Assembly: GCF_022539665.2 (NCBI RefSeq) | Contig: NC_081331.1 | Location: 11,160,001 to 11,224,000 of the forward strand | Length of the DNA stretch: 64,000 nt | Direction: 5' to 3' | DNA from: Daphnia carinata | Taxonomy: Eukaryota | Part shown: positions 1 to 64,000 of the stretch, piece by piece | Position numbering within the stretch: position 1 is the first letter of the stretch | How the letters are laid out: each line of letters begins with the position of its first letter | Program-made: the position numbers and the translations under genes | The notes under the pieces: model-generated | What the model saw: only the letters and a program-made list of their open reading frames with translations | Told to the model about the DNA's origin: nothing | The model's database searches: none

Positions 1-2167
1 TGGCTGGAGGAACAATTGAAAAATGGATAAGATAATACAACAAAAGGATGATAAGTATAAACATTATTCTATTTGTTTTGAATTATTAATTATTGTTTAT
101 TAGATCAAATTATGGACCTGCAGGCTCAATTATTGCAACAGCACAAAATATTAGATAACAGCAAAGCTAAGGATGGTAAGGCCTAATACATAATGATTCT
201 ATTTATTTGCTTTTATTGATTTGTGTTTTGTAGCTCAAAGTTTGAGTCTACAAGCTCAGCTAGGGGAAAAGAACAAATTGGAACGGAACAGTTTCCAAAC
301 AGTGAAGGAGGTTTTTCCAAACTCAAACCTGACTGAACATGAGGATGAATTGGCATTAGGCGAACACAGTCAGGTACCTAAACTTTTCAAATAAGAATTC
401 AAAATAAGTATAGAATTTTAACAAACAATTATTTATTGTTTAGTTATTCAGTCTACCACCTGACAGTGTGTTAAATTTAAATTCTGTTAGTGCTGCACAA
501 AAAGAATCGTTAGTAATCAGCCCATGCAGTGAAGGAAGTGAACAATTGTGGGACCGTATTTGGGCCAAAAATGGGTGTGGTATGGAAACCAAGATATGGC
601 ACAAGTTCAACATGAAACATGGATTAGGTACTTTTCGGTTTTATGTCTATTGAAAAAGTATTTTTAATGCTATTATTTTGCATTCACAGTATTTAATGGG
701 GGATCAAATCAAGTCTGGAAGTGTTACAGGATGGAAGAGTCAGCCTACAGATGAAAAAACACTGAGAGTGCATTACCATTAAGGTATGAGGTAAAGTAAT
801 AGAGTATGCAAATTGTCTAATGAGAAGTACCATCTTGTGTTAATGAATCCAGTACAACAGCAATCCTTTATAGTTCTGTCACAGCTAGAAACCTCAAATA
901 ATTCTGCTTCTCTGTCTAAAGAACAACTTGTCCTTTACGTTCAGAGTGTTGGGGAAACTGGGTACTTAAATGGCCCTAAAGATGTTTTAATTTTGCTGCC
1001 ATTGCAGAGATGAACATCATACATGGACTCTTTAGGTATGAAAGGATTTTTCTTCAAATAATTTTGAATTTATGACGAAGCATTTCTCCTCCTTTTTGCC
1101 AACCAGGTCTAATCTACCAAAAAAAATTTTATCCAAAAGGAAAGGATTTTCATGTACTGGGAACACAACTATCAACAATGCAACATTGTACAGGTGCTAG
1201 TTTATCATTCAAGAGCCTTATACAATGATGTTAATCTGCAATTTGTATGTCCTTCCCCAAGCTTCCACCAGAAGTTGAATCTGAGTCATGTAAGTTACAT
1301 GATCAACAGTTGATATGTTTAACGGTGTTGTTTTTCTTTTCTCAATATAGGTTAATAGTAACATTGCATCTGAAAAAATTCTTGGTTGGGGCAAGACACT
1401 GAATAAATTGTATTGATTGGATGGATGACATGACATTTCTATACTTAATTCGGATTCCCCAGACGGTATTTGATATTAAAAAAATTGAAGTGCATATCTG
1501 GGCTCCCTTCTTTTCTGAAGCCCCGTTTCCCCTTGACTCGTAATAAGCCCGTAGGGGGTCATGCCCCTACTGTACGGTATATATAAAAATAACATATACC
1601 GAGGTTTGGAGGGCTCTGGCCGGAAAGGGGACGTGGGGTGCCGCTTAGTCCGATGATGTGTTCACGGAGGGCGATGTGGCTACCCACAAATCCGAACTAA
1701 AGGTTAATCGCTCCTGTAAAAATGTTCCAAATCTTCAGCTCTTCTTCCGGCTTCTCTTAGCCAATCACCGGGTAATCTCCCCGGTGGGTCAACAAGGCAG
1801 TGTCTCCCCCTGCCTGGGTTGACGGCAACTTTTGAAAGGGCTATTGTGCCTTTTTAAAGTTGCAAAAATAATTGTAATGTGCAGAGAATTGTCAATAAAA
1901 TTTTTTTATAAAATATTTTTTGCAAAATTTGTTTCTTTCATTGTCTGTGTTAGCTGTGTTCACACATTACATTTATCAACTTTTTTTTTTTTGTTTTGCT
2001 TTATTTATTTTTGTGACCTGTGATGGTAAGCATTGTTTCCATTGGTTTATCGTTTATCTGTAAGCATTCAATTATTATCCAGGGATCGAACCCTGGATGT
2101 TCGGCGTACCGCGCCGATGCTCTACCAGTGAGCCATGAATCATATGATGACAAGTTGGCTTTTTTCT
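1..2167 (+). mobile_element. Partial copy of the type-A arm of the inverted-repeat element (5' end outside the window; truncated just after the first tRNA-like cassette)
   Basis: Appears identical to 7353-9519 (offset 7352; ORF-track peptides identical). Homologous to 50298-52330 and, in reverse, to 52790-54938. Identity with the 7353 copy stops at ~2168. Confidence 0.85.
2079..2135 (-). pseudogene. tRNA-derived cassette 1 (A box, D arm, anticodon arm with GGT, B box; no acceptor stem)
   Basis: Reverse complement TGGCTCACTGGTAGAGC-A-TCGGC-GCGGTAC-GCCGA-ACATC-CAGGGTTCGATCCCTGG. Confidence 0.75.
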
Positions 2168-3214
2168 GGAGAACGTTACATTAGTAAGTAAATTCTTCTT
2201 CCTGTTTCACTCTGTAATTGTTTTTTGGAGACATATGGCCACATTGGAATCTCACGTTTAGGACTGTGTTCAGTTCTAGTAGGTGAAAATCCTGATATAG
2301 ATCTTTGAATTCCGTCGCAATACTCCTTTAGACAATCGTTTTTCCGAAGGAGCATCACACACATCCTAATTGAATAGGTTAATATCTCCTCAACTAATGT
2401 ATAAATGTTTTCATCTGATCCCTAAACTTTTTCTCGACTTCACGGACACCGAGATACAGTTGTATCTGTATAGTACCTTTGTGACGTTGTTGATTTTCTA
2501 GAATACATCTGTTGACCCATAGGTAATCTTTTCCTTTAACGTAAAAAAGTTTTAACGTAAAATTTTTTTACTCCCGGTCAAACTAGGATCATCACGTTCA
2601 ATTTCGACAAATTCAGTACAAAAAAAAAGACGAGGCTATAGTTTTAAGTTGTCACTTGACTGCCGTGTTTCCGATCAGAGTCGATTCATAGGGGAAGAAG
2701 AAGCCCTTCGACCAGCAAGCGGAGATGTGTTAAGTGAACCACCGAGTCCTGTACTGTTCGTCCCAAAACCACGTATAAAACTCCTGAAGGAGCGACTGTG
2801 ACTGTCAGCTGGCGATGTGTCACTGCAAGCAGATGCAGATTCAATTAGATACCTTTTTTATGATCACATTCGAATGTTCGAGGTGTAGAGGTAAGTGAAA
2901 TAAGGCTTACTTACACAGGAATGAGATAAAATTCATCTATCAGATCAAGACCAGGAGGCAAAGTATCTGATGAAAGTATGTTAGCACTGCAGGACTCACG
3001 AGAATCGCAAACATTTGATCTGGCCAACTTCGACTTCAGTTGATCATTTTCAGCTTGCAGGCGAGTAACGCGCGCTGCCTCTTCATGGTATGTAGTCAGT
3101 TTTGGCTGAGGTAAGCACTAAAATGTGATGACATAATAATAATGTCTATGTATTAAATATTTAAATAAAGTGGATCTTAGCGCTAGATTACCTGGAAGGA
3201 AATAGCTAATAAAT

Positions 3215-3650
3215 TATGCAAAGAAATTAGCATTGTGTCCTGCCATTGTCGAGTAAAATAAACCATGTATGTGGGATTTTCTTCTGGATTTTTTATGAAA
3301 GGTAAGGCTATAACCAAACAAGACATTAGTCAAGGCTAAAAACACAGGCTTTGTTTATAACCAACCAAACCAGTCTTTCCATTCAAGTTGATGTTGTAAT
3401 TCATAACCAAGTTTTTCAAAAAACTCATGGATTTTCTCTTGTTTACCATTGACACATGCATTAATTAGATACATTCGCAACAGTGAATTCTCCATTTTCT
3501 TAATGGCTTGGCAAAAAAAAAAACCATAGTTATTAAATTAAGAGCAGGAAAAGTTTGGAAATCAAACCTGGCATGAAATTCTGGTCCAGTCGTTCAAACA
3601 CAGACTGGTCAAAATGATTCCAATAATCTTTAAGCCCATGCAAGTCATAC
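3215..3650 (+). pseudogene. Possible highly decayed Crypton-type tyrosine recombinase fragment
   Basis: Fragments in the expected order across frames: ALCPAIV, SGFFMK, FVYNQP, ITKFFKKLM, H*LDTFAT..FSNGL, QTQTGQND..NL. Many stops and frameshifts; judged by eye only. Confidence 0.3.
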
Positions 3651-4000
3651 AAGGTAATATAGTGAACAAATTGCTCGACTATTTTATCTGGCTAAGCAAA
3701 ACGAGAAACAAGATTAATCTGACAATTAAGATTAATTTAAAACAACGATTTCTTTCTATCAGCTTACCCGAAAAGCCTTATCTTTTTCAGATTTCACCTC
3801 TGTATCTAGAGCACGTACAGTTGATGTGAAACCCCTGAACAAGAGGTATTCTTTTACCAATTCATCCATTTGCTGAACGCACGACATTTTTCATTACTCC
3901 TACAAAACATCGAACATAAACATTTGGTTTCTGACATCTTACGGCAACAATAAGCGCAGTGCGTGTAAACTGTGGAAATACGAAGAGGAAGGATAAAATG

Positions 4001-6520
4001 TATGGCAATCCGTTTTACCAAAACAAAACAAAAAAAAATATCGCATTTTTTTTTCTTTTTTCTCCCTTAGCCATCTACGTCGTCTTGGTAACTACATAAA
4101 TTCGTAATGGTAGCAGCTAGTTAGGACGACGGCAGCTAGCACACACACACAGACAGCAGCAGTTAATAGTTATGGATAGGCTTGACGGTACTGGCGCGCT
4201 AGCATTCTGTCAAATATTCGGTGTAATTTTGTTGTTTGATACTTCAACACATTAAAATAATTCGAAAAAATCCTACATATTGAATCGAATATCTCTTTTA
4301 TTATCAGGTTTCATTATTTTATTAACCTAGATACTCGTTCATGAAATGTAAATTAAATTCGATGACAGCTGAAGAATCGCAACATCAAATTCTTGTATGT
4401 CATACATTTCGTAACGTTCATCCCTCTTCAAGAACTCATAAAAGTGTTTTTGAATTTTTTTTTATTGATTTTCAGGCAATGATTGAAAAAGTCAATAACT
4501 CATCAATGACCACACAAGTTTACGCGAGTGGCGAATTCCTGTTTGGATTTGGGTTTCCCATGCCGCAGAAGAAGGGGAAAGAGTAAACTGGCAACAATGT
4601 AGATCTAAACTCCTTCTCCTGGGTTTTGGCACACAGCAGTCCGAACTTTCTTATTTTGTTACGTTTCCTTCATTAAATAACTAATTGTCGGATTCGCATT
4701 TTACCGTCAATTAGCTTTCACTATTCCTTTTGGTATGTACCAAACAGTGTAAGACAAGGAACTTAAAGGTTGGTGTGCAACAGAGGTTAAAACATTTTGA
4801 AGCATATTGTTTGGATATCTTAAGTGATAGTGATGGGAGCTCCGTTATTTTATTCAGATTCGTAACATCATCAGTTTAATAAATTTTTAAAAGGCTACAT
4901 TCAATTTCTGTAAGAGTGTTCAATGGGAAATACTTCATTTTATGTTTCACTAGGAAAAAAGATGGAAGACTTGTAAATGAAATGCCAAAGTGCTCTCTTG
5001 CAATGCCAAGTAAACCATGAATTGACAGTTCCATGTTAAATTTAATCTATACTTCAACCTTAAACAAACAAATTGTTTTAATCTGTTCAGGTTTCAAGAA
5101 TTAACGTGCTCAACCACATTGCTCTACTGTAAAATGACCAGATACTGCTTTGGTTGCCCATGCCAGTATTTCTCTAGTAAAACACTCTTATGTGAGCTTA
5201 ACGTAAAATTAATCAGCAAAATGTTTTATTACGACACATTTTCTTTCTTTTCATAGCTGAATGGTTGTAGTGAATTTGAAAAGGATTCTCATTGCGGCCA
5301 GCCATCCCAGATTTAAGAAAGGTTGGCAGCAAAGGTGTCAATTTTCATGATTCGTCAATCACATTCCAAGTTGAGGTAGGGGTGTGTTTCTTATTAAATT
5401 TATATTGACTTGATGATGAGTGAAATGATTGCCTAATTACAAATGGCAGCTTGTCTGCAAGTTTACTTTAAACATAACACTTTCACGTACATTTGACACA
5501 GCCAATATTATCCTTATTTGTTCTTAGTTTGCTATTTGGTTGTCTAATTGGAATTTTAGTTTTTGAATGAGATTCAGGGTTGATGTTGCCGGTGTTACAT
5601 TAAAGGATTAAGTTCTTATTCACTAACATTTCAAGGACCAATGTCTTCTTAAAATTTACTTGTAAGTAAAAATGAAGCTTTTATATAATTATGTATTATC
5701 TATGTAACTCTTTCCTATTCAATAGGAAAGGATTTAGTTCATTCTGTGAACATATCTACCAACGATGCAAGCTCCGATGGGACGTATCGTATATTGTGCG
5801 TGTATATATCAAGTCTGTTATGATTTGCAGTATCTCTTCCGAAGCTTCTCTCAGAAGAATATGCTAAGCAATCAACTCACGAATCATATAAGGTACGAAA
5901 TATATATATGAAATCAAGAATTTTTATGCTTAATGGAGTTTTATTGTCTTTTTGTAGAATAATAATAAATTTTAATCTGAAAAGGTTCCTTGTTTGGGGC
6001 AAGGTACTGAATAAAGTATTATGATTGGATACACTACATGGAATTTCCATACTTTATTCACGTTCTCATTTAAAACCGGTATTTAATATTTAAAAAATTC
6101 AAGTGCATATCTGGGCTCCCTTCCTTTCCGTAGCCCCGTTTCCCCTTGACTCATAATAAGCCCGTAGGGGGTCATGCCCCTACTGTACGGTATATATAAA
6201 AAAAACATACACCGAGGTTTGGAGGGCTCTGGCCGGAAAGGGGACGTGGGGGTCCGCTTAGTCCGATGAAGTGTTCATGGAGGGCTCTGTGGCTACCCAC
6301 AAATCCGAATTAAAGGTTAATCGCTCCTGTAAAAATGTTCCATTTCTTCGGCTCTTCTTCCGGCTTCTCTTAGCCAAGCACCGGGTAATCTCCCCGGTGG
6401 GTCAACCAAGGCAGTGTCTCCCCCTGCCTTGGTTGGCGGCAACTTTTGAAAGGGTTGTTTTCCCTTTCGAAAGTTGCAAAATCATTTACGTGTGCAGAGT
6501 AATGTCAATACAATTTTTTT
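4001..6520 (+). mobile_element. Solo type-B arm: same terminus and GC-rich module, different interior
   Basis: Starts TATGGCAATCCGTTTTACC + poly(A) + TCGCATTTT + TAGCCATCTA. Ends in a diverged GC-rich module (~6085-6520). The interior has short intron-like GT..AG segments and a last-exon peptide IIINFNLKRFLVW resembling type-A LIVTLHLKKFLVG. Confidence 0.7.
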
Positions 6521-6544
6521 TATTTAAAAAAAAGCAAGCATATA

Positions 6545-7045
6545 TCTTTTTTACTTTTGTCAAAATCGGAAAAAATCGAAATCTCTCGGATTGCGAAGAA
6601 AATCCCACCGTATAACCCAATTTTAACGCTGATTCAGAAAAAGCCATTTGTTTTTATCTCATGTAAGCCGTTTTTGAAATAATCGTCATTTAAAGATAAA
6701 GTCGGGCTTATTTTTTTAGACCCAACTTCCCCGTTTTTTACGTTTTATTCAAAAACTATGAGTCCCACGAGAAAACAACTCTCATATTCGTGATGCTTGT
6801 TCAATTCTGCATCGAAACCATGTATTTAAAGCGAAATCTAAAATTTTGCCAAAATTGAATAAGTAAGAAGGCCTTCTCACTTTTCCAATTTTCTTCAAAT
6901 CCTAGATTTCAAGAAAAATACACTATTCCGATTTGAAATTGATCGCTGATCACAAAAATGGGGCATATTTTTATATCAGGCCTCTAGTTTTTAAATTAAC
7001 CGTAAAAAACAGAAAGTCGGGCTTATTTAGTCGGGCTTAAAATTT
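6545..7045 (+). repeat. AT-rich dispersed repeat with internal subrepeats (TTTTGTCAAAATCGG.., AACGCTGA.., GTCGGGCTTA)
   Basis: The same motifs recur in the same orientation at 49230-50110 and 55123-55860. Confidence 0.7.
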
Positions 7046-7149
7046 TTATCGGTCAGTGTATGTAGAGAATTAATTAGAAACGTGACCGTTAGATGGCGAT
7101 AGCAGTAAAACAGAAAAAAAAGGCCCATATTTTTTATTTTTATTTTGGG

Positions 7150-7199
7150 TAAAACGGATTGCATATATGGCAATCCGTTTTATATGGCAATCCGTTTTA
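7150..7199. other. End-to-end junction of element termini: 13 bp inverted repeats around a 7 bp spacer, plus a third 13-mer
   Basis: TAAAACGGATTGC-ATATATG-GCAATCCGTTTTA-TATG-GCAATCCGTTTTA read directly. Confidence 0.8.
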
Positions 7200-9430
7200 C
7201 ATAAAAAAAAAAAAAATAAAAAATCGCACTTTTTTCTTTTTTTCCGACACGTAGCCATCTACCGCTCAGACTCATTATTACTGGCGTAGGCAATTTCAGT
7301 CCATTGGATGCCATTCGCAGTTAGTTCAGTAGCGTGGATGGAGGATAACGCGTGGCTGGAGGAACAATTGAAAAATGGATAAGATAATACAACAAAAGGA
7401 TGATAAGTATAAACATTATTCTATTTGTTTTGAATTATTAATTATTGTTTATTAGATCAAATTATGGACCTGCAGGCTCAATTATTGCAACAGCACAAAA
7501 TATTAGATAACAGCAAAGCTAAGGATGGTAAGGCCTAATACATAATGATTCTATTTATTTGCTTTTATTGATTTGTGTTTTGTAGCTCAAAGTTTGAGTC
7601 TACAAGCTCAGCTAGGGGAAAAGAACAAATTGGAACGGAACAGTTTCCAAACAGTGAAGGAGGTTTTTCCAAACTCAAACCTGACTGAACATGAGGATGA
7701 ATTGGCATTAGGCGAACACAGTCAGGTACCTAAACTTTTCAAATAAGAATTCAAAATAAGTATAGAATTTTAACAAACAATTATTTATTGTTTAGTTATT
7801 CAGTCTACCACCTGACAGTGTGTTAAATTTAAATTCTGTTAGTGCTGCACAAAAAGAATCGTTAGTAATCAGCCCATGCAGTGAAGGAAGTGAACAATTG
7901 TGGGACCGTATTTGGGCCAAAAATGGGTGTGGTATGGAAACCAAGATATGGCACAAGTTCAACATGAAACATGGATTAGGTACTTTTCGGTTTTATGTCT
8001 ATTGAAAAAGTATTTTTAATGCTATTATTTTGCATTCACAGTATTTAATGGGGGATCAAATCAAGTCTGGAAGTGTTACAGGATGGAAGAGTCAGCCTAC
8101 AGATGAAAAAACACTGAGAGTGCATTACCATTAAGGTATGAGGTAAAGTAATAGAGTATGCAAATTGTCTAATGAGAAGTACCATCTTGTGTTAATGAAT
8201 CCAGTACAACAGCAATCCTTTATAGTTCTGTCACAGCTAGAAACCTCAAATAATTCTGCTTCTCTGTCTAAAGAACAACTTGTCCTTTACGTTCAGAGTG
8301 TTGGGGAAACTGGGTACTTAAATGGCCCTAAAGATGTTTTAATTTTGCTGCCATTGCAGAGATGAACATCATACATGGACTCTTTAGGTATGAAAGGATT
8401 TTTCTTCAAATAATTTTGAATTTATGACGAAGCATTTCTCCTCCTTTTTGCCAACCAGGTCTAATCTACCAAAAAAAATTTTATCCAAAAGGAAAGGATT
8501 TTCATGTACTGGGAACACAACTATCAACAATGCAACATTGTACAGGTGCTAGTTTATCATTCAAGAGCCTTATACAATGATGTTAATCTGCAATTTGTAT
8601 GTCCTTCCCCAAGCTTCCACCAGAAGTTGAATCTGAGTCATGTAAGTTACATGATCAACAGTTGATATGTTTAACGGTGTTGTTTTTCTTTTCTCAATAT
8701 AGGTTAATAGTAACATTGCATCTGAAAAAATTCTTGGTTGGGGCAAGACACTGAATAAATTGTATTGATTGGATGGATGACATGACATTTCTATACTTAA
8801 TTCGGATTCCCCAGACGGTATTTGATATTAAAAAAATTGAAGTGCATATCTGGGCTCCCTTCTTTTCTGAAGCCCCGTTTCCCCTTGACTCGTAATAAGC
8901 CCGTAGGGGGTCATGCCCCTACTGTACGGTATATATAAAAATAACATATACCGAGGTTTGGAGGGCTCTGGCCGGAAAGGGGACGTGGGGTGCCGCTTAG
9001 TCCGATGATGTGTTCACGGAGGGCGATGTGGCTACCCACAAATCCGAACTAAAGGTTAATCGCTCCTGTAAAAATGTTCCAAATCTTCAGCTCTTCTTCC
9101 GGCTTCTCTTAGCCAATCACCGGGTAATCTCCCCGGTGGGTCAACAAGGCAGTGTCTCCCCCTGCCTGGGTTGACGGCAACTTTTGAAAGGGCTATTGTG
9201 CCTTTTTAAAGTTGCAAAAATAATTGTAATGTGCAGAGAATTGTCAATAAAATTTTTTTATAAAATATTTTTTGCAAAATTTGTTTCTTTCATTGTCTGT
9301 GTTAGCTGTGTTCACACATTACATTTATCAACTTTTTTTTTTTTGTTTTGCTTTATTTATTTTTGTGACCTGTGATGGTAAGCATTGTTTCCATTGGTTT
9401 ATCGTTTATCTGTAAGCATTCAATTATTAT

Positions 9431-9487
9431 CCAGGGATCGAACCCTGGATGTTCGGCGTACCGCGCCGATGCTCTACCAGTGAGCCA
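9431..9487 (-). pseudogene. tRNA-derived cassette 1 (GGT anticodon loop)
   Basis: Identical to 2079-2135; A box TGGCTCACTGG, B box GGTTCGATCCC. Confidence 0.75.
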
Positions 9488-9610
9488 TGAATCATATGAT
9501 GACAAGTTGGCTTTTTTCTAGTCACTTGTGGACTTGCATTTACACTTAGAATAAAACTGAAATGCAATTCTGCAACATACTCTTCTACCTTTATTCTACT
9601 TCATTTTAAC

Positions 9611-9681
9611 ACATCTAGTAAGGTTTGAACCCAGGGTAACAGTTATCGCAGCTGAATGCTCTACCACAGAGCTATGGACAT
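9611..9681 (-). pseudogene. tRNA-derived cassette 2 (degenerate)
   Basis: Reverse complement ATGTCCA-TAGCTCTGTGGTAGAGC...CTGGGTTCAAACCTTAC-TAGATGT. A and B boxes and a partial acceptor stem are present; the anticodon arm is poorly paired. Confidence 0.6.
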
Positions 9682-9784
9682 TATAAAAGCAATACAAAGA
9701 TAAACATATAGTTGTGAAAGACTGCATAAACATCCTAGACGATAACATATGATATGCGATAATAAAAATTTTATATATATCTCG

Positions 9785-9840
9785 TGGCTCAATGTTAGAG
9801 CATCGGCGTTGCACGCTGAATGTCTGAGGATCGATTCCCA
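9785..9840 (+). pseudogene. tRNA-derived cassette 3 (TGC, Ala-like anticodon loop)
   Basis: TGGCTCAATGTTAGAGC-A-TCGGC-GTTGCAC-GCTGA-ATGTCTGAGGATCGATTCCCA; B-box variant GGATCGATTCC. Confidence 0.7.
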
Positions 9841-11139
9841 TGCCAGTAAAACAATATACAAATAAAAAATTACTTCAGAAAATATCAAGGTATTACACGT
9901 TGTTCCTTGTCTAAGTTCATGAATTCAAAAAGTGTAATAAATAATAATTGAATACTTACAGATAAACGATACAACGGTGGCAAAAACAATAAAATTGAAT
10001 TGCGCTAGCTGAATAAAAAAAAAAGTTGATAAATGTAATGTGTGAACACAGACAATGAAAAAAAACAAATTTTGCAAAAATATTTTATAAAAAAAAAATT
10101 ATTGACAATTCTCTGCACATTACAATTATTTTTGCAACTTTAAAAAGGCACAATAGCCCTTTCAAAAGTTGCCGTCAACCCAGGCAGGGGAGACACTGCC
10201 TTGTTGACCCACCGGGGAGATTACCGGTGATTGGCTAAGAGAAGCCGGAAGAAGAGCTGAAGATTTGGAACATTTTTACAGGAGCGATTAACCTTTAGTT
10301 CGGATTTGTGGGTAGCCACATCGCCCTCCGTGAACACATCATCGGACTAAGCGGCACCCCACGTCCCCTTTCCGGCCAGAGCCCTCCAAACCTCGGTATA
10401 TGTTGTTTTTATATATACCGTACAGTAGGGGCATGACCCCCTACGGGCTTATTACGAGTCAAGGGGAAACGGGGCTACGGAAAGGAAGGGAGCCCAGATA
10501 TGCACTTCAATTTTTAAATAATTAATACCGTAATACGCGGGAATACACAGGCGACTGATGGAGGGAAATTCAATTCCGTACTTCAAATTATTATAACTTT
10601 TCGTTATCACATCCCAACCAGAAACCTTCGCAGGTTCACTATTGCTATTAATCTAAATTAAGAAAATAAAACATAGATAAGCATGAGACGTTCTTATTGA
10701 TATCGCTTACATGGTACATAAATTCATCATCTGCCATATTCCTGTAGATTCCTGGCAGGAGGTTCTAAAAGGCTATGCAGTTGCAAATGATCACCATAGC
10801 CAAAACTTGAATACGAAAGTTTTGGGAGAACCTTTCGTGTTGGCCACAGAGACCTTACATGGGCTTTCCGATTGGACGTTCCATGCACCTTAAAAAAAAA
10901 AAAAAGAAAGGTTACATAGTGGTTGTTTTGATCACTAAACGTGAAGGTAAAGAAGGTACATGGTCTCGGCAGTCTTGACGACAATTTCCATTATAACCTC
11001 ATATCACCTCATTTTATGGGAAAAGAATTTCGTAGGCGACGGTTCAGAATAGAAAATGGTTGCATTCAAATCTTTTGGCAGGTGGGAATAAGGCATGTCG
11101 CCTTAGGGAGTGCAAACCGCGATTTTCAAAACTATTAAA

Positions 11140-11995
11140 TGCTTGTTAGCCATTGAAAGATTGCTGGCTGACGCAGACAATCGTTTGGGACATGATTAAT
11201 GAGCTGCTTCGTGGATAAAGCTCGTTTTTTTAGTCCTCTCCAGGATGACATGAATTCCAGCATCTTCTACACATGTATCAGCACTTTGCGATACACCAAT
11301 TAAAACAATTTAAAAATTTAAAATAGTACCACCTTTTAATGTTTTTGACTCCATGATTCATCTTCGATGCAATTGTGAAGGCAAGACAACTGACCTATGG
11401 TGATTTATTCATCACACTTGCCATAACCGTTTTCCCAATGTATCAGCTATTCTGCCAACAGTAGTTTACTAATACAACATTGACGATTAAAATTAGAAAA
11501 CTAAACAAACTCAGCAGAAAAGCATTACCAGGGAGTAACATCTTGCATGTTGAAGAAGAATCCTTGGTTTATCATGTACATGGCAGAATATCCACATTGC
11601 CTGGATGGCGCAATCCTTTGCATAATCACACAAATAGTAACTAAAACATACTGAATTGAAACAAAATTTAAATGAAGTTTTACCCAACAGCCGCCTGCAC
11701 CTCTGAATTCCAAAACTACGTCTACACATTCATATCAAGCTTTTCCAGCATGTCTCACCTTTGGCATTTGTTTAAATCATTCCTTCAAAAATTTTTAATA
11801 AATGTAAATAAAGTAAACAATTGATATTTATGTGACGTCGGAGTACCATTTGGCTATCAAGCATTCCATACAAGATAGGCATTTTGAAGAATCAGTGGCA
11901 GCAATCAAGTGCTACAATTTGAATATGGGCTAGGTGTTATAGTCGCTGAGGGCTCTCAATCCCTAAACTGAACCTTGCTCACTGATGTGACAATC
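11140..11995 (-). pseudogene. Decayed intron-containing Crypton-like (DUF3504/ZMYM-type) tyrosine recombinase
   Basis: Minus-strand exon fragments in canonical order: EQG/SLGIESPQRL (11980-11940), DYAKDCAIQAMWIF..RILLQ (11640-11530), CW..YIGKTVMASVMNK..KMNHGVK (11460-11340), EDAGIHVILERTKK/RALST (11267-11210). Contains stops and frameshifts. The whole arm-Y gene spans roughly 10590-12185. Confidence 0.5.
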
Positions 11996-12245
11996 TATAA
12001 AAGGATTTAAATCTTAATTAATGAGACATGCAGGATACTGTATAAAATTCTAGTAAAGATGGTACCAAATGCTGAGTTACTAGAAATTTTGCCTGGGAAA
12101 TCTCCAACTGACCATGTGAAACATAAGTCAGCTGTACTGCATTTGCAAATCCATTGTTCAAGTAACCAAATCCAATCCATGTCTGAAGGAATGAATGAGA
12201 AAATTAAATAGGAATCTGGCCGCTAGATGGCCATAGCTGTAAAAA

Positions 12246-12523
12246 GGTCTAAAATGAATAATTTTTATTGCAATGAATAGCCCTTAATAAGGGCTTTCGA
12301 TTTCTCTAAAATTTAAAGCAGGATTTCAATAACAAAAAAAAATTCATATATCTTTTTCAGAGTTTTTGCGATCCAAAGATATAGTGGATCCATACGGTAA
12401 AACAAAACAAAATGCTTTCGTTCTCAATTTTTTTGTTTTGGAAAATTCTACTTTAAATTTTAGAGAAATCGAAAGCCCTTATTAAGGGCTATTCATTGCA
12501 ATAAAAATTATTCATTTTTGACC
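12246..12523. mobile_element. MITE-like hairpin with a near-perfect ~70 bp terminal inverted repeat
   Basis: GGTCTAAAATGAATAATTTTTATTGCAATGAATAGCCCTTAATAAGGGCTTTCGATTTCTCTAAAATTTAAAG (12246-12318) is inverted at 12451-12523. No clear TSD. Confidence 0.7.
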
Positions 12524-14139
12524 CATAGTTTGCCCGTTAATAAAATTTTTTTTCGATGGTTTATAGGGGGAGGGGAAAACTACGGAAAATTGTAAACTTT
12601 GGGCCTTTCGTTCGGGTATTTGGGATGAATATTATGTATATTAAGTATAATATTTAGATTCCTTGTAATACCTGGAATGTTTTAGTGTGTATTAAACAAT
12701 AAAATGTGTCAAATCAGTTGGACAAATTCTAAATTATTAACGGCCAATCATATTAGAGACGACAGAAGCCATTATTTTTAGGCGGGTTTTTTTAATTTTA
12801 AATGGTTATGGATGTAATAAAAATACCAAAACAGTTTTACTATTATATGTTAGTCTTGTGGTGTACCGTGTCGATATTACAATAAAAAAAACAGAAATTA
12901 TTTTCATTCGGTTTATTTTTCATATTCTTTTACATTCAATTATTAAATAATTAATGGTTACTACATGAAACATCATCACTTTCATTTCCTTAGCTGTTGC
13001 CTTTCATGATACCTATATTGTTTGTATCCTTATTTACACGAAACTGTAAATGTAAAAAATAAATTTAAGATGACTTCTGTTAATAAAAATATGCCTGATT
13101 CAAATTACCTGTAACAGTTTCGATCTGTGTTCCACCACTATCTGGGATTGCAGACGTTGCCCAGCAATTAAGTCTTCTTCATAAATGTTATTTAATTCTT
13201 TTAACAGACATGTTCCTACAGAAATATAATTGTTTAGTTAAAATTTATCAATAATTCATGAATTTATTTACCTACTGAAAGCTCTAAGGGACTGATCTTC
13301 TGTTCGACTCCAGCTATCAGACAGATCAGGATAGTACCTCATTGTTAGATTGAGATAGGCTAACACTGTCTTCTACTACTGAGCAATCAAACTTAGGAAG
13401 TTGATATGATGCTCCAGCATGTTTTTCCTTTGTGGATTAAGAACTATTTTAAAAGGATAGATAAAAAATCAAATGTTATTGCTGCGAACCCAGCACTAGC
13501 CTGTTAAGATCTTTTATACCTTTTCTGTAATTTCTTTCTCCCTGAAATGTCTTCCTTTTTCCTTTCTTCCACGCACACTGCCGCTCAGTTTTCCTTTTTT
13601 TTTTTTTAATTTTGTGAATAATCTTGGATCTATTTTGAAATTTGACACTAGCAGACGATTTGACGCAGACGACACTTCAACAGCTGAGATGTAGCTTGGT
13701 TTCAGTGGTGGTGTGTACTGCAGTCACAGTGGGAGAGCCAATCAAATTGCGAGAATCGAGTGCCGCTTACAACCCGAACGGTCGAATCAACTCGCGGAGA
13801 CCATGTTGCATACGGTACAGCATAATCGCCACACCAACGCCATCGGGTATCTACAAGATAAAAGCAATCTTGACACTAGAGCCTTGGTGGAATCCACGTA
13901 ACAGGTTCTATTTACTTTCCCAGTATTTCGTGTTTCCGCTCTATCAATAGAAATTTACAGTCAACATCTCATAGAGGGATCTCAGTTGTAATTGATTTAA
14001 CAAGCTGTTTTTTCCTGCTGTCGTTAAACGGCGAAGGTACTTTCTTTGCTCGGTTATTGATATTATTACAGTCTAAAAGTTATTTTCTTATTAGTTAACG
14101 TCAAACATAAGTCGAGACACTATCGTCCTGAGTGATAGT

Positions 14140-15878
14140 ATGAGAGAATACGGTCTTGTAATTTTTGGCGCTACTGGATTCACAGGGCAATATGTTGTTG
14201 AAGAAGTAGCTCGGATTGCCAAAGAAGAAAACATCAATTGGGCCATTGCTGGACGTAATGCGGAAAAATTGAGTACACTACTACAAAATGTTGGAAAAAC
14301 AACTGGTATCTCTCATTTATACTTTTTGTATTCACATTCAAGTAGATAATAACTTGTGTTACTCAGGCAGCTCTCTCAAGGATGTTGGTATTATTATGGC
14401 AGATGTTTGTGATTCAAATTCTCTTTGTGAGATGGCCAAGAAAGGAGAAATTGTTCTGAACTGTGTTGGACCATACCGGTTTGTTGAATGATGTCAAACT
14501 AATGTTCTATAGATTTGTTATTCATGTCTACCTTGTAATTAGGTTTTATGGAGAAGCTGTAGTGAAAGCCTGTGTGGAAAATGGGACAAATCATATTGAC
14601 ATCAGTGGAGAACCTCAAGTACTCTTGTTAGTTTCTATTTGTACATTTAGTTTGAGTTCCTGTTGTGATTTTTGTTAATGCAGTTTCTTGAGAGGATGCA
14701 ACTGGAATACAACACTGCTGCCTATGAAAACAAATGTTACATAGTTGGAGCTTGTGGATTTGACAGTATTCCTGCAGATATGGGTACCTGTTTACTAGAA
14801 GAAAAGTTTGGTGGCCAAGTTAACTCTATAGAAACATTTCTGAACATAAAGTCAAAAAAGGTATTTACCTTTCTTACCTTTTGCCAGGAAGTTGACTCGT
14901 TTCGAAATGCTTTTAGAGAGCTCACGGGCACTATGCGACTTGGCAAAGCGCCATCTACGGGTTTGCTTACGCAAATGAATTGAAGCCTTTACGGAAAAAG
15001 CTTTTCCCCGAGAGACTGCCTGAACTTAAACCTAAACTTAAATCAAGGTATGATTTATTATTAACGAAAGATTCGATGGAACTAAATTACAGAATTATTT
15101 TTTTTTGGGAATAACAAAATAAAGGGCAATACTTCATCATAACTCATTAGTCAGATCATGGTGTCTACCTTTCCCGGGTTCTGATCGTTCAGTCGTAATG
15201 CGTTCCCAGCGATATTTCTACGCCAAGGAGAGTAAACGCCCAGTACAGATGGCAGCGTATATTCAGTGTTCGTCGTTAATAGGTGCTATACTCATGGCCC
15301 TAATGGGTGCTACGTTTGGTCTGCTGGCGAGCTTCAAATTCGGTCGTAGTTTGCTAGAAAAGGTAAATTGACCACATGTTGAGGGTCGTCTCGCTAAGGA
15401 CATACATTAAATAAGACTATGCATTTTTTTTATAGTATCCAAAGGTATTCTCCTTTGGCACGTTTACTCACGATGGCCCAACCAAAGAAGAGATGGCTGA
15501 AACATCGTTCGTTCTGACATTAGCCGGCAAAGGTTGGGATGAGAAACTAGCAGAGCCATCCGATACGTACAATAAAGAGCCAGAAAAAGAGTTGGTAGTT
15601 CGGGTATCTGGGCCGGAGCCAGGTTACGTTGCCACACCAATCTTCATGGTTCAAGCGGCTCTCGTACTTCTCCTCGAAACAGATAAACTGCCTGCCAAGT
15701 AACTCAATTATTTTCCTCCTTGTTATGTTTTAGTTTTTAATTGTTTCGTCTTTTTTTTTTTCATCCTTCTAGAGGCGGGGTATTCCCCCCGGGAGCAGCA
15801 TTCGCCAAGACTTCATTGATAGAGCGTTTGATAAAAAGAGGAATAACTTTCGAAACCGGTTTGAAGACCACTCGCTAG
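14140..15878 (+). CDS. SCCPDH: Saccharopine dehydrogenase-like oxidoreductase (multi-exon)
   Basis: VIFGATGFTG Rossmann motif, WAIAGR, LNCVGPY, FYGEAVVKAC, DISGEPQF, ACGFDSIPADMG, SGPEPGYVAT, GGVFPPGAAF across ~60-80 bp introns; stop TAG at 15876-15878. Confidence 0.93.
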
Positions 15879-17039
15879 ACAAGGCAAGACACCTGTGTCT
15901 TGGCGAAATAGTATCTGTTGGTGTGGAAAAGTACTAGCTTGTGTCATTGTTCTGTGTTCATTTGATATGCTGTAGTTTGGCTTGTCTGAGCTGTTGTAAA
16001 GACGTGTTACTCGCACATCATACTTGGACTAAACGTATTATAAACTATATTTACGTGTAAACATCGTTTCCACTAAATTACGTTGACGTTACAATAGCTG
16101 TGTAGGATTTACCACAAGCACGGATTTACAAACCCTGTTTTACATCCCATGTAAGGTAATGAAGTGAAGAATTTTAACATACATTCGGATTCTGCGTTTC
16201 GAAGAAAAGACGAAAAAGCATGCAACATTGTTGATTTGCAAAGCTTAATACTCGCAAGTGCTGCCTTCGACTAGCATGGCTTTCCGCCTAAGAAACTATG
16301 TGAAAAGTGATTATTTGGCATAAAACGTTGGAAATTGATAACTTTAGAAAGCCCTTTTTGGTCACCATTGTTGCAACGCTACTACCGAAAAGGGAAAACC
16401 AGCTAAAGGGCACGATCGCATAACATAGAACATCGGGCGACTCATTGAATCAAGAGGCTTTATGGGTCAACAGAATAACAATGGCCGACTTCAACATGTA
16501 AATCCTATTAACATAAAAACGGGATGAGATCTTGCAAAGGTAAAAGACCACAATAGACAATAAATAAACATATCTGAAGGCTTTACGCGTTCCAACGCCG
16601 AACAATGCTCCAATGTTTAAAATTCCAGGTTACACATAGCTTACAAAACGTACTCAAATGAAAGTCCGTCTTCCGCATTTTCGGTAAATATTGGTAGATT
16701 TAGTGTGGGAAAAATGACAAGTCATCTGTACTCTAGGTGAAAGAAAAAAGAAACCAATTTTTCAGTAGAATCCAGGAAATGTTTGGAAGTGAGATAAGTC
16801 GGCCGTCATATACCTATCAACAACGCTGTGAACACATCAATTAGCTCGAACACCATGGTGAAAGGGCGCGACATTGAACCAATCAGTTCCATTCTTCTCG
16901 ATGCTATAGGCAAGCAAACATCTGAACGAGGGAGTCATCGAGCCTCGGATAGTCTTTTCCTCCACACCCACTGGGCGCATTGATGGCAACTGCCTGACAG
17001 CCTGACGAGTTTGCTTTCAACATTGTGAAGCGGTACGAG

Positions 17040-19053
17040 ATGGTTCGAAGCGAAGGACTGCTGTTTTCCCTGGTGTTTTTAGTCACACATCTAACTGGAA
17101 GTGAACATCAGACTAATGGCGCAAACCATCAACTGGCTGACGGATTTCAATCTTTCTTCAAGACTAGATACAAATCGTGGCTACAAGTGTTAGACGGAAC
17201 AAATTTAAAAAAATATACTACTGGCGGCAATGAACTGACAACTGTAGATGCAGTGACAGCACAAAAGAAAATAAACAATTTAGTGTTAACAAGTCCTAAT
17301 ATAGAAGGTTCGATCGGTCCCATCAAAGCTCTCCGCGTACCTTATTTTTTACGTTTCGGAAAAAATGCGCAAGAAGACAGACAAGCAAATAGCCTTACCT
17401 GCACATGCGAACCGACGCCAACTTGTTCAACCACTTGCACGTCACTCGAGATACGGTGTGGACGAACATGTACACACAGCACAATTTTCACGGCTGAATG
17501 TGGATGCCACGGAGGACGCCACCAAGCTACGTCCACAAGTTCAAGCGTTAGCAGCAATGGCTGTGCCACATTAAATGCTGGATGTCTCGCAACGGTCGGA
17601 GCTGTTGGTGCTGTTGGAGCTGTTGTAGCAGCTGCTGCAGCAGTGGCAGTGGCTGTCGCTGTTGCGGTTCCAGTAGGCCTCCAGTTATCCGGAGTGGGTC
17701 CGTCTGAAACAGAACGATTCGATCCACAAGTTTTAGATATCGGCGACATTTTTGGCCAACGAACACCTGTAAACAACCTTACATTTCCTGTGAACGGAAA
17801 TGATTTCCCAGCTGATGGTTGCGGAGACAATTCAGTGAGATTCAGTGACGGAAATTGCTATCCAGTTTTGACGAGAGGTCCTTGTGCCGATCCTCACCGA
17901 TGGGTTACTCTAGATCCTGCGACAATCCAAGTATCACACACAAATCACATACAGAATATGGAAACGTCAATACTTTAAAGTGGTTCATTTCAGGCACGTT
18001 GCAGTCCACGTCTCTGTGGTCGCCAAAGAGTATTCGTTGGTCAAGATGGACTTTGTCACGACATCAACGATCCATCTGGATGTAGCGGTGGCCGACGTCT
18101 TTATTACACAGCTTACGGGGACCCACTCTGTGACTGCCCTATCGGGCAATATCCTTTTCCGGACATTCAAGACGATTGCGTTCCACTGTTCTCGAAAGGT
18201 AATCACAAAATCCTGCTACTTTCCTTGTTATGTCTGAAAGCTTGGCAGCAAACATCGATGCATCACGATCAGGCGAAACATACGTTTTCATGCCGATTCT
18301 TTTCTAACTTTTACAAGGTCCCTGTCCCGATGGGAATGTAGTTTCCATTACTCCGGAGGGTCGATTGGGCTGTACGCCAGAGGAATGTCAATCAATCGAT
18401 GGTCAAGATAACTCTTTGCAGTTAGTGTCTACTGGGAGTGGAGTTTGTTACCCTCTCGGTTCACGCGGACCCTGTACAAATACTTCTCAGTTGCTGGGAT
18501 ACGATGTGTTTAGGCGACGTTTGCAGTGCGTCAATATTCTAGACCCTTCTTCGCCTTATTTCTCTTCGCCAGAAGAAGAAGATTTAATAGATAGCGTCTA
18601 CAACCAGTTTGTCGCGGAATACGATGACTATCAGATCTCACTCATCTATCAAAATGCAGTGGAAAGAAAGGACAAAGGCCAACGCAGACAAGGTGGAAAT
18701 ACCGCAGGAGCACTTCAATTTCCTAGCTCGTCTCCTGATGCTCTCTTACAGCCATGTCGGAATGGTGCTCGAGAAGGAATAAATTTTAAGTGCACCAATC
18801 CGCTAGTGTAAGACAATGACACAATTAAAAAGTGGAAATACTGGCTGTTAAAATTTTTGATTTCGCTTCTTTTAGGTCAAATTCAAACGCGAGGCCAGTA
18901 CAACCAGCAGTTAGTTCCGCATTTAAGTGTCCAGGGAATGGAAATTTACAAGCTACGGGTCAATGCGCGAGCGACAACCGTGCTGCTAGCTGTGGACCTT
19001 CGTTTCAGTTTAATTCAAATACTGGACAATGCCGCAGTGTTTTCAGACGTTAA
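17040..19053 (+). CDS. Secreted/membrane Cys-rich DUF4789-like repeat protein, paralog 1 (4 exons)
   Basis: Signal-like N terminus. Repeated CYPxxxRGPC / [10 protein letters not shown]..CVPLFxxGPC modules. Exons ~17040-17930, 17994-18198, 18318-18808, 18876-19053. Clearly paralogous to 21848-23536 and 56204-57580. Confidence 0.8.
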
Positions 19054-20641
19054 AGACAGGATTAACTCTCTATTTACTTTCTCGCGTATTGGGGTCGAAA
19101 TGAACCAACCAGACATAGGATCTTTCCAGAAGTTGGAGGCAAGTGGAACGTCAAACCAGAAATATTACTTGTAATACAAATACTTATCTATGCCTGAATG
19201 AATATGCATGAATTACAAATTTCACGTTTTCTTGTATTGGCGCTGTCTGCCTAACGTAGACAATCGGCGTGATCTAATGCAAATCATTAGGCTAAACCAG
19301 TTCACATCACCAAATAACCTATTGGGGAAGTCCCTGTTGAAAACGAAAACGTTGTCCTATTTTAAGTAGGGCATCTTTTTACGCAAATGGACCCGGTCAT
19401 TTTTCAAGTAGCCCATCGATAGACATGTCAAGTTAAACGCAGTTTACATCAAATTGACTTGTGTTACGAAAGGTCTACGCATATCATTGCAGTCAGCTAG
19501 TTACGGAATTTAAGATCCATTAGAGTATTTGCCCCATATATCTTTCTTATTTTTTATCTCGTTGACATTAGAATGCGGTAGCCTTATTAGGCAATAGGAT
19601 TTCACAAACCCTCAAGACATTTGTAACAACGAGATGCCACAAAAGGATTTCACCAATGAATGCCAATTACATCAGATAATTAAATTATATGCGTACCTAT
19701 GATCCATATAAAGATTGATATATGGTGTCTACTAGAAAAATGCGCAATTGGAAATGCATATTACAAAAATGCCAACCAACCGATTTAGTAAAACAAATTG
19801 TTGTAGCGCTCAGATTCGACCAAGGAATATGTTACATTTTAGCGTACCCCGGGTCTGTCGGACAAACACGATCAGCTAGACTACGAAACGTTTGCTCGAT
19901 TACCACTGTGCGTCAATTCACTAGCTCTTTCCGTAAGTTTCTAACGACCCGTGACTAGCGATGAGTTAAATTTAATAACCAACAAAAGAGGAAAGGAAAT
20001 ACAAGTGCCTACCTTGTTATGAGCTGATCAGTGGTGTTAGGTTAGCTGGTGCCTATGAATAGCTTCACAGCATGAGCCTCTCAATGGTGAATTACCTGGT
20101 GAAAAGTCAATTAATTAGTCAACCTAAATCGATGAAGATATTTTTTCTTTATACCTTTTTGTGCTATCGCTTAACTAGGAAAAAGTTAGTCCTAGAAAGA
20201 AAACATAAAAAACTAAAAATGTGTTAAGAAATTTAGGATGTTCTATAACTGGTTTTACCTTCCATTGCTGCTTCAAGCGCAACACACGTTGCGCTCCGGA
20301 CGCAAGTTCCAATTACGAGTTTTACCCAAAGGGAATGGGGAAATCCGGGGTAAGCATCGCATAAAATGATTTCATCTTAATTTCACCAACTCCTATTCCA
20401 ACTATGCAAATGATTACTTTAAAAAAGTACAGCAATAAACCGAAAGTAAAAAGAAATTGCGCAGACAACACGTAATGGTTGAGGGTGTATTTTTTATGCA
20501 AGGCGACGTAGGAAAAGTTAGCGCGGACTGAAGCCAAAAAAGAAGTTCCACTCAATTTGTTGTTCAAGCTTGGAATCACTCCATAAACTCAGCGTTCTCT
20601 ATGAACAGCTGATTAAAACGACGTCAGTTTTGTTCAATCCT

Positions 20642-23600
20642 TTAGCCGTCTAGTTGACCGCATTCGTAAGCGTTCTGGTAGCTCTGCGTATTCTTGTCTT
20701 CCGAATCAAGCTTAATCATATCATCAATACGCAGAATGGTAATAGCCGCTTCAGTAGCAAACTTCAGAGACTTAATCTTGGAAACAGCAGGCTCAAAGAC
20801 ACCAGCTTGTCGGTTGTCCCTAACGGCACCTTCCATCAAGTCCAACCCGATCCTTGACAAACGAGAAAGATATAACAATAATTCTTAACAGCGCTAATAA
20901 AACATTATTTACCATTTCAAATTAGCGTGCTCAGGCTTTGACTGCGATGAGTGATGGTAAGAACGCATTTTAGCCACGAGATCAGTCGCGTCCTTGGCTG
21001 CGTTGACTGCTAAGGTCTTGGGAATGACCAATAGCGAATGGGCGAATTCTGCAATCGCTAGCTGTTCTCGAGAGCTCTGTATGTCATAAAGTATTATTAC
21101 AATAATTTAACTTATTTTCCTTTGAAAATGTGTCAACTTACCAATGATGTAGCGAAGCTTTCCAAATAAATAGAGAGTGCAACCTCCACAGCGCCGCCAC
21201 CGACGACTAGAGTTTTGGATTCTAGAACGCGTTTGACGACGCAAAGGGCATCGTGCACCGAGCGTTCCATTTCGTCGCAGTAGAAGTCATTAGGACCACG
21301 CAGAATAATGGAAGCAGCTGTGCGCGCTTTGGTTCTACGTTGAAGGAAATGGAAGACGTGAAAAATTACAAATGTTTCTGGAAAGCCATAAACTAGAATT
21401 CTTCACAATGCCATAATGCTACGGCTGCTTAGAGCAAAGACAGGCTTGCACGGAAATTCAAATTCGGTCAGCTTATATGGTACTATGCACATTCCAAATA
21501 GTATGGGTAACAGACGAAACAAAACTGCACCTCTAGTCAACAAAAAGAAGGCTCATCATTCGCTTAAGGCTGGAGAGGAAAAGAAGGTCACCATCCCATT
21601 CTGAAAATCTAAGATTATTTCTACATGTTGAACTGCGTTCTGAAAGACGAGCCTCGGGCTTATATCCGACAAAGTAAGCTCTATACGGTATTTTTTTTTT
21701 TTGTGGGACTTCCGCACATGAGGACCTCCTTTCTAGAAGATGGCTAAAGCAGAAGGTACAACATACCTTCTTTGTTTCTCTTATGCATACAGGCACTATA
21801 ATCTAGTCTCACAGTGGCAGCCGGCTCGGTTAAAAGCATAACATAAGATGCAGTGCAACAAGAGACTACTTTTCCTGTTCTCGGTATCTATTCTTGGCTT
21901 TGGTGATCAACAAAGTCATGCACTGGATCCTAATGTGAGAAGATCGTGGATACGAGAGCTCGCGACACGCGTGAAAGCTAAAAAGGGTATCTACGAGAGT
22001 GAAACAACCCCTTTTTCGGGAAAAAACGAACATCAGTACCACAATGAACACCCAACTGCGGAGGCAGCTTTGGTGACTATGGAAACAACGCAGGAATTTT
22101 CTAAGAGTTTTGGCTTCGGAGCTATCAGAACACAGCACAGGCAAAATACGTATCCTTACCAAACGCAAACTACGTATCCTTACCCAACGACAACCCTCCC
22201 ACGGTTACCCACGGTCCCTTCTGTTGCAATAGCACTTGGAGCTATAGCGATCGCAATCGCAGTAGGCGTTGCTACCACACATAGTACGGAAAAACAAATA
22301 GACGAAATCGATCTCGTCATCAGGCAATTTGACAATCAAACCCCTATAAATGAGTGTCCGATGCCTGTATTTGGAAACGATTTTCCGCGCGATGGCTGTG
22401 AAGATAACGCCGTACGAGTAGCAAATGGAAAGTGCTTCCCCGTTCTGACACGAGGCCCTTGTGAAAATAACCGTCATTGGATAACGATTGATCCCATTAC
22501 ATTAAAGGTAAATGAAGAGCAATTGTTTGAATAAAAGAATTGAATTTTCCATGGAAGGAATGGTCAATTTCAGGGAAGATGCACTCCAAGACTTTGTGGT
22601 CGAGAAAGAGTACTGGTGGTACGGGACGGACTTTGTCACGACGTCAACGATCCGAACGAATGTCAAGGTGGGCGGCGTCTTTATTATACAGCTTACGGAG
22701 ATCCGATATGTGATTGCCCCATTGGGCAATATCCTTTCCCTAACCCTCACGACAACTGCGTCCCACTTTTTACCCAAGGTATTCATTCAATCGTTACACG
22801 AAAGTACAACATAACAAAGATTTATAATAAGTCAACTTTCATCCACTATGCTCTGCATAAAGGACCTTGCCAAAATGGATACGTAGTAACAATTGGTGAA
22901 CAGGGTCGACTTGGCTGTACTCCAACCAAATGTGAATCAATCGACAATGACAACTTGTCCCGGCAGCTTGTGCCGGCCAACGATGGCGTATGCTACGCCC
23001 TTGGGTCACGTGGACCCTGCGCCACTACATCTCAGCTCTTAGGTTACGATATCTTCAAGCGCCGTGATCATTGTGTCGATATTCTAAACCCCTCCTCGCC
23101 CTATTTTTCTTGGCCCGCACAAGACGATTTTCTTGATAGCATCTACAATCAGCTCCATCCGGAATATGACGAATTTAGAGTATCCTTTGTTTACGAAAGT
23201 CTAACGGGGAAGAACGAAACACAACAACGAAGACAAGGTGCGAGCACAATAGGAGCAATCCAATTTCCTAGCACGTCAATTGGAAGTCTTTTACATCCTT
23301 GTCGCACTGGAGCTCGACGAGGAATAAATTTTAAATGCACCAATCCTTTAGTGTAAATCAATAACATTTTATATCTAAAACAACGCAACGGAATATTTAA
23401 TCCTATCTCTTTTTTTTGTAGGCCTACACTAAGGACAATGCAGCTCTTGCAAGTTGTTCGACCTGGATTGAGAACAAACTGCGAAGGCAACGCTTTGTTT
23501 GTCGCTGCCACTGGCCAGTGCCGAGCCAGGTTCTAACCCATGAACTAACAATAACGCTCAAAATGTTTCTAACAGATAGCTTTTAACAAGATGTCTCGCA

Positions 23601-25172
23601 AAACAAGATATTTATTATGTAATTACTTACCCCTTAATGACGATGAGTTCGTCGTCGCAGATCCGCTCAGTCGAAACTTCGGCTGCCTCGCCCACCGCAG
23701 AAGCTTCAAAACTTTCTTCGCCTATTACAAAAATAAACTATTCAATACCCTTGTCTTCAAACTGAAAAAAAAATTCTTTTACAGCACTATAATACCTTCG
23801 AGATTAGCCATGGACGAGAGTAAAGTGGCTCCGGTAGCTTTGGCAATGCGCTTCAAGTCTGATTTCTTGCACCGACGAACTGCCATAGCACCTGCCTCCA
23901 CGAAATACTACACAAACGGGAATTGTAGATTGAAATTTTATTCAGGCTTCTGATTAAAGCTAGGACTTTTTTTTTTACCTTGAGACACAAATCATCAATG
24001 CCTCCAGTAGCCAAAATAACGTTGGCTCCGGCGTTGAGGATTTTCTGGATTCGCTCCTTTGTTATATCAGACTCTCGTGCACGAATAGCATCGAGTTTCT
24101 CGGGATCTGTGACGAGAACCTGAACTCCCATTTTCATTTTTGTCTTTTGAAGAGAGAAATCAAGGCAGGCAATCTTTGCATTGGTGATCTTCTTAACCAT
24201 TGCCTGGGAAGCAACCGTGCAATTGAGTGCGTACCCGGTCACAAGTGTGCTTTCTCGAGCACTCTTGCCGTGCGCCTTGAGGACGTTGATCGCTTTGATT
24301 GGATATATAGCTTGGCCTTTGTTGTCAGTGACGCGTACAGCATGGGCGGCGTCAACCACCATGGCGGCGAAGAAGTTTGCGTCGGCGCTGATGATCTTGC
24401 TCGACATAGAGGTCTTGGCGGCATTGATCAAACAGTCCTTTCCAAGCTCTTCAACACTCAAGGTCAAAGTATCTTGAATGTACTTCACAGCTTCCCTTTA
24501 TCAATAAGCACATGGTTATTAGATAAAAGCACACAACAGAGAGTTAAAAAAATTTAGAATTTTTGGTGATATTACTTGCAAGCAAGGCGGTAACCACTGA
24601 TGACTGAGGTAGGATGGATTTTCTGTTTCACTAATTCATCAGCATTTTTCAGCAATTCAGCAGCCACAATAACCTGCACATTTTAGTAAAAGATTGTAAA
24701 AGCTGAACAAAAAAAAGGAATATGGGTAACTAACCACTGAGGTTGTGCCATCTCCAACTTCTTGGTCTTGAAGCTGGGCAAGCTCAACTAATACTTTTGC
24801 AGCGGGGTGTTGAACCTCAAGCAGGTTAAGGATGGTAGCACCATCGTTAGTAATAGTGACATCCTGAGATGAAATGTTTGAAATTTAACAGACGTCACAT
24901 TTTTAAGAGAATAATTTGAAGTACCCCAACATCATCAACCAACATTTTGTCTAGTCCAACAGGCCCAAGAGAGCTTTTGACGATGTTGGCGATAGAACTA
25001 GCAGCCAAAACTAGATAAATGAATAATATATTTAAAACGCCCATGCTAGCCGGTACAGGCGGTGTTCTTTTTCATAAATCCAAATTTTAAAGTGCAAAAA
25101 CTTACCATTTTGGGTACGAACAGAACTGCCGGTCGTACGTTTTCCAGGAAGAGAGAGGCTTGAAGAAAACAT
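20642..25172 (-). CDS. TCP1: T-complex protein 1 subunit alpha (CCT1), multi-exon
   Basis: [82 protein letters not shown] at 25172, stop at 20642-20644. Confidence 0.96.
21848..23536 (+). CDS. Cys-rich DUF4789-like protein, paralog 2, nested antisense in a TCP1 intron
   Basis: Signal peptide [17 protein letters not shown]. Same modules and exon layout as paralog 1. Lies inside TCP1 intron 21335-23630; last exon 23422-23536. Confidence 0.82.
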
Positions 25173-25822
25173 TTCCTAATTTGCTATGAGAACTTTTATT
25201 ATATCTAAATCAATCAACTCTTTCTATGCTCAGAGTGACGTTGAGCACGCTGCACGAGTTCGGGATGACGGACAGAACGTCTAGAACTAGTGACGGCTAC
25301 TGACAAAGCAAAAGAAGTTGCTCTAATGCTATTTTCTGTGCGCCGCCGCAATCACGTGGTTATTTCTAGCTCCAGCATTGGCGATTTGGCGGCATTCGCT
25401 TTTGCTCGTCATATTAAATTCAAATCGTTGTTAATAGCATATTAAAGTGAAAGAAAAAAAAATTAAATCAGTAGTTCTGCTTTTATCAAATGATATCTCG
25501 ATTTTAAACTATCAATAACTTAATTTTTATCAAGCCCTGTAGACATTTTTAGATAGAGGGGGGGGGGGGGGGGGGGTAGGCCGAGAAAGGGTTGCATAGA
25601 ACACGCGGTTCGAGCACAAGACGTCATGAATAAACCAGCATGGTATTGTTAACGTAGTTGAAACTCAGGTGATTCTTTAGGCCTCAGTGGCATTCATAGC
25701 CGTAATTTCATTTTCGGTTTATTGTGAACCTCGGCTTTAAATGTCATGTGTAATGTGACTCCTACACCTTCATTTACCAAGTGAGTCGGCCTCGATCTCT
25801 CGGATACCATTGTCATCCCACC

Positions 25823-26391
25823 ATGGCTGCCATCGACGCAGGACCTAGGAGGCAACGAGGAATACTAGGACTCCTGTGCGGTACTATAAGTATTAGAAAA
25901 AACATACTGGTAAGTAATACAAATTAGAAATGTAGTTCTGTTTGTGCTGATGACTTTGATCGATAATAATCAACGGATGTTTGTGGTATATTCATTAGTG
26001 CATTGGGGACAACAGTATTGCAGAGAGTGAGACAACGGATCGATGTGGCGTGCCAGATAACCAGCAGCAACCGGATATCGAGATTCCATATCCGTCTGTC
26101 TGCGACACTGCTGCTGTAACCATACCATCACCTGTACTAGTCTCGAAGAAGCTCGCCGAAGAAGCTGTGGCCAAACGTCGCAATGTTCGTTTTAAGAACC
26201 ATGCTACCGTTATCGAGGAGGAGGAGGAAATTGATTCACAACGCTTTCCAATGGCCGAAACGAACCAGGAACTTTTACTTGAAAGTACTAACACAAGTAC
26301 GACGGAAAAAAAACATAATAGAAGAACTAGGCAAAAAAAGATGGCACCAGCCCCTCCTCTGCCGGGTATCGCTGACAATGCTTCTTACTGA
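25823..26391 (+). CDS. Truncated two-exon paralog of the Cobl-like gene (~159 aa)
   Basis: CCACCATGG start. Exon 1 25823-25909 (MAAIDAGPRRQRGILGLL..) ends at GTAAGT; exon 2 25999-26391 contains PSPVLVSKKLAEEAVAKR and KKMAPAPP. These match the Cobl-like exons at 36763-37074 and 37799-38180, with the same phase-0 intron. Confidence 0.65.
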
Positions 26392-27543
26392 GTTTTTTGG
26401 CCACTTACCGTTAATAACCTAATATTATTAAGTTTACGTTTTTTATGATAAGCCGTTATTAGAGACATTTTGATAATCTTTGTTCACATTGTAAAATGCA
26501 ATCTTGTTATTTCTCATTGAGGAAAGTTTCGGCCGTTTACCGAATATCAGCTTAATTAGCTACTATTTTTAGGTTTAATGGCATTTCTCAATACATCGTT
26601 TGTTATTCCTTCCCACAACTGGTTTGCCCAAAATTCGTGCTGGAGATCAACAAAACACAAGGTGATCGTGATAGCCGATGGAGTAGCATTGGAACATAAC
26701 GCAGTGTACGAAAATTATTAGTGTTGATGCAACAACGAAAGGGAGATACTTGCCCAAATTTAGGAGGTATTTCTGATTTTAGTTCTCAGCATTCGTCAAA
26801 AAACGAACGAAGCTTGTGTTGCTGACGCCCATTCTTCCCACAAAAATGAGCTTAACCATTGAGACACAATGATGTTGCAACAACGTGATGCGCCACTTCC
26901 ATTCTCATCTTGTACACAATAGTTCACGATTTTTCGTCGATGGTAGGAGAATGGCACAACAGACCAGGCGATCTACTTACATCAGTCGGTGTCAACCACA
27001 TCCAAGTCATTCTTATGCTTGCATGTTGGGCTCAATTTAATTGCCGAACTACACGCAGCTTTGAAAAAGGGAAGAAAATCACACATAATTGGTAACATTG
27101 CAGGCCAGAAAGAAATATCTTTCATGTGAATAATTTTCTGTAAATGGTCATTGCCTACCCCGCACAGCGAAGATAAATTAGCCTCAATCTAGGTGGTCTT
27201 CTTACTGCCTAATGACACGGTTACGCAAGGTTAAACCGATTGGGAACTGAAACTAAAACAAGGCGACAACATGTATCGTCTTTCTCTTTTTGTTACCTGA
27301 TATGGAGGACTTTTATTTTTCTTTGATGGAAGTAGTGACTACAATGAAAATAAATCTCGCACTCGAATATGTTTTACTTAAGAAAGAAGATGGTGTAGGA
27401 AATTCCAATTCCAGACACCATGAGATAAGTAGATCATTCTACCTAAAATACGGGATGATTGGAAACTTTAACAACACAGGGAAAAAGAAATCGGTCTGAG
27501 CAAAACAACCAAAACGCGTGACGAAAACAAAAGGTTCCACTAT

Positions 27544-29048
27544 CTAAACCTTGATGGCTTTCATCTTAGGCATTCGCTTTTTGGCCATTCGTTTGGCCTC
27601 CTTTTCCTCCCATTTACGCTGCTTTTCGGGATCATCGTCTTGGAGAATCTTCTCTTTTTCCAGACGACGCTTTTCTTCGCGTCGGGCGGCGGCAGCTTCA
27701 GCTCGGGCCACGTGTGTCGACTTGAGGAAAGCTTCTTCCACCTTTTGACGGTTCTTATCCGCCTTCATTTTGGACTCTTTGCTCAGGCGGAACCGTTTAA
27801 CACGCTCCATGCAGTAAAAGGTCAACATGATGGCCGGCCGGATGTTTTCCACCGCGTCAGCGATGCTCTTACCTGAGGAAAAAGAAGAAAACAAACCATG
27901 TTATTCGGGCTACTTAGTGTACAATCTGAAACCTTACCATTTTTTAAAGGCAAGTTGAAATTGAAGATGAGCATCTTCTTCACCTCAGGCATCTTACTCG
28001 GGGCCGTATCTTCCGTCTGCTTGGGCCCAGAATACTGATCTGAGAAGTGAATGGATTCGATGACTTCTGGGATGTTATTGATGAGTGAGCACACGCGAAC
28101 ATCCAGTAAAGTGGAGGAAGCTTCACCGATTTCCGACATGAGGACAAAATTGGCTGGTAAACCGAACTTGTCCACAGCTGATTTTTTCTCGGGACAATAA
28201 ACGCTGATGTCTGCCATCTCCCTGATAAGTCGGGTGGCTGTCTTCTTGGCAGCTAGGCACATGACGTACGTGTCCATATCAAGATCGTTCATAAAAACTT
28301 TAACGTGCACCTGATCTTGCACTGGCCGGAAGAAGCTCATCACCATTGCCACAAGATCTTGCCGTTTCAAGAGCCGCAGCTCAAAGAGAACGGCTTCACA
28401 AGCAGTTCTACCACTACACCAAAGAAGGTAAACATTTTCTGACTCCTTCAAGAGGCCAGGTTGGCTGTTTTCCAACTTGCCATCATCCCCAACCAAAGCA
28501 AAATTCTCCTGCAGAGGTCCTTTGAAGGCAGCATACCATGTCTCAGCAATTCGTTGATTTTTGCTACGGCCAACAAAGAAGTTGAAGAAATAGAGAACAA
28601 GACCAGCAAGAATCATGAGTTCCAAGTAGTAGCTTTCCCAGTTGGAGCGTAGATGAGCTGGCAGCTGGGCAAAAGTAATTTTGGGTCCCTCGTTCAATTT
28701 GAGATCAGGTTTGGATGTAGAGTCTTTCTCATATCCCTCATACTCGTCTTCATCAACATGTTCAAATTCGTTATCTTCTGTCTCTACAGTTGCTTCTTCT
28801 TCATCAGCTATTGCTGTTTCTTTATATTGTTCTGGAGTTGATGGTTCTTCATGATCGTGAACCATATTTTTCTGATCAGAGGCCACCCCACCAACTACAT
28901 CCTCCACATCAAAATCTTCAAATTCCGCAAATTCATTGTCTTCGATATCTAAATGATTAATTCCTGCGTTTGCTATGTTATACGAGACAAATAGTAGAGT
29001 TAAAGCAAATATAGTAAGCCAGTGAGAGCGGTCGACCGGCGACGACAT
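27544..29048 (-). CDS. CCDC47: PAT complex subunit CCDC47 (calumin), two coding exons
   Basis: Signal peptide, DNEFAEFE acidic region, PAHLRSNWESYYLE, NFALVGDDG, LWCSGR, LKRQDL, IHFSDQYSG, basic C-terminal coiled coil. Intron 27873-27937. Confidence 0.94.
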
Positions 29049-30272
29049 TTTCCTAGTTTAAAAGAGAAGAACGAAAAATTAAGGAAGAGTAAATTATTTC
29101 GATTCCCACAAATATCATACACGAAAAACAAAATGGCTTACTATAGTTCCACTATAAAGGAGCGTATTAAAAAATCAGGGAAAACGATTTGACAGGTGAA
29201 ATTTTGTTTCTATTCAGCACAGAAGCGCCATGACAGTCCACAAATTAATGCCTGGTTGCCTGTTCTAATGGAATGGAGAAAGAACGAGACCAGTTTACAC
29301 GTCAGGAAAAAAAAGGAGAAAACACATAAATCAAGAAAGAAAAAAAGCGGGGAGAACGAATGTGAACAGTTGTAATGGTATTTAGCGTCGGGCATAGACT
29401 TTGGCTCCACAACACGGAAATAATACACGTATTTCAGAGAGAGAAGCTCTCGGTCTAATTCGTTTGCCCGCTTCGTACACCAGCACACAGAGTTTAGAGA
29501 GCGAAATTCCGGTGGACGCGGGCAATCTTGTTAGTAGGAAGTGGTACAAAATTTAATCTTGTTTAGGGACAAATCAAAGTCACTTGACTGTTGAAAATCA
29601 ATAACAACCCCTTCATTATACAAGGCAACGGCGGTTGACTGCAAAACCAACACTTTTCCTGTGCTCCCAAAAGACCAAGAATAATTGTGAAAAACAGCAA
29701 ACTGCTCGTTAATAACGTGAGATGCCGCATCGCGGTACGCTAATAAAATAGATTGGGTCGTTTACAAGTGCTCGAGGCGAATAGTTCGTAGTCAATTGCC
29801 ATGCAACTAAGGTAAAAAAAAACAAAAAAACAAAACAAAAGAAGAACACACTAAATTACTCTTGTGGGCGTAATTTTGTCTTTGAATAAATTACCGGGTT
29901 TGGTTCTATTTCCTATAGAACAACCTTTTCGTTCAGGTTGAAGCGCCCCCTTCTTCGCCCTTCCTCCCCCGCCATTCTGCTCAGTCGAGGCGTAAGAAGC
30001 TCTGCAGGTCGGACGTGTATTTTTCCGCTCTCAGTTGGCGCGGAGCGCGCCACTGTGTGTTCATCTCTAGTAGTGCTTGATCAACAAGTTTTCCTTTTTC
30101 TGGTGGGTAAACGAAAAACAATCCCTTGTGTTACCTGAAAGTTTAGATTTTTGTTATTCAAAAATGTTCTGTCGTCAACATTTCTAGTTCTCCATTCCGA
30201 GAAAGCACAGCACAATTTTTGCAAAATAACTAGGTGTGTTCGAGTGTTTCTGTGTCCTGTGTTCGTATATTT

Positions 30273-30277
30273 TGTGT

Positions 30278-30318
<41 letters not shown>
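30273..30318. repeat. (TG)n microsatellite
   Basis: Direct reading. Confidence 0.95.
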
Positions 30319-30320
<2 letters not shown>

Positions 30321-32869
30321 TGTCTTGTGTAAGTTTTGACGTAGACCCTAAAGGCTTTTTTTTTCGGTCGGGGCGGCAATGACCGCTGGCGCACTACCAC
30401 ACAGCCGTACACGTTAGATGAAGGGGAGGGATGCACCCGAAACACACAACAGTTGTTTTTTAGGGAATGTGAACGCATAGCCTCTCGCAAGACATCGTAA
30501 CAGCTTCCTAACTGTTTTTTTGTTTTCTTTTTCGTTCAGTATTCTCTACGGTATACGAGTTCAATACTAAAATTCATTACAGTTCATTTCCTGGTATTAA
30601 TACCGAAATGTAGCGATTTCAATGCTCGTTTGCTTGGCCGCCATCTTTTTGCCATCTCGTGTCGGTCACCCCATGCTGCGATTGCAACTTTTTTTTTTTT
30701 TCCTTAAAGTCATTATCTTCGTAGGTGTTTGAGTGGCAAAAGATGCAGTGTAATGCCATGCTGGTTTTGAAGACGGTTTTTGGCACTGCATTATTATTTT
30801 TATTTTTCTTTTGATCAAGACACCATCTGCCTCTTTTTTTGTGGTGGGTGTTAGAAACTTCATCTCGGACATCGTGAGAGCCAAGTTCAAGGTCTTTTGG
30901 ATGTTATTGAGACTCCCGAACGAAAAAAAAACTAAGACCGTCCCTTTCGATTTTGACTTTTAAATTAATGTGACATCATCAAGTGCGGAATTTTGACATC
31001 TGGTTGGTGGCAACATGTTCACGTACTGCTCGTGAGTGTGGCGTGACTAATCGAAAAGAAAGAAGAAAGAAAAGAAAGAAAAGACACAAACAACGAAAAG
31101 GTATTTTTATGTTGAAGAGGGGGGGGGCATTGCATTTCAAGGTGACGGGTTGGAATATAATTAAATTTTTCGGTTTGAGCCTCACCAGGTGTGTTAGTGT
31201 TGCAATGTGGGTGGGTAGAAAAAAAATGCAGGTTGTTTGCCACTGACCGGATGGGAAATTGAGGTCGGTATGACCAGCACCGGAAGAAGTTGGGTAGTGT
31301 GAAATATGCGTTTCGAATACTATAGAATTTGTTTTTAGAACGAATAGCTAAACTCAGTTAAATGGAGCATGATTTCTACGAAGATACTAGCAAGATGCTC
31401 TCATTTCGCGTCCTTTGCTACTATAATCGTCGATAATTCCGGTTATTAAGAGGCGCAGCAGGAGAAAGCTGAGACTTGGAAATGGTTACGGGCTATTAGG
31501 TCAGTGTAACTGAAACACGTCCATCTGCGGACATTTTCTTGTTATGGAAGTGAAGACGTTGACAATGCCTTTGGGCAAACTGTTTTGCATCCGAAATCTG
31601 GATATTTTGTCAGTTTTCATTCGGCCCAAAGATCGTGTTCTGCGATGTAGAGCGCAAGAGCGACCATGCCAGTCGGGGCCGTTTGAGAGTCCGAACATTT
31701 TTTTGTTCAACTCTCCGTCTCGTCTTTCATTTCTCAACTTTCATTTCATCAGGAGAAACCTGCAGTTTACGAGAGGAAACAGGTGATGCTTGGATGAGCC
31801 CAGCACAGCAGTTCTTGTATAATAGGTGGATGGCTGTTTTCTGGCGATGGAAGTGGTTGAACGATCACGATTTTAATTGCCAAAACTTGAGAATTAGGTT
31901 AGTTTTTAAGTTCTTAGAACGAAGACAGCTGCACTCTGGTTGAATGGAGCGATTTTTTTTTATTTTGGTACTGGATTCTCGTGTGGAAACACTGCCATCT
32001 ACAGGCAGAAATTTCAATAGAATATTGAACGGGGAAAAAAATATATTCTGCTACGCTGCACTTACATGGCTGATGAAAGGTAACTAAAGCCACACGCGCG
32101 ACGTGAACAAATGCCAAAGAAAACCTAAGCAATCCGATTAAGCGACCGGTTAGAGCATGCACTAGATAAAGTCTTGCGGTACTTTTGTTTTCGAATGTTA
32201 GGCAGTCAGTGAGGCTCTTTGTTTTGATCCGTTACGACGTCCATGCGCTCAGTGGCGCGTATAAGAAAAGAGAATTTCTGGTATTTTATCCCTTTTAACT
32301 ACCCTTTTCCCCTTTCCTTTATTAACTGTAAGTTTCGTTGCGTGCGGTAGAAAAGCAAAATTCTATTCCGACCGGCGTCTGCTACCATTTTAGAAGATGC
32401 ACAGTCACGGACAAGCTCTTCCTACTACTCGATTGTTTTGTTTTTTTATTGTGCGGGTCTTTTTTCTTCTTTATGCCGTTGGATTTTTCTTTTTGTTCTT
32501 AGAAACAAGTCAGAATTGTGCAAATTCGATGAATCGAATCGAGTTATCATGGAATAGAAAGTCAAGTACTGAGATTGGATTACATTATACGTTTTTTTTC
32601 TGGGCTTGTCTCTACCCGTTATACGAACGAGTTTGTTTTTTTTGGCGAGTTTGGATGTCCTAATCTTCTCGCTTTCTCCATTTTCACATTTAAGTTTCAA
32701 AAATAAGTCAGGAAAACGAAGAGCAAACATTGTTATTTATTCTGTGCCCTTTTATTAAATATTTGCCTTTAGGTTTTAAATGGGATAGCCGCAACCCTCT
32801 ACTCAAGTAGAAACATTGCAGCGACACACCCACTTTAAGAGCTAGAGCTAACAGAAAAATAAATACGAG

Positions 32870-35800
32870 ATGAAGATGGTACCGGCCCCACCACCGATGA
32901 CCTCTTCACCCATTATGTCTTCAGCTCACCAACAGTTCGAGGTGACGGAAGACACACCCGTCGACTTCCTGGAGGGATGCATGGAGATTCTAGTCATCTT
33001 CCCCAACGAGAAGAGCATTCTCATGTCTATCCAACGGAGGTACGTTTCCTTGTTTTCTACAAATGATTTTTAATCCAGTTGTTTTAAACGAATGTATAAA
33101 GAGAGTGAAGGAATGAAAAAGAAAAGAGATATCATAGTTAAAAGAGAATAAACCGGTTTGTCGTGACATTCCCGATTTTTGTGTGTGTGCAACGGTAAAA
33201 ATTGTTATGTGAAGAGGCGAATGAAACGGGAGAAGAGAAAGCATTCCTAAGTACAGACGGCCCAACTCACGAGCTGTTATTACTTTTAGGATTGTGACCT
33301 GCAATCGTGATTCAAATCGACTATTGTTTTACTTTAACCTGTACGAAACGCTTCGTTTTGAGTCGTTATTAAATTTGCTGTGCTGTGAAATTAAAACACC
33401 ATCGTGATGTTTTCGTATTTATTTTTTTTGATGCAGGATGCCAATGTTGGATCTGTTGATTCACGTGACGGCGGCCAACAAGATCTCGCCGGCAGCTCAC
33501 TTGCTTCAAGTCACGGACGAGGAGGGCCGGTTCTTGCCCCACAAGCCCAGCACGCCCATCGGTATGCGCACCCAAACACACTGCTTACGACGTAGTTGTA
33601 GAAATTGCCATTCTTTTATCCTCCCTCTCCCACCCCTTCACCAGTTGTCCTGGATCAATATTGGGCTCTTGCGGGTTTATTGACGAGGAAAGAAATTGAA
33701 AGGCAACGCTAATGAGGGGACGAAAGGGACTCGACTTGGCTTTTTGCCTTCTTTTTTATTGCTTTATTTTATATAAATTTTTTGTTGTTTTCATGCCATC
33801 TCATTAGTAAACATACTTGTATACGTGCTCTACATGACAGGTTCGCTGAATGCTCACAAGGTCTACATCCTAGCCAAGAATCGATTGATGTCTGATCGAT
33901 CGGATAGTCGCTCCAGTAACGCGAAATCTTCTTCAGCTTCTCAGTTTGAGCAATCGTTTCGTGTGCAGGTTAGTAAACGTGTTCCAACAAGCATTCGGTG
34001 TCGTGACTAACAAATGAGTCCGTGTCTAATCTTCATCAAAGCAAGAAAGAGAAAAAGAAAATGAAATAGAATATTTTTAGCTTCCGGCGTGAATTCAAAC
34101 GGCGAGTGCTTTTCCAACTTTTCTTTCCGCTCAAGGATGATCTCTTTTTTGAAGAAACATAAATTATTTATGATGTATATATATATTTTTATTATTTTTC
34201 ATTTTTGTTCTTCTCTTTTTGTCCGCCAGGTGCGCCTTCCTCGCAATCAGTTGTTCGTGACCCGCGTGACGGGCCGGACGCAGCTCGCCGACCTGCTTCA
34301 CACTGTGTGCAACGAGAAGGCTTTGGACCCACGACATTATGAGCTCAGACACCCAGGTATATTTGCCATCCCATCTACGACATACCCGTGTGTGTGTGAG
34401 TGTGTGTGTATATATATGTCGGGGGGGTTTATGCTGTAATCCGCAGCCCCCTCCCCAATCGACCTTATAAAAGAGATAGGGCGGTGTAGATAAACAAGGC
34501 GCGGACTATTACCCTACCTTGCGAGGATTTTCGGCTGATAACGTGTGAACTGAAAACTTCCACCTCACCCTCCCCCTTTGCCCGCTGTGGTATTATCGCT
34601 TGTAAAAGCATTGTTTCGTAGTTGCGTGTCCCAATAGCGTCTGCAAATATTAATCAGTTCAAGAACGATTGACGCCTCGTTCGCGTCTGCGCAGCAAAAG
34701 CATTCTCTCTTATCCTCGGGCTTCTGATCTCGTGAAAGGGAGAGAAAAAAAAATTGGCTGCCTCCATACGATTGAGGGCATTCGAGTTGTGGGTGCAGTG
34801 TCGTCAGTACACTCATTCTTCTTCTTTAACTTGTGATTTGTTACGCAGTGGAAGTTGGCCAACAACAACAAACACAACGGAAAAAAACGTTTCGTTTAAG
34901 CAAGTGTACGAGTGCTGTCAGTGTGTGTGTGTGGGTGTGTAAGGTTGGGTTCAAGGTATTTTATCTTTTCGTCTTGAGGGTATCGTTCTTCGTTTCTTCA
35001 CGTAGGGTTACAGTATCAAAGATCAGAGTGATCCTATTGTTCGGCTTGTAATTTGATTGTATTGTTTTGGCACGTGGCCAGCATAGCCACTACTGCCCAA
35101 AAAATCAGCCTGTTTTGTTTGCAGACTCTTTAGTGATTACTTTTGTTTTTCCTTTTTGATACTTTCGGACAAGTTTGTGCTTTGCGTCGTGGAGTCTTTT
35201 TTTTTTTTTTTTTTTTTATAAATATGACCAAAGGGATTTCCGTATTGCGTGTGCTAGTAAGCGGTGCTGAAGTTGATTTACGAATGCCGAACACGACCTT
35301 CACAGTTGGTAACAGTGTGAACTATCCCGGCTCGACGGTGAACGCCCCCCTTGGATGAGTCGCAGCCGAGAGAGGAATGCCTGAACTTACCCTCCTCCTC
35401 GTTCTTCTCTCTTTTCCCCCTCTTGACTTATTCAATGACGTGCCTCGGCAATTTCGTTAGCATGCAATGTCAAAAGACCTCCAGTCAGCTGATTGTGAAA
35501 CTTATTCCGCCTGTCTCCAGTTAAATCTTTCTCATTCGCCAGTTCTTTTTTTTTTTTATTCATGTTTTTTTATCCTTAAAAAAAAATTTAGAAAACAACA
35601 AATGTTGAATATTTTATTCGAACTGCCTTTGGCTCAGCAGTTTTGGATCTCTTTAGGGGTTTCTTCGAGGCCCTTTTTTGCCCCTTTCATCGATCATTAG
35701 CCGACTCTATAGTGCCGTTGGATCATCGTGTGTAGCGCAGGAATTTTTTCCTTTTTCGCATCCATGGCGGGAAGAAAAGATCTTAGGCTATCGTGAAAAC

Positions 35801-38800
35801 GGAGAAGCTGTCGCGCTTTATTTTTTCTCGCGTGTATTTTTTCCCTCACTAGCTGTTCCACCCTTCAGGCTTGACGGTAATATCAAGTGGAGTATCATCC
35901 TTCCTGCTGCTTCTTCCCATTTCTGTAAAGTTGGATGTTGTTCTATGAGTCCCCGTGAGTGGTTAGATATCGAACCATCATTTTCGTCTTGATGTGCGCG
36001 CACGCGACGGAGAAGCGCAAGAAGAAGACAGCTGGGATGCGTCTGGAAAGAGAAAACCCGGAACGACGTCGTTATCAAAGTATGGAGGTCGCATGTACAC
36101 AAAAAAAAAAGAATCCTGTTGTCGAAAAGAAAAAAAAACAAAGCCGAAGCGTGTTCTCAATTCAGCTATTTCTTTTTTCTATATAGCCTGTTTTGCTACT
36201 TTTCGTTTCCCGTGCAAGTGAAAAAAAGAAAAAAAGAATTTTGTCTTTTCACGTCGTAATTTTGCTTTATTGATGCAGAGAACACCTTGTGCGCCTTAAT
36301 GAACTAATCAAAATTCGGGATCGTTTCTCAAGGACGGCAATTGAGTTCAGATGACGTCGTCTTTTATTTTCATTTTGCGAAAAATGTGGAAATAGTTTGA
36401 GAAGGAAAGGCTCAACCTTCCTGGCAGATTTATCCGTTTGCCTGTGCAGAGGCACGCTCGCATTTGTCCTGACAAGTTGAGAAAAAGCGCATCTTGAAGA
36501 CATTGCCAGCTATCGCGCGAGCACGCTCACTGCTTGAATCGATTGATTTTCTGTAATCGCAACTGTCACTCCCAAAAAAGGGCAAGAAAAGAAGGGTCTC
36601 ATGTTTATGGATCGGATGTTTTATCACAGATGCTTGCCCTTGTTTACAATTAAAAAGATCTGCAGTGTCATCTCTGGCACTTGGTGGCGTGCTAAATTTG
36701 ATTAATCTTTATTTTTGTTTTTCTTGTTGCTCTTTATTTTGCTGCCGCATTTTGCTGCTGCAGTGAATCTGGATGAGCGTCTGCGTCTGAGTAGCTGCCT
36801 GGACGATTACAAGTTACAAGAGGTCGTATTGGTGCCTTTGGGCGGCAAGAACGCATCGCTACTTACACCCTCAGTGTCCGTGAGCGACTTGTCGTCGTCA
36901 TCATCCAACAGCATGAACAGAAAGTCGGTTAACTTGTCTGCTAGCAACAGCAGCAAAATGTCGAGCAAGTCTACGCTAAAACCCACCACGTCGGAAGCGA
37001 CACTGGTTGGACACGAAAAGAAAAAACGAGGACTACTTGGTCTTCTTGGATTCGGCAAACATAAGAAAGGATCGGTTAGTTATTCACGTTTTTATCTTTA
37101 ACATTTTCTCTTTTGTTTTCGTTGTACCTGTTAATTTACAATAGCGTGAGGTTAAACCGGAATTTTTACTAGTTTAGTTTTTGATAGAAAATTTGTTGAA
37201 TAGTGTCATTTCCTCATCGCGATTTTATTTAGCTAACGTTGGATAATTGCTAATTGCGCAACAGTTTTGAGGACGATTAGCTTTTACGGTGGCCAGCGGT
37301 AGGTAAATGGTTCAGGAAACGAAGTAGAGGCTACAACTAAACTGGGCGCATTAAATAAATAGCTGCCGGCAGCTGCTCTAAAAAGCGCTGTTTGCATTTA
37401 ATATTATCATCTGAGACTATGGTCGATGACGGAGGCGTACGCACTCGCTGGCCACTTGATTTTATAGTCTGTAATTGCGTCATCACTAAAAAATGCCAAG
37501 GCTGTGCGTGAAGTGAGACTGTCTTGTTGTTCGTCGCTTTGTGGAGGAGATAAACGAGGTCTTCTCAATGAACACCTTGTTTAAATTATTAATCTTTTTC
37601 AACCTTCGCTTGAGAATTTGGTTCACACGCAACCTGATTCTGGTGTAGACACAAAGTTTTTTTTTAAGAGGGGCTCGATAAAGCTGCGTTATTGTGTCTG
37701 TTTTTATCTTGACAAGTCGGAATGTTATTTCAAAATGTTTGCTTTATTTGTTATTGGTTGACACGAATTCATTTTTTTTTTCTGTGTTATTCCATTAGAG
37801 TATGGGCGATAGTGGTATGGGTGACAGTGTTGGTGACCGGAGTATTTCACCATCTCGATCGGAAGAGCCGGTTCCTCCGGCTCCTCCTGTTGAGCCGGTA
37901 GCTCCCAGCCCACCATCGCCTGTCCTGTTTTCTAAACGGCTCGCTGAAGAAGCCGTGGCCAAGCGGAATAGCCGTTTAATGTTGAGCCAGATGTCTACAG
38001 AGGCTTTCACTACACCGACATCAACTGATGGCCCTCCGCCTCTCCGTAAAACGATTTCGACTACGTCCAACGGAGCGACGCCGCCAGCAAATAAACCAAT
38101 CGCTAAGAAAAAGCGAGCTCCGGCTCCGCCTCAGCCACCACCGTCGACACAATCGAATGGAATGAATGGACCTCCCAAGGTTGAATGAAAGATAATTTCA
38201 TCTTTTTACGGCATGCGATTTAATTGATAATAATGGGCAAAAATGTTATAAAGATTTCTGTTGATAAGGCGGCGTCGGAGGTATCGTCCTATTCCACGTC
38301 ATCGTCGTCTGGTAGCAATTATGTATCGCCAACGACGTCGGTCATCCATCATTCTGAAGAGGAAGTGGTATTGCGTAGTTCCTCACCTAAGCTGTGAGTG
38401 TAATCCATTAGCTCTATGCCGCTCTTCACGTCATTTTTTTTTTAAATTACTTGTTTTCTTCGTTCACTTTCAGATCGTATCAACGACAAGATTCTAATTA
38501 CATGTCACGTCAACGTCAGCCGGATAGCGGATGTAGCAGCCCAGTAAGGTCGCCAAGATCCAACATGATCACAACTCCCGGCAATTCTTCATCAAATTTA
38601 ACGCAGGTAAAAGAAAAAAAAAGATGAAATAATATGAGCACGAACGAAAATTCGTGATGTATGGTGTAAAACAAAAACAAAACAATGTTGAGTGATTACT
38701 GATTTGGGGTGGGCGTGCGTTTTAGGTGTCCAGCACTTCGAACGCTTCACTGGCTTCGGCCATCAAAAAAAGGAAAGCTCCGGTACCTCCTCCTGCTCTT

Positions 38801-41800
38801 GACGAACAAGTCGAAGCCTCTGAGAAGATACCGCCGGCGACTGTCACGGTGGTGGTCGATGGATCACACGACGATTCTGACAGGGTATCTTCCGTCTCTG
38901 ACCAACTGTCGAGCGTATCCGACTTGTCTTCGACGCGAAAATCAGAGACGCCGGATATCATTGAGCCAGCCATCGTCGTTGAACTGACACCTCAACATCG
39001 TCATTATGAACAGCAACAACAACAAACTTCAGGTGAGGAGGCCGAGATCCAAAATTGGAATCATTTCTTAACCGAGCTCGGCCAGATGCTCGATCTCGAC
39101 AGCCAGCAAAATCGACGGCTACGAGTGTCGAACCTGTGAAACGAACAGAGGGACAACAACCATTGGACACATAATCCCTTTTTATGTTTATTTTATTTTT
39201 GATTGATTTTCCCTCGTGAGATCGATTTGGTCTCTTTCATCCGGAGAAAAGAAACCACATATTCGGCAGCAACACCCACACACGCTTGCTCGCTCGATCG
39301 CTCGCCAACTCTTTTTTATTATTATCATTTTTAAAGGATTCGGTTAGTTTTGAAGCTATTAAGTTGAGTAGTTTTATAATTTTTTTTCGTATTGTTGCCG
39401 TTGGTTAGTTTCACTGCGCTAGTGCACACATTAACTTGTCGGTAGGTAAGTACGCATGTCAAATTGTTTTGATTATGGGGTCGGACGCATGTGGAATCAG
39501 TCGAGCTTGGAATGTGTGGCTGGTGCATCGCTTGGTTTAACTGCCTATTTTATTTCTTACATTTTTTTTAGTTTCTTTAAAACAAAAAAAAAAAATAACA
39601 ATTTTCTAACGCTTTTGAAACACGCGCAGTAGTGACACCCGTACCCGCTGCTCGTACTAGAGCCCCCCGTCCTGTAAAATCTGCTACAACTCCACCGCCA
39701 TCACCGTGCGATGAAGGCCAAGTTATTGACTTGTTGGTGAAGGTTCTGCGCGACCACCATGAAGCAAGTAGCAACCGAAAATTGTCTTCCTCCTTCTGCT
39801 CTTCGTCATCCGAAGGCGACGATTTGACCTTGGACGACCAAAGTCTCGACATGTTTTCTAGCCGAAATGAGCTCAATCAAACGAGTAAAGCTCAACGGGC
39901 GGTTCTAGCGGTCGAAGTGGCTGCGGTGGATAAACGACAGCAGCAGCAGCAGCAGCTGGAACTGCGATCGATTCAGGGTACGGAAGCAGAGCGCTTGAAA
40001 TTGGCTCGGCAACAGCAAACCATAAAGCTGGAACAAGAAAATCTTACTCGGCAAAATATACCTATGCTTGCAACGATGGAACAGCCGAGCGTATCGCCTG
40101 CGGAAGTGGAACACACCAAGCGGAAAAAATGGGATCGTTCCCCACAAAGTCAAGTCGACCTATTGGCTACGCGTACCGATTCGTCTGATGATGAAATGTC
40201 GTTGAAGGTCCCGATACCACTGAATCGGCGGCCCAGAGTCCCCAGCGCTGCAGCCATGAGCCATACGAGTAGCGTCAGCGAATTTTTCAGCCTATCTGAG
40301 GCCGAAAGCGAGTCACCAATTCAAGAACGAACGTATGAAGTAGTTGGCTGGTCGGAAGAAAACGAGGAAAATATGGATGACCCGGATGTGTCGTTTGCTG
40401 CCATGTGCGCAGCATTGGCCAGACGGAAACAGCGAGGCGATCTGGATTTACCCAATGATCTGAGCGTTGTATCAATTGAGACGGTTCAATCGCCGGACCA
40501 AATGGGCAGCAGTTCCAGTGGCAGCAGCCAATTGGGTGGTGGTGATTCAGTTGGTGGAGGATTTTGGCAACGGCCAGACATCAAACCAGGTTGGACAACC
40601 GAAAAAAGCCATTCAGTATCCTCCTCACCACGTTCAGCATCACCTGCACTTCGTAGATCGAGCAGTCTCAGTGACGTTCCAGGCGATTCTCTCCTCTTCC
40701 CCCCACTTTCTAACTCTTCCTTCTCTGCTGTCTTGTAAGTTTTTCTTTCTTTCTTTTAAACACGTTTTCGTTTCTTTCGCTCGGGAAAGGGAAAAAGAAG
40801 TATTTAGGTTTTCAAATTACTAATACCTAATATTGTGAGTGGTCGTATGGTTTATTTCTGCATGGGCACTTTTGCAAAACATTAGACACTTTACAGCTTT
40901 ATTGCTTCGGTTTCGGTGGGAAGTCGACTTTTAAATGCCTGTCTCCGACTCCTCCAATTTGATCTCATTTCATTCTCAGATTATTTTATCCCCAAAATAA
41001 CCATCTGTTTTTTTACGTTAAATTTTTAGTTGACATTTTTACATATTTTTTTTGTTTGACTGAAACATAACCCAAACTAAACGACATCCTCCGTTTGCAA
41101 ACGTTGTGTACTCTATACTAACAGATCGAGTCGTGGCGAATACGAGGACATACCGCTTTTGTTGATCAATCACAACGCAGACGGACGCCTCTTTCATCCA
41201 GGTGCATGCAATGGAAATTTCTTCCTCTATTTTTTTTGTTTTGTTTTGTATCGTATAAACCTTTCTAAAAACCTTGTAACCTCGCATTCTACTTGTTAAG
41301 CTCGCGCTTTGGCTTGACTCGTATTGATGTACGTGTAAATTTCCTGATTCTCCATACTTCTAGACTAACTGGCTCGTTTGACATTTCGGAGGTAACGTTG
41401 CTCGCATTTAGCATTTATTACCCTTTTTTTTTTTTTTTTTTTCGCCCTTTTATTTTTTACATAAAACTTGTGTTAAGCAACATGCTTCTCGGTTAGAGAA
41501 ACCCTGGAAGGTAAAAAAAAAATCCATTTTCGTTTATTTTCTTTGGCAATACCAATGCGGATTTGCCGGGTTTCGTCTGAGTGCGTGTGTGGCTTCGTTT
41601 AGGCACTGATCAAGTGAAATGATGGTGTGATTTAAAAAAAAAAAATGGTAGGTCTTTGAAAACTAATCAAATCTTTGTTTTGGGGATTTTCATTTTAGAC
41701 TTGGACAGCCCCCGATCAATTGCAACAGATTCCACAAACGCCAACTCTGAACGTCCAGCCAATTCTATTTCTTCCGAGGATGATTACGAGCAGCTCGAGT

Positions 41801-44784
41801 ACCGAAGAAAGAATAGCGATGAAAAAGAGAAGAACGACAGCTATCGCGAAGCCCACGAGGAAGAAGAGACGGTCGTATCCGAACCTATTTACACGATGGT
41901 GATAAAACCACCCAAGCCCCTTGTAGCTGTGGACTTGGAGCCGCAAACGAACGACAAAATGGAACAGACCAATGAAGACGTGCAAGTAGACGAGCCTGAC
42001 AGGTGTGACGTAAAGGCCATCGTAATGCTAAGAGAGGAGGAGCCTGAGATGGAGAGGGATGCGGGTGATGGACAGACCGAGTCGCCCATTATGTGGGAGT
42101 ACAAATTGCCAGCTCCGCCCACGCCCTTCCAGGATTCGGCACAATCGCCTTTGGATAAACTTCAAATTGCTAGCGAATCGGAATTGAGCCGTTCGACGCG
42201 CAGTTCCATGTCGACCGACAGCCTACAGCAAAACAGGAGTGCGGATGAAGAGAATTTTGCCAAGGATTCGCCTCGTTCGTCCATCGATTGCCAAGAACCC
42301 GAGGCTGAAACTTCGGCCGAGATCTCCATCAAAGAGGATAACGACGTTAAAGAGGTGGCCCTTAAATTACATCGCGGGCTGGAACTGTTGGGCGAAACCA
42401 CTACGGAAGAACCTTCGCTAGACGATCCTGCGATTGAAGAGGTTGTAAATGTGGCCGAAGAAAATAAAGTTGTCCTTCAGTCAAGTGACCCGGAGGCTAA
42501 GCCGTATGGGATCGAATCGACGACTGACGAGCCCATGTCGCAACCATCTTCTTTGCCTCCAATGCCAAGCACTTTACCGCCAATCGATAGCGACGATGAA
42601 TTCTCTCCACCTGACATGCAGTTTTCCATCGCCACGTATACTGTCCGCGTGAGCAAAGATTCACCCTACGAAAAGAAATTGACACGACCCGTTTTGCCCG
42701 AAGAAGTGTCAGAAAACATTATTAATCCTATTAATGGTACCAATTTTTAGTGTTATGAATTTTAAATAGAGTAAAAGCCTCTAATGAAACTGTTTGTATT
42801 TAGATTCTACAAAGGAGGCCAACAATCCGTTACCAATAGTTACCGAAACAAAGGAGCAGGAAATGATAGCCGATCCAGTTAAGACCGAAGAGAACTCCGG
42901 AAGTAGCCCTGTACCTGCAGCCGGCCAATTGCCTCTGCCGATGTTAAATGCCGATTTTATCCAACAATTTCAAAATGCACTGCACTCTATCACAGGTATG
43001 TCGCGAATGGCGGGTTGATTGACACTACGTTACATCCGCTTCGATTGTGTGTAGATTTCTTTTACTGGCGGATGTTGTTAATTGTTTGGTTTGTCTTTTT
43101 CAAAAACAGATCCAAAGGCACGCGCTCTACAGGAAGAGTTTTTGCGTTTGCAGCAACAGTTCCTCACTCTGCAAATGCAAGCCGTCGTGCAGCAAAACAG
43201 TGCAGTTACAGTAGAATCTGATCCCGTCGACATCTCAACAGATCATTCCGATACGACCACGTTGAAGGAGAAGACTGTTTTAATTGAAGAAGCTCCAACA
43301 GCCGCAGATTTACAAGCTGAGCCGTTGGTTGAAGCTGATTCTAAACAAATTCAACTAGTGGAATCACCTGTCGAACCTCCGCTCAAAATTACAGACCCAG
43401 CTCAAGAGCAGCTCCCGTACGACTGACGATTTATCATTTATCTTTCACGTTTCATATCTGACTGCCGTGCTCATTTTCTTGTCGATGCAGGAAGCAAGAA
43501 ATTGAACTTGAACTTGAGACTCCAGTGTACCGCTACACTGGGCCTCCTCAAGTCAAACTCGATACGTGGAAGCCTGGCCGCCCTCGCTCTGAAGTGATCG
43601 ACTATAGTCGATCGTCGAGTTTCAACGTTCCGTTGGCACCTGTAGAAAAGAAGATCGATGCGCCTGTAATTGGTACCGTTGCAGCCACCGTCTTGGCAAT
43701 GGATACGAATACTAGTAGTCCGACCGTGGCTACCATTCCTGAAGAAGTCGTTCTTCCAGTTCAAGTGTCACGTATTCCAGAAGAAGAGAGCAAAATCAAA
43801 CCGATAGTATCGGAAGTTGAAGAAATATTGGCTGTTCGCGAAAAGATAGAGCACATTGAGAGCAGTAGCAACAACAGTAGCAATTGCACTAGCCCCGTTC
43901 TTAAACCCATCGTTTTGCGTAAATCATCTTTCATTACCGCTCGTCCATTTGAAGCTCGTCCCGTTTCTATGCCCATACGGAGGCCAAATTTTACGCCTAT
44001 GGTTATTCAACCTGTGCCCTTTGTCTTTGGCAAAATGCGAGCTCCTGAAGTGCGTGGCTTTGCCTCGTTACCACCTGATAATCGAGTTGAAATGCAGGGC
44101 ATCAGAATGACTGGTCCAACGGGGGTAACTCCTTTCTCAGCAGTCAATAAGAATCGTTCAATTGCACCAGTTAGTAAGGAGAATCCCACGATTGTCATTC
44201 GCAACAAACTGATCGAATCAGCCCGTCGGCCATCGGCGGAGCTTAATGGCACGCCTCTCAAATCAGAAGATTCTCCTGATCAGGTATTTTGCTGGAAATT
44301 CATTTAAAAAACATTTTAACATTTTTTCTTTGGTCTGAATGCTCTTTGTTAAAATGTGAAAGGTGGAAGACACGTTTGCAGAAGTAAAAGAAACTTCTCC
44401 TGCTGCAGTGGAAACACGCCGGACCACGTCGTCTATTCGGCCGCTATCGATGCCGATGAGCAGCAGCCTACTGTTGGCCGCTGGGGCAGGCGGGGTAGTC
44501 AATAAACCCCAACCACTTAGCCCTGAGATTTCCAAGCCACCTATTGCAGCCCAACCGACTGCCATTTCTGGTGCCGATCCTTCTACAACTGCCGGAAGGC
44601 GTTCTTTGTCGTCAAAGTTTGTCCGCAAAGTCGATCCTCGGGAAGAACTTCTCAACTCGATTCGAAGCTTTGCCAACGGAGGATCCCTAAAAAAGGTAAA
44701 TTTTCTGCTAATCAACTATTCAATATAAAACAGGAATTAATATTTTTGTTGTTTTTACAGACAGGGGCCAGTTTGGATAAGTAG
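32870..44784 (+). CDS. Cordon-bleu (Cobl)-like protein: N-terminal ubiquitin-like domains, KRAP motifs, C-terminal WH2
   Basis: Exons with PMLDLLIHVTAANKISPAAH..KPSTPIG, FEQSFRVQVRLPRNQLFVTRV..LADLLHTVCNEKALDP, KKKRAPAPP, KKRKAPVPP, MWEYKLPAPP and the WH2 DPREELLNSIRSF..GSLKK. Last exon 44761-44784. Internal exon structure is partly uncertain. Confidence 0.8.
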
Positions 44785-45529
44785 GAACATTTGTGAACAA
44801 GTCAACGCTGTCTGTGTCAAAATTCCTTGCTATATAAAAACGCTGTTAAGTTTTCTATTCACATTCCAGGTTAATCATTCAAAAAATGTTTTGCAGTTTT
44901 GAAACATTTGGTTTCCACAGTTAGTTTACTTTTTTTTTAAGATAATTATATCAATAAAAACTGTTATGCATTCCGAAAGTTATGCTTATTCATTGTTTCA
45001 GTTCGTACTCTGCGCAAATCGTTGATGAAAAGAAAAATGTTAACGGGAGTTATAAAATTATTTGTGCATAAATAAAACTGGTTAAGTATTTGCATTCGAT
45101 TTCATGTTAAACGCCCTAAATGTTAATCCAAAAATTCTTGGGCGAATAAATACACTATCACTCGATCGTTTCGAGAATAAATCACATCAATATTTTTCTT
45201 TTTCATACAGTTAAGGATTTAATATGAAGACCTTGAGTTTTGACTGTAATGATATCTTAAAGCTTAACAAACTCGGAATTTAGTGTTTCGGAATAGATGC
45301 AACCACCACTATAGCAACAAATAATAATAGTATCACCATCCAATAGCCTGTATACAAAGGCAAAATAATTAAACATTGATTTCTTTACTGTCACCTTATT
45401 ACATACCAAAAGTGCGATCCTTTCTGTCAACGACAGCGATGTGGGATGTCTGCTGCGCCATTCTATCCCTAGTGCGATCCACGTTGTCTGCTATATTTTC
45501 AATTAGATCTAATTTGAAAAGAAAACTTG

Positions 45530-46483
45530 TAAGCATGGTTTCATTTCTTGATTAAAATATCCAAACTGAAATACCATTTTGTGATTCAACTTCATCACCT
45601 ATTGTCTGGGCAATTTGCCTCTGCCTACCAATAATTCTTGACAGTTCCTCTAGTCCTCTGTCTTGATCTAATGAAATATTCCACTGCAAAGACGAACAAT
45701 ATATCTACTCTCATATATCAACAAACCTGCTAGGATCTGGGACTGAATTTGCTTCAGCTCTCGATGAGGAATATGTTCATCAGCCATTGTTGGGATTACT
45801 GGATTTGAAGAGACTACCACCCCAGATGAAATTTTTCCAAGTGAATGGTGGTTATCTAATATACTGTTTGTCGAAAGGACTACATTCTTAAGCTTTCCCT
45901 TTTTAATGTATAAAAAGTCAAACCTGCTATTTAGAGAATTCTGAAGTTGCCTATGTTTGCTCAATAGATCTTCAAGAAGAAGGTTTCTTCTTTCTTTTTC
46001 TCTGGCAGTTCTATTTGCAAAATAAGTAAATTAAATAAGATAAATTAGCTATGCTACTGTTAAATTTATGCACACATACAACTGCTTATTTTGGGAGAGG
46101 CGTTCAAGGTGTGCTTTTAGACTCTGGATTTCACCATGAAGTTGACCCAAGCTATTCCTCAACTGGAAAGAAAGTCTTGCATACGCTTGGGAATTCTTAG
46201 GTAATTGGTCCCTTTCATTTAAAATTCCAAGTAGAGAAAAATGTAGCTTTTCTGCAGTTGAATACTGTCTTTCCCTAGGTTAATGAATATTATGTTAATG
46301 ATAATACTATAGGTGAAGAATCCACTTATAATTTTTGGTTGTGTCCCAACAACACTTCAAATGTTAACGGTACATACAGTACGTAATACATATTTGTTTA
46401 CCAAGTATATGTCGTATCATCGCCCAAATCGACGAGCGCCATTCTTCGATTACGTCTGCTTCTAAACTTGAGTGAAATGCCAT
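45530..46483 (-). pseudogene. Decayed spliced coding sequence of unknown family
   Basis: Exon-like blocks bounded by short intron-like segments (KERRNLLLEDLLSKHRQLQNSL.. 98 aa ORF), with in-frame stops in neighbouring blocks. Confidence 0.3.
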
Positions 46484-47067
46484 GATGTCGAATCTCAAAA
46501 TATAAACTTAAGTTTTCAAAACAGGAATGAAAAATCTGAAAATTAGGCGTGAGCCGCGTAGCTCCGTAACTTATTGTGAAATATTTACTTCCAATCTAAT
46601 CCTTTACAACACGGCTGCATCTGTTGTACTGTTTCATCATTTGACATCAACATTGACGAACAGACCATCAGTCAGGTCTCACCGAATCTCAGTTCAACGA
46701 GCAACATTTACGGGGAACTAGGGTAAGTGGCTTTGATTCAACCACTAGATTTGATTACAATGATAAGCAGTAAGAATAACACTTGTGGTCGGTATCAGAT
46801 CAACACATCGTGTGCTTTATTTTAAAATGCACACACGTATTTTCATATTTGGCTTTCGATTCGACAGCTAACAGAACCCATATGCATCAGAATGAAATGC
46901 AATTCGTTCTGCTGATTTCAGCGTTCGTTATACCAAATGTCGAAGTGTTATACGTTATGTAGTAAATCCGTTTTTATGTTCCTCTAGTTATACTTGAAAT
47001 TTTTTGTCTATATGTTATTTATATCTGCCAGATCTGGGGGATCTGCTTCCTGTTCTATTTTCGTCTA

Positions 47068-48755
47068 ATGGTCCTCAGCAACGAAAATACAGGATTCTCG
47101 ATGCGTCCCTTGACAAATCTCATAACATCGTCGGAAAGCAATAACACGTTCGGGGAGAACTTCTCTATAATGCTTCGGTAACCAGTCGATAAATGCCGAA
47201 GAGGACATTTCAACTACAAAATTCTATCTTTATAGGTGGAAGAGAAGTGTGTACAAATTACTTTGGAAACACATGCTAATCTACTTCCTAGTCTACATAT
47301 CGCTAAGCATTATCGACCAATTCATCCTTCCCGAAAACGGGAAAAGGTATTTACCTTCTCAGTTTACAAACGCTCTTCTCTTTCCATATACTCATTTTGG
47401 AATTTTCTGCTAAAAGGAATTTCAGAGTTCTGGCCGAACATTGTTCTCGCTATTCGGGGAGTATAAATCTGATGGTCATGTTGGGATTTTTTACATCAAC
47501 AGCCATGCAACGCTTATTCTCCATGCAAACCACAATACCTGGCACTGCCAAATCAATTACCACATTCATTTCGTCTTTGAAACCAGACCTGATTGAGGTG
47601 AAAACATTCATTTTGGTGATAGCTTTTCAAGTAATTTTTTCTGGTGCATCCAAAGGGATCGATGATAATCGAGCAATTTACCCGATGGCAGTTACTCGCA
47701 TGGGTCCTTACTTTTCGTCTCGTCTGTCGACCGCTACGTAAAATTTACCCCGATTTTAAGTCTTTGGAAGCTGCAGGTCACTTTGTTAGCTTGCTACAAT
47801 TCTGTATTGTTCCACTAATTTTTTTCCCTTCATCTAGGACTATTGACGCCGGAGGAGAGGGGAATTCTGGAAGACCCCAATCAGACAAAGCAAAGTACAC
47901 CTTGCGTCCTTGTTGTTTTCGATTGTAAGGAACATTAAAGACATTGCATACCACAATTTTTCATTTGATTTCTTAAAATAAAGGGATGCTGTTGCTGTTA
48001 AAGGAAACCTTCATACAAAAACGATACTTCAATGAAAGCAATTATTTGAAAAATGTGGACGCACTCATGGCATTTAAAAAAAGCTGTGGTAACGTGATTA
48101 AATTTGCCATACAGAACATTTCTCCTGCTCTCGTACAGGTGCAGCCTCTAAGTGAAACCTTTTTTTTCTCATCAACGCAATTTCACGTGTAATTTCACTT
48201 ATTTAGGCTGTCGTTTTGTCTGTTTACTGTTTTGGATGTATTACTGTTATGGCCCGTATGTTTAGCAAGGAAAATGCTCCTATGTCTAGCGCCTTCATTT
48301 CCTACGTTCCAGTACTACCAGCCATGCAGGTAGTAGATAAAAGGAGGAAGTCTGATTTATGTCAACAGCTAACTAATGTTTATCCCGTCAATGGTTGCAG
48401 TTCTTTATTTATTTCGCCTGGCTCTGTTTTGGCAAAGCTGCGCTAGATCCTTTGGAGATGACGAAGACGATATTGATGTCCCCCAAATGGTCAAACTACA
48501 TATCGAGGTAAGTAAAGCTGATTGTACATGAGTTTGAAACTTTATACTTCTTTTTCAAATCAAATCGTTGAATAAAAATACAACAATTTTCTAGAACGCT
48601 GAGAGATTAAAAGGTCTTTACGGAATGCATCTCGAGAAAGTTTTTCCTAACTTGGTAAGCGCTTCGACATAGTTTTCATCTAAAAATTCGTGCTGATAAA
48701 AACGTCTGTTCTAACATTACAGCCACAAAAACACTATAATTCAACCCCCGTATAA
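47068..48755 (+). CDS. Divergent bestrophin-family anion channel (multi-exon, short C terminus)
   Basis: RWKRSVYKLLW, INLMVMLGFFT, LRKIYPD..LEAAGLLTPEE, ISPALVQAVVLSVYCF, FFIYFAWLCFGKAALDPFGDDEDDID (Ca2+ clasp); stop TAA at 48753-48755. Confidence 0.88.
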
Positions 48756-49229
48756 GGTAGTTTACGAACTTCAAAGGTGTGGAACAGAATGCCAAATACA
48801 TCGCAAAAAAATTTGCATTTTTCGTTACTCCAGAAGAAATTCTCTATACTGTGATCAGCAACCGAACAAAAAAAGCCCACTTTCTCTTTGTAGTTCAAAT
48901 CTTAAAATATTAAGGCTTCCTTCGAAGCAAAATGCCCTTCTTGTCTTTTTGTTATTTTTCCTTTACTGGTTGAAAAACATTTATGAATAAACAAGAAATC
49001 TGTCGTCTTGTTTTCACCGGTGGAATTTCACGAATGCAACAGACAAAAATTTAAGTTCGATATACATTTGGTTATCTTAAATGTTGCGGAACCCATTCTT
49101 CCATGTATGATGTATCAGAAGGAATCCTTAGCACGATTCTGGATCCACAACACACATTACAGCTCTTGGAATGCAATAAAAGTAAAGAAGTGAATGATGA
49201 AGTGTTGTTAGTGCCCTCAAACTTAATTT

Positions 49230-50110
49230 TTGGTTTTATACGTTTAATTAAAAAACTATAAGACCCATTGGAAAATGAACTTGATTTCCGTGATTTTCAT
49301 TCAATTTTGAATCGAAATCATGTATTTCAAGTGATATTTAAATTTTGACCAAAAATCAAAAAGTGGGAAGGCTATGGCCTTCCTTCTTTTGTCAAAATCC
49401 GCAAAAAATGAAAACCCCTAGAAACCGATAAAGATCACACTGCACGACTCAAATCAAACGCTGAATTCGATCGAATGGTTTATTTTCTCGTCAAACCAAC
49501 TGTTTTTTGCAATAAACGGAAACAAAATGCTGGTATGGCACATATTTAGGTTTGTTGTTTTTTACGATTTATTAAAAAACTATAAGCCGTAGAAAAAAAT
49601 AGACGAAAAAATATGTGATTTGCATTTAATTTTGAAGCTAAATCATGTATTTTTATAGCTATACCTAGATGTTTCGAAAAAAATTAAATAGGCGATAAGG
49701 CCGGGCTTATTTTGTCGGGCTTAATTTTTAGTACGGCAGAAATTCAGTCTTGTAATTTTGACATTAAATTTGATTTAAATTAATCTAAAATAAAGCGTTG
49801 ATTTCAGGAAAAATATTTGTTTTCTCGTCAAGCCAGCCGTTTGTGTAATAAATGAAATTAACGCGAATCTGGCGCGCCAGCAATTATCGTCCGGTAGCTC
49901 CATATAGCCTTACCACTTTTGTCAACATCGGCCAAAAACGGCATCTCTTGAAATTGAAAAAATCACACGACATAATCAGAATTGAACGCTGACTTTGATT
50001 AAGTGATTTTTTTTCTCAGCCGATTTTGAAATAAAAGGAACAACGGGCTTTCGGCGCACCAACTTTATGTTCTGGTTTTTACATTTTTAAAAATAAATGT
50101 AAGCCTAATG
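49230..50110 (+). repeat. AT-rich repeat, left flank of the foldback element
   Basis: Shares subrepeats with 6545-7045 and 55123-55860 (GAAGGCTATxGCCTTCCTxCTTTTGTCAAAATC, GTCGGGCTTA). Confidence 0.7.
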
Positions 50111-52450
50111 GAATATGGCAATCCTTTTTATATGGCAATCCGTTTTACATAAAAAAAAAAAAAAAATCACACTTTTTTCTCTTTTTTCTACCCGTAGCCA
50201 TCTACCAGTCGGTTTCGTTATTATAGGCATGTAAGCAATTTGAGTTAATTGTATCCCATTAGCAGTTAATTGAGTAGCGTGGCTGGAGAAAAACTCGTGG
50301 CTGGAGGAACAATTGAAAAATGGATAAGATAATACAACAAAAGGATGGTAAGTATAAAGATTATTATATTGGTTTTCAATTATTAATTATTGTTTATTAG
50401 ATCAAATTATGAAGCTGCAGGCCCAATTATTGGAACAACACAAAATATTGGATAACAGCAATGCTAAGGATGGTAAGGCCTAATACGTAATGATTCTATT
50501 TATTTGCTTTTATTCATTTGTGTTTTGTAGCTCAAATTTTGAGTCTACAAGCTCAGCTAGGGGAAAAGAACAAATTGGAACGGAACAGTTTCCAAACAGT
50601 GAAGGAGGTTTTTCCAAACTCAAACCTAACTGAACGTGAGGATGAATTGGCATTAGGCCTAAACTTTTCAAATAAGAATTCAAAATAAGTATAGAATTTT
50701 AACAAACAATTATTTATTGTTTAGTTATTCAGTCTACCACCTGACAGTGTGTTAAAGTTAAATTCTGTTAGTGGTGCACTAAAAGAATTGTTAGTAATAA
50801 GTCCATGCAGCGAAGGAAGTGAACAATTGTGGGACCGTATTTGGGCTGAAAATGGGTGTGGTACGGAAACCCAGAAATAGCACGAGTTCAACATAAAACA
50901 TGAATTAGGTACTTTTCGGTTTTTTGTCTATCAAAAGAGTATTTTTAATGCTATTATTTTGCATTCACAGAATTTTAGTGGGGGATCAAGTCAAGTCTCG
51001 AAGTGTAACAGGATGGAAGAGTGAGCCTACAGTTGAAAAACACTGAAAGTGCATTACCATTAAGGTATGAGGTAAAGTAATAGAGTATGCAAATTGTCTA
51101 ATGAGAAGTACCATCTTGTGTGAATGAATCCTGTGTAACAACAATCCTTTATAGTTCTGTTATAGCTAGAAGCCTCAAATAATTCTGCTTCTCTTGCTAA
51201 AGAACAACTTGTCCTTTACACTCAGAGTGTTGGTGAAGCTGGGTACTTAAATGGCCCTAAAGATGTTTCACTTCACTGGCATTGCAGCGATGAACATCAT
51301 ACATGGACTCTTTAGGTATGAAAGGAATTTTCTTGAAAAATTTTTGAATTTATGATGAAGCTTTTCTCCTCCTTTTTGCCAACCATGTCTAATCTACAAA
51401 AAAAAAATTATCCAATAGGAAAGGATTTTCAGCATACTGGGAACACAACTATCAACAATGCAACATTCTAGGGGTGTTATTTTATCCTTCAAGAGCCTTA
51501 TACAATGATTTTCATCTACAATTTGTATGGCCTTTCCCGAGCTTCTGCCAGAAGTTGAATCTATGAGTCATGTAAGTCACATGAGCAACAATTGAGATGC
51601 TTAATGGTGTTGTTTTTCTTTTCTCAGTGTAGGTTAATAGTAACATTGGATCTGAAAAAATTCTTGGTTGGGGCAAGACACTGAATAAATTGTTGTAATG
51701 ATTGGATGGATGACATGATATTTCTATACTTCATTCGGATTCCCGAGACGGTATTTGATATTTAAAAAATTGAAGTGCATATCTGGGCTCCCTTCCTTTC
51801 CGTAGCCCCGTTTCCCCTTGACTCGTAATAAGCCCGTAGGGGGTCATGCCCCTACTGTACGGTATATATAAAAACAACATATACCGAGGTTTGGAGGGCT
51901 CTGGCCGGAAAGGGGACGTGGGGTGCCGCTTCGTCCGATGATGTGTTCACGGAGGGTGACGTGGCTGCCCACAAATCCGAACTAAAGGTTAATCGCTCCT
52001 GTAAAAATGTTCCAAATCTTCAGCTCTTCTTCCGGCTTCTCTTAGCCAATCACCGGGTAATCTCCCCGGTGGGTCAACAAGGCAGTGTCTCCCCCTGCCT
52101 GGGTTGACGGCAACTTTTGAAAGGGCTATTGTGCCTTTTTAAAGTTGCAAAAATAATTGTAATGTGCAGAGAATTGTCAATAAAATTTTTTTTATAAAAT
52201 ATTTTTTGCAAAATTCGTTTCTTTCATTGTCTGTATTCGCTGTGTTCACACGTTACACTTTTTATATTTAGCTTGCTTAATTCACCTTTATTGTTTTTGT
52301 CACCTTTGATGGTAAGCATTGTTTCCATTGGTTTATCGTTTATCTGTAAGTATTATTTATTACACTCTTTGAATTTGAGAGACTCTCTCTTGAGATTCAA
52401 GGAACAATCTGGATATTTTATGAAGTAATTTTGTATTTTGTTTTAATCGT

Positions 52451-52507
52451 ATGGGAACCGATCCCCAGACATTCAGCGTGCAACGCCGATGCTCTAACAT
52501 TGAGCCA
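52451..52507 (-). pseudogene. tRNA-derived cassette 3 (TGC)
   Basis: Reverse-complement homolog of 9785-9840. Confidence 0.7.
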
Positions 52508-52617
52508 CGAGATACATCTAAATATTTTATTATCGCATATCATATGTTATCGTCTAGGATGTTTATGCAGTCTTTCACAACTATATGTTTATCTTTCTTT
52601 TGCTTCCATAAGGTTCT

Positions 52618-52681
52618 TAGCTCTGTGGTAGAGCTTTTATCTGCGATACCTGTTACCCTGTGTTCAAACCTCAGTAGATGT
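52618..52681 (+). pseudogene. tRNA-derived cassette 2 (degenerate)
   Basis: TAGCTCTGTGGTAGAGC...GTGTTCAAACC; homolog of 9611-9681. Confidence 0.55.
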
Positions 52682-52805
52682 GTAAAAATGAAGTAGAATA
52701 ATGTAGAAGAGTATATTGCAGAATTGCATTTCAGTTTTATTCTAAGTGTAAATGCAAGTCCACAAGTGACTAGAAAAAAAAGCCAACTTAAAATCATATG
52801 ATTCG

Positions 52806-52862
52806 TGGCTCATTGGTAGAGCATCGGCGAGGTATGCCGAACATCCAGGGTTCGATCCCTGG
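52806..52862 (+). pseudogene. tRNA-derived cassette 1 (GGT)
   Basis: TGGCTCATTGGTAGAGC-A-TCGGC-GAGGTAT-GCCGA-ACATCCAGGGTTCGATCCCTGG. Confidence 0.75.
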
Positions 52863-55122
52863 ATAATAATAGAATGCTTACAGATAAACGATAAACCAAT
52901 ACCCGTCACCTTACCATCAAATGTGACAAAAACAAATAAAGCAAAGCCAAAAAAAAAAAATTGATAAATGCAATGTGTGAACAAAGCTAACACAGACAAT
53001 GAAAGAAACGAATTTTGCAAAAAATATTTTAGAAAAAAAATTTTATTGACAATTCTCTGCACATTACAATTATTTTTGCAACTTTAAAAAGGCACAATAG
53101 CCCTTTCAAAAGTTGCCGTCAACCCAGGCAGGGGGAGACACTGCCTTGTTGACCCACCGGGGAGATTACCCGGTGATTGGCTAAGAGAAGCCGGAAGAAG
53201 AGCTGAAGATTTGGAACATTTTTACAGGAGCGATTAACCTTTAGTTCGGATTTGTGGGCAGCCACGTCACCCTCCGTGAACACATCATCGGACGAAGCGG
53301 CACCCCACGTCCCCTTTCCGGCCAGAGCCCTCCAAACCTCGGTATATGTTGTTTTTATATATACCGTACAGTAGGGGCATGACCCCCTACGGGCTTATTA
53401 TGAGTCAAGGGGAAACAGGGCTTCAGAAAAGAAGGGAGCCCAGATATGCACTTCAATTTTTTTAATATCAAATACCGTCTGGGGAATCCGAATTAAGTAT
53501 AGCAATGTCATGTCATCCATCCAATCAATACAATTTATTCAGTGTCTTGCCCCAACCAAGAATCTTTTCAGATCCAATGTTACTATTAACCTATATTGAG
53601 AAAAGAAAAACAACACCGTTAAACACATCAATTGTTGATCATGGAACTTACATGACTCATAGATTCAACTTCTGGTGGAAGCTTGGGAAAGGACATACAA
53701 ATTGCAGATTAACTTCATTGTATAAGGCTCTTGAATGATAAACTAGCACCTGTAGAATGTTGCATTGTTGATAGTTGTGTTCCCAGTACATGAAAATCCT
53801 TTCCTATTGGATAAAATTTTTTTTGGTAGATAAGACCTGGTTGGCAAAAAGGAGGAGAAATTCTTCGTCATAAATTCAAAATTATTTGAAGAAAAATCCT
53901 TTCATACCTAAAGAGTCCATGTATGATGTTCATCTCTGCAATAGCAGCAAAATTAAAACATCTTTAGGGCCATTTAAGTACCCAGTTTCCCCAACACTCT
54001 GAACGTAAAGGACAAGTTGTTCTTTAGACAGAGAAGCAGAATTATTTGAGGCTTCTAGCTGTGACAGAACTATAAAGGATTGCTGTTGTACTGGATTCAT
54101 TAACACAAGATGGTACTTCTCATTAGGCAATTTGCATTACTCTATTAATTTACCTCACACCTTACGGTAATGCACTCTCAGTGTTTTTTCATCTGTAGGC
54201 TCACTCTTCCATCCTGTAACACTTCCAGACTTGATTTGATCCCCGTTAAAATCTGTGAATGCAAAATAATAGCATTAAAAATACTTTTTCGATAGACAAA
54301 AAACCGAAAAGTACCTAATCCATGTTTCATGTTGAACTTGTGCCATTTCTGGGTTTCTGAACCACACCCATTTTCGGCCCAAATACGTTCCCACAATTGT
54401 TCAGTTCCTTCACTGCATGAGCTTATTACTAACGATTCTTTTAGGGCAGCACTAACAGAATTTAAATTTAACACACTGTCATGTGGTGGACTGAATAACT
54501 AAGCAATAAATAACTGTTTTTTAAAATTCTATACTTATTTTGAATTCTTATTTGAAAACTTTAGGTACCTGGCTGTGTTCGCCTAATGCCAACTCATCCT
54601 CACGTTCAGTTAGAGATGAGTTTTGAAAAACCTCCTTCACTGTTTGGAAACTGTTCCGTTCCAATTTGTTCTTTTCCCCTAGCTGAGCTTGAAGACTCAA
54701 AATTTGAGCTACAAAACACGAATGAATAAAAGCAAATAAATAGAATCATTACGTGTTCGGCCTACGATCCTTAGCTTTGTTATCTAATATTTTGTGTTGT
54801 TCCAATAACTGGGCCTGCAGCTTCATAATTTGATCTAATAAACAATAATTAATAATTGAAAACCAATATAATAATGTTTATACTTACCATTTTTTTGTTT
54901 TATTATCTTATCCATTTTTCAATTGTTCCTCCAGCCACGCGTTGTTCTCCAGCCACGCTACTCAATTAACTGCTAATGGGATACAATTAACTGAAATTAC
55001 TTACATGCCTGTAATAACGAAACCGACTGATAGATGGCTACGGGTAGAAAAAAGAGAAAAAAGTGCGTTTTTTTTTTTTTCCGCCATTTTTTTTTTTTTT
55101 TTATGTAAAACGGATTGCCATA

Positions 55123-55860
55123 AAAAACGACATCTCTTGGAATTCGACAAAAATCCCAGAGTATAATCAAAATTTGACGCTGATTTCGATTCAGTGATTG
55201 GTTTTCTCATTAGAGCAGCCGTTGCAAAAATAGTTAGAAAACAAGATATATTTCTGCTGCATCACGCTAGCGCTGTAGCGTACTGGCGCGCTAGCATGGC
55301 GATACATATTCGATGTATTTCAAAAACAATTGACTTAATGAAAAAAATAGCAATTTTCCCACAATTAGCATTCAATTTTGCGTATATCCTGTAGTATTCA
55401 ATCAACTCTGATGAGTTTCAGTTTTTGCAGAAAAAAAATTTTAAGTCCGACTAAATAATAAGCCCGACTAAATAATAAGCCCAATTTTTTTTTATTTTTT
55501 CGTTTTTTACGTTTATTTTAGAAATCATGAGGCCAATTGGAAAATAAATTTGATTTTCGTAACCAGCACTCAATTCTCAATCGAAATCGTGTATTTTAAG
55601 TGAAATTTAGATTTTGGCCAAAAATGAAAAAGTGAGAAGGCTATAGCCTTCCTACTTTTGTCAAAATCGGACAAAAAAGACATGTCTTGAAATTCGACGA
55701 AAATCGCACAGTGTAATGAAAATTGAATGCTGATTACTATTCAGCTATTGGTTTTTTCATTAAACCAACCATTTAAAAAATAAAATAAAATAAAGAGATG
55801 TTAGCAACCCAACAAACCCACCAAAAACTCGAGCTTATTTTGTCGGACTTATTTTTTGAA
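55123..55860 (+). repeat. AT-rich repeat, right flank of the foldback element
   Basis: Same subrepeats and orientation as 49230-50110. Confidence 0.7.
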
Positions 55861-56203
55861 AATAATCCATGAAAAACGATAAAGTTCCTCATTTCAATAT
55901 TTTCAAGATAAAGGTCTTTCATATTTGCGACTTTACGACAGATCATTCTTCAAACCCATACTATCATCGTTGCAACGGAAGCGAATGATCTTGATACCGG
56001 TTCCGCTGCTTATTTTGTTTGAAGGTGTCGTAGACTTCAAATAATTAATAACTTTAGGCCTATTGTAGATTTATTTTGAACACAAACACTTTTTCTTACC
56101 AAGTAGAAAGTACGTATTACGAAGAGATTTCAAGGCCGAAATAGGAAATAATGGTATCTAATAATATATACGTAGAGCAATACGTTTTCGGGAGGGGTTT
56201 TTT

Positions 56204-57580
56204 TCAATTAAAAGCGAGGTCGGCATGAATTTGTAGCTCTGTCGAATTGATAAGATGGTCCACAGCTGGCAGGACCTCTGTCGCTTCCACACTGCCCATT
56301 AGCTTGCAGGAAATCGTTCGGTCGGCAACCGAATCCAGGCCTAGACGGCCGATGGACATCACGTGTTGGTCTGCTCGGGCTGTAAACAAGAATTCAAAAT
56401 CAGATATTTTTGTTTCGAACAGAATGAAGGGCAAGAAGCTTACACCAAAGGATTTGTGCACTTGAAATTGTTTCCGTTACGATTGCCCAGTTGACAGGGA
56501 TTCAGCATAGATGTCGGGAATACACTGCTTTGTTGAACTATTCCAAAACTAGCTTGTCTCCGGTTCCTCGATAGCTGTTGACTTCGAAAAAATGTAACAC
56601 TCTTTTTTACGGGTTCTTCAGATGTGTGATTGTAGAGCTCGTCTAAAAGAGCATTTTCCTTTGATGAAGAAAAATACGGTGTCGTTGGATCCTCTATGTT
56701 GAGACACTGTCCTTCAGCCTGAAAGATATTGTAACCGAAGAGTTCAGAATACGAGCAAGGACCACGAGTTCCTAAAGCATAGCAGAAGCCATCATCATCA
56801 TCATCATAGCCTATGGTCCTCGATTCTTTAGCAGGCACGAGTTGCAGGAGAAAATCTTGATAGTATCTGTCAAGAGATGGACAAGTGTTGGAACCGCATT
56901 CCAATTTTCCCGACGAACTGACTGTCACCACTTTATCGTATGGACACGGTCCTGTAGAGAAATCGGTGCGAGAAATTAAAATCGAAATCCAACAAATGAT
57001 TTCGTCATGTTTTTGTACCTTGAGTAAACAAAGGAACGCAATCATCTTTATCCGAAGGGAAAGGATATTGTCCAATCGGACAATCGCATATTGGATCTCC
57101 GTAAGCTGAGTAATATAGACGTCGACCTCCCTGGCATTCGTACGTATCGTAGATATCGTGACAAAGCCCGTCGCGACCAACAAATACTCGTTCTCTGCCA
57201 CACAAGCGAGGAGTGCATTTTCCCTGAAAGTAGAACAGAAAAAATTGATTGATTGCACGTTTTATACATTAAGAATTTTCGGTTATCGAAAAAGTACCCA
57301 CCTCGTAGGTATACGGGTCGACCGTTACCCAGTACAGCAAACTTTTGCACGGTCCTTTTTTCAAAACAGGGTAACAATATCCGTCGTCCTTAAATCGAAC
57401 AGCGTAGTCTCCGCAACCATCATCAGGGAATGAAGCATTTGATGGCTTTTTGTTTTGGGGAATGCTTGCAGCATCATAAGTTGGATAACTATTATAAGAA
57501 GTTCCAGGGGAGCTGGGGTAGGTTGAATTGCTTGCCAATGCCAGTGAGAAAGCAGCCATAAATATCACTGCGGCAAACAT
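56204..57580 (-). CDS. Cys-rich DUF4789-like secreted protein, paralog 3 (4 exons)
   Basis: MFAAVIFMAAFSLALAS signal; [67 protein letters not shown]. Confidence 0.82.
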
Positions 57581-59200
57581 GTTTCTAATGTAATTAGAAG
57601 ACACACAGAAACTGATGTTGGTCTTGAGATTGGCCTAGTTGATTTTCCCCCGAAACAAGTTTGTCTCGGGTTTTCCCCTGGACTTTATCTAATGACAAAC
57701 TCGATTCGGTTTTTAATTCGTTGCTGCCCACCGATTTCTAAAAATAACAAATAATTATGTTTAAAAAACGTTGACAAACTTGTTTCCGGCTACGCTATCT
57801 AAATACCGTATTTGATGGAAGAACAGTCACACCACACTGGTCGGAATACGAGTAGCTACTGTTAGCCAATGGCGAGTTGATTTACAAGGGATTCTTAGTT
57901 TGAACTGGTCGGTCTTCAAGAACGCGCTTGGAACCCGTCCACAGCCAAAGGGGAATTAAGATAGACTAACCAGTTCGGTTTAGCTCCTGCCCCTTTTCGG
58001 TTTTTCCGTAAAAAAAAGACATTGATTGTCACACTTCAGCAACAACCCTTCGTACGGCATAATTGGAAAAGAGAAAGGAGGCGGTAAACCCTGCAAACCC
58101 CGCAAGTGTAAATCATCTACGACGTTTTGTTATGAAAGGCGTAAAAAACTAAACAGAAAACACTAGTCATGTTCAATTCAATGTACGGGAGAACCTTGAG
58201 GTGAACATGAATCAGAGAACGATATCAATCTCGATTCAGAAAAAGTATCATATCGTGATCGAGAAGGCCGTAAGACGGAAGGTTAATATCTAGTAGAATA
58301 GGCCGCCACTCCCCACTCCCAGGCACGTTTTTGTGGTCCGCGCCCAACTTTTGGGCGTTTAAACTTCCGATCGACTGACCTTCTTATTCAAATTCGAACG
58401 ACGCGGAAGTCTGGCGTAATAGTGTAAACGTGCCGAACGTGCTGTACACGAATGGAAAGTTTGCATTCCTTGTACGGTTGCTGCTTGCTGTTTGCGCAAC
58501 ATTTTCTTTTGTATGGGGTTCGCGTCATCATTAAAACGTCTTGCTGAGTCAGCTGTTAAAATTGAAAGACTTTAGAAGGTCAAAAGAGTTAAATAACATT
58601 TTTGCGGTAACCGATTACCAATATTAGTTGGGATATTAGTCCTTGCCGATAATGCGGGTTATTTTGATATCGCCGGAATTACGATCACGCAGATAGGTCA
58701 AGGTTCGACCACCGCTATAGCAAGTTTTTATTGCAGTGGCCAAAAACAGCGAAGCGGCCAACGCCCCGTCTGCTTGACACAGTCTCAATATTCTTTGTCC
58801 TAAAAAAAAGATTTCATCATCAAAATCTTTACAAATGTTCTTTACAAATACGTCATTCTTTGGAAAACTCAACGAGTACCCGATAAGCCAGGAGAACACA
58901 ATGGACCCCATTGTGAAAGGTATGTTGCTGCTACCTAAATTTTTGGTGAATCTTTTGCGAAGTCATGATACAATTTGGCCTTCACATAACATGACTGCGG
59001 GGTAAAAATAATTACCACGCGTTGCGCAAGTTAAAAATCTAAAGATTAAATAAAGGGAGGAAAAAAAAAAAAAAAAAAAGCAAACAAAAAAAAACAATAT
59101 AGGAAAAAAAAAAACAAAAAAACAATTATTTCCCAACTAGGGATTACATAAACTGTACTATAAATCAACAAGTTTATCAATAACAATAACTTTTACAAAC

Positions 59201-62200
59201 TTAATCCACAATATAGTCACCTACAGTAACACTTCGGTGGATGGATATCCGATCACCCTTGGCAACAGCCACTAGAAGATCGCTGTCATTTCCCATTTTA
59301 ATTGACCAAGAGTGAAGTGCATTAGCTGTCGGATATGGCAGTCTAAAGCGTTCCACATAACCACTAGCTCCTTCGTAGTGGTAAACAGTAACCGAGTCGT
59401 GTTCAGCCAACAGCAGGTAATTATCCGGTAAATTCCCATGACTGAAAGTTGTGATGGCCCGAACGTCACAAGCTGGAATGATGTGCTCCAATTTCATGGA
59501 ACCTGTGGATGTGCTAAATAATCGCACACCTGGACAACCAATAACACTAGCCGATGCATCAGGCGAGAGTACCATAATGAGCGCAATCATAGATTTGGAA
59601 CCCAAGCGAAAATGATGCATCTTCACACCAGAATTCAGGAGATCGTTCAAGCCAGAAATTTCTGACGATGTCTTAATACGCTCGTATACTTGCAGTCCAG
59701 CCATGGACAACACTGCTGGACTAGATTTACTGAAATTTCCGCTATCACGCGTAGATCGAAGGTCATGAATGTCTTCATTTGTTATATCTGCAACATTTGG
59801 CCCAAAGTCTTCCATCATTTTCATGTGGAAAGGATCAGGCGATGCGATATGCCAAAGTTTCGTTGTCGTTGTAGAGAGACTGGCTGCGTAATCTGGTGGT
59901 AGTGTAAGCCATTTGGATACATTGCCAGTATCCGGAAGAATGCCAACTAAACTGTAGCTCGATTCCGTCGACTTGCGCCGATAGACCATCGACCCCCCAC
60001 TGGTCCCCGCAAAGAGGATAGATGTGCCATTGAGCTGCATTTCGGAAAGCGCGGTTACTGGATGAGGTAGGACAATGGTTTGATTGAGATCCAAGTGATC
60101 CAACTTGAAATACGCGTGGCGAAGGGCATCACGCCATTGCAAGGCTGCTTTGTAAACGTTTCTTTCTTCTGCCTGCTTTTACAAGGTTAAATTAGTCACT
60201 GTTTGAAAAAAAAAAAAATGATAGAACATTCATCGGTAGACCTTGAGTATTCGCGGTTCGTTGAAGCTAATTTCACCAGTTAACTGCCCAACGTTCAAAG
60301 GCTGCTCATTAATCTTGGCTTCTATTGGTAGCAAAAAACTTTCGCCAAGAATGAAAGTTTTATTCATCGACCACACAGCGTTGGTTTCAATAGGACTATC
60401 CAAGTAAAGGGTTCGTACAGCCAGATCGGATAAATCGATATCATTGGTCAGCCTAACATTCACGATGTCACCACTCACCGAGAAATCGCTGAAGTGTGGG
60501 GCCCCTAAGAAAAGAAATTGTGTTTGGTTGTACATAATGGTTACCATCAAAATCTTGCGTCAATACAATTACCATGGATAATTCCATCATTGGTCAGGGA
60601 GATTACTTCCTGACTGAAATCAGGTACCCCGTTCACTTTTTGGTTAACCCTGAGGTTTCCGAGCATTTCAACCTGGCCTTGGAAGACTTTGTTTGATTCG
60701 ACGATTTCGTCACCATCAACCTTAAAATACAAATGCCTTCAAGAGCCGAATTCCAAGAATATTGTGGGAAAGACATTTACCATCCAAGTATTGGCGCATT
60801 CCGCATTCAAGTCAAAACCGTTTACTCGAGCTCCATCTTCCAGCAAGATTTCACCCAAGATTGTAATTTTATCTACCTCCATAGTGTTGGATAGTTCTTG
60901 ATCACCGTCCAGCGAAACAAATCCGGAGGGGAAAGGTTGATTGTTGAGCCTAGAGGCTAGCACGTTCTTGCTAACCGTGACAGTAGCAAATGCAATGGTG
61001 CCATTCACAGTGTCATTGACGTCAAGCCGAATAGCTTGTCTCGCTGTTCCCATTACATCTGGATAGACTGAATTACTTGAGAGATTACGCGTGGACATCC
61101 GCGCCGTTTGCAAGTTAATAAAGTTCTTTTTGGCAGTAATGTTTGCATCCACATCCATCAAGACCACATCTTCGGCAAACTTCTTTATGTTGACATTATT
61201 CAGTTCTACGACGTTTAGCGCACCAGCAATCTGCATAAATTTTTAATCAGGTAGCCATGAAACGACTTTCATATTAGACAACTATTAGTTACCTCAATAG
61301 GGTTGCTAAATGTAACTGTTCCATTGAATCGATTTGTCTCATTGAGGCGTGCCAGCGAAGAAACTAACTGTTGCCAAGTTTCGCCCTGAAGTGATACAAT
61401 CTCGAGAGAATTTACGTCGATAAGCTGATTAAAGGCGATATCTCCATGATGGATGTTATGAGTTAACGTATGGGAGGAGAATAGCAACGAATTCGGCACG
61501 CCGTTGAGGGTGGCCGAATCTCCTACTAACTTAAGATCTCCCGCTGTCACTTGGTTAGTAAATTGGATAGGTGATTCAATCGTCTGGTCCGCGCTGATAT
61601 GCAAGAATGAGTCAATCAAACGACGCCCGTTAATCAGCTCAGAATCAACGTCGCCGTTCACTGTGAGTTTTCGAAAGGTCTTGGTTCCTGTTGCAAACGG
61701 CTTTTGGCCCTGACGTACAACTTCGTCTTTGAGTAATTGAATTTTGTAGTGATTCACGGTTTCGTGAACATGCATTTGCTCCGATTCCAGATGATCAAAT
61801 GAAACGGTGTTGAACACTAAATTTCCATGGATATCCCCAGCTACTTGACTTAAGCTGGAAAGATCGTAGCCATTGACTTTATTCAACGCAGTCGTCATAT
61901 TGCCCCGTACTTCCAGTAAATCCAGGTCGAATCCTTTGGCTTCGATTGTTTGAACAGATCTTGAATTGGCGTGAACAAAAGATGAATTCCACTCGTTCAC
62001 AGTTAGGCCGTTCAGTATCCGGAAGGAAAGTGCGTCGGCAGAAAGACTGTTGAGTTTCCAGGTGCCTTTAATCCACTGGTCAGTTGAGACCGTGACTCGC
62101 CGACGATCGAAGAGATCTAAGTCCAGCCCGTTAACATGGTTTAAGTTGTCTGTCATGTTCAGGTTGCCTCGGACTGTTAACAAACTGAACTCTGGTGAGA

Positions 62201-64000
62201 CTAGTCTTTGCGGAGCTGTAAATATTTGATCGACACCGTCCAATACCATTAACTCTGTGGGAAATCCATTGATTGAGCCATTGATAGTAATGTGATCACT
62301 AACGCTGACATGATCGAATCTCAGACGACAGGATACAGTTTCTAGATCGTCGCCGAATTGTAGTACGCTTCCTAACAGCTCGTCTAAATCGTAGTCATTG
62401 AGATGGCCTCTAACATCCAACTGAGAAAAGTCAACGTAGCGTTGAAACTGGTAATGGCCAGTGATAGTTTGGTCCGTGCTAGACGTTAACAACTCGTCCA
62501 ATATCTTCATACCGTTGATGTAGCCATCAACTTGCAGGCTATTCACTTTCAAGGAAGGAAACGTCTTCTTGCCAGTAATCACGACGTGGTCACCATTCTA
62601 AATAAGTGTAAAAAATACAACCAGAAGTTAGCAGCTGATCACATATTAATGCGTATGAAACTTACGGCATAAATGATGTCGTTTAGAAGGTCTTCGAGGC
62701 TTTCACCGTTCACCTTAAAATGTGCAGCATTAAGCGCGCCATCGATCTTACACGAATTTCGAATTGTGACGTTTTTACTCCATCCAGGCCTCTTTAGAAG
62801 AGCAGGATGTACTCCGTTTTCACGCATAGCTTTCCATTCAACGCCGTTTAGCGTTCCAACCGCCAAATCACCGTTAGGAACGTCAATACCGTTTAACTGC
62901 ACATCTCCATGCACCGTCTGATTTGTGTCAAGTGTAAGAGCACTGTGCAAATTATGGCCATTAACCGTGCTCTCTGCTCGAAGTACGTGTGCGGTAACAT
63001 TCCCAAGGAAAATTTTTTCTCCTGAAAGAGGCAAAATTTAAAATATTACAGCTGAATCCCTCTTGCAATGTAAATTCCCACCATTCATAACGGTATCATT
63101 CAATGTATTCTTAGTTATCAGGTCTTCAAATTTAACACCATTGATGGTTTCAACTGTAAGAGAATTTTGAGCTTGGATACCCTATGTAAATTGGAAAGAA
63201 AATTAAACTATTTCATTAACTGTTCTTGTACGGACAAACCTGCGTAAAAACAATGCTGCCTTCAACAAGCTGGTTGGTGTCTAGGCGAAGCGCGCTTGCA
63301 TTCAAAGCCAAGATATCAACATCGTTGATCATGCCTGAACCAATCTCCAAGTTGCCTTCTATTATTAAGTGGTCGAAACGGACTCTGCCCAGCTGAACAT
63401 CAAGAGTTTGATCGACAAAGACGTTGGCCAGTAGTTGTGTAGCATTCACTCCGTCTATGTGATGACCGACCGACAAGTTGGTGGCAGCCACCACATCCGT
63501 GAAAGTGATGGATTCTATTCACATTTGGGAAAGATGTTATTGTTATTTAAGGAAGAGATTGTGAAGATGATATTTACCGTAAGTGTCGTTTAAAGTCATG
63601 AGATCATGACTCAGATCGACTCCATTAACAGTTCCGCCAACGATTATATCCCCTGCTACGGTGACGTTACCATTAATTATGAGATTACCAGTGATGGTAG
63701 GATTTGGATCGCTTTTCAGGATGACATCTTCAAGCATGATATCGTTTACTCGCTTGGCGAGTATAGCATCAGCTGTAAGCGTCCCCATCACTTTGATATT
63801 CTCCATCAGACGATCAGAATCGTGTCGGACAATGTCATTTACGAATGGGTTGAAAGCTACGCCATTTAGTTTCTCAACGGATAGTTGGGTAACTTCAAGT
63901 TGACTAATTAGCAAAGAACCGTCAACGACGAGGCGACCAAATTCAACAGCTTCTTCCGTGCCATTTAGGATTGTCCCTGTAACATTAAGATAAATGGTTT
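59201..64000 (-). CDS. Large extracellular repeat protein, Closca/Fs(1)M3(polehole)-like; 3' part only (continues beyond the window)
   Basis: More than 1300 aa of spliced ORFs with recurring (I/V/L)NG-x-D-L and DQ-x-I-x-G beta-strand repeats, and a C-terminal propeller-like domain (VTVYHYEGASGY). Family assignment is from recalled architecture only. Confidence 0.6.

Follow-up and report, generated by a model that had tools for sequence, protein, structure and literature searches.

A lox/FRT-like repeat in Daphnia carinata is the inverted-repeat end of one transposon copy set against the start of the next

Introduction

Is the inverted repeat at positions 7150-7182 of a Daphnia carinata contig a site for a tyrosine recombinase (YR), or the place where two transposon ends meet? 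The repeat lies in a window of 64,000 nucleotides (64 kb), which is the whole stretch of DNA analysed and to which all coordinates refer. In the initial annotation it was described as a lox/FRT-like site of 13+7+13 bases followed by a third direct 13-mer, a third repeat being a feature that FRT carries. A preserved circle junction and a tandem integration into the element's own end were proposed as its origin. YR sites are built of arms of 11-13 bases around 6-8 bases (PMC3212892).

The joint at 7150-7182

The letters and coordinates of the site were confirmed: TAAAACGGATTGC occupies 7150-7162, ATATATG follows at 7163-7169 and GCAATCCGTTTTA at 7170-7182, with a further GCAATCCGTTTTA at 7187-7199. 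The 13+7+13 pattern occurred once in the 64-kb window and in none of 100 shuffles, and no other inverted repeat with 13-base arms and a gap of 6-8 bases was found in the 64 kb.

The 33 bases of 7150-7182 are the reverse complement of the 17-base terminus TATGGCAATCCGTTTTA followed by TATGGCAATCCGTTTTA itself, minus one C. Hence the right end of one copy (D-E) stops at 7165 and the next copy (B) begins at 7166, with a spacer of zero; the abutment of a reversed and a forward terminus, which the initial annotation had described, was borne out. Two TATGGCAATCCGTTTTA termini placed tip to tip make a perfect 34-base palindrome, and restoring the family tip at the joint gives 17+0+17. The apparent 7-base spacer consists of both terminal tips plus a G that is unpaired owing to the missing C, and exists only because that C is missing.

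The 13+7+13 geometry, beyond chance as it is, follows automatically from the joining of two inverted termini. There is no separate core of 6-8 bases as a tyrosine-recombinase site requires, its place being taken by the two invariant terminal tips; the arms belong to the outer portion of terminal inverted repeats, imperfect and about 80 bases long, and the window yielded no recombinase. The lox/FRT-like look is therefore that of the inverted-repeat end of one transposon copy against the start of the next, a mostly ordinary arrangement. The feature exists, in an unclassified transposon family, but its reading as a site for a recombinase was mistaken; head-to-tail dimers of transposons are already known. 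Whenever two inverted termini meet tip to tip, lox/FRT is mimicked in this way, and one lost base produces a false spacer.

Termini of the family and the doubled end

Besides the joint, the same terminus caps five more ends in the window. On the plus strand TATGGCAATCCGTTTTA starts at 4001, 7166, 7183, 50114 (one mismatch) and 50131, and on the minus strand at 55122; a minus-strand end at 7165, the seventh, is TATGGCAATCCGTTTTA less one G. The tip is TATGG at six of the seven ends and TATG-C at the seventh, and the family tips, TATGG..CCATA, are inverted and not direct; the family ends are denoted by the string TATGGCAATCC.

Left and right ends align, imperfectly, over about 80 bases that include the subterminal motif TAGATGGC. 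The left terminus of copy D-E (4001-4078, plus strand) carries the TATGG tip and subterminal GCCATCTA, and its right terminus (7083-7165, minus strand) is one C short of the family tip. The likeness previously noticed between the reversed terminus and 12218-12245 was supported: TAGATGGC is present at 7090 and 12224, and 7062-7125 aligns loosely with 12190-12245. The terminus-plus-subterminal pattern was found four times in the window and in none of 100 shuffles.

The third 13-mer is part of a 17-base stretch that is duplicated exactly and in tandem (7166-7182 and 7183-7199), in which the outer copy of the left terminus of B (7166-7182, plus strand) precedes the inner, complete left terminus (7183-7261, plus strand). 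At 50114-50147, in copy C, the doubled terminus does recur as the initial annotation stated; its outer copy there has one mismatch. Over the first 265 aligned columns the two arms of copy C share 24 sites, and B shares 7 with the left arm of C. A single origin, with the doubled terminus carried along by copies moving with the outer tip, is the simplest account, but B does not group with the left arm of C near the end. Two insertions made independently of each other, 17 bases within an older end, may also account for it.

Copies of the element and their genes

Self-comparison of the window revealed one repeat family in several copies: A, from the window start to 2167; D-E, at 4001-7165; B, from 7166, the right tip of which is missing near 12245; and C, at 50114-55122. 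Copy C consists of two left-type arms arranged as a foldback, with the doubled terminus on the left and a single terminus on the right. In B, the right-type subterminal segment (12190-12245, minus strand) lacks its tip and is followed, in place of the tip, by a 278-base palindromic element (12246-12523), the right edge of which reads TATGGG on the minus strand, a TAYGG-like tip. Promoter motifs were considered as the cause of the repeat and rejected, as the long shared arms point to a transposon.

The left arm of B contains a decayed spliced gene (7375 to about 8770, plus strand) with GT..AG joints at 7526-7585 and 8140-8203 and exon frames. A second decayed spliced gene, with minus-strand introns (approximately 10540-12200), converges on the first and is a distant paralogue of it, 54-56% alike in the last exons. 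Copy D-E carries a decayed spliced gene paralogous to that of B (approximately 4340-6000, plus strand; GT..AG joint 5191-5257), with last exons 66-67% alike to those of B and C. The last exons of the three gene versions are thus 54-67% alike. Over the exons compared, the genes of D-E and B are about 67% alike, which places the partners of the joint in different subfamilies; the joint is then unlikely to be the circle junction of a single element, an origin that had been proposed for it.

A segment of about 550 bases 3' of each internal gene is 85-98% alike in all arms, though the genes have diverged (5913-6520, 8654-9259, 10083-10530, 51586-52195 and 53033-53639). These segments form an internal inverted repeat around a spacer. 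In B the central spacer spans 9430-9941, with the inverted repeat on either side (8684-9430 and 9941-10671), and holds tRNA-like units at 9432-9487 (minus strand) and 9784-9843 (plus strand) and a similar unit near 9620-9680. Rfam tRNA scores were 29.6 and 21.7 bits, and a search with ARAGORN found no tRNA gene. The central spacer of copy C has tRNA-like units too (52360-52870).

Pfam scans were performed on 118, 27 and 17 frames of the window. They identified host genes only, and no transposase or recombinase: the Armc9/CTLH-like N-terminus of a WDR91-like gene, saccharopine dehydrogenase, TCP-1, CCDC47 and DUF4789. The internal genes (left arm of B, minus-strand gene and D-E) had no Pfam match, and searches for their homologues gave no matches from 2 and from 2130 candidates. 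One match in 1.84 billion was obtained for the minus-strand gene, an unnamed 104-aa ENA singleton whose Atlas look-alikes were all below 0.8. The joint had no matches in viral contigs. Metagenome loci with the terminus and the subterminal motif (n=43) were discarded as chance matches, having no blastn similarity to the window.

Contigs from outside the window

Contigs of a second data set, X1, skip GT..AG introns, from which we infer that X1, though it bears the label 'DNA?', is derived from RNA. One of them reproduces 3768-4151 without a difference, and comparison of the letters thus suggests that X1 is probably from the same species as the window. The repeat family is expressed and multi-copy.

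On 7060-7290, 222 X1 contigs were aligned; the following entry and exit points are those of the loose ends listed. After 7162 at least four contigs depart from the stretch; their consensus starts CATA and then runs into unlike flanks (agreement 0.65). At least seven enter at 7183, also with unlike flanks (agreement 0.48). Single contigs enter at 7165 and at 7180. In one contig 7162 is followed by CATATGCCATAA, in which the tip of a right end is briefly repeated. As the contigs exit and enter at the tips into varied flanks, the usual ends of the family are single TATGG..CCATA tips. Among the X1 contigs listed on 7060-7290 none bridges the joint.

The contig matching 3768-4151 joins exons of the WDR91-like gene to the left terminus of D-E, so that this transposon end lies in the 5' region of a host transcript, to which it may supply an outward promoter. 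In other contigs, of 506 and 2012 bases, a right end lies near the start.

Assignment to a transposon family

IS3EU elements have TAYGG..CCRTA ends, inverted repeats of more than 30 bases and two opposed genes (PMC12730594), and TA..TA ends with 6-base target duplications (PMC10045372, including its supplementary alignment). GingerRoot (PMC6839031) and Styx (PMC10853768) were compared as IS3EU-type families. The structure and function of IS3EU have been described as largely unexplored (PMC11934779). The present family agrees with the TAYGG..CCRTA rule at six of seven window ends, the seventh being one G short, and the contig ends concur; its inverted repeats, imperfect over about 80 bases, exceed 30 bases; and two converging spliced genes lie inside the element. 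Kilobase size and the frequency of single ends are likewise shared with IS3EU and GingerRoot, and the opposite orientation of the two genes may be a further point of agreement (PMC12730594, PMC10045372, PMC6839031). The differences are the foldback copy C, the tRNA-like central spacer and the copies, in which no transposase was found; furthermore, fungal IS3EU elements carry a transposase and an alpha-kinase gene, whereas here the two genes are mutually paralogous.

Neither D-E nor C is flanked by a 6-base target duplication. Both are rearranged, D-E abutting B and C being a foldback, and B has no right tip, which makes the missing duplication a weak test. No IS3-like DDE transposase was identified in the 64-kb window by Pfam or by motifs, and the copies may be non-autonomous; the IS3EU motif had no meaningful match in six frames. 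A minus-strand exon tried as the IS3EU catalytic-glutamate motif was rejected (4 of 13 residues, the glutamate absent). As no transposase, recombinase or 6-base duplication was found, membership in IS3EU is put no higher than likely; the basis for the family call is the five-base tip.

Cryptons, which are tyrosine-recombinase elements, are described as having no terminal inverted repeats and carrying direct repeats of 4-6 bases at both ends (PMC3212892). Most CryptonS have TATGG termini, in the form of direct repeats of 5-6 bases (PMC3212892, PMC13465315). The present family shares TATGG with CryptonS, and the superficial 13+7+13 geometry with YR sites (PMC3212892, PMC13465315). It differs from Cryptons in its inverted ends of about 80 bases, with TATGG inverted and not direct, in having no independent core, and in that no recombinase was found (PMC3212892). 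The search for a tyrosine recombinase (R-H-R-Y), confined to the window and its decayed genes, gave no Pfam match in stop-to-stop or read-through frames and no complete motif.

ISL2EU, raised in the initial annotation through its AT target duplication, has the target rule A|AT|T (PMC4482050) and was rejected: AT has T on its 5' side at all seven ends. GG just inside AT, two genes and an animal host are common to both; the T-flanked ends are not, and no Pfam match to THAP, DDE or YqaJ was found in the window frames, where the genes are decayed (PMC4482050). A possible resemblance to KDZ/Zisupton and Helentron was dropped for want of Pfam support. The family may already be catalogued.

Formation of the joint

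The joint is gap-free and head-to-tail, between the right terminal inverted repeat of D-E (4001-7165) and the left terminus of B (from 7166). It probably belongs to an IS3EU-like DDE family and arose when B inserted into the tip of D-E. These ends would be recognised by a DDE transposase whose gene lies outside the window, and which placed copy B against the end of D-E; alternatively, both ends could be cut by the DDE enzyme and then joined by repair. The joining, or a later event, would have cost the C and any target duplication; an assembly error in a perfect palindrome could also explain why the C is missing. Of the origins proposed in the initial annotation, tandem integration into the element's own end stays a live model, and the end-to-end joint of family termini is real.

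Dimers of DNA transposons are mostly head-to-tail, and in newly formed ones the target duplication still separates the ends (PMC5932611). P element and hobo dimers resemble the present joint, the right end of one copy lying beside the left end of another, with a small deletion at the joint; such deletions were reported in 24 of 36 hobo dimers (PMC5932611). Intact P and hobo dimers differ in having the 8-base target duplication between the ends, where here there is no spacer (PMC5932611). This counts against a plain double insertion, which predicts a target duplication between the ends.

The bacterial elements IS30 and IS911 insert beside their own ends and form left-right junctions (PMC9333248). 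In IS3/IS30 elements a DDE enzyme abuts right and left ends, also those of two separate copies, as here (PMC3299598, PMC9333248). The junctions of IS2 and IS30 keep 1-2 spacer bases, unlike the single example described here, which has none and has lost one tip base (PMC3299598, PMC9333248). An animal IS3EU-type transposon might have kept this bacterial end-attack, producing abutted right-left joints and doubled tips by strand transfer targeted to ends, and may move via an end-joined circle; we consider this improbable. If true, the joint would give the IS3EU superfamily its first genomic trace of such a pathway. Circles have been proposed for KolobokP, which is also a eukaryotic DDE group (PMC9587614). 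Among the papers listed, which did not include Repbase Reports and most subscription journals, no account of abutted-end joints in IS3EU came up. If the assignment is true, the gap-free joint would be a small clue to how this little-studied type of family moves. Should right-left joints without a gap, together with doubled tips, turn up repeatedly across the genome, end-targeting or circles made by a eukaryotic IS3-like transposase would become testable.

The absent 6-base duplication would be accounted for without any extra loss if the family had TG..CA ends and a TA target duplication, two copies having inserted at neighbouring TA with TATA left between them. TA does flank every end once the boundary is shifted in by two bases; this match is automatic from the TATGG tip and thus no test. 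We judge this account unlikely, as it requires a TATA target, the other flanks are not TA-rich and the five-base tip is exactly the published IS3EU signature (PMC12730594). Less probable still is a Crypton-like tyrosine-recombinase element whose joined ends preserve a lox/FRT-like site from a circle. The literal 13+7+13 geometry would fit, as would the arms of 11-13 around 6-8 bases and the TATGG termini of most CryptonS (PMC3212892), the lack of a target duplication at D-E or C, the internal genes without a family match and an off-frame HSLR motif at 11118 on the minus strand. Yet the spacer is made of the termini's own tips and is present only through the missing C, the TATGG of CryptonS forms direct repeats of 5-6 bases while here it is inverted within a repeat of about 80 bases (PMC3212892, PMC13465315), and the joint's partners come from different subfamilies. 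The HSLR motif has no GH..Y downstream in frame, and no recombinase matched in Pfam.

Very unlikely, too, is an assembly artefact in this repeat-rich region, be it the joint itself or the missing C. Perfect palindromes are difficult to sequence, the joint was unspanned among the X1 contigs listed, and the complete identity of 1-2167 with 7353-9519 can signal a collapsed or duplicated assembly. Against an artefact, the partners differ in sequence, each end is otherwise well formed, and the doubled terminus occurs independently in copy C with a mismatch of its own. The preferred reading is that B inserted into the tip of D-E or that repair joined two cut ends, either course being compatible with a single joint.

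Surroundings of the copies

The window is AT-rich; its spliceosomal introns are short, and Pfam identifies ordinary host genes in it. The stretch 1-2167, which matches 7353-9519 at 100% identity, ends within the central spacer, and from 2168 the interior of the WDR91-like host gene follows. The identity indicates either that 7352 bases were recently duplicated in tandem or that the assembly is at fault.

Repeats of GTCGGGCTTA mark a second repeat family, which occurs around or inside the copies (6520-7058, 49220-50110 and 55123-55860), the fragment at 6520-7058 being nested in D-E. This second family meets the right end of copy C at a stretch of CGTTTT, similar to the doubled terminus. A spliced minus-strand transcript (12900-13700, intron 13043-13109) with no Pfam match is situated between copy B and the saccharopine dehydrogenase-like gene. 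Paralogues of the DUF4789 family form a small cluster at 17025-18811, 21848-23356 and 56440-57258.

What the first reader, a model, noticed from the sequence alone, without database searches (positions are those of the whole stretch)
9431..10075. Three outward-facing tRNA-derived Pol III cassettes at the element centre, with T-run avoidance up to a shared terminator
Seen: cassettes 1 and 2 point into one arm and cassette 3 into the other, so all run antisense to the converging arm genes. A boxes, D arms and the anticodon stems of cassettes 1 and 3 are kept in both copies, while their acceptor stems are lost. Cassette 1 differences between copies fall in loops. Downstream of cassette 3 here there is no TTTT until 10070, and downstream of cassette 1 in copy 2 none until 53013; both stop at the homologous AATTTTGC despite very AT-rich DNA. 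Inference: ~290 and ~210 nt Pol III RNAs, or TFIIIC insulator sites, maintained by the element.
Basis: partly seen in the sequence, partly recalled or inferred. Interest (0 to 1): 0.8.

Follow-up and report, generated by a model that had tools for sequence, protein, structure and literature searches.

The report
Transposon with built-in tRNA-derived barriers
A water-flea-type DNA transposon carries tRNA-derived promoter units between its two converging genes, each facing back toward a predicted gene end, and they likely act as polymerase III roadblocks that would stop transcripts running across the element's inverted repeat and folding into double-stranded RNA.

Summary
The three tRNA-like cassettes are real. 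They are the only A-box/B-box pairs in the 64-kb window, lack acceptor stems, and point outward as described. They sit at the centre of a multi-copy element with IS3EU-like ends, whose arm gene has relatives annotated in Daphnia. C1 and C3 are paralogues duplicated with the arms. They differ at 16 of 57 positions, but at only 1 of 18 D/anticodon-stem positions (P=0.008). Absence of TTT from all four tails is not (P=0.006, post hoc). The tails end in a T4/T5 cluster lying against a predicted poly(A) signal of the arm gene, just outside a ~400-nt structured block that is 94-100% conserved. Against function: cassettes are no more conserved than spacers between the two copies, copy 2's C3 B box is broken, and C2 is decaying. 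Best reading: Pol III/TFIIIC units likely kept as head-on barriers to Pol II read-through across the inverted blocks. No RNA or occupancy data were available. New variant of known tDNA/MIR barriers; interest 0.5.

The parts
9431..9487 (-). Cassette C1: tRNA-derived head (positions 8-65) with A box, D arm, anticodon arm, intact B box, no acceptor stem
9618..9674 (-). Cassette C2: tRNA-derived head, D stem and boxes kept, anticodon arm decayed; first T4 at 9556 (~130-nt predicted RNA)
9785..9841 (+). Cassette C3: paralogue of C1 (41 of 57 identical); B box valid here, A58->G in copy 2
9280..9430 (-). A-rich, TTT-free tail of C1 (54% T and GT-rich on the + strand, downstream of the predicted poly(A) signal)
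9842..10069 (+). A-rich, TTT-free tail of C3; first ~100 nt specific to C3, rest homologous to the C1 tail
9216..9279 (-). Predicted Pol III terminator cluster for C1 (T4 starting at 9279, 9265, 9252; T5 starting at 9220)
10070..10133 (+). Predicted Pol III terminator cluster for C3 (T4 at 10070, 10083; T5 at 10129)
9246..9251 (+). AATAAA, predicted poly(A) signal of the left arm gene (present in 3 of 4 arms; variant AATACA in relative A; absent in copy 1 right arm)
8832..9225 (+). Conserved structured block, left: end of last exon plus predicted 3' UTR with a row of hairpins; 94-100% identical per 50-nt bin among the four arms
10128..10520 (-). Conserved structured block, right (inverted copy)
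7375..8895 (+). Left arm gene (type L), intron-containing, decayed in this copy; N-terminal part 79-94% identical to a multi-locus 143-aa uncharacterized Daphnia carinata protein
10452..12180 (-). Right arm gene of copy 1 (type R): a different, decayed intron-containing gene sharing only the last exon (99 of 148 nt) and the block; start approximate
7166..7262 (+). Left end of copy 1: TATGG-type terminus (doubled at 7166 and 7183) and subterminal motif
50114..55122 (.). Copy 2: symmetric element with two L-type arms, centre inverted relative to copy 1, TATGG..CCATA ends, no 6-bp TSD
52451..52862 (.). Centre of copy 2: C3 52507-52451 (-), C2 52618-52674 (+), C1 52806-52862 (+); first T4 at 52213 (-) and 53013 (+)
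1..2167 (+). Exact duplicate of 7353-9519, including C1 at 2135-2079, broken just upstream of C1
4001..6530 (+). Distant relative A: same terminus, different gene, same block (44-49 of 50 per bin over 8834-9183), T8 on the outward strand at 6533, no cassette (cut by another repeat)

Best explanation
C1 and C3 are tRNA-derived A-box/B-box units duplicated together with the two arms of a DNA transposon, and they are likely kept as Pol III transcription units that would block Pol II from reading past each arm gene's predicted poly(A) site into the opposite inverted block. Shown: tRNA origin, outward orientation, C1/C3 paralogy, loss of acceptor stems, TTT-free tails, and a T-run cluster abutting AATAAA. 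Inferred: TFIIIC binds the boxes; Pol III makes ~220-nt (C1) and ~300-nt (C3) RNAs that stop at the first T4 or within the next 60 nt; the arm genes end at about 9260-9280; the head-on Pol III complex stalls Pol II, so no RNA spans both blocks and folds back into ~400 bp (copy 1) or ~2 kb (copy 2) of dsRNA that would feed RNAi. C2 is a decaying extra unit.
For: Only A+B pairs in the window; no free copies by covariance model. C1 vs C3: 16 of 57 differences, about the divergence of the neighbouring last exon (99 of 148 identical), yet 1 of 18 in D/anticodon stems, a G-U wobble (P=0.008; 1 of 14 outside the A box, P=0.04). B box valid in 5 of 6 cassettes. No TTT in 4 of 4 predicted C1/C3 transcripts whose tails are only 68-87% alike (P=0.0057 by column shuffle, about 0.016 given no T4; 0 of 57 and 0 of 28 composition-matched control windows lack TTT). 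T4/T5 cluster in 4 of 4 arms and T8 in relative A at the same boundary. AATAAA 25 nt from the first T4 in 3 of 4 arms. Block variation is tolerated better on the inward strand (6 pairs kept by one-sided change, covariation term 0.44, vs 2 pairs and 2.92), so the block belongs to the Pol II side. In DNA run X1 three contig ends or joints fall at 9488, the base before the A box. Precedent: TFIIIB/TFIIIC roadblock Pol II at yeast tRNA genes (PMC5052057, passages); an antisense Pol III-transcribed MIR interferes with Polr3e (PMC5358760, abstract and introduction).
Against: Between copies 1 and 2 cassettes are not more conserved than spacers (12 of 171 vs 18 of 239, P=1.0; C1+C3 5 of 114, P=0.36). 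Copy 2 C3 has lost A58; every A box has one mismatch. TTTT absence is not significant (P=0.35) and the TTT test was post hoc. The stem bias within the 5' half alone is borderline (5 of 14 vs 1 of 18, P=0.064), and template switching can keep hairpins perfect without selection (general knowledge). No compensatory change in C1/C3 stems. A barrier does not obviously need anticodon-stem conservation. In X1 contigs the block is far deeper (1556 on one invariant 136-nt contig) than C1 (53-145) or C3 (250-525), so many blocks may lack these heads (depth is not copy number). The poly(A) site is inferred; copy 1's right arm lacks AATAAA. The yeast roadblock peak lies upstream of tRNA genes, not at their 3' side as here.
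Confidence: 0.4

Rival explanations
1. Passive passengers: an old tRNA pseudogene cluster or tRNA-SINE landed beyond the ancestral gene's 3' end, was duplicated with the arm, and is decaying. The A-rich tail mirrors the U/GU-rich downstream element of the arm gene's poly(A) site.
For: No extra conservation between copies, broken B box in copy 2 C3, decayed C2; C1/C3 overall divergence equals that of the adjacent exon; inward strand 54% T after AATAAA; A12 run 86 nt into the C1 tail; tRNA-SINE families are listed for Daphnia (PMC8594854 Table 1, passages).
Against: Stem-sparing divergence (P=0.008) and TTT absence (P=0.006); no TSD; no free copy in the window; contig boundaries at the A box rather than at tRNA position 1.
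Confidence: 0.3
2. The RNA product matters: Pol III makes SINE-like or VA-RNA-like tRNA-headed RNAs (structured head, A-rich tail) that act in trans, as RNAi decoys or antisense regulators of the arm transcripts' 3' ends.
For: Anticodon and D stems are spared outside the promoter boxes (P=0.04); C1 folds into three arms (z=-2.9 and -2.4); TTT-free tails.
Against: Tails diverge 13-32% with indels; C3 folding is not above shuffles (z=-0.3 and -1.3); the predicted RNAs stop before the structured block.
Confidence: 0.2
3. TFIIIC-only sites (ETC/insulator type) with no productive transcription, separating the chromatin of the two arms.
For: B box valid in 5 of 6 cassettes while all A boxes carry a mismatch; C2 keeps its boxes despite an internal TTTT in copy 2.
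Against: Does not explain spared stems or TTT-free tails.
Confidence: 0.1

Closest known systems
tRNA genes as Pol II roadblocks in yeast (TFIIIB/TFIIIC; PMC5052057, passages)
   Same: Type-2 Pol III promoter placed where Pol II must terminate.
   Different: Here the units are decayed tRNA heads inside a mobile element, in an animal, and meet Pol II from their 3' side; function untested.
Antisense MIR in Polr3e (PMC5358760, abstract and introduction)
   Same: tRNA-derived Pol III unit antisense to a Pol II gene, acting by transcriptional interference.
   Different: MIR is a dispersed SINE co-opted by the host inside an intron; these cassettes are internal parts of a DNA transposon, placed after the predicted poly(A) site, one per arm.
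tRNA-derived SINEs
   Same: A/B-box head without acceptor stem, followed by an A-rich tail.
   Different: No TSD, no free copies in the window, no LINE-type tail recognised; tails run into the transposon's conserved block.
IS3EU/GingerRoot DNA transposons (PMC10045372, PMC12730594, passages)
   Same: TA..TA ends, here TATGG..CCATA, matching the TAYGG..CCRTA given for fungal IS3EU; two genes in opposite orientation as in TET+ IS3EU; IS3EU is listed for D. pulex (PMC8594854).
   Different: No 6-bp TSD and no transposase detected; inverted internal blocks and central tRNA-derived units are not mentioned in the passages read.
Dada transposons and viral Pol III RNAs (VA RNA, MHV68 TMERs) - recalled, no call
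   Same: Link between mobile elements and tRNA-type promoters.
   Different: Dada inserts into intact small-RNA genes and lacks TIRs; TMER hairpins lie inside the Pol III transcript, whereas here T-runs precede the hairpin block.

Membership tests
Functional tRNA gene | Acceptor stem and full cloverleaf | tested here: not met
   ARAGORN 0 genes; Rfam local matches cover model positions 7/8-63/64, or show unpaired acceptor columns
Functional tRNA gene | D, anticodon and T arms | tested here: met
   Met for C1, partly for C3, anticodon arm decayed in C2
Type-2 Pol III transcription unit | A box and B box at tRNA spacing | tested here: met
   5 of 6 cassettes pass with one A-box mismatch; copy 2 C3 fails at A58 (consensus recalled)
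Type-2 Pol III transcription unit | T-run-free body followed by a T4+ terminator | tested here: met
   4 of 4 C1/C3 units; not met for copy 2 C2
Type-2 Pol III transcription unit | TFIIIC/Pol III occupancy and a transcript | not testable with these tools
   No ChIP or RNA data were at hand
tRNA-derived SINE | tRNA-related head with internal promoter | tested here: met
tRNA-derived SINE | Target site duplication | tested here: not met
   Longest words shared by upstream and downstream flanks are 6-11-nt A-rich words not at the boundaries, 5 of 5 units tested
tRNA-derived SINE | Dispersed free copies | tested here: inconclusive
   None in 64 kb; in X1, 3 of 21 laid contigs leave C1 into other 3' sequence, one of them carrying the element's spacer; no genome held
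tRNA-derived SINE | Poly(A) or LINE-derived 3' end | tested here: inconclusive
   A12 run 86 nt into both C1 tails, A10 in one C3 tail; no LINE library available
IS3EU DNA transposon | TA..TA (TAYGG..CCRTA) termini with TIRs | tested here: met
IS3EU DNA transposon | 6-bp TSD | tested here: not met
   Copy 2 flanks do not match for either left terminus; copy 1 and A have no clean pair of ends
IS3EU DNA transposon | IS3-like DDE transposase | tested here: not met
   No transposase family in arm ORFs or stop-read-through frames; genes are decayed, so a non-autonomous derivative is not excluded
tDNA/MIR-type Pol II barrier | Pol III unit opposed to a Pol II unit | tested here: met
   Geometry; Pol II 3' end inferred
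tDNA/MIR-type Pol II barrier | Loss of the unit increases read-through | not testable with these tools
   Needs reporter or deletion experiments

The most novel reading that the evidence does not exclude
A eukaryotic DNA transposon family has domesticated tRNA promoters as a built-in anti-read-through module, one per arm, so that an element with long inverted repeats can express converging genes without producing the fold-back dsRNA that triggers host RNAi: a self-encoded, Pol III-based silencing-avoidance device.
Probability: 0.3. Interest if true: 0.8.

Novelty: new variant of a known kind. Interest (0 to 1): 0.5.

Why it matters
Inverted-repeat elements are prime triggers of RNA silencing. 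If a transposon keeps tRNA-derived Pol III units to terminate its own converging transcripts, it shows that elements can recruit the host's tDNA-barrier mechanism for themselves, and gives a compact natural test of Pol III-Pol II head-on interference in an animal. Six full-text searches listed no paper describing such an arrangement. Repbase and most subscription papers were not searchable, so absence from print is not established.

Tried and rejected
No whole genome is held, so family-wide covariation could not be tested. Sequencing-run search: no RNA holder listed; this says nothing on expression. X2 laid only 3 poly-T fragments. Exact pattern scans for the block hairpin or the C1/C3 head found nothing in viral, metagenome or prokaryotic genome contigs; P0001 found no viral locus. 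Longer-homologue searches found nothing. Atlas gave no hit at 0.9 or above for P0001 75-143 and no usable hit for the last exon. Parent tRNA isotype undetermined: phage best hits are Thr, Ile, Asn, Lys at ~75%; viral tRNAs sharing the D/anticodon pattern are His, Lys, Gly; the T-arm pattern is Lys in 33 of 92 tRNAs. Resemblances of C1 to metazoan Lys(UUU), C3 to Ala(UGC) and C2 to Cys are recalled and untested. Block as known ribozyme, 7SK, SECIS, telomerase RNA or Fanzor omegaRNA: no Rfam match at E<=10 over it and motifs not found by eye; rejected. Block as part of the Pol III transcript: rejected because T4/T5 runs precede it. TTTT avoidance as evidence: rejected. One of the 13 pairs given to model R1 and to the pair count was mis-registered (T54-C60), which lowers helix 3 and does not affect helices 1-2. 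Earlier scan notes held nothing relevant. No supplements were read.

Full report
Setting. The window is eukaryotic and intron-dense. It holds several copies of one element family: copy 1 from 7166, copy 2 at 50114-55122, an exact duplicate of 7353-9519 at 1-2167, and a distant relative A from 4001. All ends read TATGG..CCATA. This matches the TAYGG..CCRTA ends given for fungal IS3EU (PMC12730594, passages) and the TA..TA rule for IS3EU (PMC10045372, passages). No 6-bp TSD and no transposase were found, so the element is IS3EU-like but not filed as a member. The left-arm gene matches a 143-aa uncharacterized protein annotated at several Daphnia carinata loci, with a weaker D. magna relative. 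The host is therefore probably a Daphnia, and the family is multi-copy.

Architecture. Copy 2 is a true palindrome with two L-type arms. Copy 1 is not. Its right arm matches the left over about 10058-10520, drops to 99 of 148 identical in the last exon, and then continues as a different decayed gene, also pointing inward. Three divergent genes (L, R, A) share one block, 8832-9225. It is 47-50 of 50 identical per bin among the four arms and 44-49 of 50 in A over 8834-9183, against 89-96% between the outer arms of copy 2. The block folds far better than shuffles on both strands (z -5.45 and -4.01). Its variants keep pairing better on the inward strand. It is followed inward by AATAAA in 3 of 4 arms and a U/GU-rich stretch. 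I read it as the structured 3' end of the arm genes (inference). Five sites shared within each element but not between them show arm-to-arm homogenisation, so part of the conservation may be gene conversion.

The cassettes. C1 passes Rfam's tRNA threshold (29.6 vs 29 bits); C3 and C2 score 21.7 and 15.7. ARAGORN finds no tRNA, since acceptor stems are gone. A recalled A+B-box pattern hits 6 places in 128 kb of both strands, all cassettes; the seventh, copy 2 C3, fails at A58. A covariance model built from the six finds no further copy in the window beyond the duplicate at 2079-2135, three antisense matches over C1's palindromic T arm and one 11-nt fragment at E 3.7. C1 and C3 are 41 of 57 identical and lead into homologous tails, so they are the inner ends of the duplicated arms, not independent insertions. 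C2 is 32 of 57 identical to C1 and has unrelated flanks.

Signs of constraint. C1 and C3 differ about as much as the neighbouring exon, but only 1 of 16 differences falls in the 18 D- and anticodon-stem positions, and it is a G-U wobble (P=0.008; P=0.04 for the 14 positions outside the A box). Within the 5' half alone the contrast is borderline (P=0.064). There is no compensatory change in C1/C3. Between copies 1 and 2 the cassettes are not more conserved than the spacers (12 of 171 vs 18 of 239). C2 has 7 substitutions and an internal TTTT in copy 2.

T runs. The first TTTT positions are right, and all four arms stop at the homologous site. Among AT-rich background windows only 11 of 515 (230 nt) and 65 of 700 (150 nt) lack TTTT, but the tails are ~50% A. 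With composition kept, P is 0.54-0.92 per tail and 0.35 for all four. The skew itself could reflect the U-rich element downstream of the arm gene's poly(A) signal. However, none of the four predicted transcripts contains even TTT. That has P=0.0057 by column shuffle, about 0.016 given no T4, and 0 of 57 and 0 of 28 matched control windows behave so. This test was chosen after seeing the data. Directly after the tails come two or three T4 runs and a T5 within about 60 nt, and A has T8 there. Pol III would thus stop before the block, within 25-60 nt of AATAAA on the other strand.

Other copies. One DNA run (X1, contigs only) holds the family. A 136-nt contig over 9090-9225 has no difference from the window at depth 1556, although 404 of 578 laid contigs are under 95% alike. 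Summed depth is 53-145 over C1, 250-525 over the 3' part of C3 and 2.4 over C2 and the spacer beside it. The tool warns that this is not copy number. It suggests C1 and C3 are commoner than C2, and that many blocks lack these heads. Three contig ends or joints fall at 9488, the base before the A box, one returning to 9375 as a tandem unit. A retroposed SINE should keep the transcript's first bases, so a boundary at the A box fits selection on the promoter better (inference, one run). Three of 21 contigs leave C1 at its 3' side into other sequence; one carries the element's spacer, two may be true tRNA genes.

Mechanism. The geometry is gene -> block -> poly(A) signal | terminators <- tail <- C1 ... 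C3 -> tail -> terminators | block <- gene. Pol II passing either poly(A) site would run into an oncoming Pol III unit before reaching the inverted block. In yeast TFIIIB and TFIIIC roadblock Pol II at 132 of 272 tRNA genes (PMC5052057, passages). In mammals an antisense, Pol III-transcribed MIR reduces Polr3e by interference (PMC5358760, abstract and introduction). I therefore favour a barrier that limits fold-back dsRNA (0.4), over passive decay (0.3), a trans-acting RNA (0.2) and TFIIIC-only sites (0.1). Every functional step is inferred; no expression or occupancy data were at hand.

Novelty. The parts are known kinds: tRNA-derived heads, tDNA/MIR barriers, IS3EU-like ends. Their arrangement as a paired internal module of a DNA transposon did not appear in six searches (listings only). 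IS3EU structure is described as largely unexplored (PMC11934779, passages). Repbase entries and supplements were not seen and may bear on this. Verdict: real feature, new variant of a known kind, interest 0.5; 0.8 if the barrier role is shown.

Noticed in passing
window 8832-9225 (also 10128-10520, 6090-6490, 51765-52160, 53070-53465): A ~400-nt GC-rich block with a row of hairpins, nearly invariant across three otherwise divergent arm genes and identical over 136 nt in an outside run; no Rfam match. It is the most conserved part of the family and may be more important than the cassettes.
   Followed up: partly
window 10452-12240: Copy 1's right arm is a different decayed gene (type R) ending in a subterminal motif like that at 7090; copy 2 appears to have swapped it for an L-type arm at the shared block.
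   Followed up: partly
window 7150-7200 and 50114-50147: Abutted head-to-head termini and doubled 17-nt termini, reminiscent of IS3-type circle junctions or insertion next to existing ends (recalled).
   Followed up: no
window 8999-9034, 9282: Five sites shared by both arms of one copy but differing between copies: arm-to-arm gene conversion.
   Followed up: yes
window 1-2167 vs 7353-9519: 100% identical 2.2-kb duplicate 7352 bp apart, broken just upstream of C1; very recent duplication or assembly artefact.
   Followed up: no
window 12240-12525: ~290-bp MITE-like palindrome with ~70-bp arms interrupting the right end of copy 1.
   Followed up: no
window 6541-7045, 49223-50100, 55130-55780: A second AT-rich repeat family flanks or interrupts every copy of the element.
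   Followed up: no
window 17040-18821, 21848-23366, 56440-57229: Three paralogous genes, two with DUF4789 matches (one above the Pfam cut-off).
   Followed up: no
window 9375-9488 (run X1): A contig joint from 9488 back to 9375 suggests a copy with tandem C1 units.
   Followed up: no

Follow-up and report, generated by a model that had tools for sequence, protein, structure and literature searches.

A two-armed foldback element of Daphnia carinata with IS3EU-type ends and arms that appear to be exchanged

Positions 50114-55122 of the window, the 64,000-nucleotide stretch of Daphnia carinata DNA that was analysed, hold a foldback in which two ~2.2-kb inward-facing arms surround a spacer of ~500 bp that contains three tRNA-like remnants with A/B boxes. 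The reading we favor, with a probability of roughly 0.6, is a composite, non-autonomous transposon of IS3EU-like character, in which the two arms form an inverted repeat bounded by IS3EU-type ends and recombination has swapped arms. In BLASTN, 50126-52362 matches 55127-52864 in inverted orientation at 90.7% identity, and global alignment of arms A′ and A gives 93.5% identity over 2208 columns. The long inverted arms of foldback elements are thereby present, foldback denoting a shape and not a superfamily. From outside to inside, each arm consists of a terminus, an inward-facing spliced unit, a last intron-like segment common to the arms, and a structured module of ~410 bp that carries a poly(A) signal. 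A preliminary description of this DNA had proposed two inverted arms converging on one spacer with a tRNA-like core, and this is confirmed by BLASTN, global alignment, and Rfam matches below the gathering score. It had placed the element start at 50131, where an exact terminus does lie, whereas the true left end is 50114 because of a 17-bp tandem duplicate. The features are as follows.

50114..55122, no strand: whole two-armed element (A′ arm, spacer, A arm), with inverted arms
50114..50130, plus: extra 17-bp tandem copy of the terminus (TRF period 17; also at 7166-7182)
50131..50215, plus: left-type terminal repeat with 18-bp terminus, A-run, T-run, and GCCATCTA motif; signature matches IS3EU TAYGG..CCRTA
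50320..50908, plus: arm A′ gene, exons 1-4 of a coiled-coil ORF (GT..AG joints in run X1, in-silico splicing, RefSeq homologues)
50348-50400 and 50473-50530, plus: arm A′ introns; next intron 50909-50970 (run X1 joints, in-silico splicing)
50971..51571, plus: arm A′ 3′ interior, every frame interrupted by stops, with minor splice joints 51069>51224 and 51312>51416 (run X1, splicing; no Pfam family)
51572..51632, plus: last intron-like segment (predicted splice sites, alignment), with equivalently placed counterparts in A (8642-8702), Y (10710-10653), and B (5893-5957); not in the X1 joint list
51772..52185, plus: GC-rich hairpin module ending in AATAAA (52179-52184), likely a shared terminal exon
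52363..52863, no strand: central spacer; its counterpart at 9431-9941 is 85.5% identical and oppositely oriented
52444..52514, minus: tRNA-like remnant beta (Rfam tRNA 23.5 bits), 93% identical to its counterpart in the 7-kb copy
about 52618..52670, plus: tRNA-like remnant gamma, A and B boxes
52806..52861, plus: tRNA-like remnant alpha (Rfam tRNA 27.8 bits), about 70% identical to beta
53043..53458, minus: right-arm module, with four derived alleles in common with the left-arm module
54190..54915, minus: right arm A gene, P0007-type, whose spliced reading frame stays open for 172 codons (in-silico splicing)
55031..55122, minus: right terminal repeat, a left-type end inverted (end-repeat comparison)
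1..2167, plus: duplicate of 7353-9519 (100% identity) comprising arm A, module, and alpha remnant, cut inside the spacer
4001..7165, plus: sister element with left end, arm B, module, older repeats, and a right-type end (7083-7165) adjoining the 7166 terminus
7166..12245, no strand: sister element of arm A, spacer, and arm Y, its outer Y terminus lost beside a palindromic MITE (BLASTN, repeats)

The copy at 7183-12245 matches 55129-51614 at 90% over 3571 bp, a span covering arm A, the spacer, and the second module (BLASTN). The proposal that one spacer also joins A to a very different interior Y is borne out at 7166-12245, where a subterminal motif at 12224 is all that is left of the outer Y terminus. 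Interior B (4001-6529) has the common terminus (82%) and module (91-92%), as had been described. On the alpha side of the spacer the arm is A in three of three cases; on the beta side it is A′ or Y. Of the suggested swappable paralogous cargo, swapping holds for the beta side, whereas paralogy does not: upstream of the shared 600-800 bp, the A/B/Y interiors score 32/31/36 against shuffle means of 33-35 and maxima of 42-45, and this test led us to reject a by-eye protein similarity among the three. Predicted splice sites favor the inward over the outward direction (A, 4 vs 0; Y, 2 vs 0; B, 7 vs 1), the Y and B exons being predictions.

The region is rich in unrelated old repeats, the B module has no spacer, and the copy at 1-2167 is a truncated local duplicate. 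These observations would fit a chance nesting of independent repeats (a short-TIR MITE, a GC-rich repeat, and tRNA-derived SINE remnants), the palindrome having arisen through a single local inversion. We regard this as highly improbable. Elements 43 kb apart, carrying three unrelated interiors, have one order of parts; every arm has its last intron joined to the module at a common position; and the arms differ by 6.5% yet share element-specific module alleles. The spacer recurs in 2/2 two-armed elements, and every module copy of the window (6/6) is preceded by an arm interior. This linkage of terminus, module, and spacer supports the single TE-like family of the preliminary description. A tRNA-like head with A and B boxes would be expected of a tRNA-derived SINE; the spacer remnants contain such boxes, and the scores of alpha and beta are both lower than the Rfam tRNA gathering score of 29, and ARAGORN reports 0 tRNA genes. 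Cover is low at the spacer center and X3 has a blank, observations given no weight because contig depth cannot rank the parts.

The IS3EU-like reading is supported because the ends and ~80-bp terminal repeats match the published signature. Inverted TAYGG..CCRTA ends and two genes in opposite orientation are given for IS3EU (PMC12730594), as are TA..TA ends with a 6-bp target site duplication (TSD) (PMC10045372). Here, the 18-bp terminus is exact at 4001, 7183, and 50131 and, inverted, at 55105-55122; near copies lie at 7166 and 50114, and an inverted one lies at 7149-7165. The ends are TATGG..CCATA, inverted, and the terminal repeats span ~80-120 bp with 67-83% identity between full ends, so that both the TAYGG..CCRTA (TA..TA) ends and the TIRs of >30 bp of IS3EU are present. 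The opposed genes reproduce the IS3EU layout, a likeness of layout in which the genes are not matched to IS3EU genes. The resemblance to IS3EU/GingerRoot, including the IS3EU-related Styx of Zymoseptoria (PMC10853768), extends to captured gene fragments, known in GingerRoot (PMC6839031).

The element is not filed as an IS3EU member because the 6-bp TSD is absent at the one testable site and because no transposase was found. None of the four end pairings tested (0/4) shows a 6-bp TSD, in a sample with one intact element where an adjacent deletion could have removed it. Pairing 50114/55122 mismatches at 4/6 positions and 50131/55122 at 6/6, which counts against the IS3EU-like reading; 4001/7165 is likewise without a TSD. 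Pfam places 0/21 arm frames above threshold and 0/77 ORF pieces, with no transposase, recombinase, or other family in any arm or across 14 kb of flanking DNA. An autonomous partner was likewise not seen, and dispersal is the one line of evidence for mobility. The 2.2-kb inverted arms, internal inverted structured module, and tRNA-like spacer also set the element apart from IS3EU as far as the available portions of its descriptions go; IS3EU structure and function have been called largely unexplored (PMC11934779).

Both flanks of 50114-55122 belong to the same older repeat family and, when joined, align across the junction to a neighboring unit of that repeat without 6 extra bases. A right-type end directly adjoins a left-type terminus at 7165/7166, and the 17-bp terminus duplicate occurs at 2/4 left-type ends. 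Together with the missing TSD, these features would suit a family that moves without target duplication via a circle with abutted ends, either by IS3-like copy-out/paste-in with end-targeted insertion or by a tyrosine recombinase, the module being a dedicated exchange site for cassette-like arms. Abutted-end junctions do define copy-out/paste-in elements; however, in bacteria such junctions contain spacers and ordinary insertion events produce TSDs (PMC7780238); the IS3EU-related Styx also produces TSDs, of 6 bp (PMC10853768). The flank evidence comes from one site, where the sequence immediately left of the junction aligns poorly and an adjacent deletion could have taken the TSD; no recombinase was found, and Crypton ends are direct repeats. 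We consider this route unlikely. Quite unlikely, too, is a eukaryotic cassette-exchange transposon in which each arm is a swappable spliced expression cassette and the conserved hairpin module, acting as a functional RNA or as a site of recombination, allows unrelated cassettes to be loaded on either side of a tRNA-like insulator, with insertion beside its own ends without target duplication in an integron-like or IS3-like copy-out/paste-in manner. Such behavior was not found described for animal DNA transposons in the literature searched.

The module is 97.8-99% identical among the A, A′, and Y arms and 91-92% identical to that of B, and it is much better conserved than the arm ORF. Its fold z-scores are -3.85/-4.67, and 52001-52150 reaches -6.4 against a background minimum of -1.5 in 30 windows; compensatory pairs number 1/118, which counts against the IS3EU-like reading. 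It matches no Rfam family and has no hammerhead core. With 91-99% conservation across unrelated interiors, it is a candidate new structured RNA element. A solo-LTR interpretation (TG..CA, TATA-like box) was dropped, there being no TSD around the module and homology extending upstream. Of ten informative module sites, the six upstream do not group arms by element and the four central ones do; the B module carries the state of the 7-kb element at all four. The four derived alleles common to both arms of 50114-55122 point to arm-to-arm conversion, a signal of four sites from two two-armed elements. A module 22-mer has 0 matches in viral contigs and 0 in metagenome contigs, and all 14 loci matching the terminus 18-mer (2 viral, 12 metagenome) are chance matches without other element parts. 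Wetland metagenome X2 contains a small share of the element, which is not habitat evidence.

Under the IS3EU-like reading, an unseen IS3EU/GingerRoot-type transposase likely moves the element in trans. The ancestor may have resembled A-Y, as an IS3EU-like element with two convergent genes, one end left-type and the other right-type. Its inverted modules could fold back or pair, and conversion and crossing-over could then replace one arm by another; recombination at the common hairpin-rich terminal exon likely swaps and homogenizes the arms. Such replacement would give A′/A foldbacks with two left-type ends that are still mobile. The module may stabilize the arm RNA or form its 3′ end, and the tRNA-like A/B boxes may keep the two convergent transcripts apart as a barrier.

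The suggested tie to CryptonS through TATGG ends fails on orientation. The pentamer is shared, but CryptonS elements, found in oomycetes and diatoms, have 5-6-bp direct TATGG repeats without TIRs and encode a tyrosine recombinase without GCR1_C (PMC3212892), whereas the ends here are inverted and Pfam finds no tyrosine recombinase. KolobokP, a eukaryotic composite-like transposon that has a long module at each terminus and also occurs as solo units and multimers, is similar in its composite architecture; its repeats are direct and flank a coding region, whereas the modules here are inverted and internal. The foldback elements Galileo, Tetris, and FB have very long inverted arms, non-autonomous copies, and modular TIRs. 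Foldback arms are internally repetitive non-coding TIRs that grow by conversion; here, in contrast, each arm is a spliced transcription unit and the arms can be unrelated. No description of this family or architecture was found in the literature searched, Repbase, Dfam, and subscription journals lying outside its reach.

The decayed gene of the preliminary description applies to A′, in which the third splice donor was lost via a 16-bp deletion near 50658 and a stop follows at codon 86, but not to the A arms, which still have a spliced ORF of 162-172 codons. Run X1 is labelled "DNA?", and its GT..AG joints could also stem from intronless DNA copies. The arm-A coiled-coil ORF (140-170 aa) matches 15 protein clusters with 96 sequences. 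All cluster members listed are from D. carinata, on 10 distinct chromosome-size contigs (7.9-14.4 Mb), a dispersal that counts for a mobile element; the sole relative outside this species is a D. magna protein with the common N-terminal coiled coil. The protein has no link to IS3EU proteins, which counts against the IS3EU-like reading. Its AlphaFold model (pLDDT 43.6, N-terminal helix alone modelled) is unusable, a PDB search gave no significant match, and a protein search restricted to 306-975 aa and a first Atlas search gave none; an Atlas GCR1_C lead was dropped as its score of 0.77 is at chance level.

The X1 splice joints, a dN/dS of 0.38-0.47 over 133-139 codons, a module better conserved than the ORF, and RefSeq annotation of the proteins could indicate a host-domesticated family that has lost its mobility and spread through segmental duplication, its convergent gene pairs yielding a small coiled-coil protein along with a structured or hairpin RNA. 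However, dN (0.054-0.069) differs little from the divergence of introns (0.042-0.062), so the protein is under weak selection. Many copies are shortened (102-131 aa), A′ has lost its splice donor, sharp TE-type termini bound every arm, and the family is found in one species. Domestication is distinctly improbable.

Under the IS3EU-like reading, arm A would have been amplified across the genome and its copies annotated as host genes. Copies of the element likely explain dozens of annotated "uncharacterized genes", and the data suggest that TE cargo lies behind at least 64 RefSeq "uncharacterized" loci in D. carinata, a point that bears on claims of gene-family expansion. A young, spliced, many-copy family with IS3EU-type ends would let copy tabulation test arm exchange, end joining, and TSD formation in one genome. 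By gene-id adjacency, a loose proxy for position, 19/64 family members lie within 4 of another, forming 11 pairs against 0.84 expected, as paired arms or local duplicates would give.

The main element (50114-55122) is a foldback whose left arm (A') and right arm (A) converge on a central spacer. Self-BLAST of the window aligns 50126-52362 with 55127-52864 in inverted orientation at 90.7% identity (93.5% between the arms in a global alignment), which bears out the architecture proposed in the preliminary description. An 18-bp TATGG terminus, the left-type end, occurs as exact copies at 4001, 7183, and 50131 and as an inverted exact copy at 55105-55122. A 17-bp tandem terminus copy directly precedes the 18-bp terminus at 7166 and at 50114, so the element begins at 50114 rather than at 50131 as first proposed, while its right boundary stands at 55122. 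A second, right-type end was found at two positions, which are 80% identical over 54 bp:

7083-7165, inverted, right-type end of the B element (4001-7165, with arm B)
outer edge of arm Y, right-type end, truncated

The main element and the 7-kb element (7166-12245; arm A, spacer, arm Y) were said to have one spacer in common, and their spacers are indeed 85.5% identical. Arm A lies on the alpha side in three of three cases, with A' or Y on the beta side. The tRNA-like core is confirmed to the extent that each spacer holds three remnants bearing A/B boxes; the remnants score under the Rfam threshold, and ARAGORN calls none as a tRNA gene.

Common to the arms are the final 600-800 bp, in which an intron-like segment in a constant position precedes a GC-rich hairpin module of ~410 bp that ends in AATAAA. 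Modules of the A, A', and Y arms are 97.8-99% identical, and that of B matches them at 91-92%. Farther upstream, alignments between interiors A, B, and Y score no higher than those of shuffled sequences, and the suggestion that they are paralogous cargo is not borne out. Chance nesting of repeats, with interiors that do not align and a module and spacer that recur, is very improbable. The module fold lies far beyond shuffles (z of -3.85 and -4.67), and 52001-52150 reaches a z of -6.4, whereas the lowest value among 30 background windows is -1.5. Because only 1 of 118 pairs is compensatory across five sequences, the fold is predicted rather than proven; the module matches no Rfam family.

Predicted splice sites favor the inward over the outward strand (4 versus 0 in A, 2 versus 0 in Y, and 7 versus 1 in B). 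Contigs of sequencing run X1 skip GT..AG segments of arm A' at 50346>50400, 50471>50530, and 50906>50969, with two minor skipped segments further inside; X1 is labeled 'DNA?', so intronless DNA copies are an alternative source of its joints. RefSeq proteins share the same exon joins. The A-type arms are spliced units, and splicing of Y and B is predicted. After in silico intron removal, the reading frame stays open over 162 codons in arm A at 7166 and over 172 in the right arm of the main element, whereas in A' the loss of one splice donor to a 16-bp deletion leads to a stop at codon 86; the description of a decayed gene thus fits A' and not the A arms. The arm-A protein comprises an N-terminal coiled coil and a short stretch rich in W, C, and H. 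It matches no Pfam family above threshold and nothing in PDB, and it gave no usable structure model. No frame or ORF piece of arms Y and B matches Pfam above threshold.

Matches to the arm protein are confined to Daphnia carinata RefSeq proteins (60-78% to the read-through query, up to 95-100% per exon), which points to D. carinata or a very near relative as the host. The family comprises 15 clusters with 96 member sequences, a count that takes in isoforms and two annotation versions. All 45 and 11 members in two listings are from D. carinata, and those listed are spread over 10 different contigs of 7.9-14.4 Mb. Their 64 distinct gene ids fall within one numeric range; 19 lie within 4 of another, forming 11 pairs versus 0.84 expected, several with identical proteins. 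This clustering fits paired arms or local duplicates, gene ids being only a loose guide to genomic position. A domesticated host family, for which a dN/dS of 0.38-0.47 among three arms might speak, is improbable; dN is near intron divergence, so selection on the arm protein is not established. The sole longer relative among 7991 scored candidates is a D. magna protein with the first 45 residues in common. In this protein, P0056 (OUZ56_012804), the arm-A coiled coil (60-67% over 43 aa) is followed by a C-terminal part of unrelated sequence, and the motif pattern may resemble domains near TE-borne HECT genes; the protein might thus lead to a related element in that species.

Ten informative sites distinguish the four arms. 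At the six upstream sites, the two A arms on the alpha side group together, apart from A' and Y, and the four in the module center group the arms by element. B carries the state of the 7-kb element at all four central sites, so the states shared by the main element's two arms are derived. This pattern, based on four sites, is the one expected if inverted modules convert one another within a lineage of elements.

Excerpts of the literature describe IS3EU elements with TAYGG..CCRTA ends, TIRs >30 bp, 6-bp TSDs, and two oppositely oriented genes (PMC12730594); TA..TA ends, 6-bp TSDs, and captured gene fragments are also mentioned (PMC10045372, PMC6839031). In the window, a 6-bp TSD is absent from all four end pairings examined, and the arms and 14 kb of flanks contain no transposase or recombinase. 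For these two reasons IS3EU membership is not assigned, and by analogy the element appears to work like a non-autonomous IS3EU-type element. CryptonS, to which the TATGG-like termini had been linked, is rejected: its TATGG ends, as far as the sources consulted describe them, are direct repeats without TIRs, whereas those here are inverted. Both flanks of the main element belong to one older repeat with a ~185-bp unit, and when joined they align over the junction to a neighboring unit without six extra bases; the alignment is weak just left of the junction, making a later adjacent deletion possible. A right end directly abuts a left end at 7165/7166. At 7149-7200, three termini stand in a row, first a right-type end that lacks one base, then the 17-bp copy of the terminus, and last a complete left end, which suggests end-targeted insertion or slippage. 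Scarless, end-targeted mobility is unlikely: excerpts report abutted-end junctions elsewhere (PMC7780238), but also 6-bp TSDs made by the IS3EU-related Styx (PMC10853768). A cassette-exchange element with scarless insertion is quite unlikely.

The anatomy, the splice joints, the dispersal of arm-A proteins, the shared module, and the element-specific module alleles are direct observations. The best explanation as a whole, with a probability of about 0.6, is a trans-mobilized non-autonomous element whose arms are replaced by recombination. A DDE enzyme reading the TATGG ends would mobilize it in trans, its ancestor would be a convergent two-gene element, and recombination between inverted modules would replace arms. 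The module may serve a 3'-end role. TFIIIC sites can have a barrier role, and by analogy the tRNA-like boxes might act as a barrier. In the literature excerpts consulted, KolobokP and foldback elements are partial analogues of the two-armed element. The literature searches listed nothing on this family, nor on any IS3EU-type element that combines exchangeable spliced arms with a structured module in its interior and a tRNA-like core; Repbase/Dfam may contain the family.

The window also contains the arthropod-type genes ARMC9, bestrophin, and DUF4789. Three paralogous DUF4789-type genes (16998-18821, 21842-23366, and 56440-57634, the last with a Pfam DUF4789 match) share 67-77% DNA identity. 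The ~185-bp-unit repeat, AT-rich and partly palindromic, occupies 49220-50113 and 55123-55800 on both sides of the main element and 6539-7045 within the B element. Close to its start, arm B has a 41-bp segment (4188-4228) with 80% identity to 55280-55320 in the right flank of the main element. A palindromic MITE (12246-12523, 75-77% self-inverted) adjoins arm Y where its outer end is truncated. Positions 1-2167 and 7353-9519 are 100% identical over 2167 bp, against differences of 5-9% for other copies; the copy at 1-2167 breaks off inside the spacer, joined to the 5' part of the ARMC9 gene (minus strand, 2168-3900). This identity reflects either a very recent local duplication disrupting ARMC9 or an assembly join.

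Follow-up and report, generated by a model that had tools for sequence, protein, structure and literature searches.

Paired inner modules of a two-armed Daphnia carinata repeat match within copies, most likely through ordinary gene conversion

A dispersed repeat of about 5 kb in Daphnia carinata consists of two arms that face each other, and two intact copies of it were located within the window (the whole stretch of 64,000 nucleotides that was analysed). The inner modules of copy 2 are identical to each other over 368 bp and share four alleles that copy 1 lacks. A single instance of ordinary conversion is the most likely mechanism behind this homogenisation. On balance, we favour the reading that the repeat is a non-autonomous IS3EU-type element in which occasional non-crossover conversion from arm to arm acted on a module that was already near-uniform.

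Layout of the element

The element ends in TATGG..CCATA, of the IS3EU type, and contains two convergent, intron-rich genes, a structured module of 450 bp at the end of each, and three tRNA-like heads at the centre. Its arms measure 2.2 kb, and the module partners lie only 830 bp apart. This two-armed arrangement of modules and genes looks to be undescribed; no description of the element was found among openly searchable papers, and a Repbase entry may exist. The features are as follows.

1..2167, + strand: duplicate of 7353-9519, 100% identical, with gene A, module (1463-1910) and tRNA-like head 1
4001..7165, unstranded: copy 3, internally deleted
7166..12245, unstranded: copy 1, reversed relative to copy 2 by its spacer; right limit approximate
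50114..55122, unstranded: copy 2, the whole two-armed element of about 5 kb, ends TATGG..CCATA
50114..50130, + strand: extra 17-bp copy of the start of the terminal repeat, also at 7166-7182
50131..50205, + strand: left terminal inverted repeat of copy 2 (about 75-90 bp)
50320..51700, + strand: left gene A arm of copy 2, with short introns; end approximate
51748..52196, + strand: structured module, left arm of copy 2
51826..52193, + strand: 368-bp tract of copy 2 identical to 53033-53400, containing the four diagnostic sites
52452..52510, − strand: tRNA-like head 2, outward-pointing, scoring below the Rfam gathering threshold
52615..52676, + strand: tRNA-like head 3, degenerate, with no Rfam tRNA match
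52803..52861, + strand: tRNA-like head 1, D arm to T arm, lacking an acceptor stem, outward-pointing
53030..53478, − strand: structured module, right arm of copy 2
53520..54915, − strand: right gene A arm of copy 2; end approximate
55030..55122, − strand: right terminal inverted repeat of copy 2

Copy 1 is ordered as gene A, a module at 8815-9262 (+), spacer, a module at 10085-10531 (−), a distant paralogue (gene B), and a damaged right end. Copy 3 is ordered as left end, another distant paralogue (gene C), a single module (6076-6524), a MITE-like insert, and a right end that adjoins copy 1. The distances among genes A, B, and C are roughly the same (62-73%). The duplicate at 1-2167 is joined to the 5' half of a WDR91-like gene; since the module near 1470 lies inside this perfect copy of the 8820 region, the window holds five independent modules, with two complete pairs.

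In the left gene A of copy 2, the opening exons match proteins of 131-180 aa that form a D. carinata family, and later exons carry stops and frameshifts. Proteins of the family are dispersed over ten contigs, and the multi-copy derivative supplies at least 51 annotated 'uncharacterized' proteins of D. carinata. For gene B, searched with one exon frame, 0 of 14 candidates passed; gene C was scanned against Pfam alone. Identical proteins occur under neighbouring gene ids (696842/3, 686672/3, 692407/8, and 704040/1). Neighbouring-id proteins were not counted as paired arms, because near-consecutive ids (691168 and 691170) also fall on different contigs.

TATGG was located at 50114/50131, 4001, and 7166/7183, and CCATA at 55118-55122; these letters fit the IS3EU ends TAYGG..CCRTA and fit also GG..CC ends with an AT duplication. 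The IS3EU consensus is that reported in two papers (PMC10045372, PMC12730594). The terminal inverted repeats, at about 75-95 bp, exceed the 30 bp given for IS3EU/GingerRoot elements in a third, which puts those of GingerRoot at 100-150 bp (PMC6839031). Copy 2 showed no 6-bp target duplication, only a 2-bp AA match when lengths of 2-10 were tried, and it alone can be scored: copies 1 and 3 abut, and the right end of copy 1 is damaged. The flanks are MITE-like and apparently rearranged.

Against Pfam, 0 of 221 reading frames matched at E ≤ 0.01, a scan whose power is limited by the short exons. Two sub-threshold leads came from D. magna, where homologues of two arm exons continue into a helix-turn-helix like the N-terminus of rva_4 integrase-core proteins and into a ubiquitin-like domain of HECT-bearing clusters. 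The D. magna homologue P0038 resembles a transposase N-terminus, with no Pfam match and no longer relatives found. A further candidate, P0044, was taken as a chance match.

Inner modules and the four-site block

The preliminary description had reported that the arms of each copy share alleles at four sites, and every string it quoted was found in its place. The copy 2 form reads GCCGCTTCGTCC at 51925 (+) and 53290 (−), and GGGTGACGTGGCTGCCC at 51954 (+) and 53256 (−); the copy 1 forms stand at 8992/9021 (+) and 10344/10310 (−), and the duplicate repeats them at 1640/1669. The diagnostic sites lie at 51932, 51957, 51960, and 51967 in the left arm of copy 2 (8999, 9024, 9027, and 9034 in the left arm of copy 1) and 53294, 53269, 53266, and 53259 in the right arm of copy 2. 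All four alleles are common to both arms of copy 2 and absent from both arms of copy 1.

The arms of copy 2 are 100% alike over 368 bp (51826-52193 and 53033-53400). Over a core of 358 bp, they show 0 substitutions, the arms of copy 1 show one substitution and two 1-bp gaps (99.7%), and the two copies differ from each other by 4-5 substitutions (98.6-98.9%). The module of copy 3 (6090), used as the outgroup, carries the copy 1 allele at 4 of 4 diagnostic sites. With copy 3 ancestral, the alleles in both arms of copy 2 are derived, and they form one linked block. Because copy 1 shares its state with the outgroup, one transfer accounts for everything, and the agreement within copy 1 may be plain retention. 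Despite the similar distances among the three genes, the paired gene B module is at most 1.1% from the A modules, and the unpaired module of copy 3 is 8-9% away.

An artefact of assembly or polishing, in which one arm was corrected by reads of the other, is very improbable as the source of the match. The perfect duplicate at 1-2167, which cuts a host gene, and the position of the two 1-bp gaps of the right arm of copy 1 in G and C runs do hint at assembly noise. However, the arms of copy 2 differ right up to the tract edges (51809, 51825, and 52194), the arms of copy 1 differ inside the tract, the two loci carry different alleles rather than a single genome-wide consensus, and contigs of the two haplotypes are likely present in public reads.

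Mosaic ancestry of the arms

The flanks of the identical core differ by 9-38%. Compared arm to arm, about 230 bp upstream of the core are 90.9% identical in copy 2 and 62.3% in copy 1, and the inner flank is about 85% identical. Variants just upstream had been described as tracking arm side in both copies; as placed they do not, and they do so only when copy 1 is reoriented according to its spacer, so that its left arm goes with the right arm of copy 2. The form CCTTTCCGTAGCC is also present in the third copy (6123) and is thus likely the ancestral state. Divergence of the outer arms of copy 2 held in part, but their outer 300 bp form a second tract that groups left arm with right (30 sites versus 6). 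Flipping of the spacer, also proposed, finds no support in the two copies: in both, the two flanks of the module, marked by the upstream variants and the spacer side, stay in phase.

At three-way informative sites, the left arm of copy 2 was the odd one out 75 times in mid-arm and 0 times in the core, and the left arm of copy 1 16 and 5 times. The contrast between core (5:0) and mid-arm (16:75) gave a Fisher p of 0.0003, calculated on sites that are not independent. As a signal of recombination, the pattern of sites along the arms is more than chance. Among 37 proteins of the family, 149 of 210 column pairs show all four gametes, more often so the greater the distance (p = 0.0005); the family therefore recombines widely, and conversion donors are available elsewhere.

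Four-site haplotypes in public reads

In public run X1, an 80-nt contig carries four letters unlike copy 1 over 8969-9048, with 8999 A>C the one that is named, and the copy 2 haplotype likely exists in these reads. Contig depths, which are not copy numbers, were 443 for the copy 2 type, 354-423 for the copy 1 type, 233-433 for a third type, and 1328-1977 for neighbouring single contigs. The four copy 2 alleles likely make up one haplotype found at roughly 1/4 to 1/3 of modules in this read set. The sum of squared four-site haplotype frequencies is about 0.26-0.32, and at such a frequency chance agreement in two elements would be about 0.07-0.10. As a within-element signal, the core match is thus only modestly above chance. 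The junction of gene B and module is also present in X1 (loose end at 51765). Depth in X1 is very low at the spacer centre, an observation that carries no evidential weight here; run X3 yielded 0 records. Exact DNA scans gave 0 matches in viral contigs and 0 in metagenome contigs; a second exact-scan pattern matched one locus, a bacterial coding sequence, and was dismissed as chance.

These frequencies bear on a possible, though less probable, alternative: family-wide concerted evolution, in which a conserved module is exchanged among dispersed copies and the arms of one element agree by chance or because they belong to the same subfamily. Copy 2 itself may then have arisen by ectopic recombination between two insertions, which its missing target duplication would suit. 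In X1, two stretches of the module, 98 and 136 nt long, assemble as single contigs (depths 1328 and 1556), three haplotypes of similar depth occur at the diagnostic block, and mosaic proteins are spread over ten contigs. Copies of the transposon Pokey recombine in Daphnia (PMC3575242), and both intra- and inter-chromosomal homogenisation has been proposed for inverted repeats of C. tropicalis (PMC4741521). Against this explanation stand the coincidence of about 1 in 10 that it requires, the further tract shared by the arms of copy 2 over their outer 300 bp, and the distance to which the unpaired copy 3 module has diverged.

The module as RNA or coding sequence

The 450-bp module had no Rfam match and was rejected as a known RNA; in 51700-53100 no ribozyme family was among the five Rfam matches at E ≤ 10, and ARAGORN called no tRNA gene at tRNA-like head 1. 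The left module of copy 2 has 52% GC, serial hairpins, a TATA-like run at 51863, and AATAAA at 52179. Support for RNA structure is weak. Of 123 pairs, 1 has a change on both sides; folding is good on either strand (z −4.2 and −4.9); and helices, which make up 144 of 355 columns, contain 8 of 25 substitutions. A coding exon was rejected for want of third-position bias in six frames. A frame of 91 codons is open in copy 2 and closed in copies 1 and 3.

Origin of the within-copy match

The claim that the inner repeats are copied from each other or recombine divides into two parts. Transfer of sequence is supported by the tree-incompatible blocks and by the core of copy 1, 99.7% alike where the gene ends are 62%. 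The second tract in copy 2 and the divergence of the unpaired module point to the partner arm as donor, which is favoured and no more, because a single event is enough and many family members likely carry the haplotype.

Under ordinary conversion, the module would be the sole stretch still alike enough, 830 bp from its partner, to pair during repair of a break or stalled fork. Conversion would reinforce itself there while the flanks drift, and one event, in the lineage of copy 2 or copy 1, could have transferred the four-site block whole. The module may be kept conserved by selection for a 3' RNA element that folds in transcripts of the arms, and the copies would be mobilised by a transposase supplied in trans.

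Programmed copying is improbable: arms would fold back in a single-stranded or replicated transposition intermediate, and each module would be copied or corrected from its partner, much as in LTRs, DIRS ITRs, or viral ITRs. The homogeneous tract does start within about 25 bp of one place in both elements (after 8870 in copy 1, after the equivalent of 8892 in copy 2) and ends at an A/T run. IS911-type elements insert next to element ends. In the window, right and left ends abut at 7149-7183, resembling the end-to-end junctions of copy-out/paste-in transposition described for an IS256-family element (PMC7780238). Against such a programme, a search of the module against both spacers for an ICR returned only A/T-rich matches of 17 nt or less, and no RT/RH, tyrosine recombinase, or other recombinase domain was found by Pfam in any of the 221 frames. 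No programme is needed, since the tract limits coincide with a stretch that is near-uniform in the family, and two copies are too few to demonstrate a special copying mechanism.

A bolder reading is also unlikely: with each transposition, the paired, hairpin-rich inner modules of an IS3EU-type family would be copied from one another, and they would act as a fixed exchange site that swaps passenger genes A, B, and C between elements. The family would then be a eukaryotic cut- or copy-out transposon with a cassette hinge and a new structured RNA or DNA element. Copying tied to transposition, if true, would give new insight into how such elements replicate. The family also has a use of its own: close, paired inverted repeats in each copy, with a three-way marker, provide a natural test of cis versus trans conversion in one genome.

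Comparison with known systems

The 2-micron plasmid carries a pair of inverted repeats, each a few hundred bp long, the targets of its FLP/FRT system. The modules are of similar number, orientation, and size, but the likeness drawn earlier fails: no recombinase domain was found in the 221 frames, and no inverted spacer was seen in the two copies, where it is in phase with the upstream markers. Foldback elements are non-autonomous, with long inverted arms, built of tandem subrepeats, round a short loop. Our element shares the arms, loop, and lack of autonomy but has intron-rich genes in place of subrepeats, and IS3EU-like ends. Penelope-like elements and retrozymes have a hammerhead ribozyme in their repeat; none was among the Rfam matches in 51700-53100.

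With IS3EU/GingerRoot the element shares its ends, terminal repeats of about 90 bp, a length of about 5 kb, oppositely oriented genes, and dispersal over ten contigs. It differs in that no transposase domain or 6-bp duplication was seen and in that the two arms are paralogues of a single gene; its inner inverted module and its tRNA-like heads are absent from the IS3EU descriptions consulted.

The proposed likeness to LTRs and ITRs does not hold either, the repeats being inverted and internal, with no ICR and no RT or gag-pol domain by Pfam in the 221 frames. In DIRS1-like ITRs (PMC3266345), too, one part of the inverted repeat is strictly complementary and lies beside a divergent part; here, the matched repeats sit 1.6 kb inside DDE-type ends, and ICR and RT/RH/YR are missing.

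A related pattern is that of the palindromes of the mammalian Y and willow W chromosomes, in which patch-limited arm-to-arm conversion is documented (PMC7023750). There too, inverted arms surround a short spacer and hold patches of arm-shared derived alleles; by the measure of that study, derived alleles in both arms and absent from the orthologue occur here at four sites, in one linked block for which other donors are possible. Unlike those palindromes, the arms here are 2.2 kb rather than tens of kb, the element is mobile and multi-copy, and most of the arm has escaped conversion.

Structure and distribution of the repeat

The inner inverted repeats studied here (modules, ~450 bp, each with a 358-bp core) lie at the inner ends of the arms of a ~5-kb two-armed repeat, whose arms carry the paralogous genes A, B, and C. 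Three copies and two apparently broken genes were recognized:

50114-55122, copy 2: terminal repeat, inward gene A, module, spacer, module, inward gene A, terminal repeat
7166 to ~12245, copy 1: plan as in copy 2, reversed by its spacer; the second gene is B
4001-7165, copy 3: third paralogue (C), single module, both ends retained
10532-12200, minus strand, gene B: intron-rich, apparently broken paralogue of gene A
4300-6075, plus strand, gene C: intron-rich, apparently broken paralogue of gene A

With gene A, genes B and C have in common no more than their last exons and the junction to the module. Gene B, a distant paralogue, could be aligned near the module only, and a search with one of its frames found no homologue. 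The right end of copy 3 adjoins the left end of copy 1 directly, with no spacer between (7149-7200), and the left arms of copies 1 and 2 (c1L and c2L) both start with a duplicated 17 bp of the terminal repeat (50114-50130 in c2L); both features may reflect insertion beside the element's own ends. Positions 1-2167 exactly duplicate 7353-9519 of the left arm of copy 1 and are joined to the 5' half of a WDR91-like gene (2168-3900, minus strand; named by reading its translation). This gene appears to have been cut by the duplicate, whether because sequences were mis-joined or because the region was recently rearranged. Around element ends, MITE-like palindromic repeats form clusters that include two or more families (6526-7045, 12246-12523, 49223-50105, 55123-55860), and one such repeat interrupts the right end of copy 1.

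The spacer contains three heads that resemble tRNAs and are 65-74% alike. Two are weak Rfam tRNA matches; as tRNA genes the heads were rejected. Of the three, heads 1 and 2 point outward, one on each side of the spacer; the spacer is therefore, in part, an extension of the arms that is old and diverged. At the inner edge of the terminal repeat (7086-7097 and 12223-12234) lies a motif that we take to resemble the CTCF consensus; with the B-box-like central heads, it may give the element candidate insulator-type sites.

The host genome in the window is compact and animal, with introns of ~70 bp. Ordinary genes include a saccharopine dehydrogenase-like gene (14146-15880, plus strand; named by reading the sequence) and, from Pfam, CCT chaperonin (23853-24488, minus), CCDC47 (27822-29048, minus), and bestrophin (47397-47741, plus). 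There are also at least three DUF4789-like paralogues (17981-18821, 22561-23366, 56440-57258; DNA 67-77% alike), two matching the Pfam domain. One arm-gene exon matched nine of ten candidate clusters (51 member sequences, every one named Daphnia carinata); contigs of ten different sizes carry the 36 members listed, and the family is therefore dispersed. Homology extends more weakly to D. magna and D. sinensis (10 matches at E<=0.001, of which two are D. carinata and one is likely chance).

Homogenisation of the module core

The four diagnostic sites of the preliminary description (51932, 51957, 51960, and 51967 in c2L; 8999, 9024, 9027, and 9034 in c1L) and its upstream variants are present as it described them. 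Copy 2 has 368 bp without any difference between arms, and within copies the core differs by 0 substitutions in one and 1 in the other, as against 4-5 between copies 1 and 2 and 29-33 between copy 3 and the others. Gene ends upstream of the module are 91% alike between arms in copy 2 and 62% in copy 1; its inner flanks are ~85% alike. The homogenised inner repeats are real, with no obvious artefact, and an artefactual origin is very improbable.

Ancestry shifts along the three alignable arms (c1L, c2L, and the right arm of copy 2, c2R). The outer 300 bp group c2L with c2R (30 sites vs 6 and 6), mid-arm sequence groups c1L with c2R (75 vs 16 and 24), the core again groups c2L with c2R (5 vs 0 and 0), and the inner flank mostly c1L with c2R (20 vs 5 and 13). 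These blocks are incompatible with one tree; sequence transfer has therefore occurred. The outer tract (50170-50470 and its mirror near 54780-55080) spans the terminal repeat edge and the first exons.

The evidence for homogenisation within each copy, as originally claimed, is less strong than four sites and two copies would imply. At each of the four sites copy 3 has the allele of copy 1, and a single transfer in one lineage therefore suffices. Contigs of a public sequencing run (X1; 0.37 of words) may not be independent of the window's source. An 80-nt X1 contig (depth 443) differs from copy 1 by four letters over 8969-9048; only 8999 A>C is named, and from the span the other three are presumably the remaining diagnostic sites. 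Depths were 354-423 for the copy-1 type, 233-433 for a third type, and 1328-1977 for neighbouring single contigs (8 of 43 pieces listed). With these depths as rough shares, the chance that two elements each agree internally is 0.07-0.10. The case for homogenisation is a single linked marker seen in two copies; ordinary gene conversion is the simplest reading of it.

Origin of the agreement

We lean towards occasional arm-to-arm, non-crossover gene conversion on a conserved module. The module would be the sole long near-identical stretch between arms lying 830 bp apart; a break or stalled fork would occasionally be repaired from the partner arm without crossover, keeping the core alike while the flanks drift. 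Three findings favour the partner arm as donor: copy 2 has a second c2L=c2R tract, at its outer end; the B-side module is nearly identical to the A-side one though the gene ends are 62% alike; and the one module that has no partner (copy 3) is divergent. The markers flanking the module on either side are in phase with the spacer, which fits non-crossover conversion; of the spacer flipping proposed earlier there is no sign.

Family-wide exchange of the module, with within-copy agreement arising by chance, is a possible if rather doubtful alternative. In its favour, all four gametes occur in 149 of 210 informative column pairs of 37 family proteins (57% of near pairs against 85% of far ones; the rise with distance has p=0.0005 by permutation), to which recurrent mutation and gene-model errors may contribute. 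Recombination is at large across the family. Programmed copying during transposition is improbable. Passages of PMC7780238 describe end-to-end junctions in copy-out/paste-in transposition. As precedents, excerpts report patchy conversion between arms of willow W palindromes (PMC7023750), homogenisation among inverted repeats of C. tropicalis (PMC4741521), and recombining Pokey copies in Daphnia (PMC3575242).

Nature of the module

The module (GC 52% vs 34% in its surroundings) lies immediately 3' of each gene's last exon and terminates at AATAAA. Its folding beats 100 of 100 shuffles on either strand; no Rfam match and no coding signal were found in it. Variable pairs in hand-set helices were G-U on the gene's sense strand five times and A-C once, a weak hint, from sequence, of a sense-strand RNA. 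There is hardly any covariation (1 of 123 pairs), and substitutions show no clear depletion in helices (8 of 25, helices being 144 of 355 columns). Two pieces of the module, one of 162 nt without differences and one of 169 nt with 12, are present in a second run (X2). The module is likely a putative structured 3' element of arm transcripts.

Comparison with known elements

No description of the element was found in the literature searched. Two leads, both below threshold, come from D. magna: the homologue of arm exon 4 runs on into an HTH region, with rva_4 integrase-core clusters among its nearest models, and that of exon 3 into a ubiquitin-like fold (HECT in 27-37% of members of clusters with that fold). 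Rva_4 is, we assume, tied to IS3EU. The element lacks the DIRS features tested, taken from part of PMC3266345. IS3EU families, according to part of PMC10045372, have TA..TA ends and duplications usually of 6 bp. Two results speak against membership: copy 2 has no 6-bp duplication, and none of the 221 reading frames, all of them scanned, contains a Pfam domain. GingerRoot repeats are given as 100-150 bp in an excerpt of PMC6839031; ours are ~75-95 bp. Membership in IS3EU is likely, if unproven, and we class the element functionally as a non-autonomous IS3EU derivative: all intact ends are TATGG..CCATA, resembling the TAYGG..CCRTA ends that part of PMC12730594 reports, with oppositely oriented genes, for fungal IS3EU.
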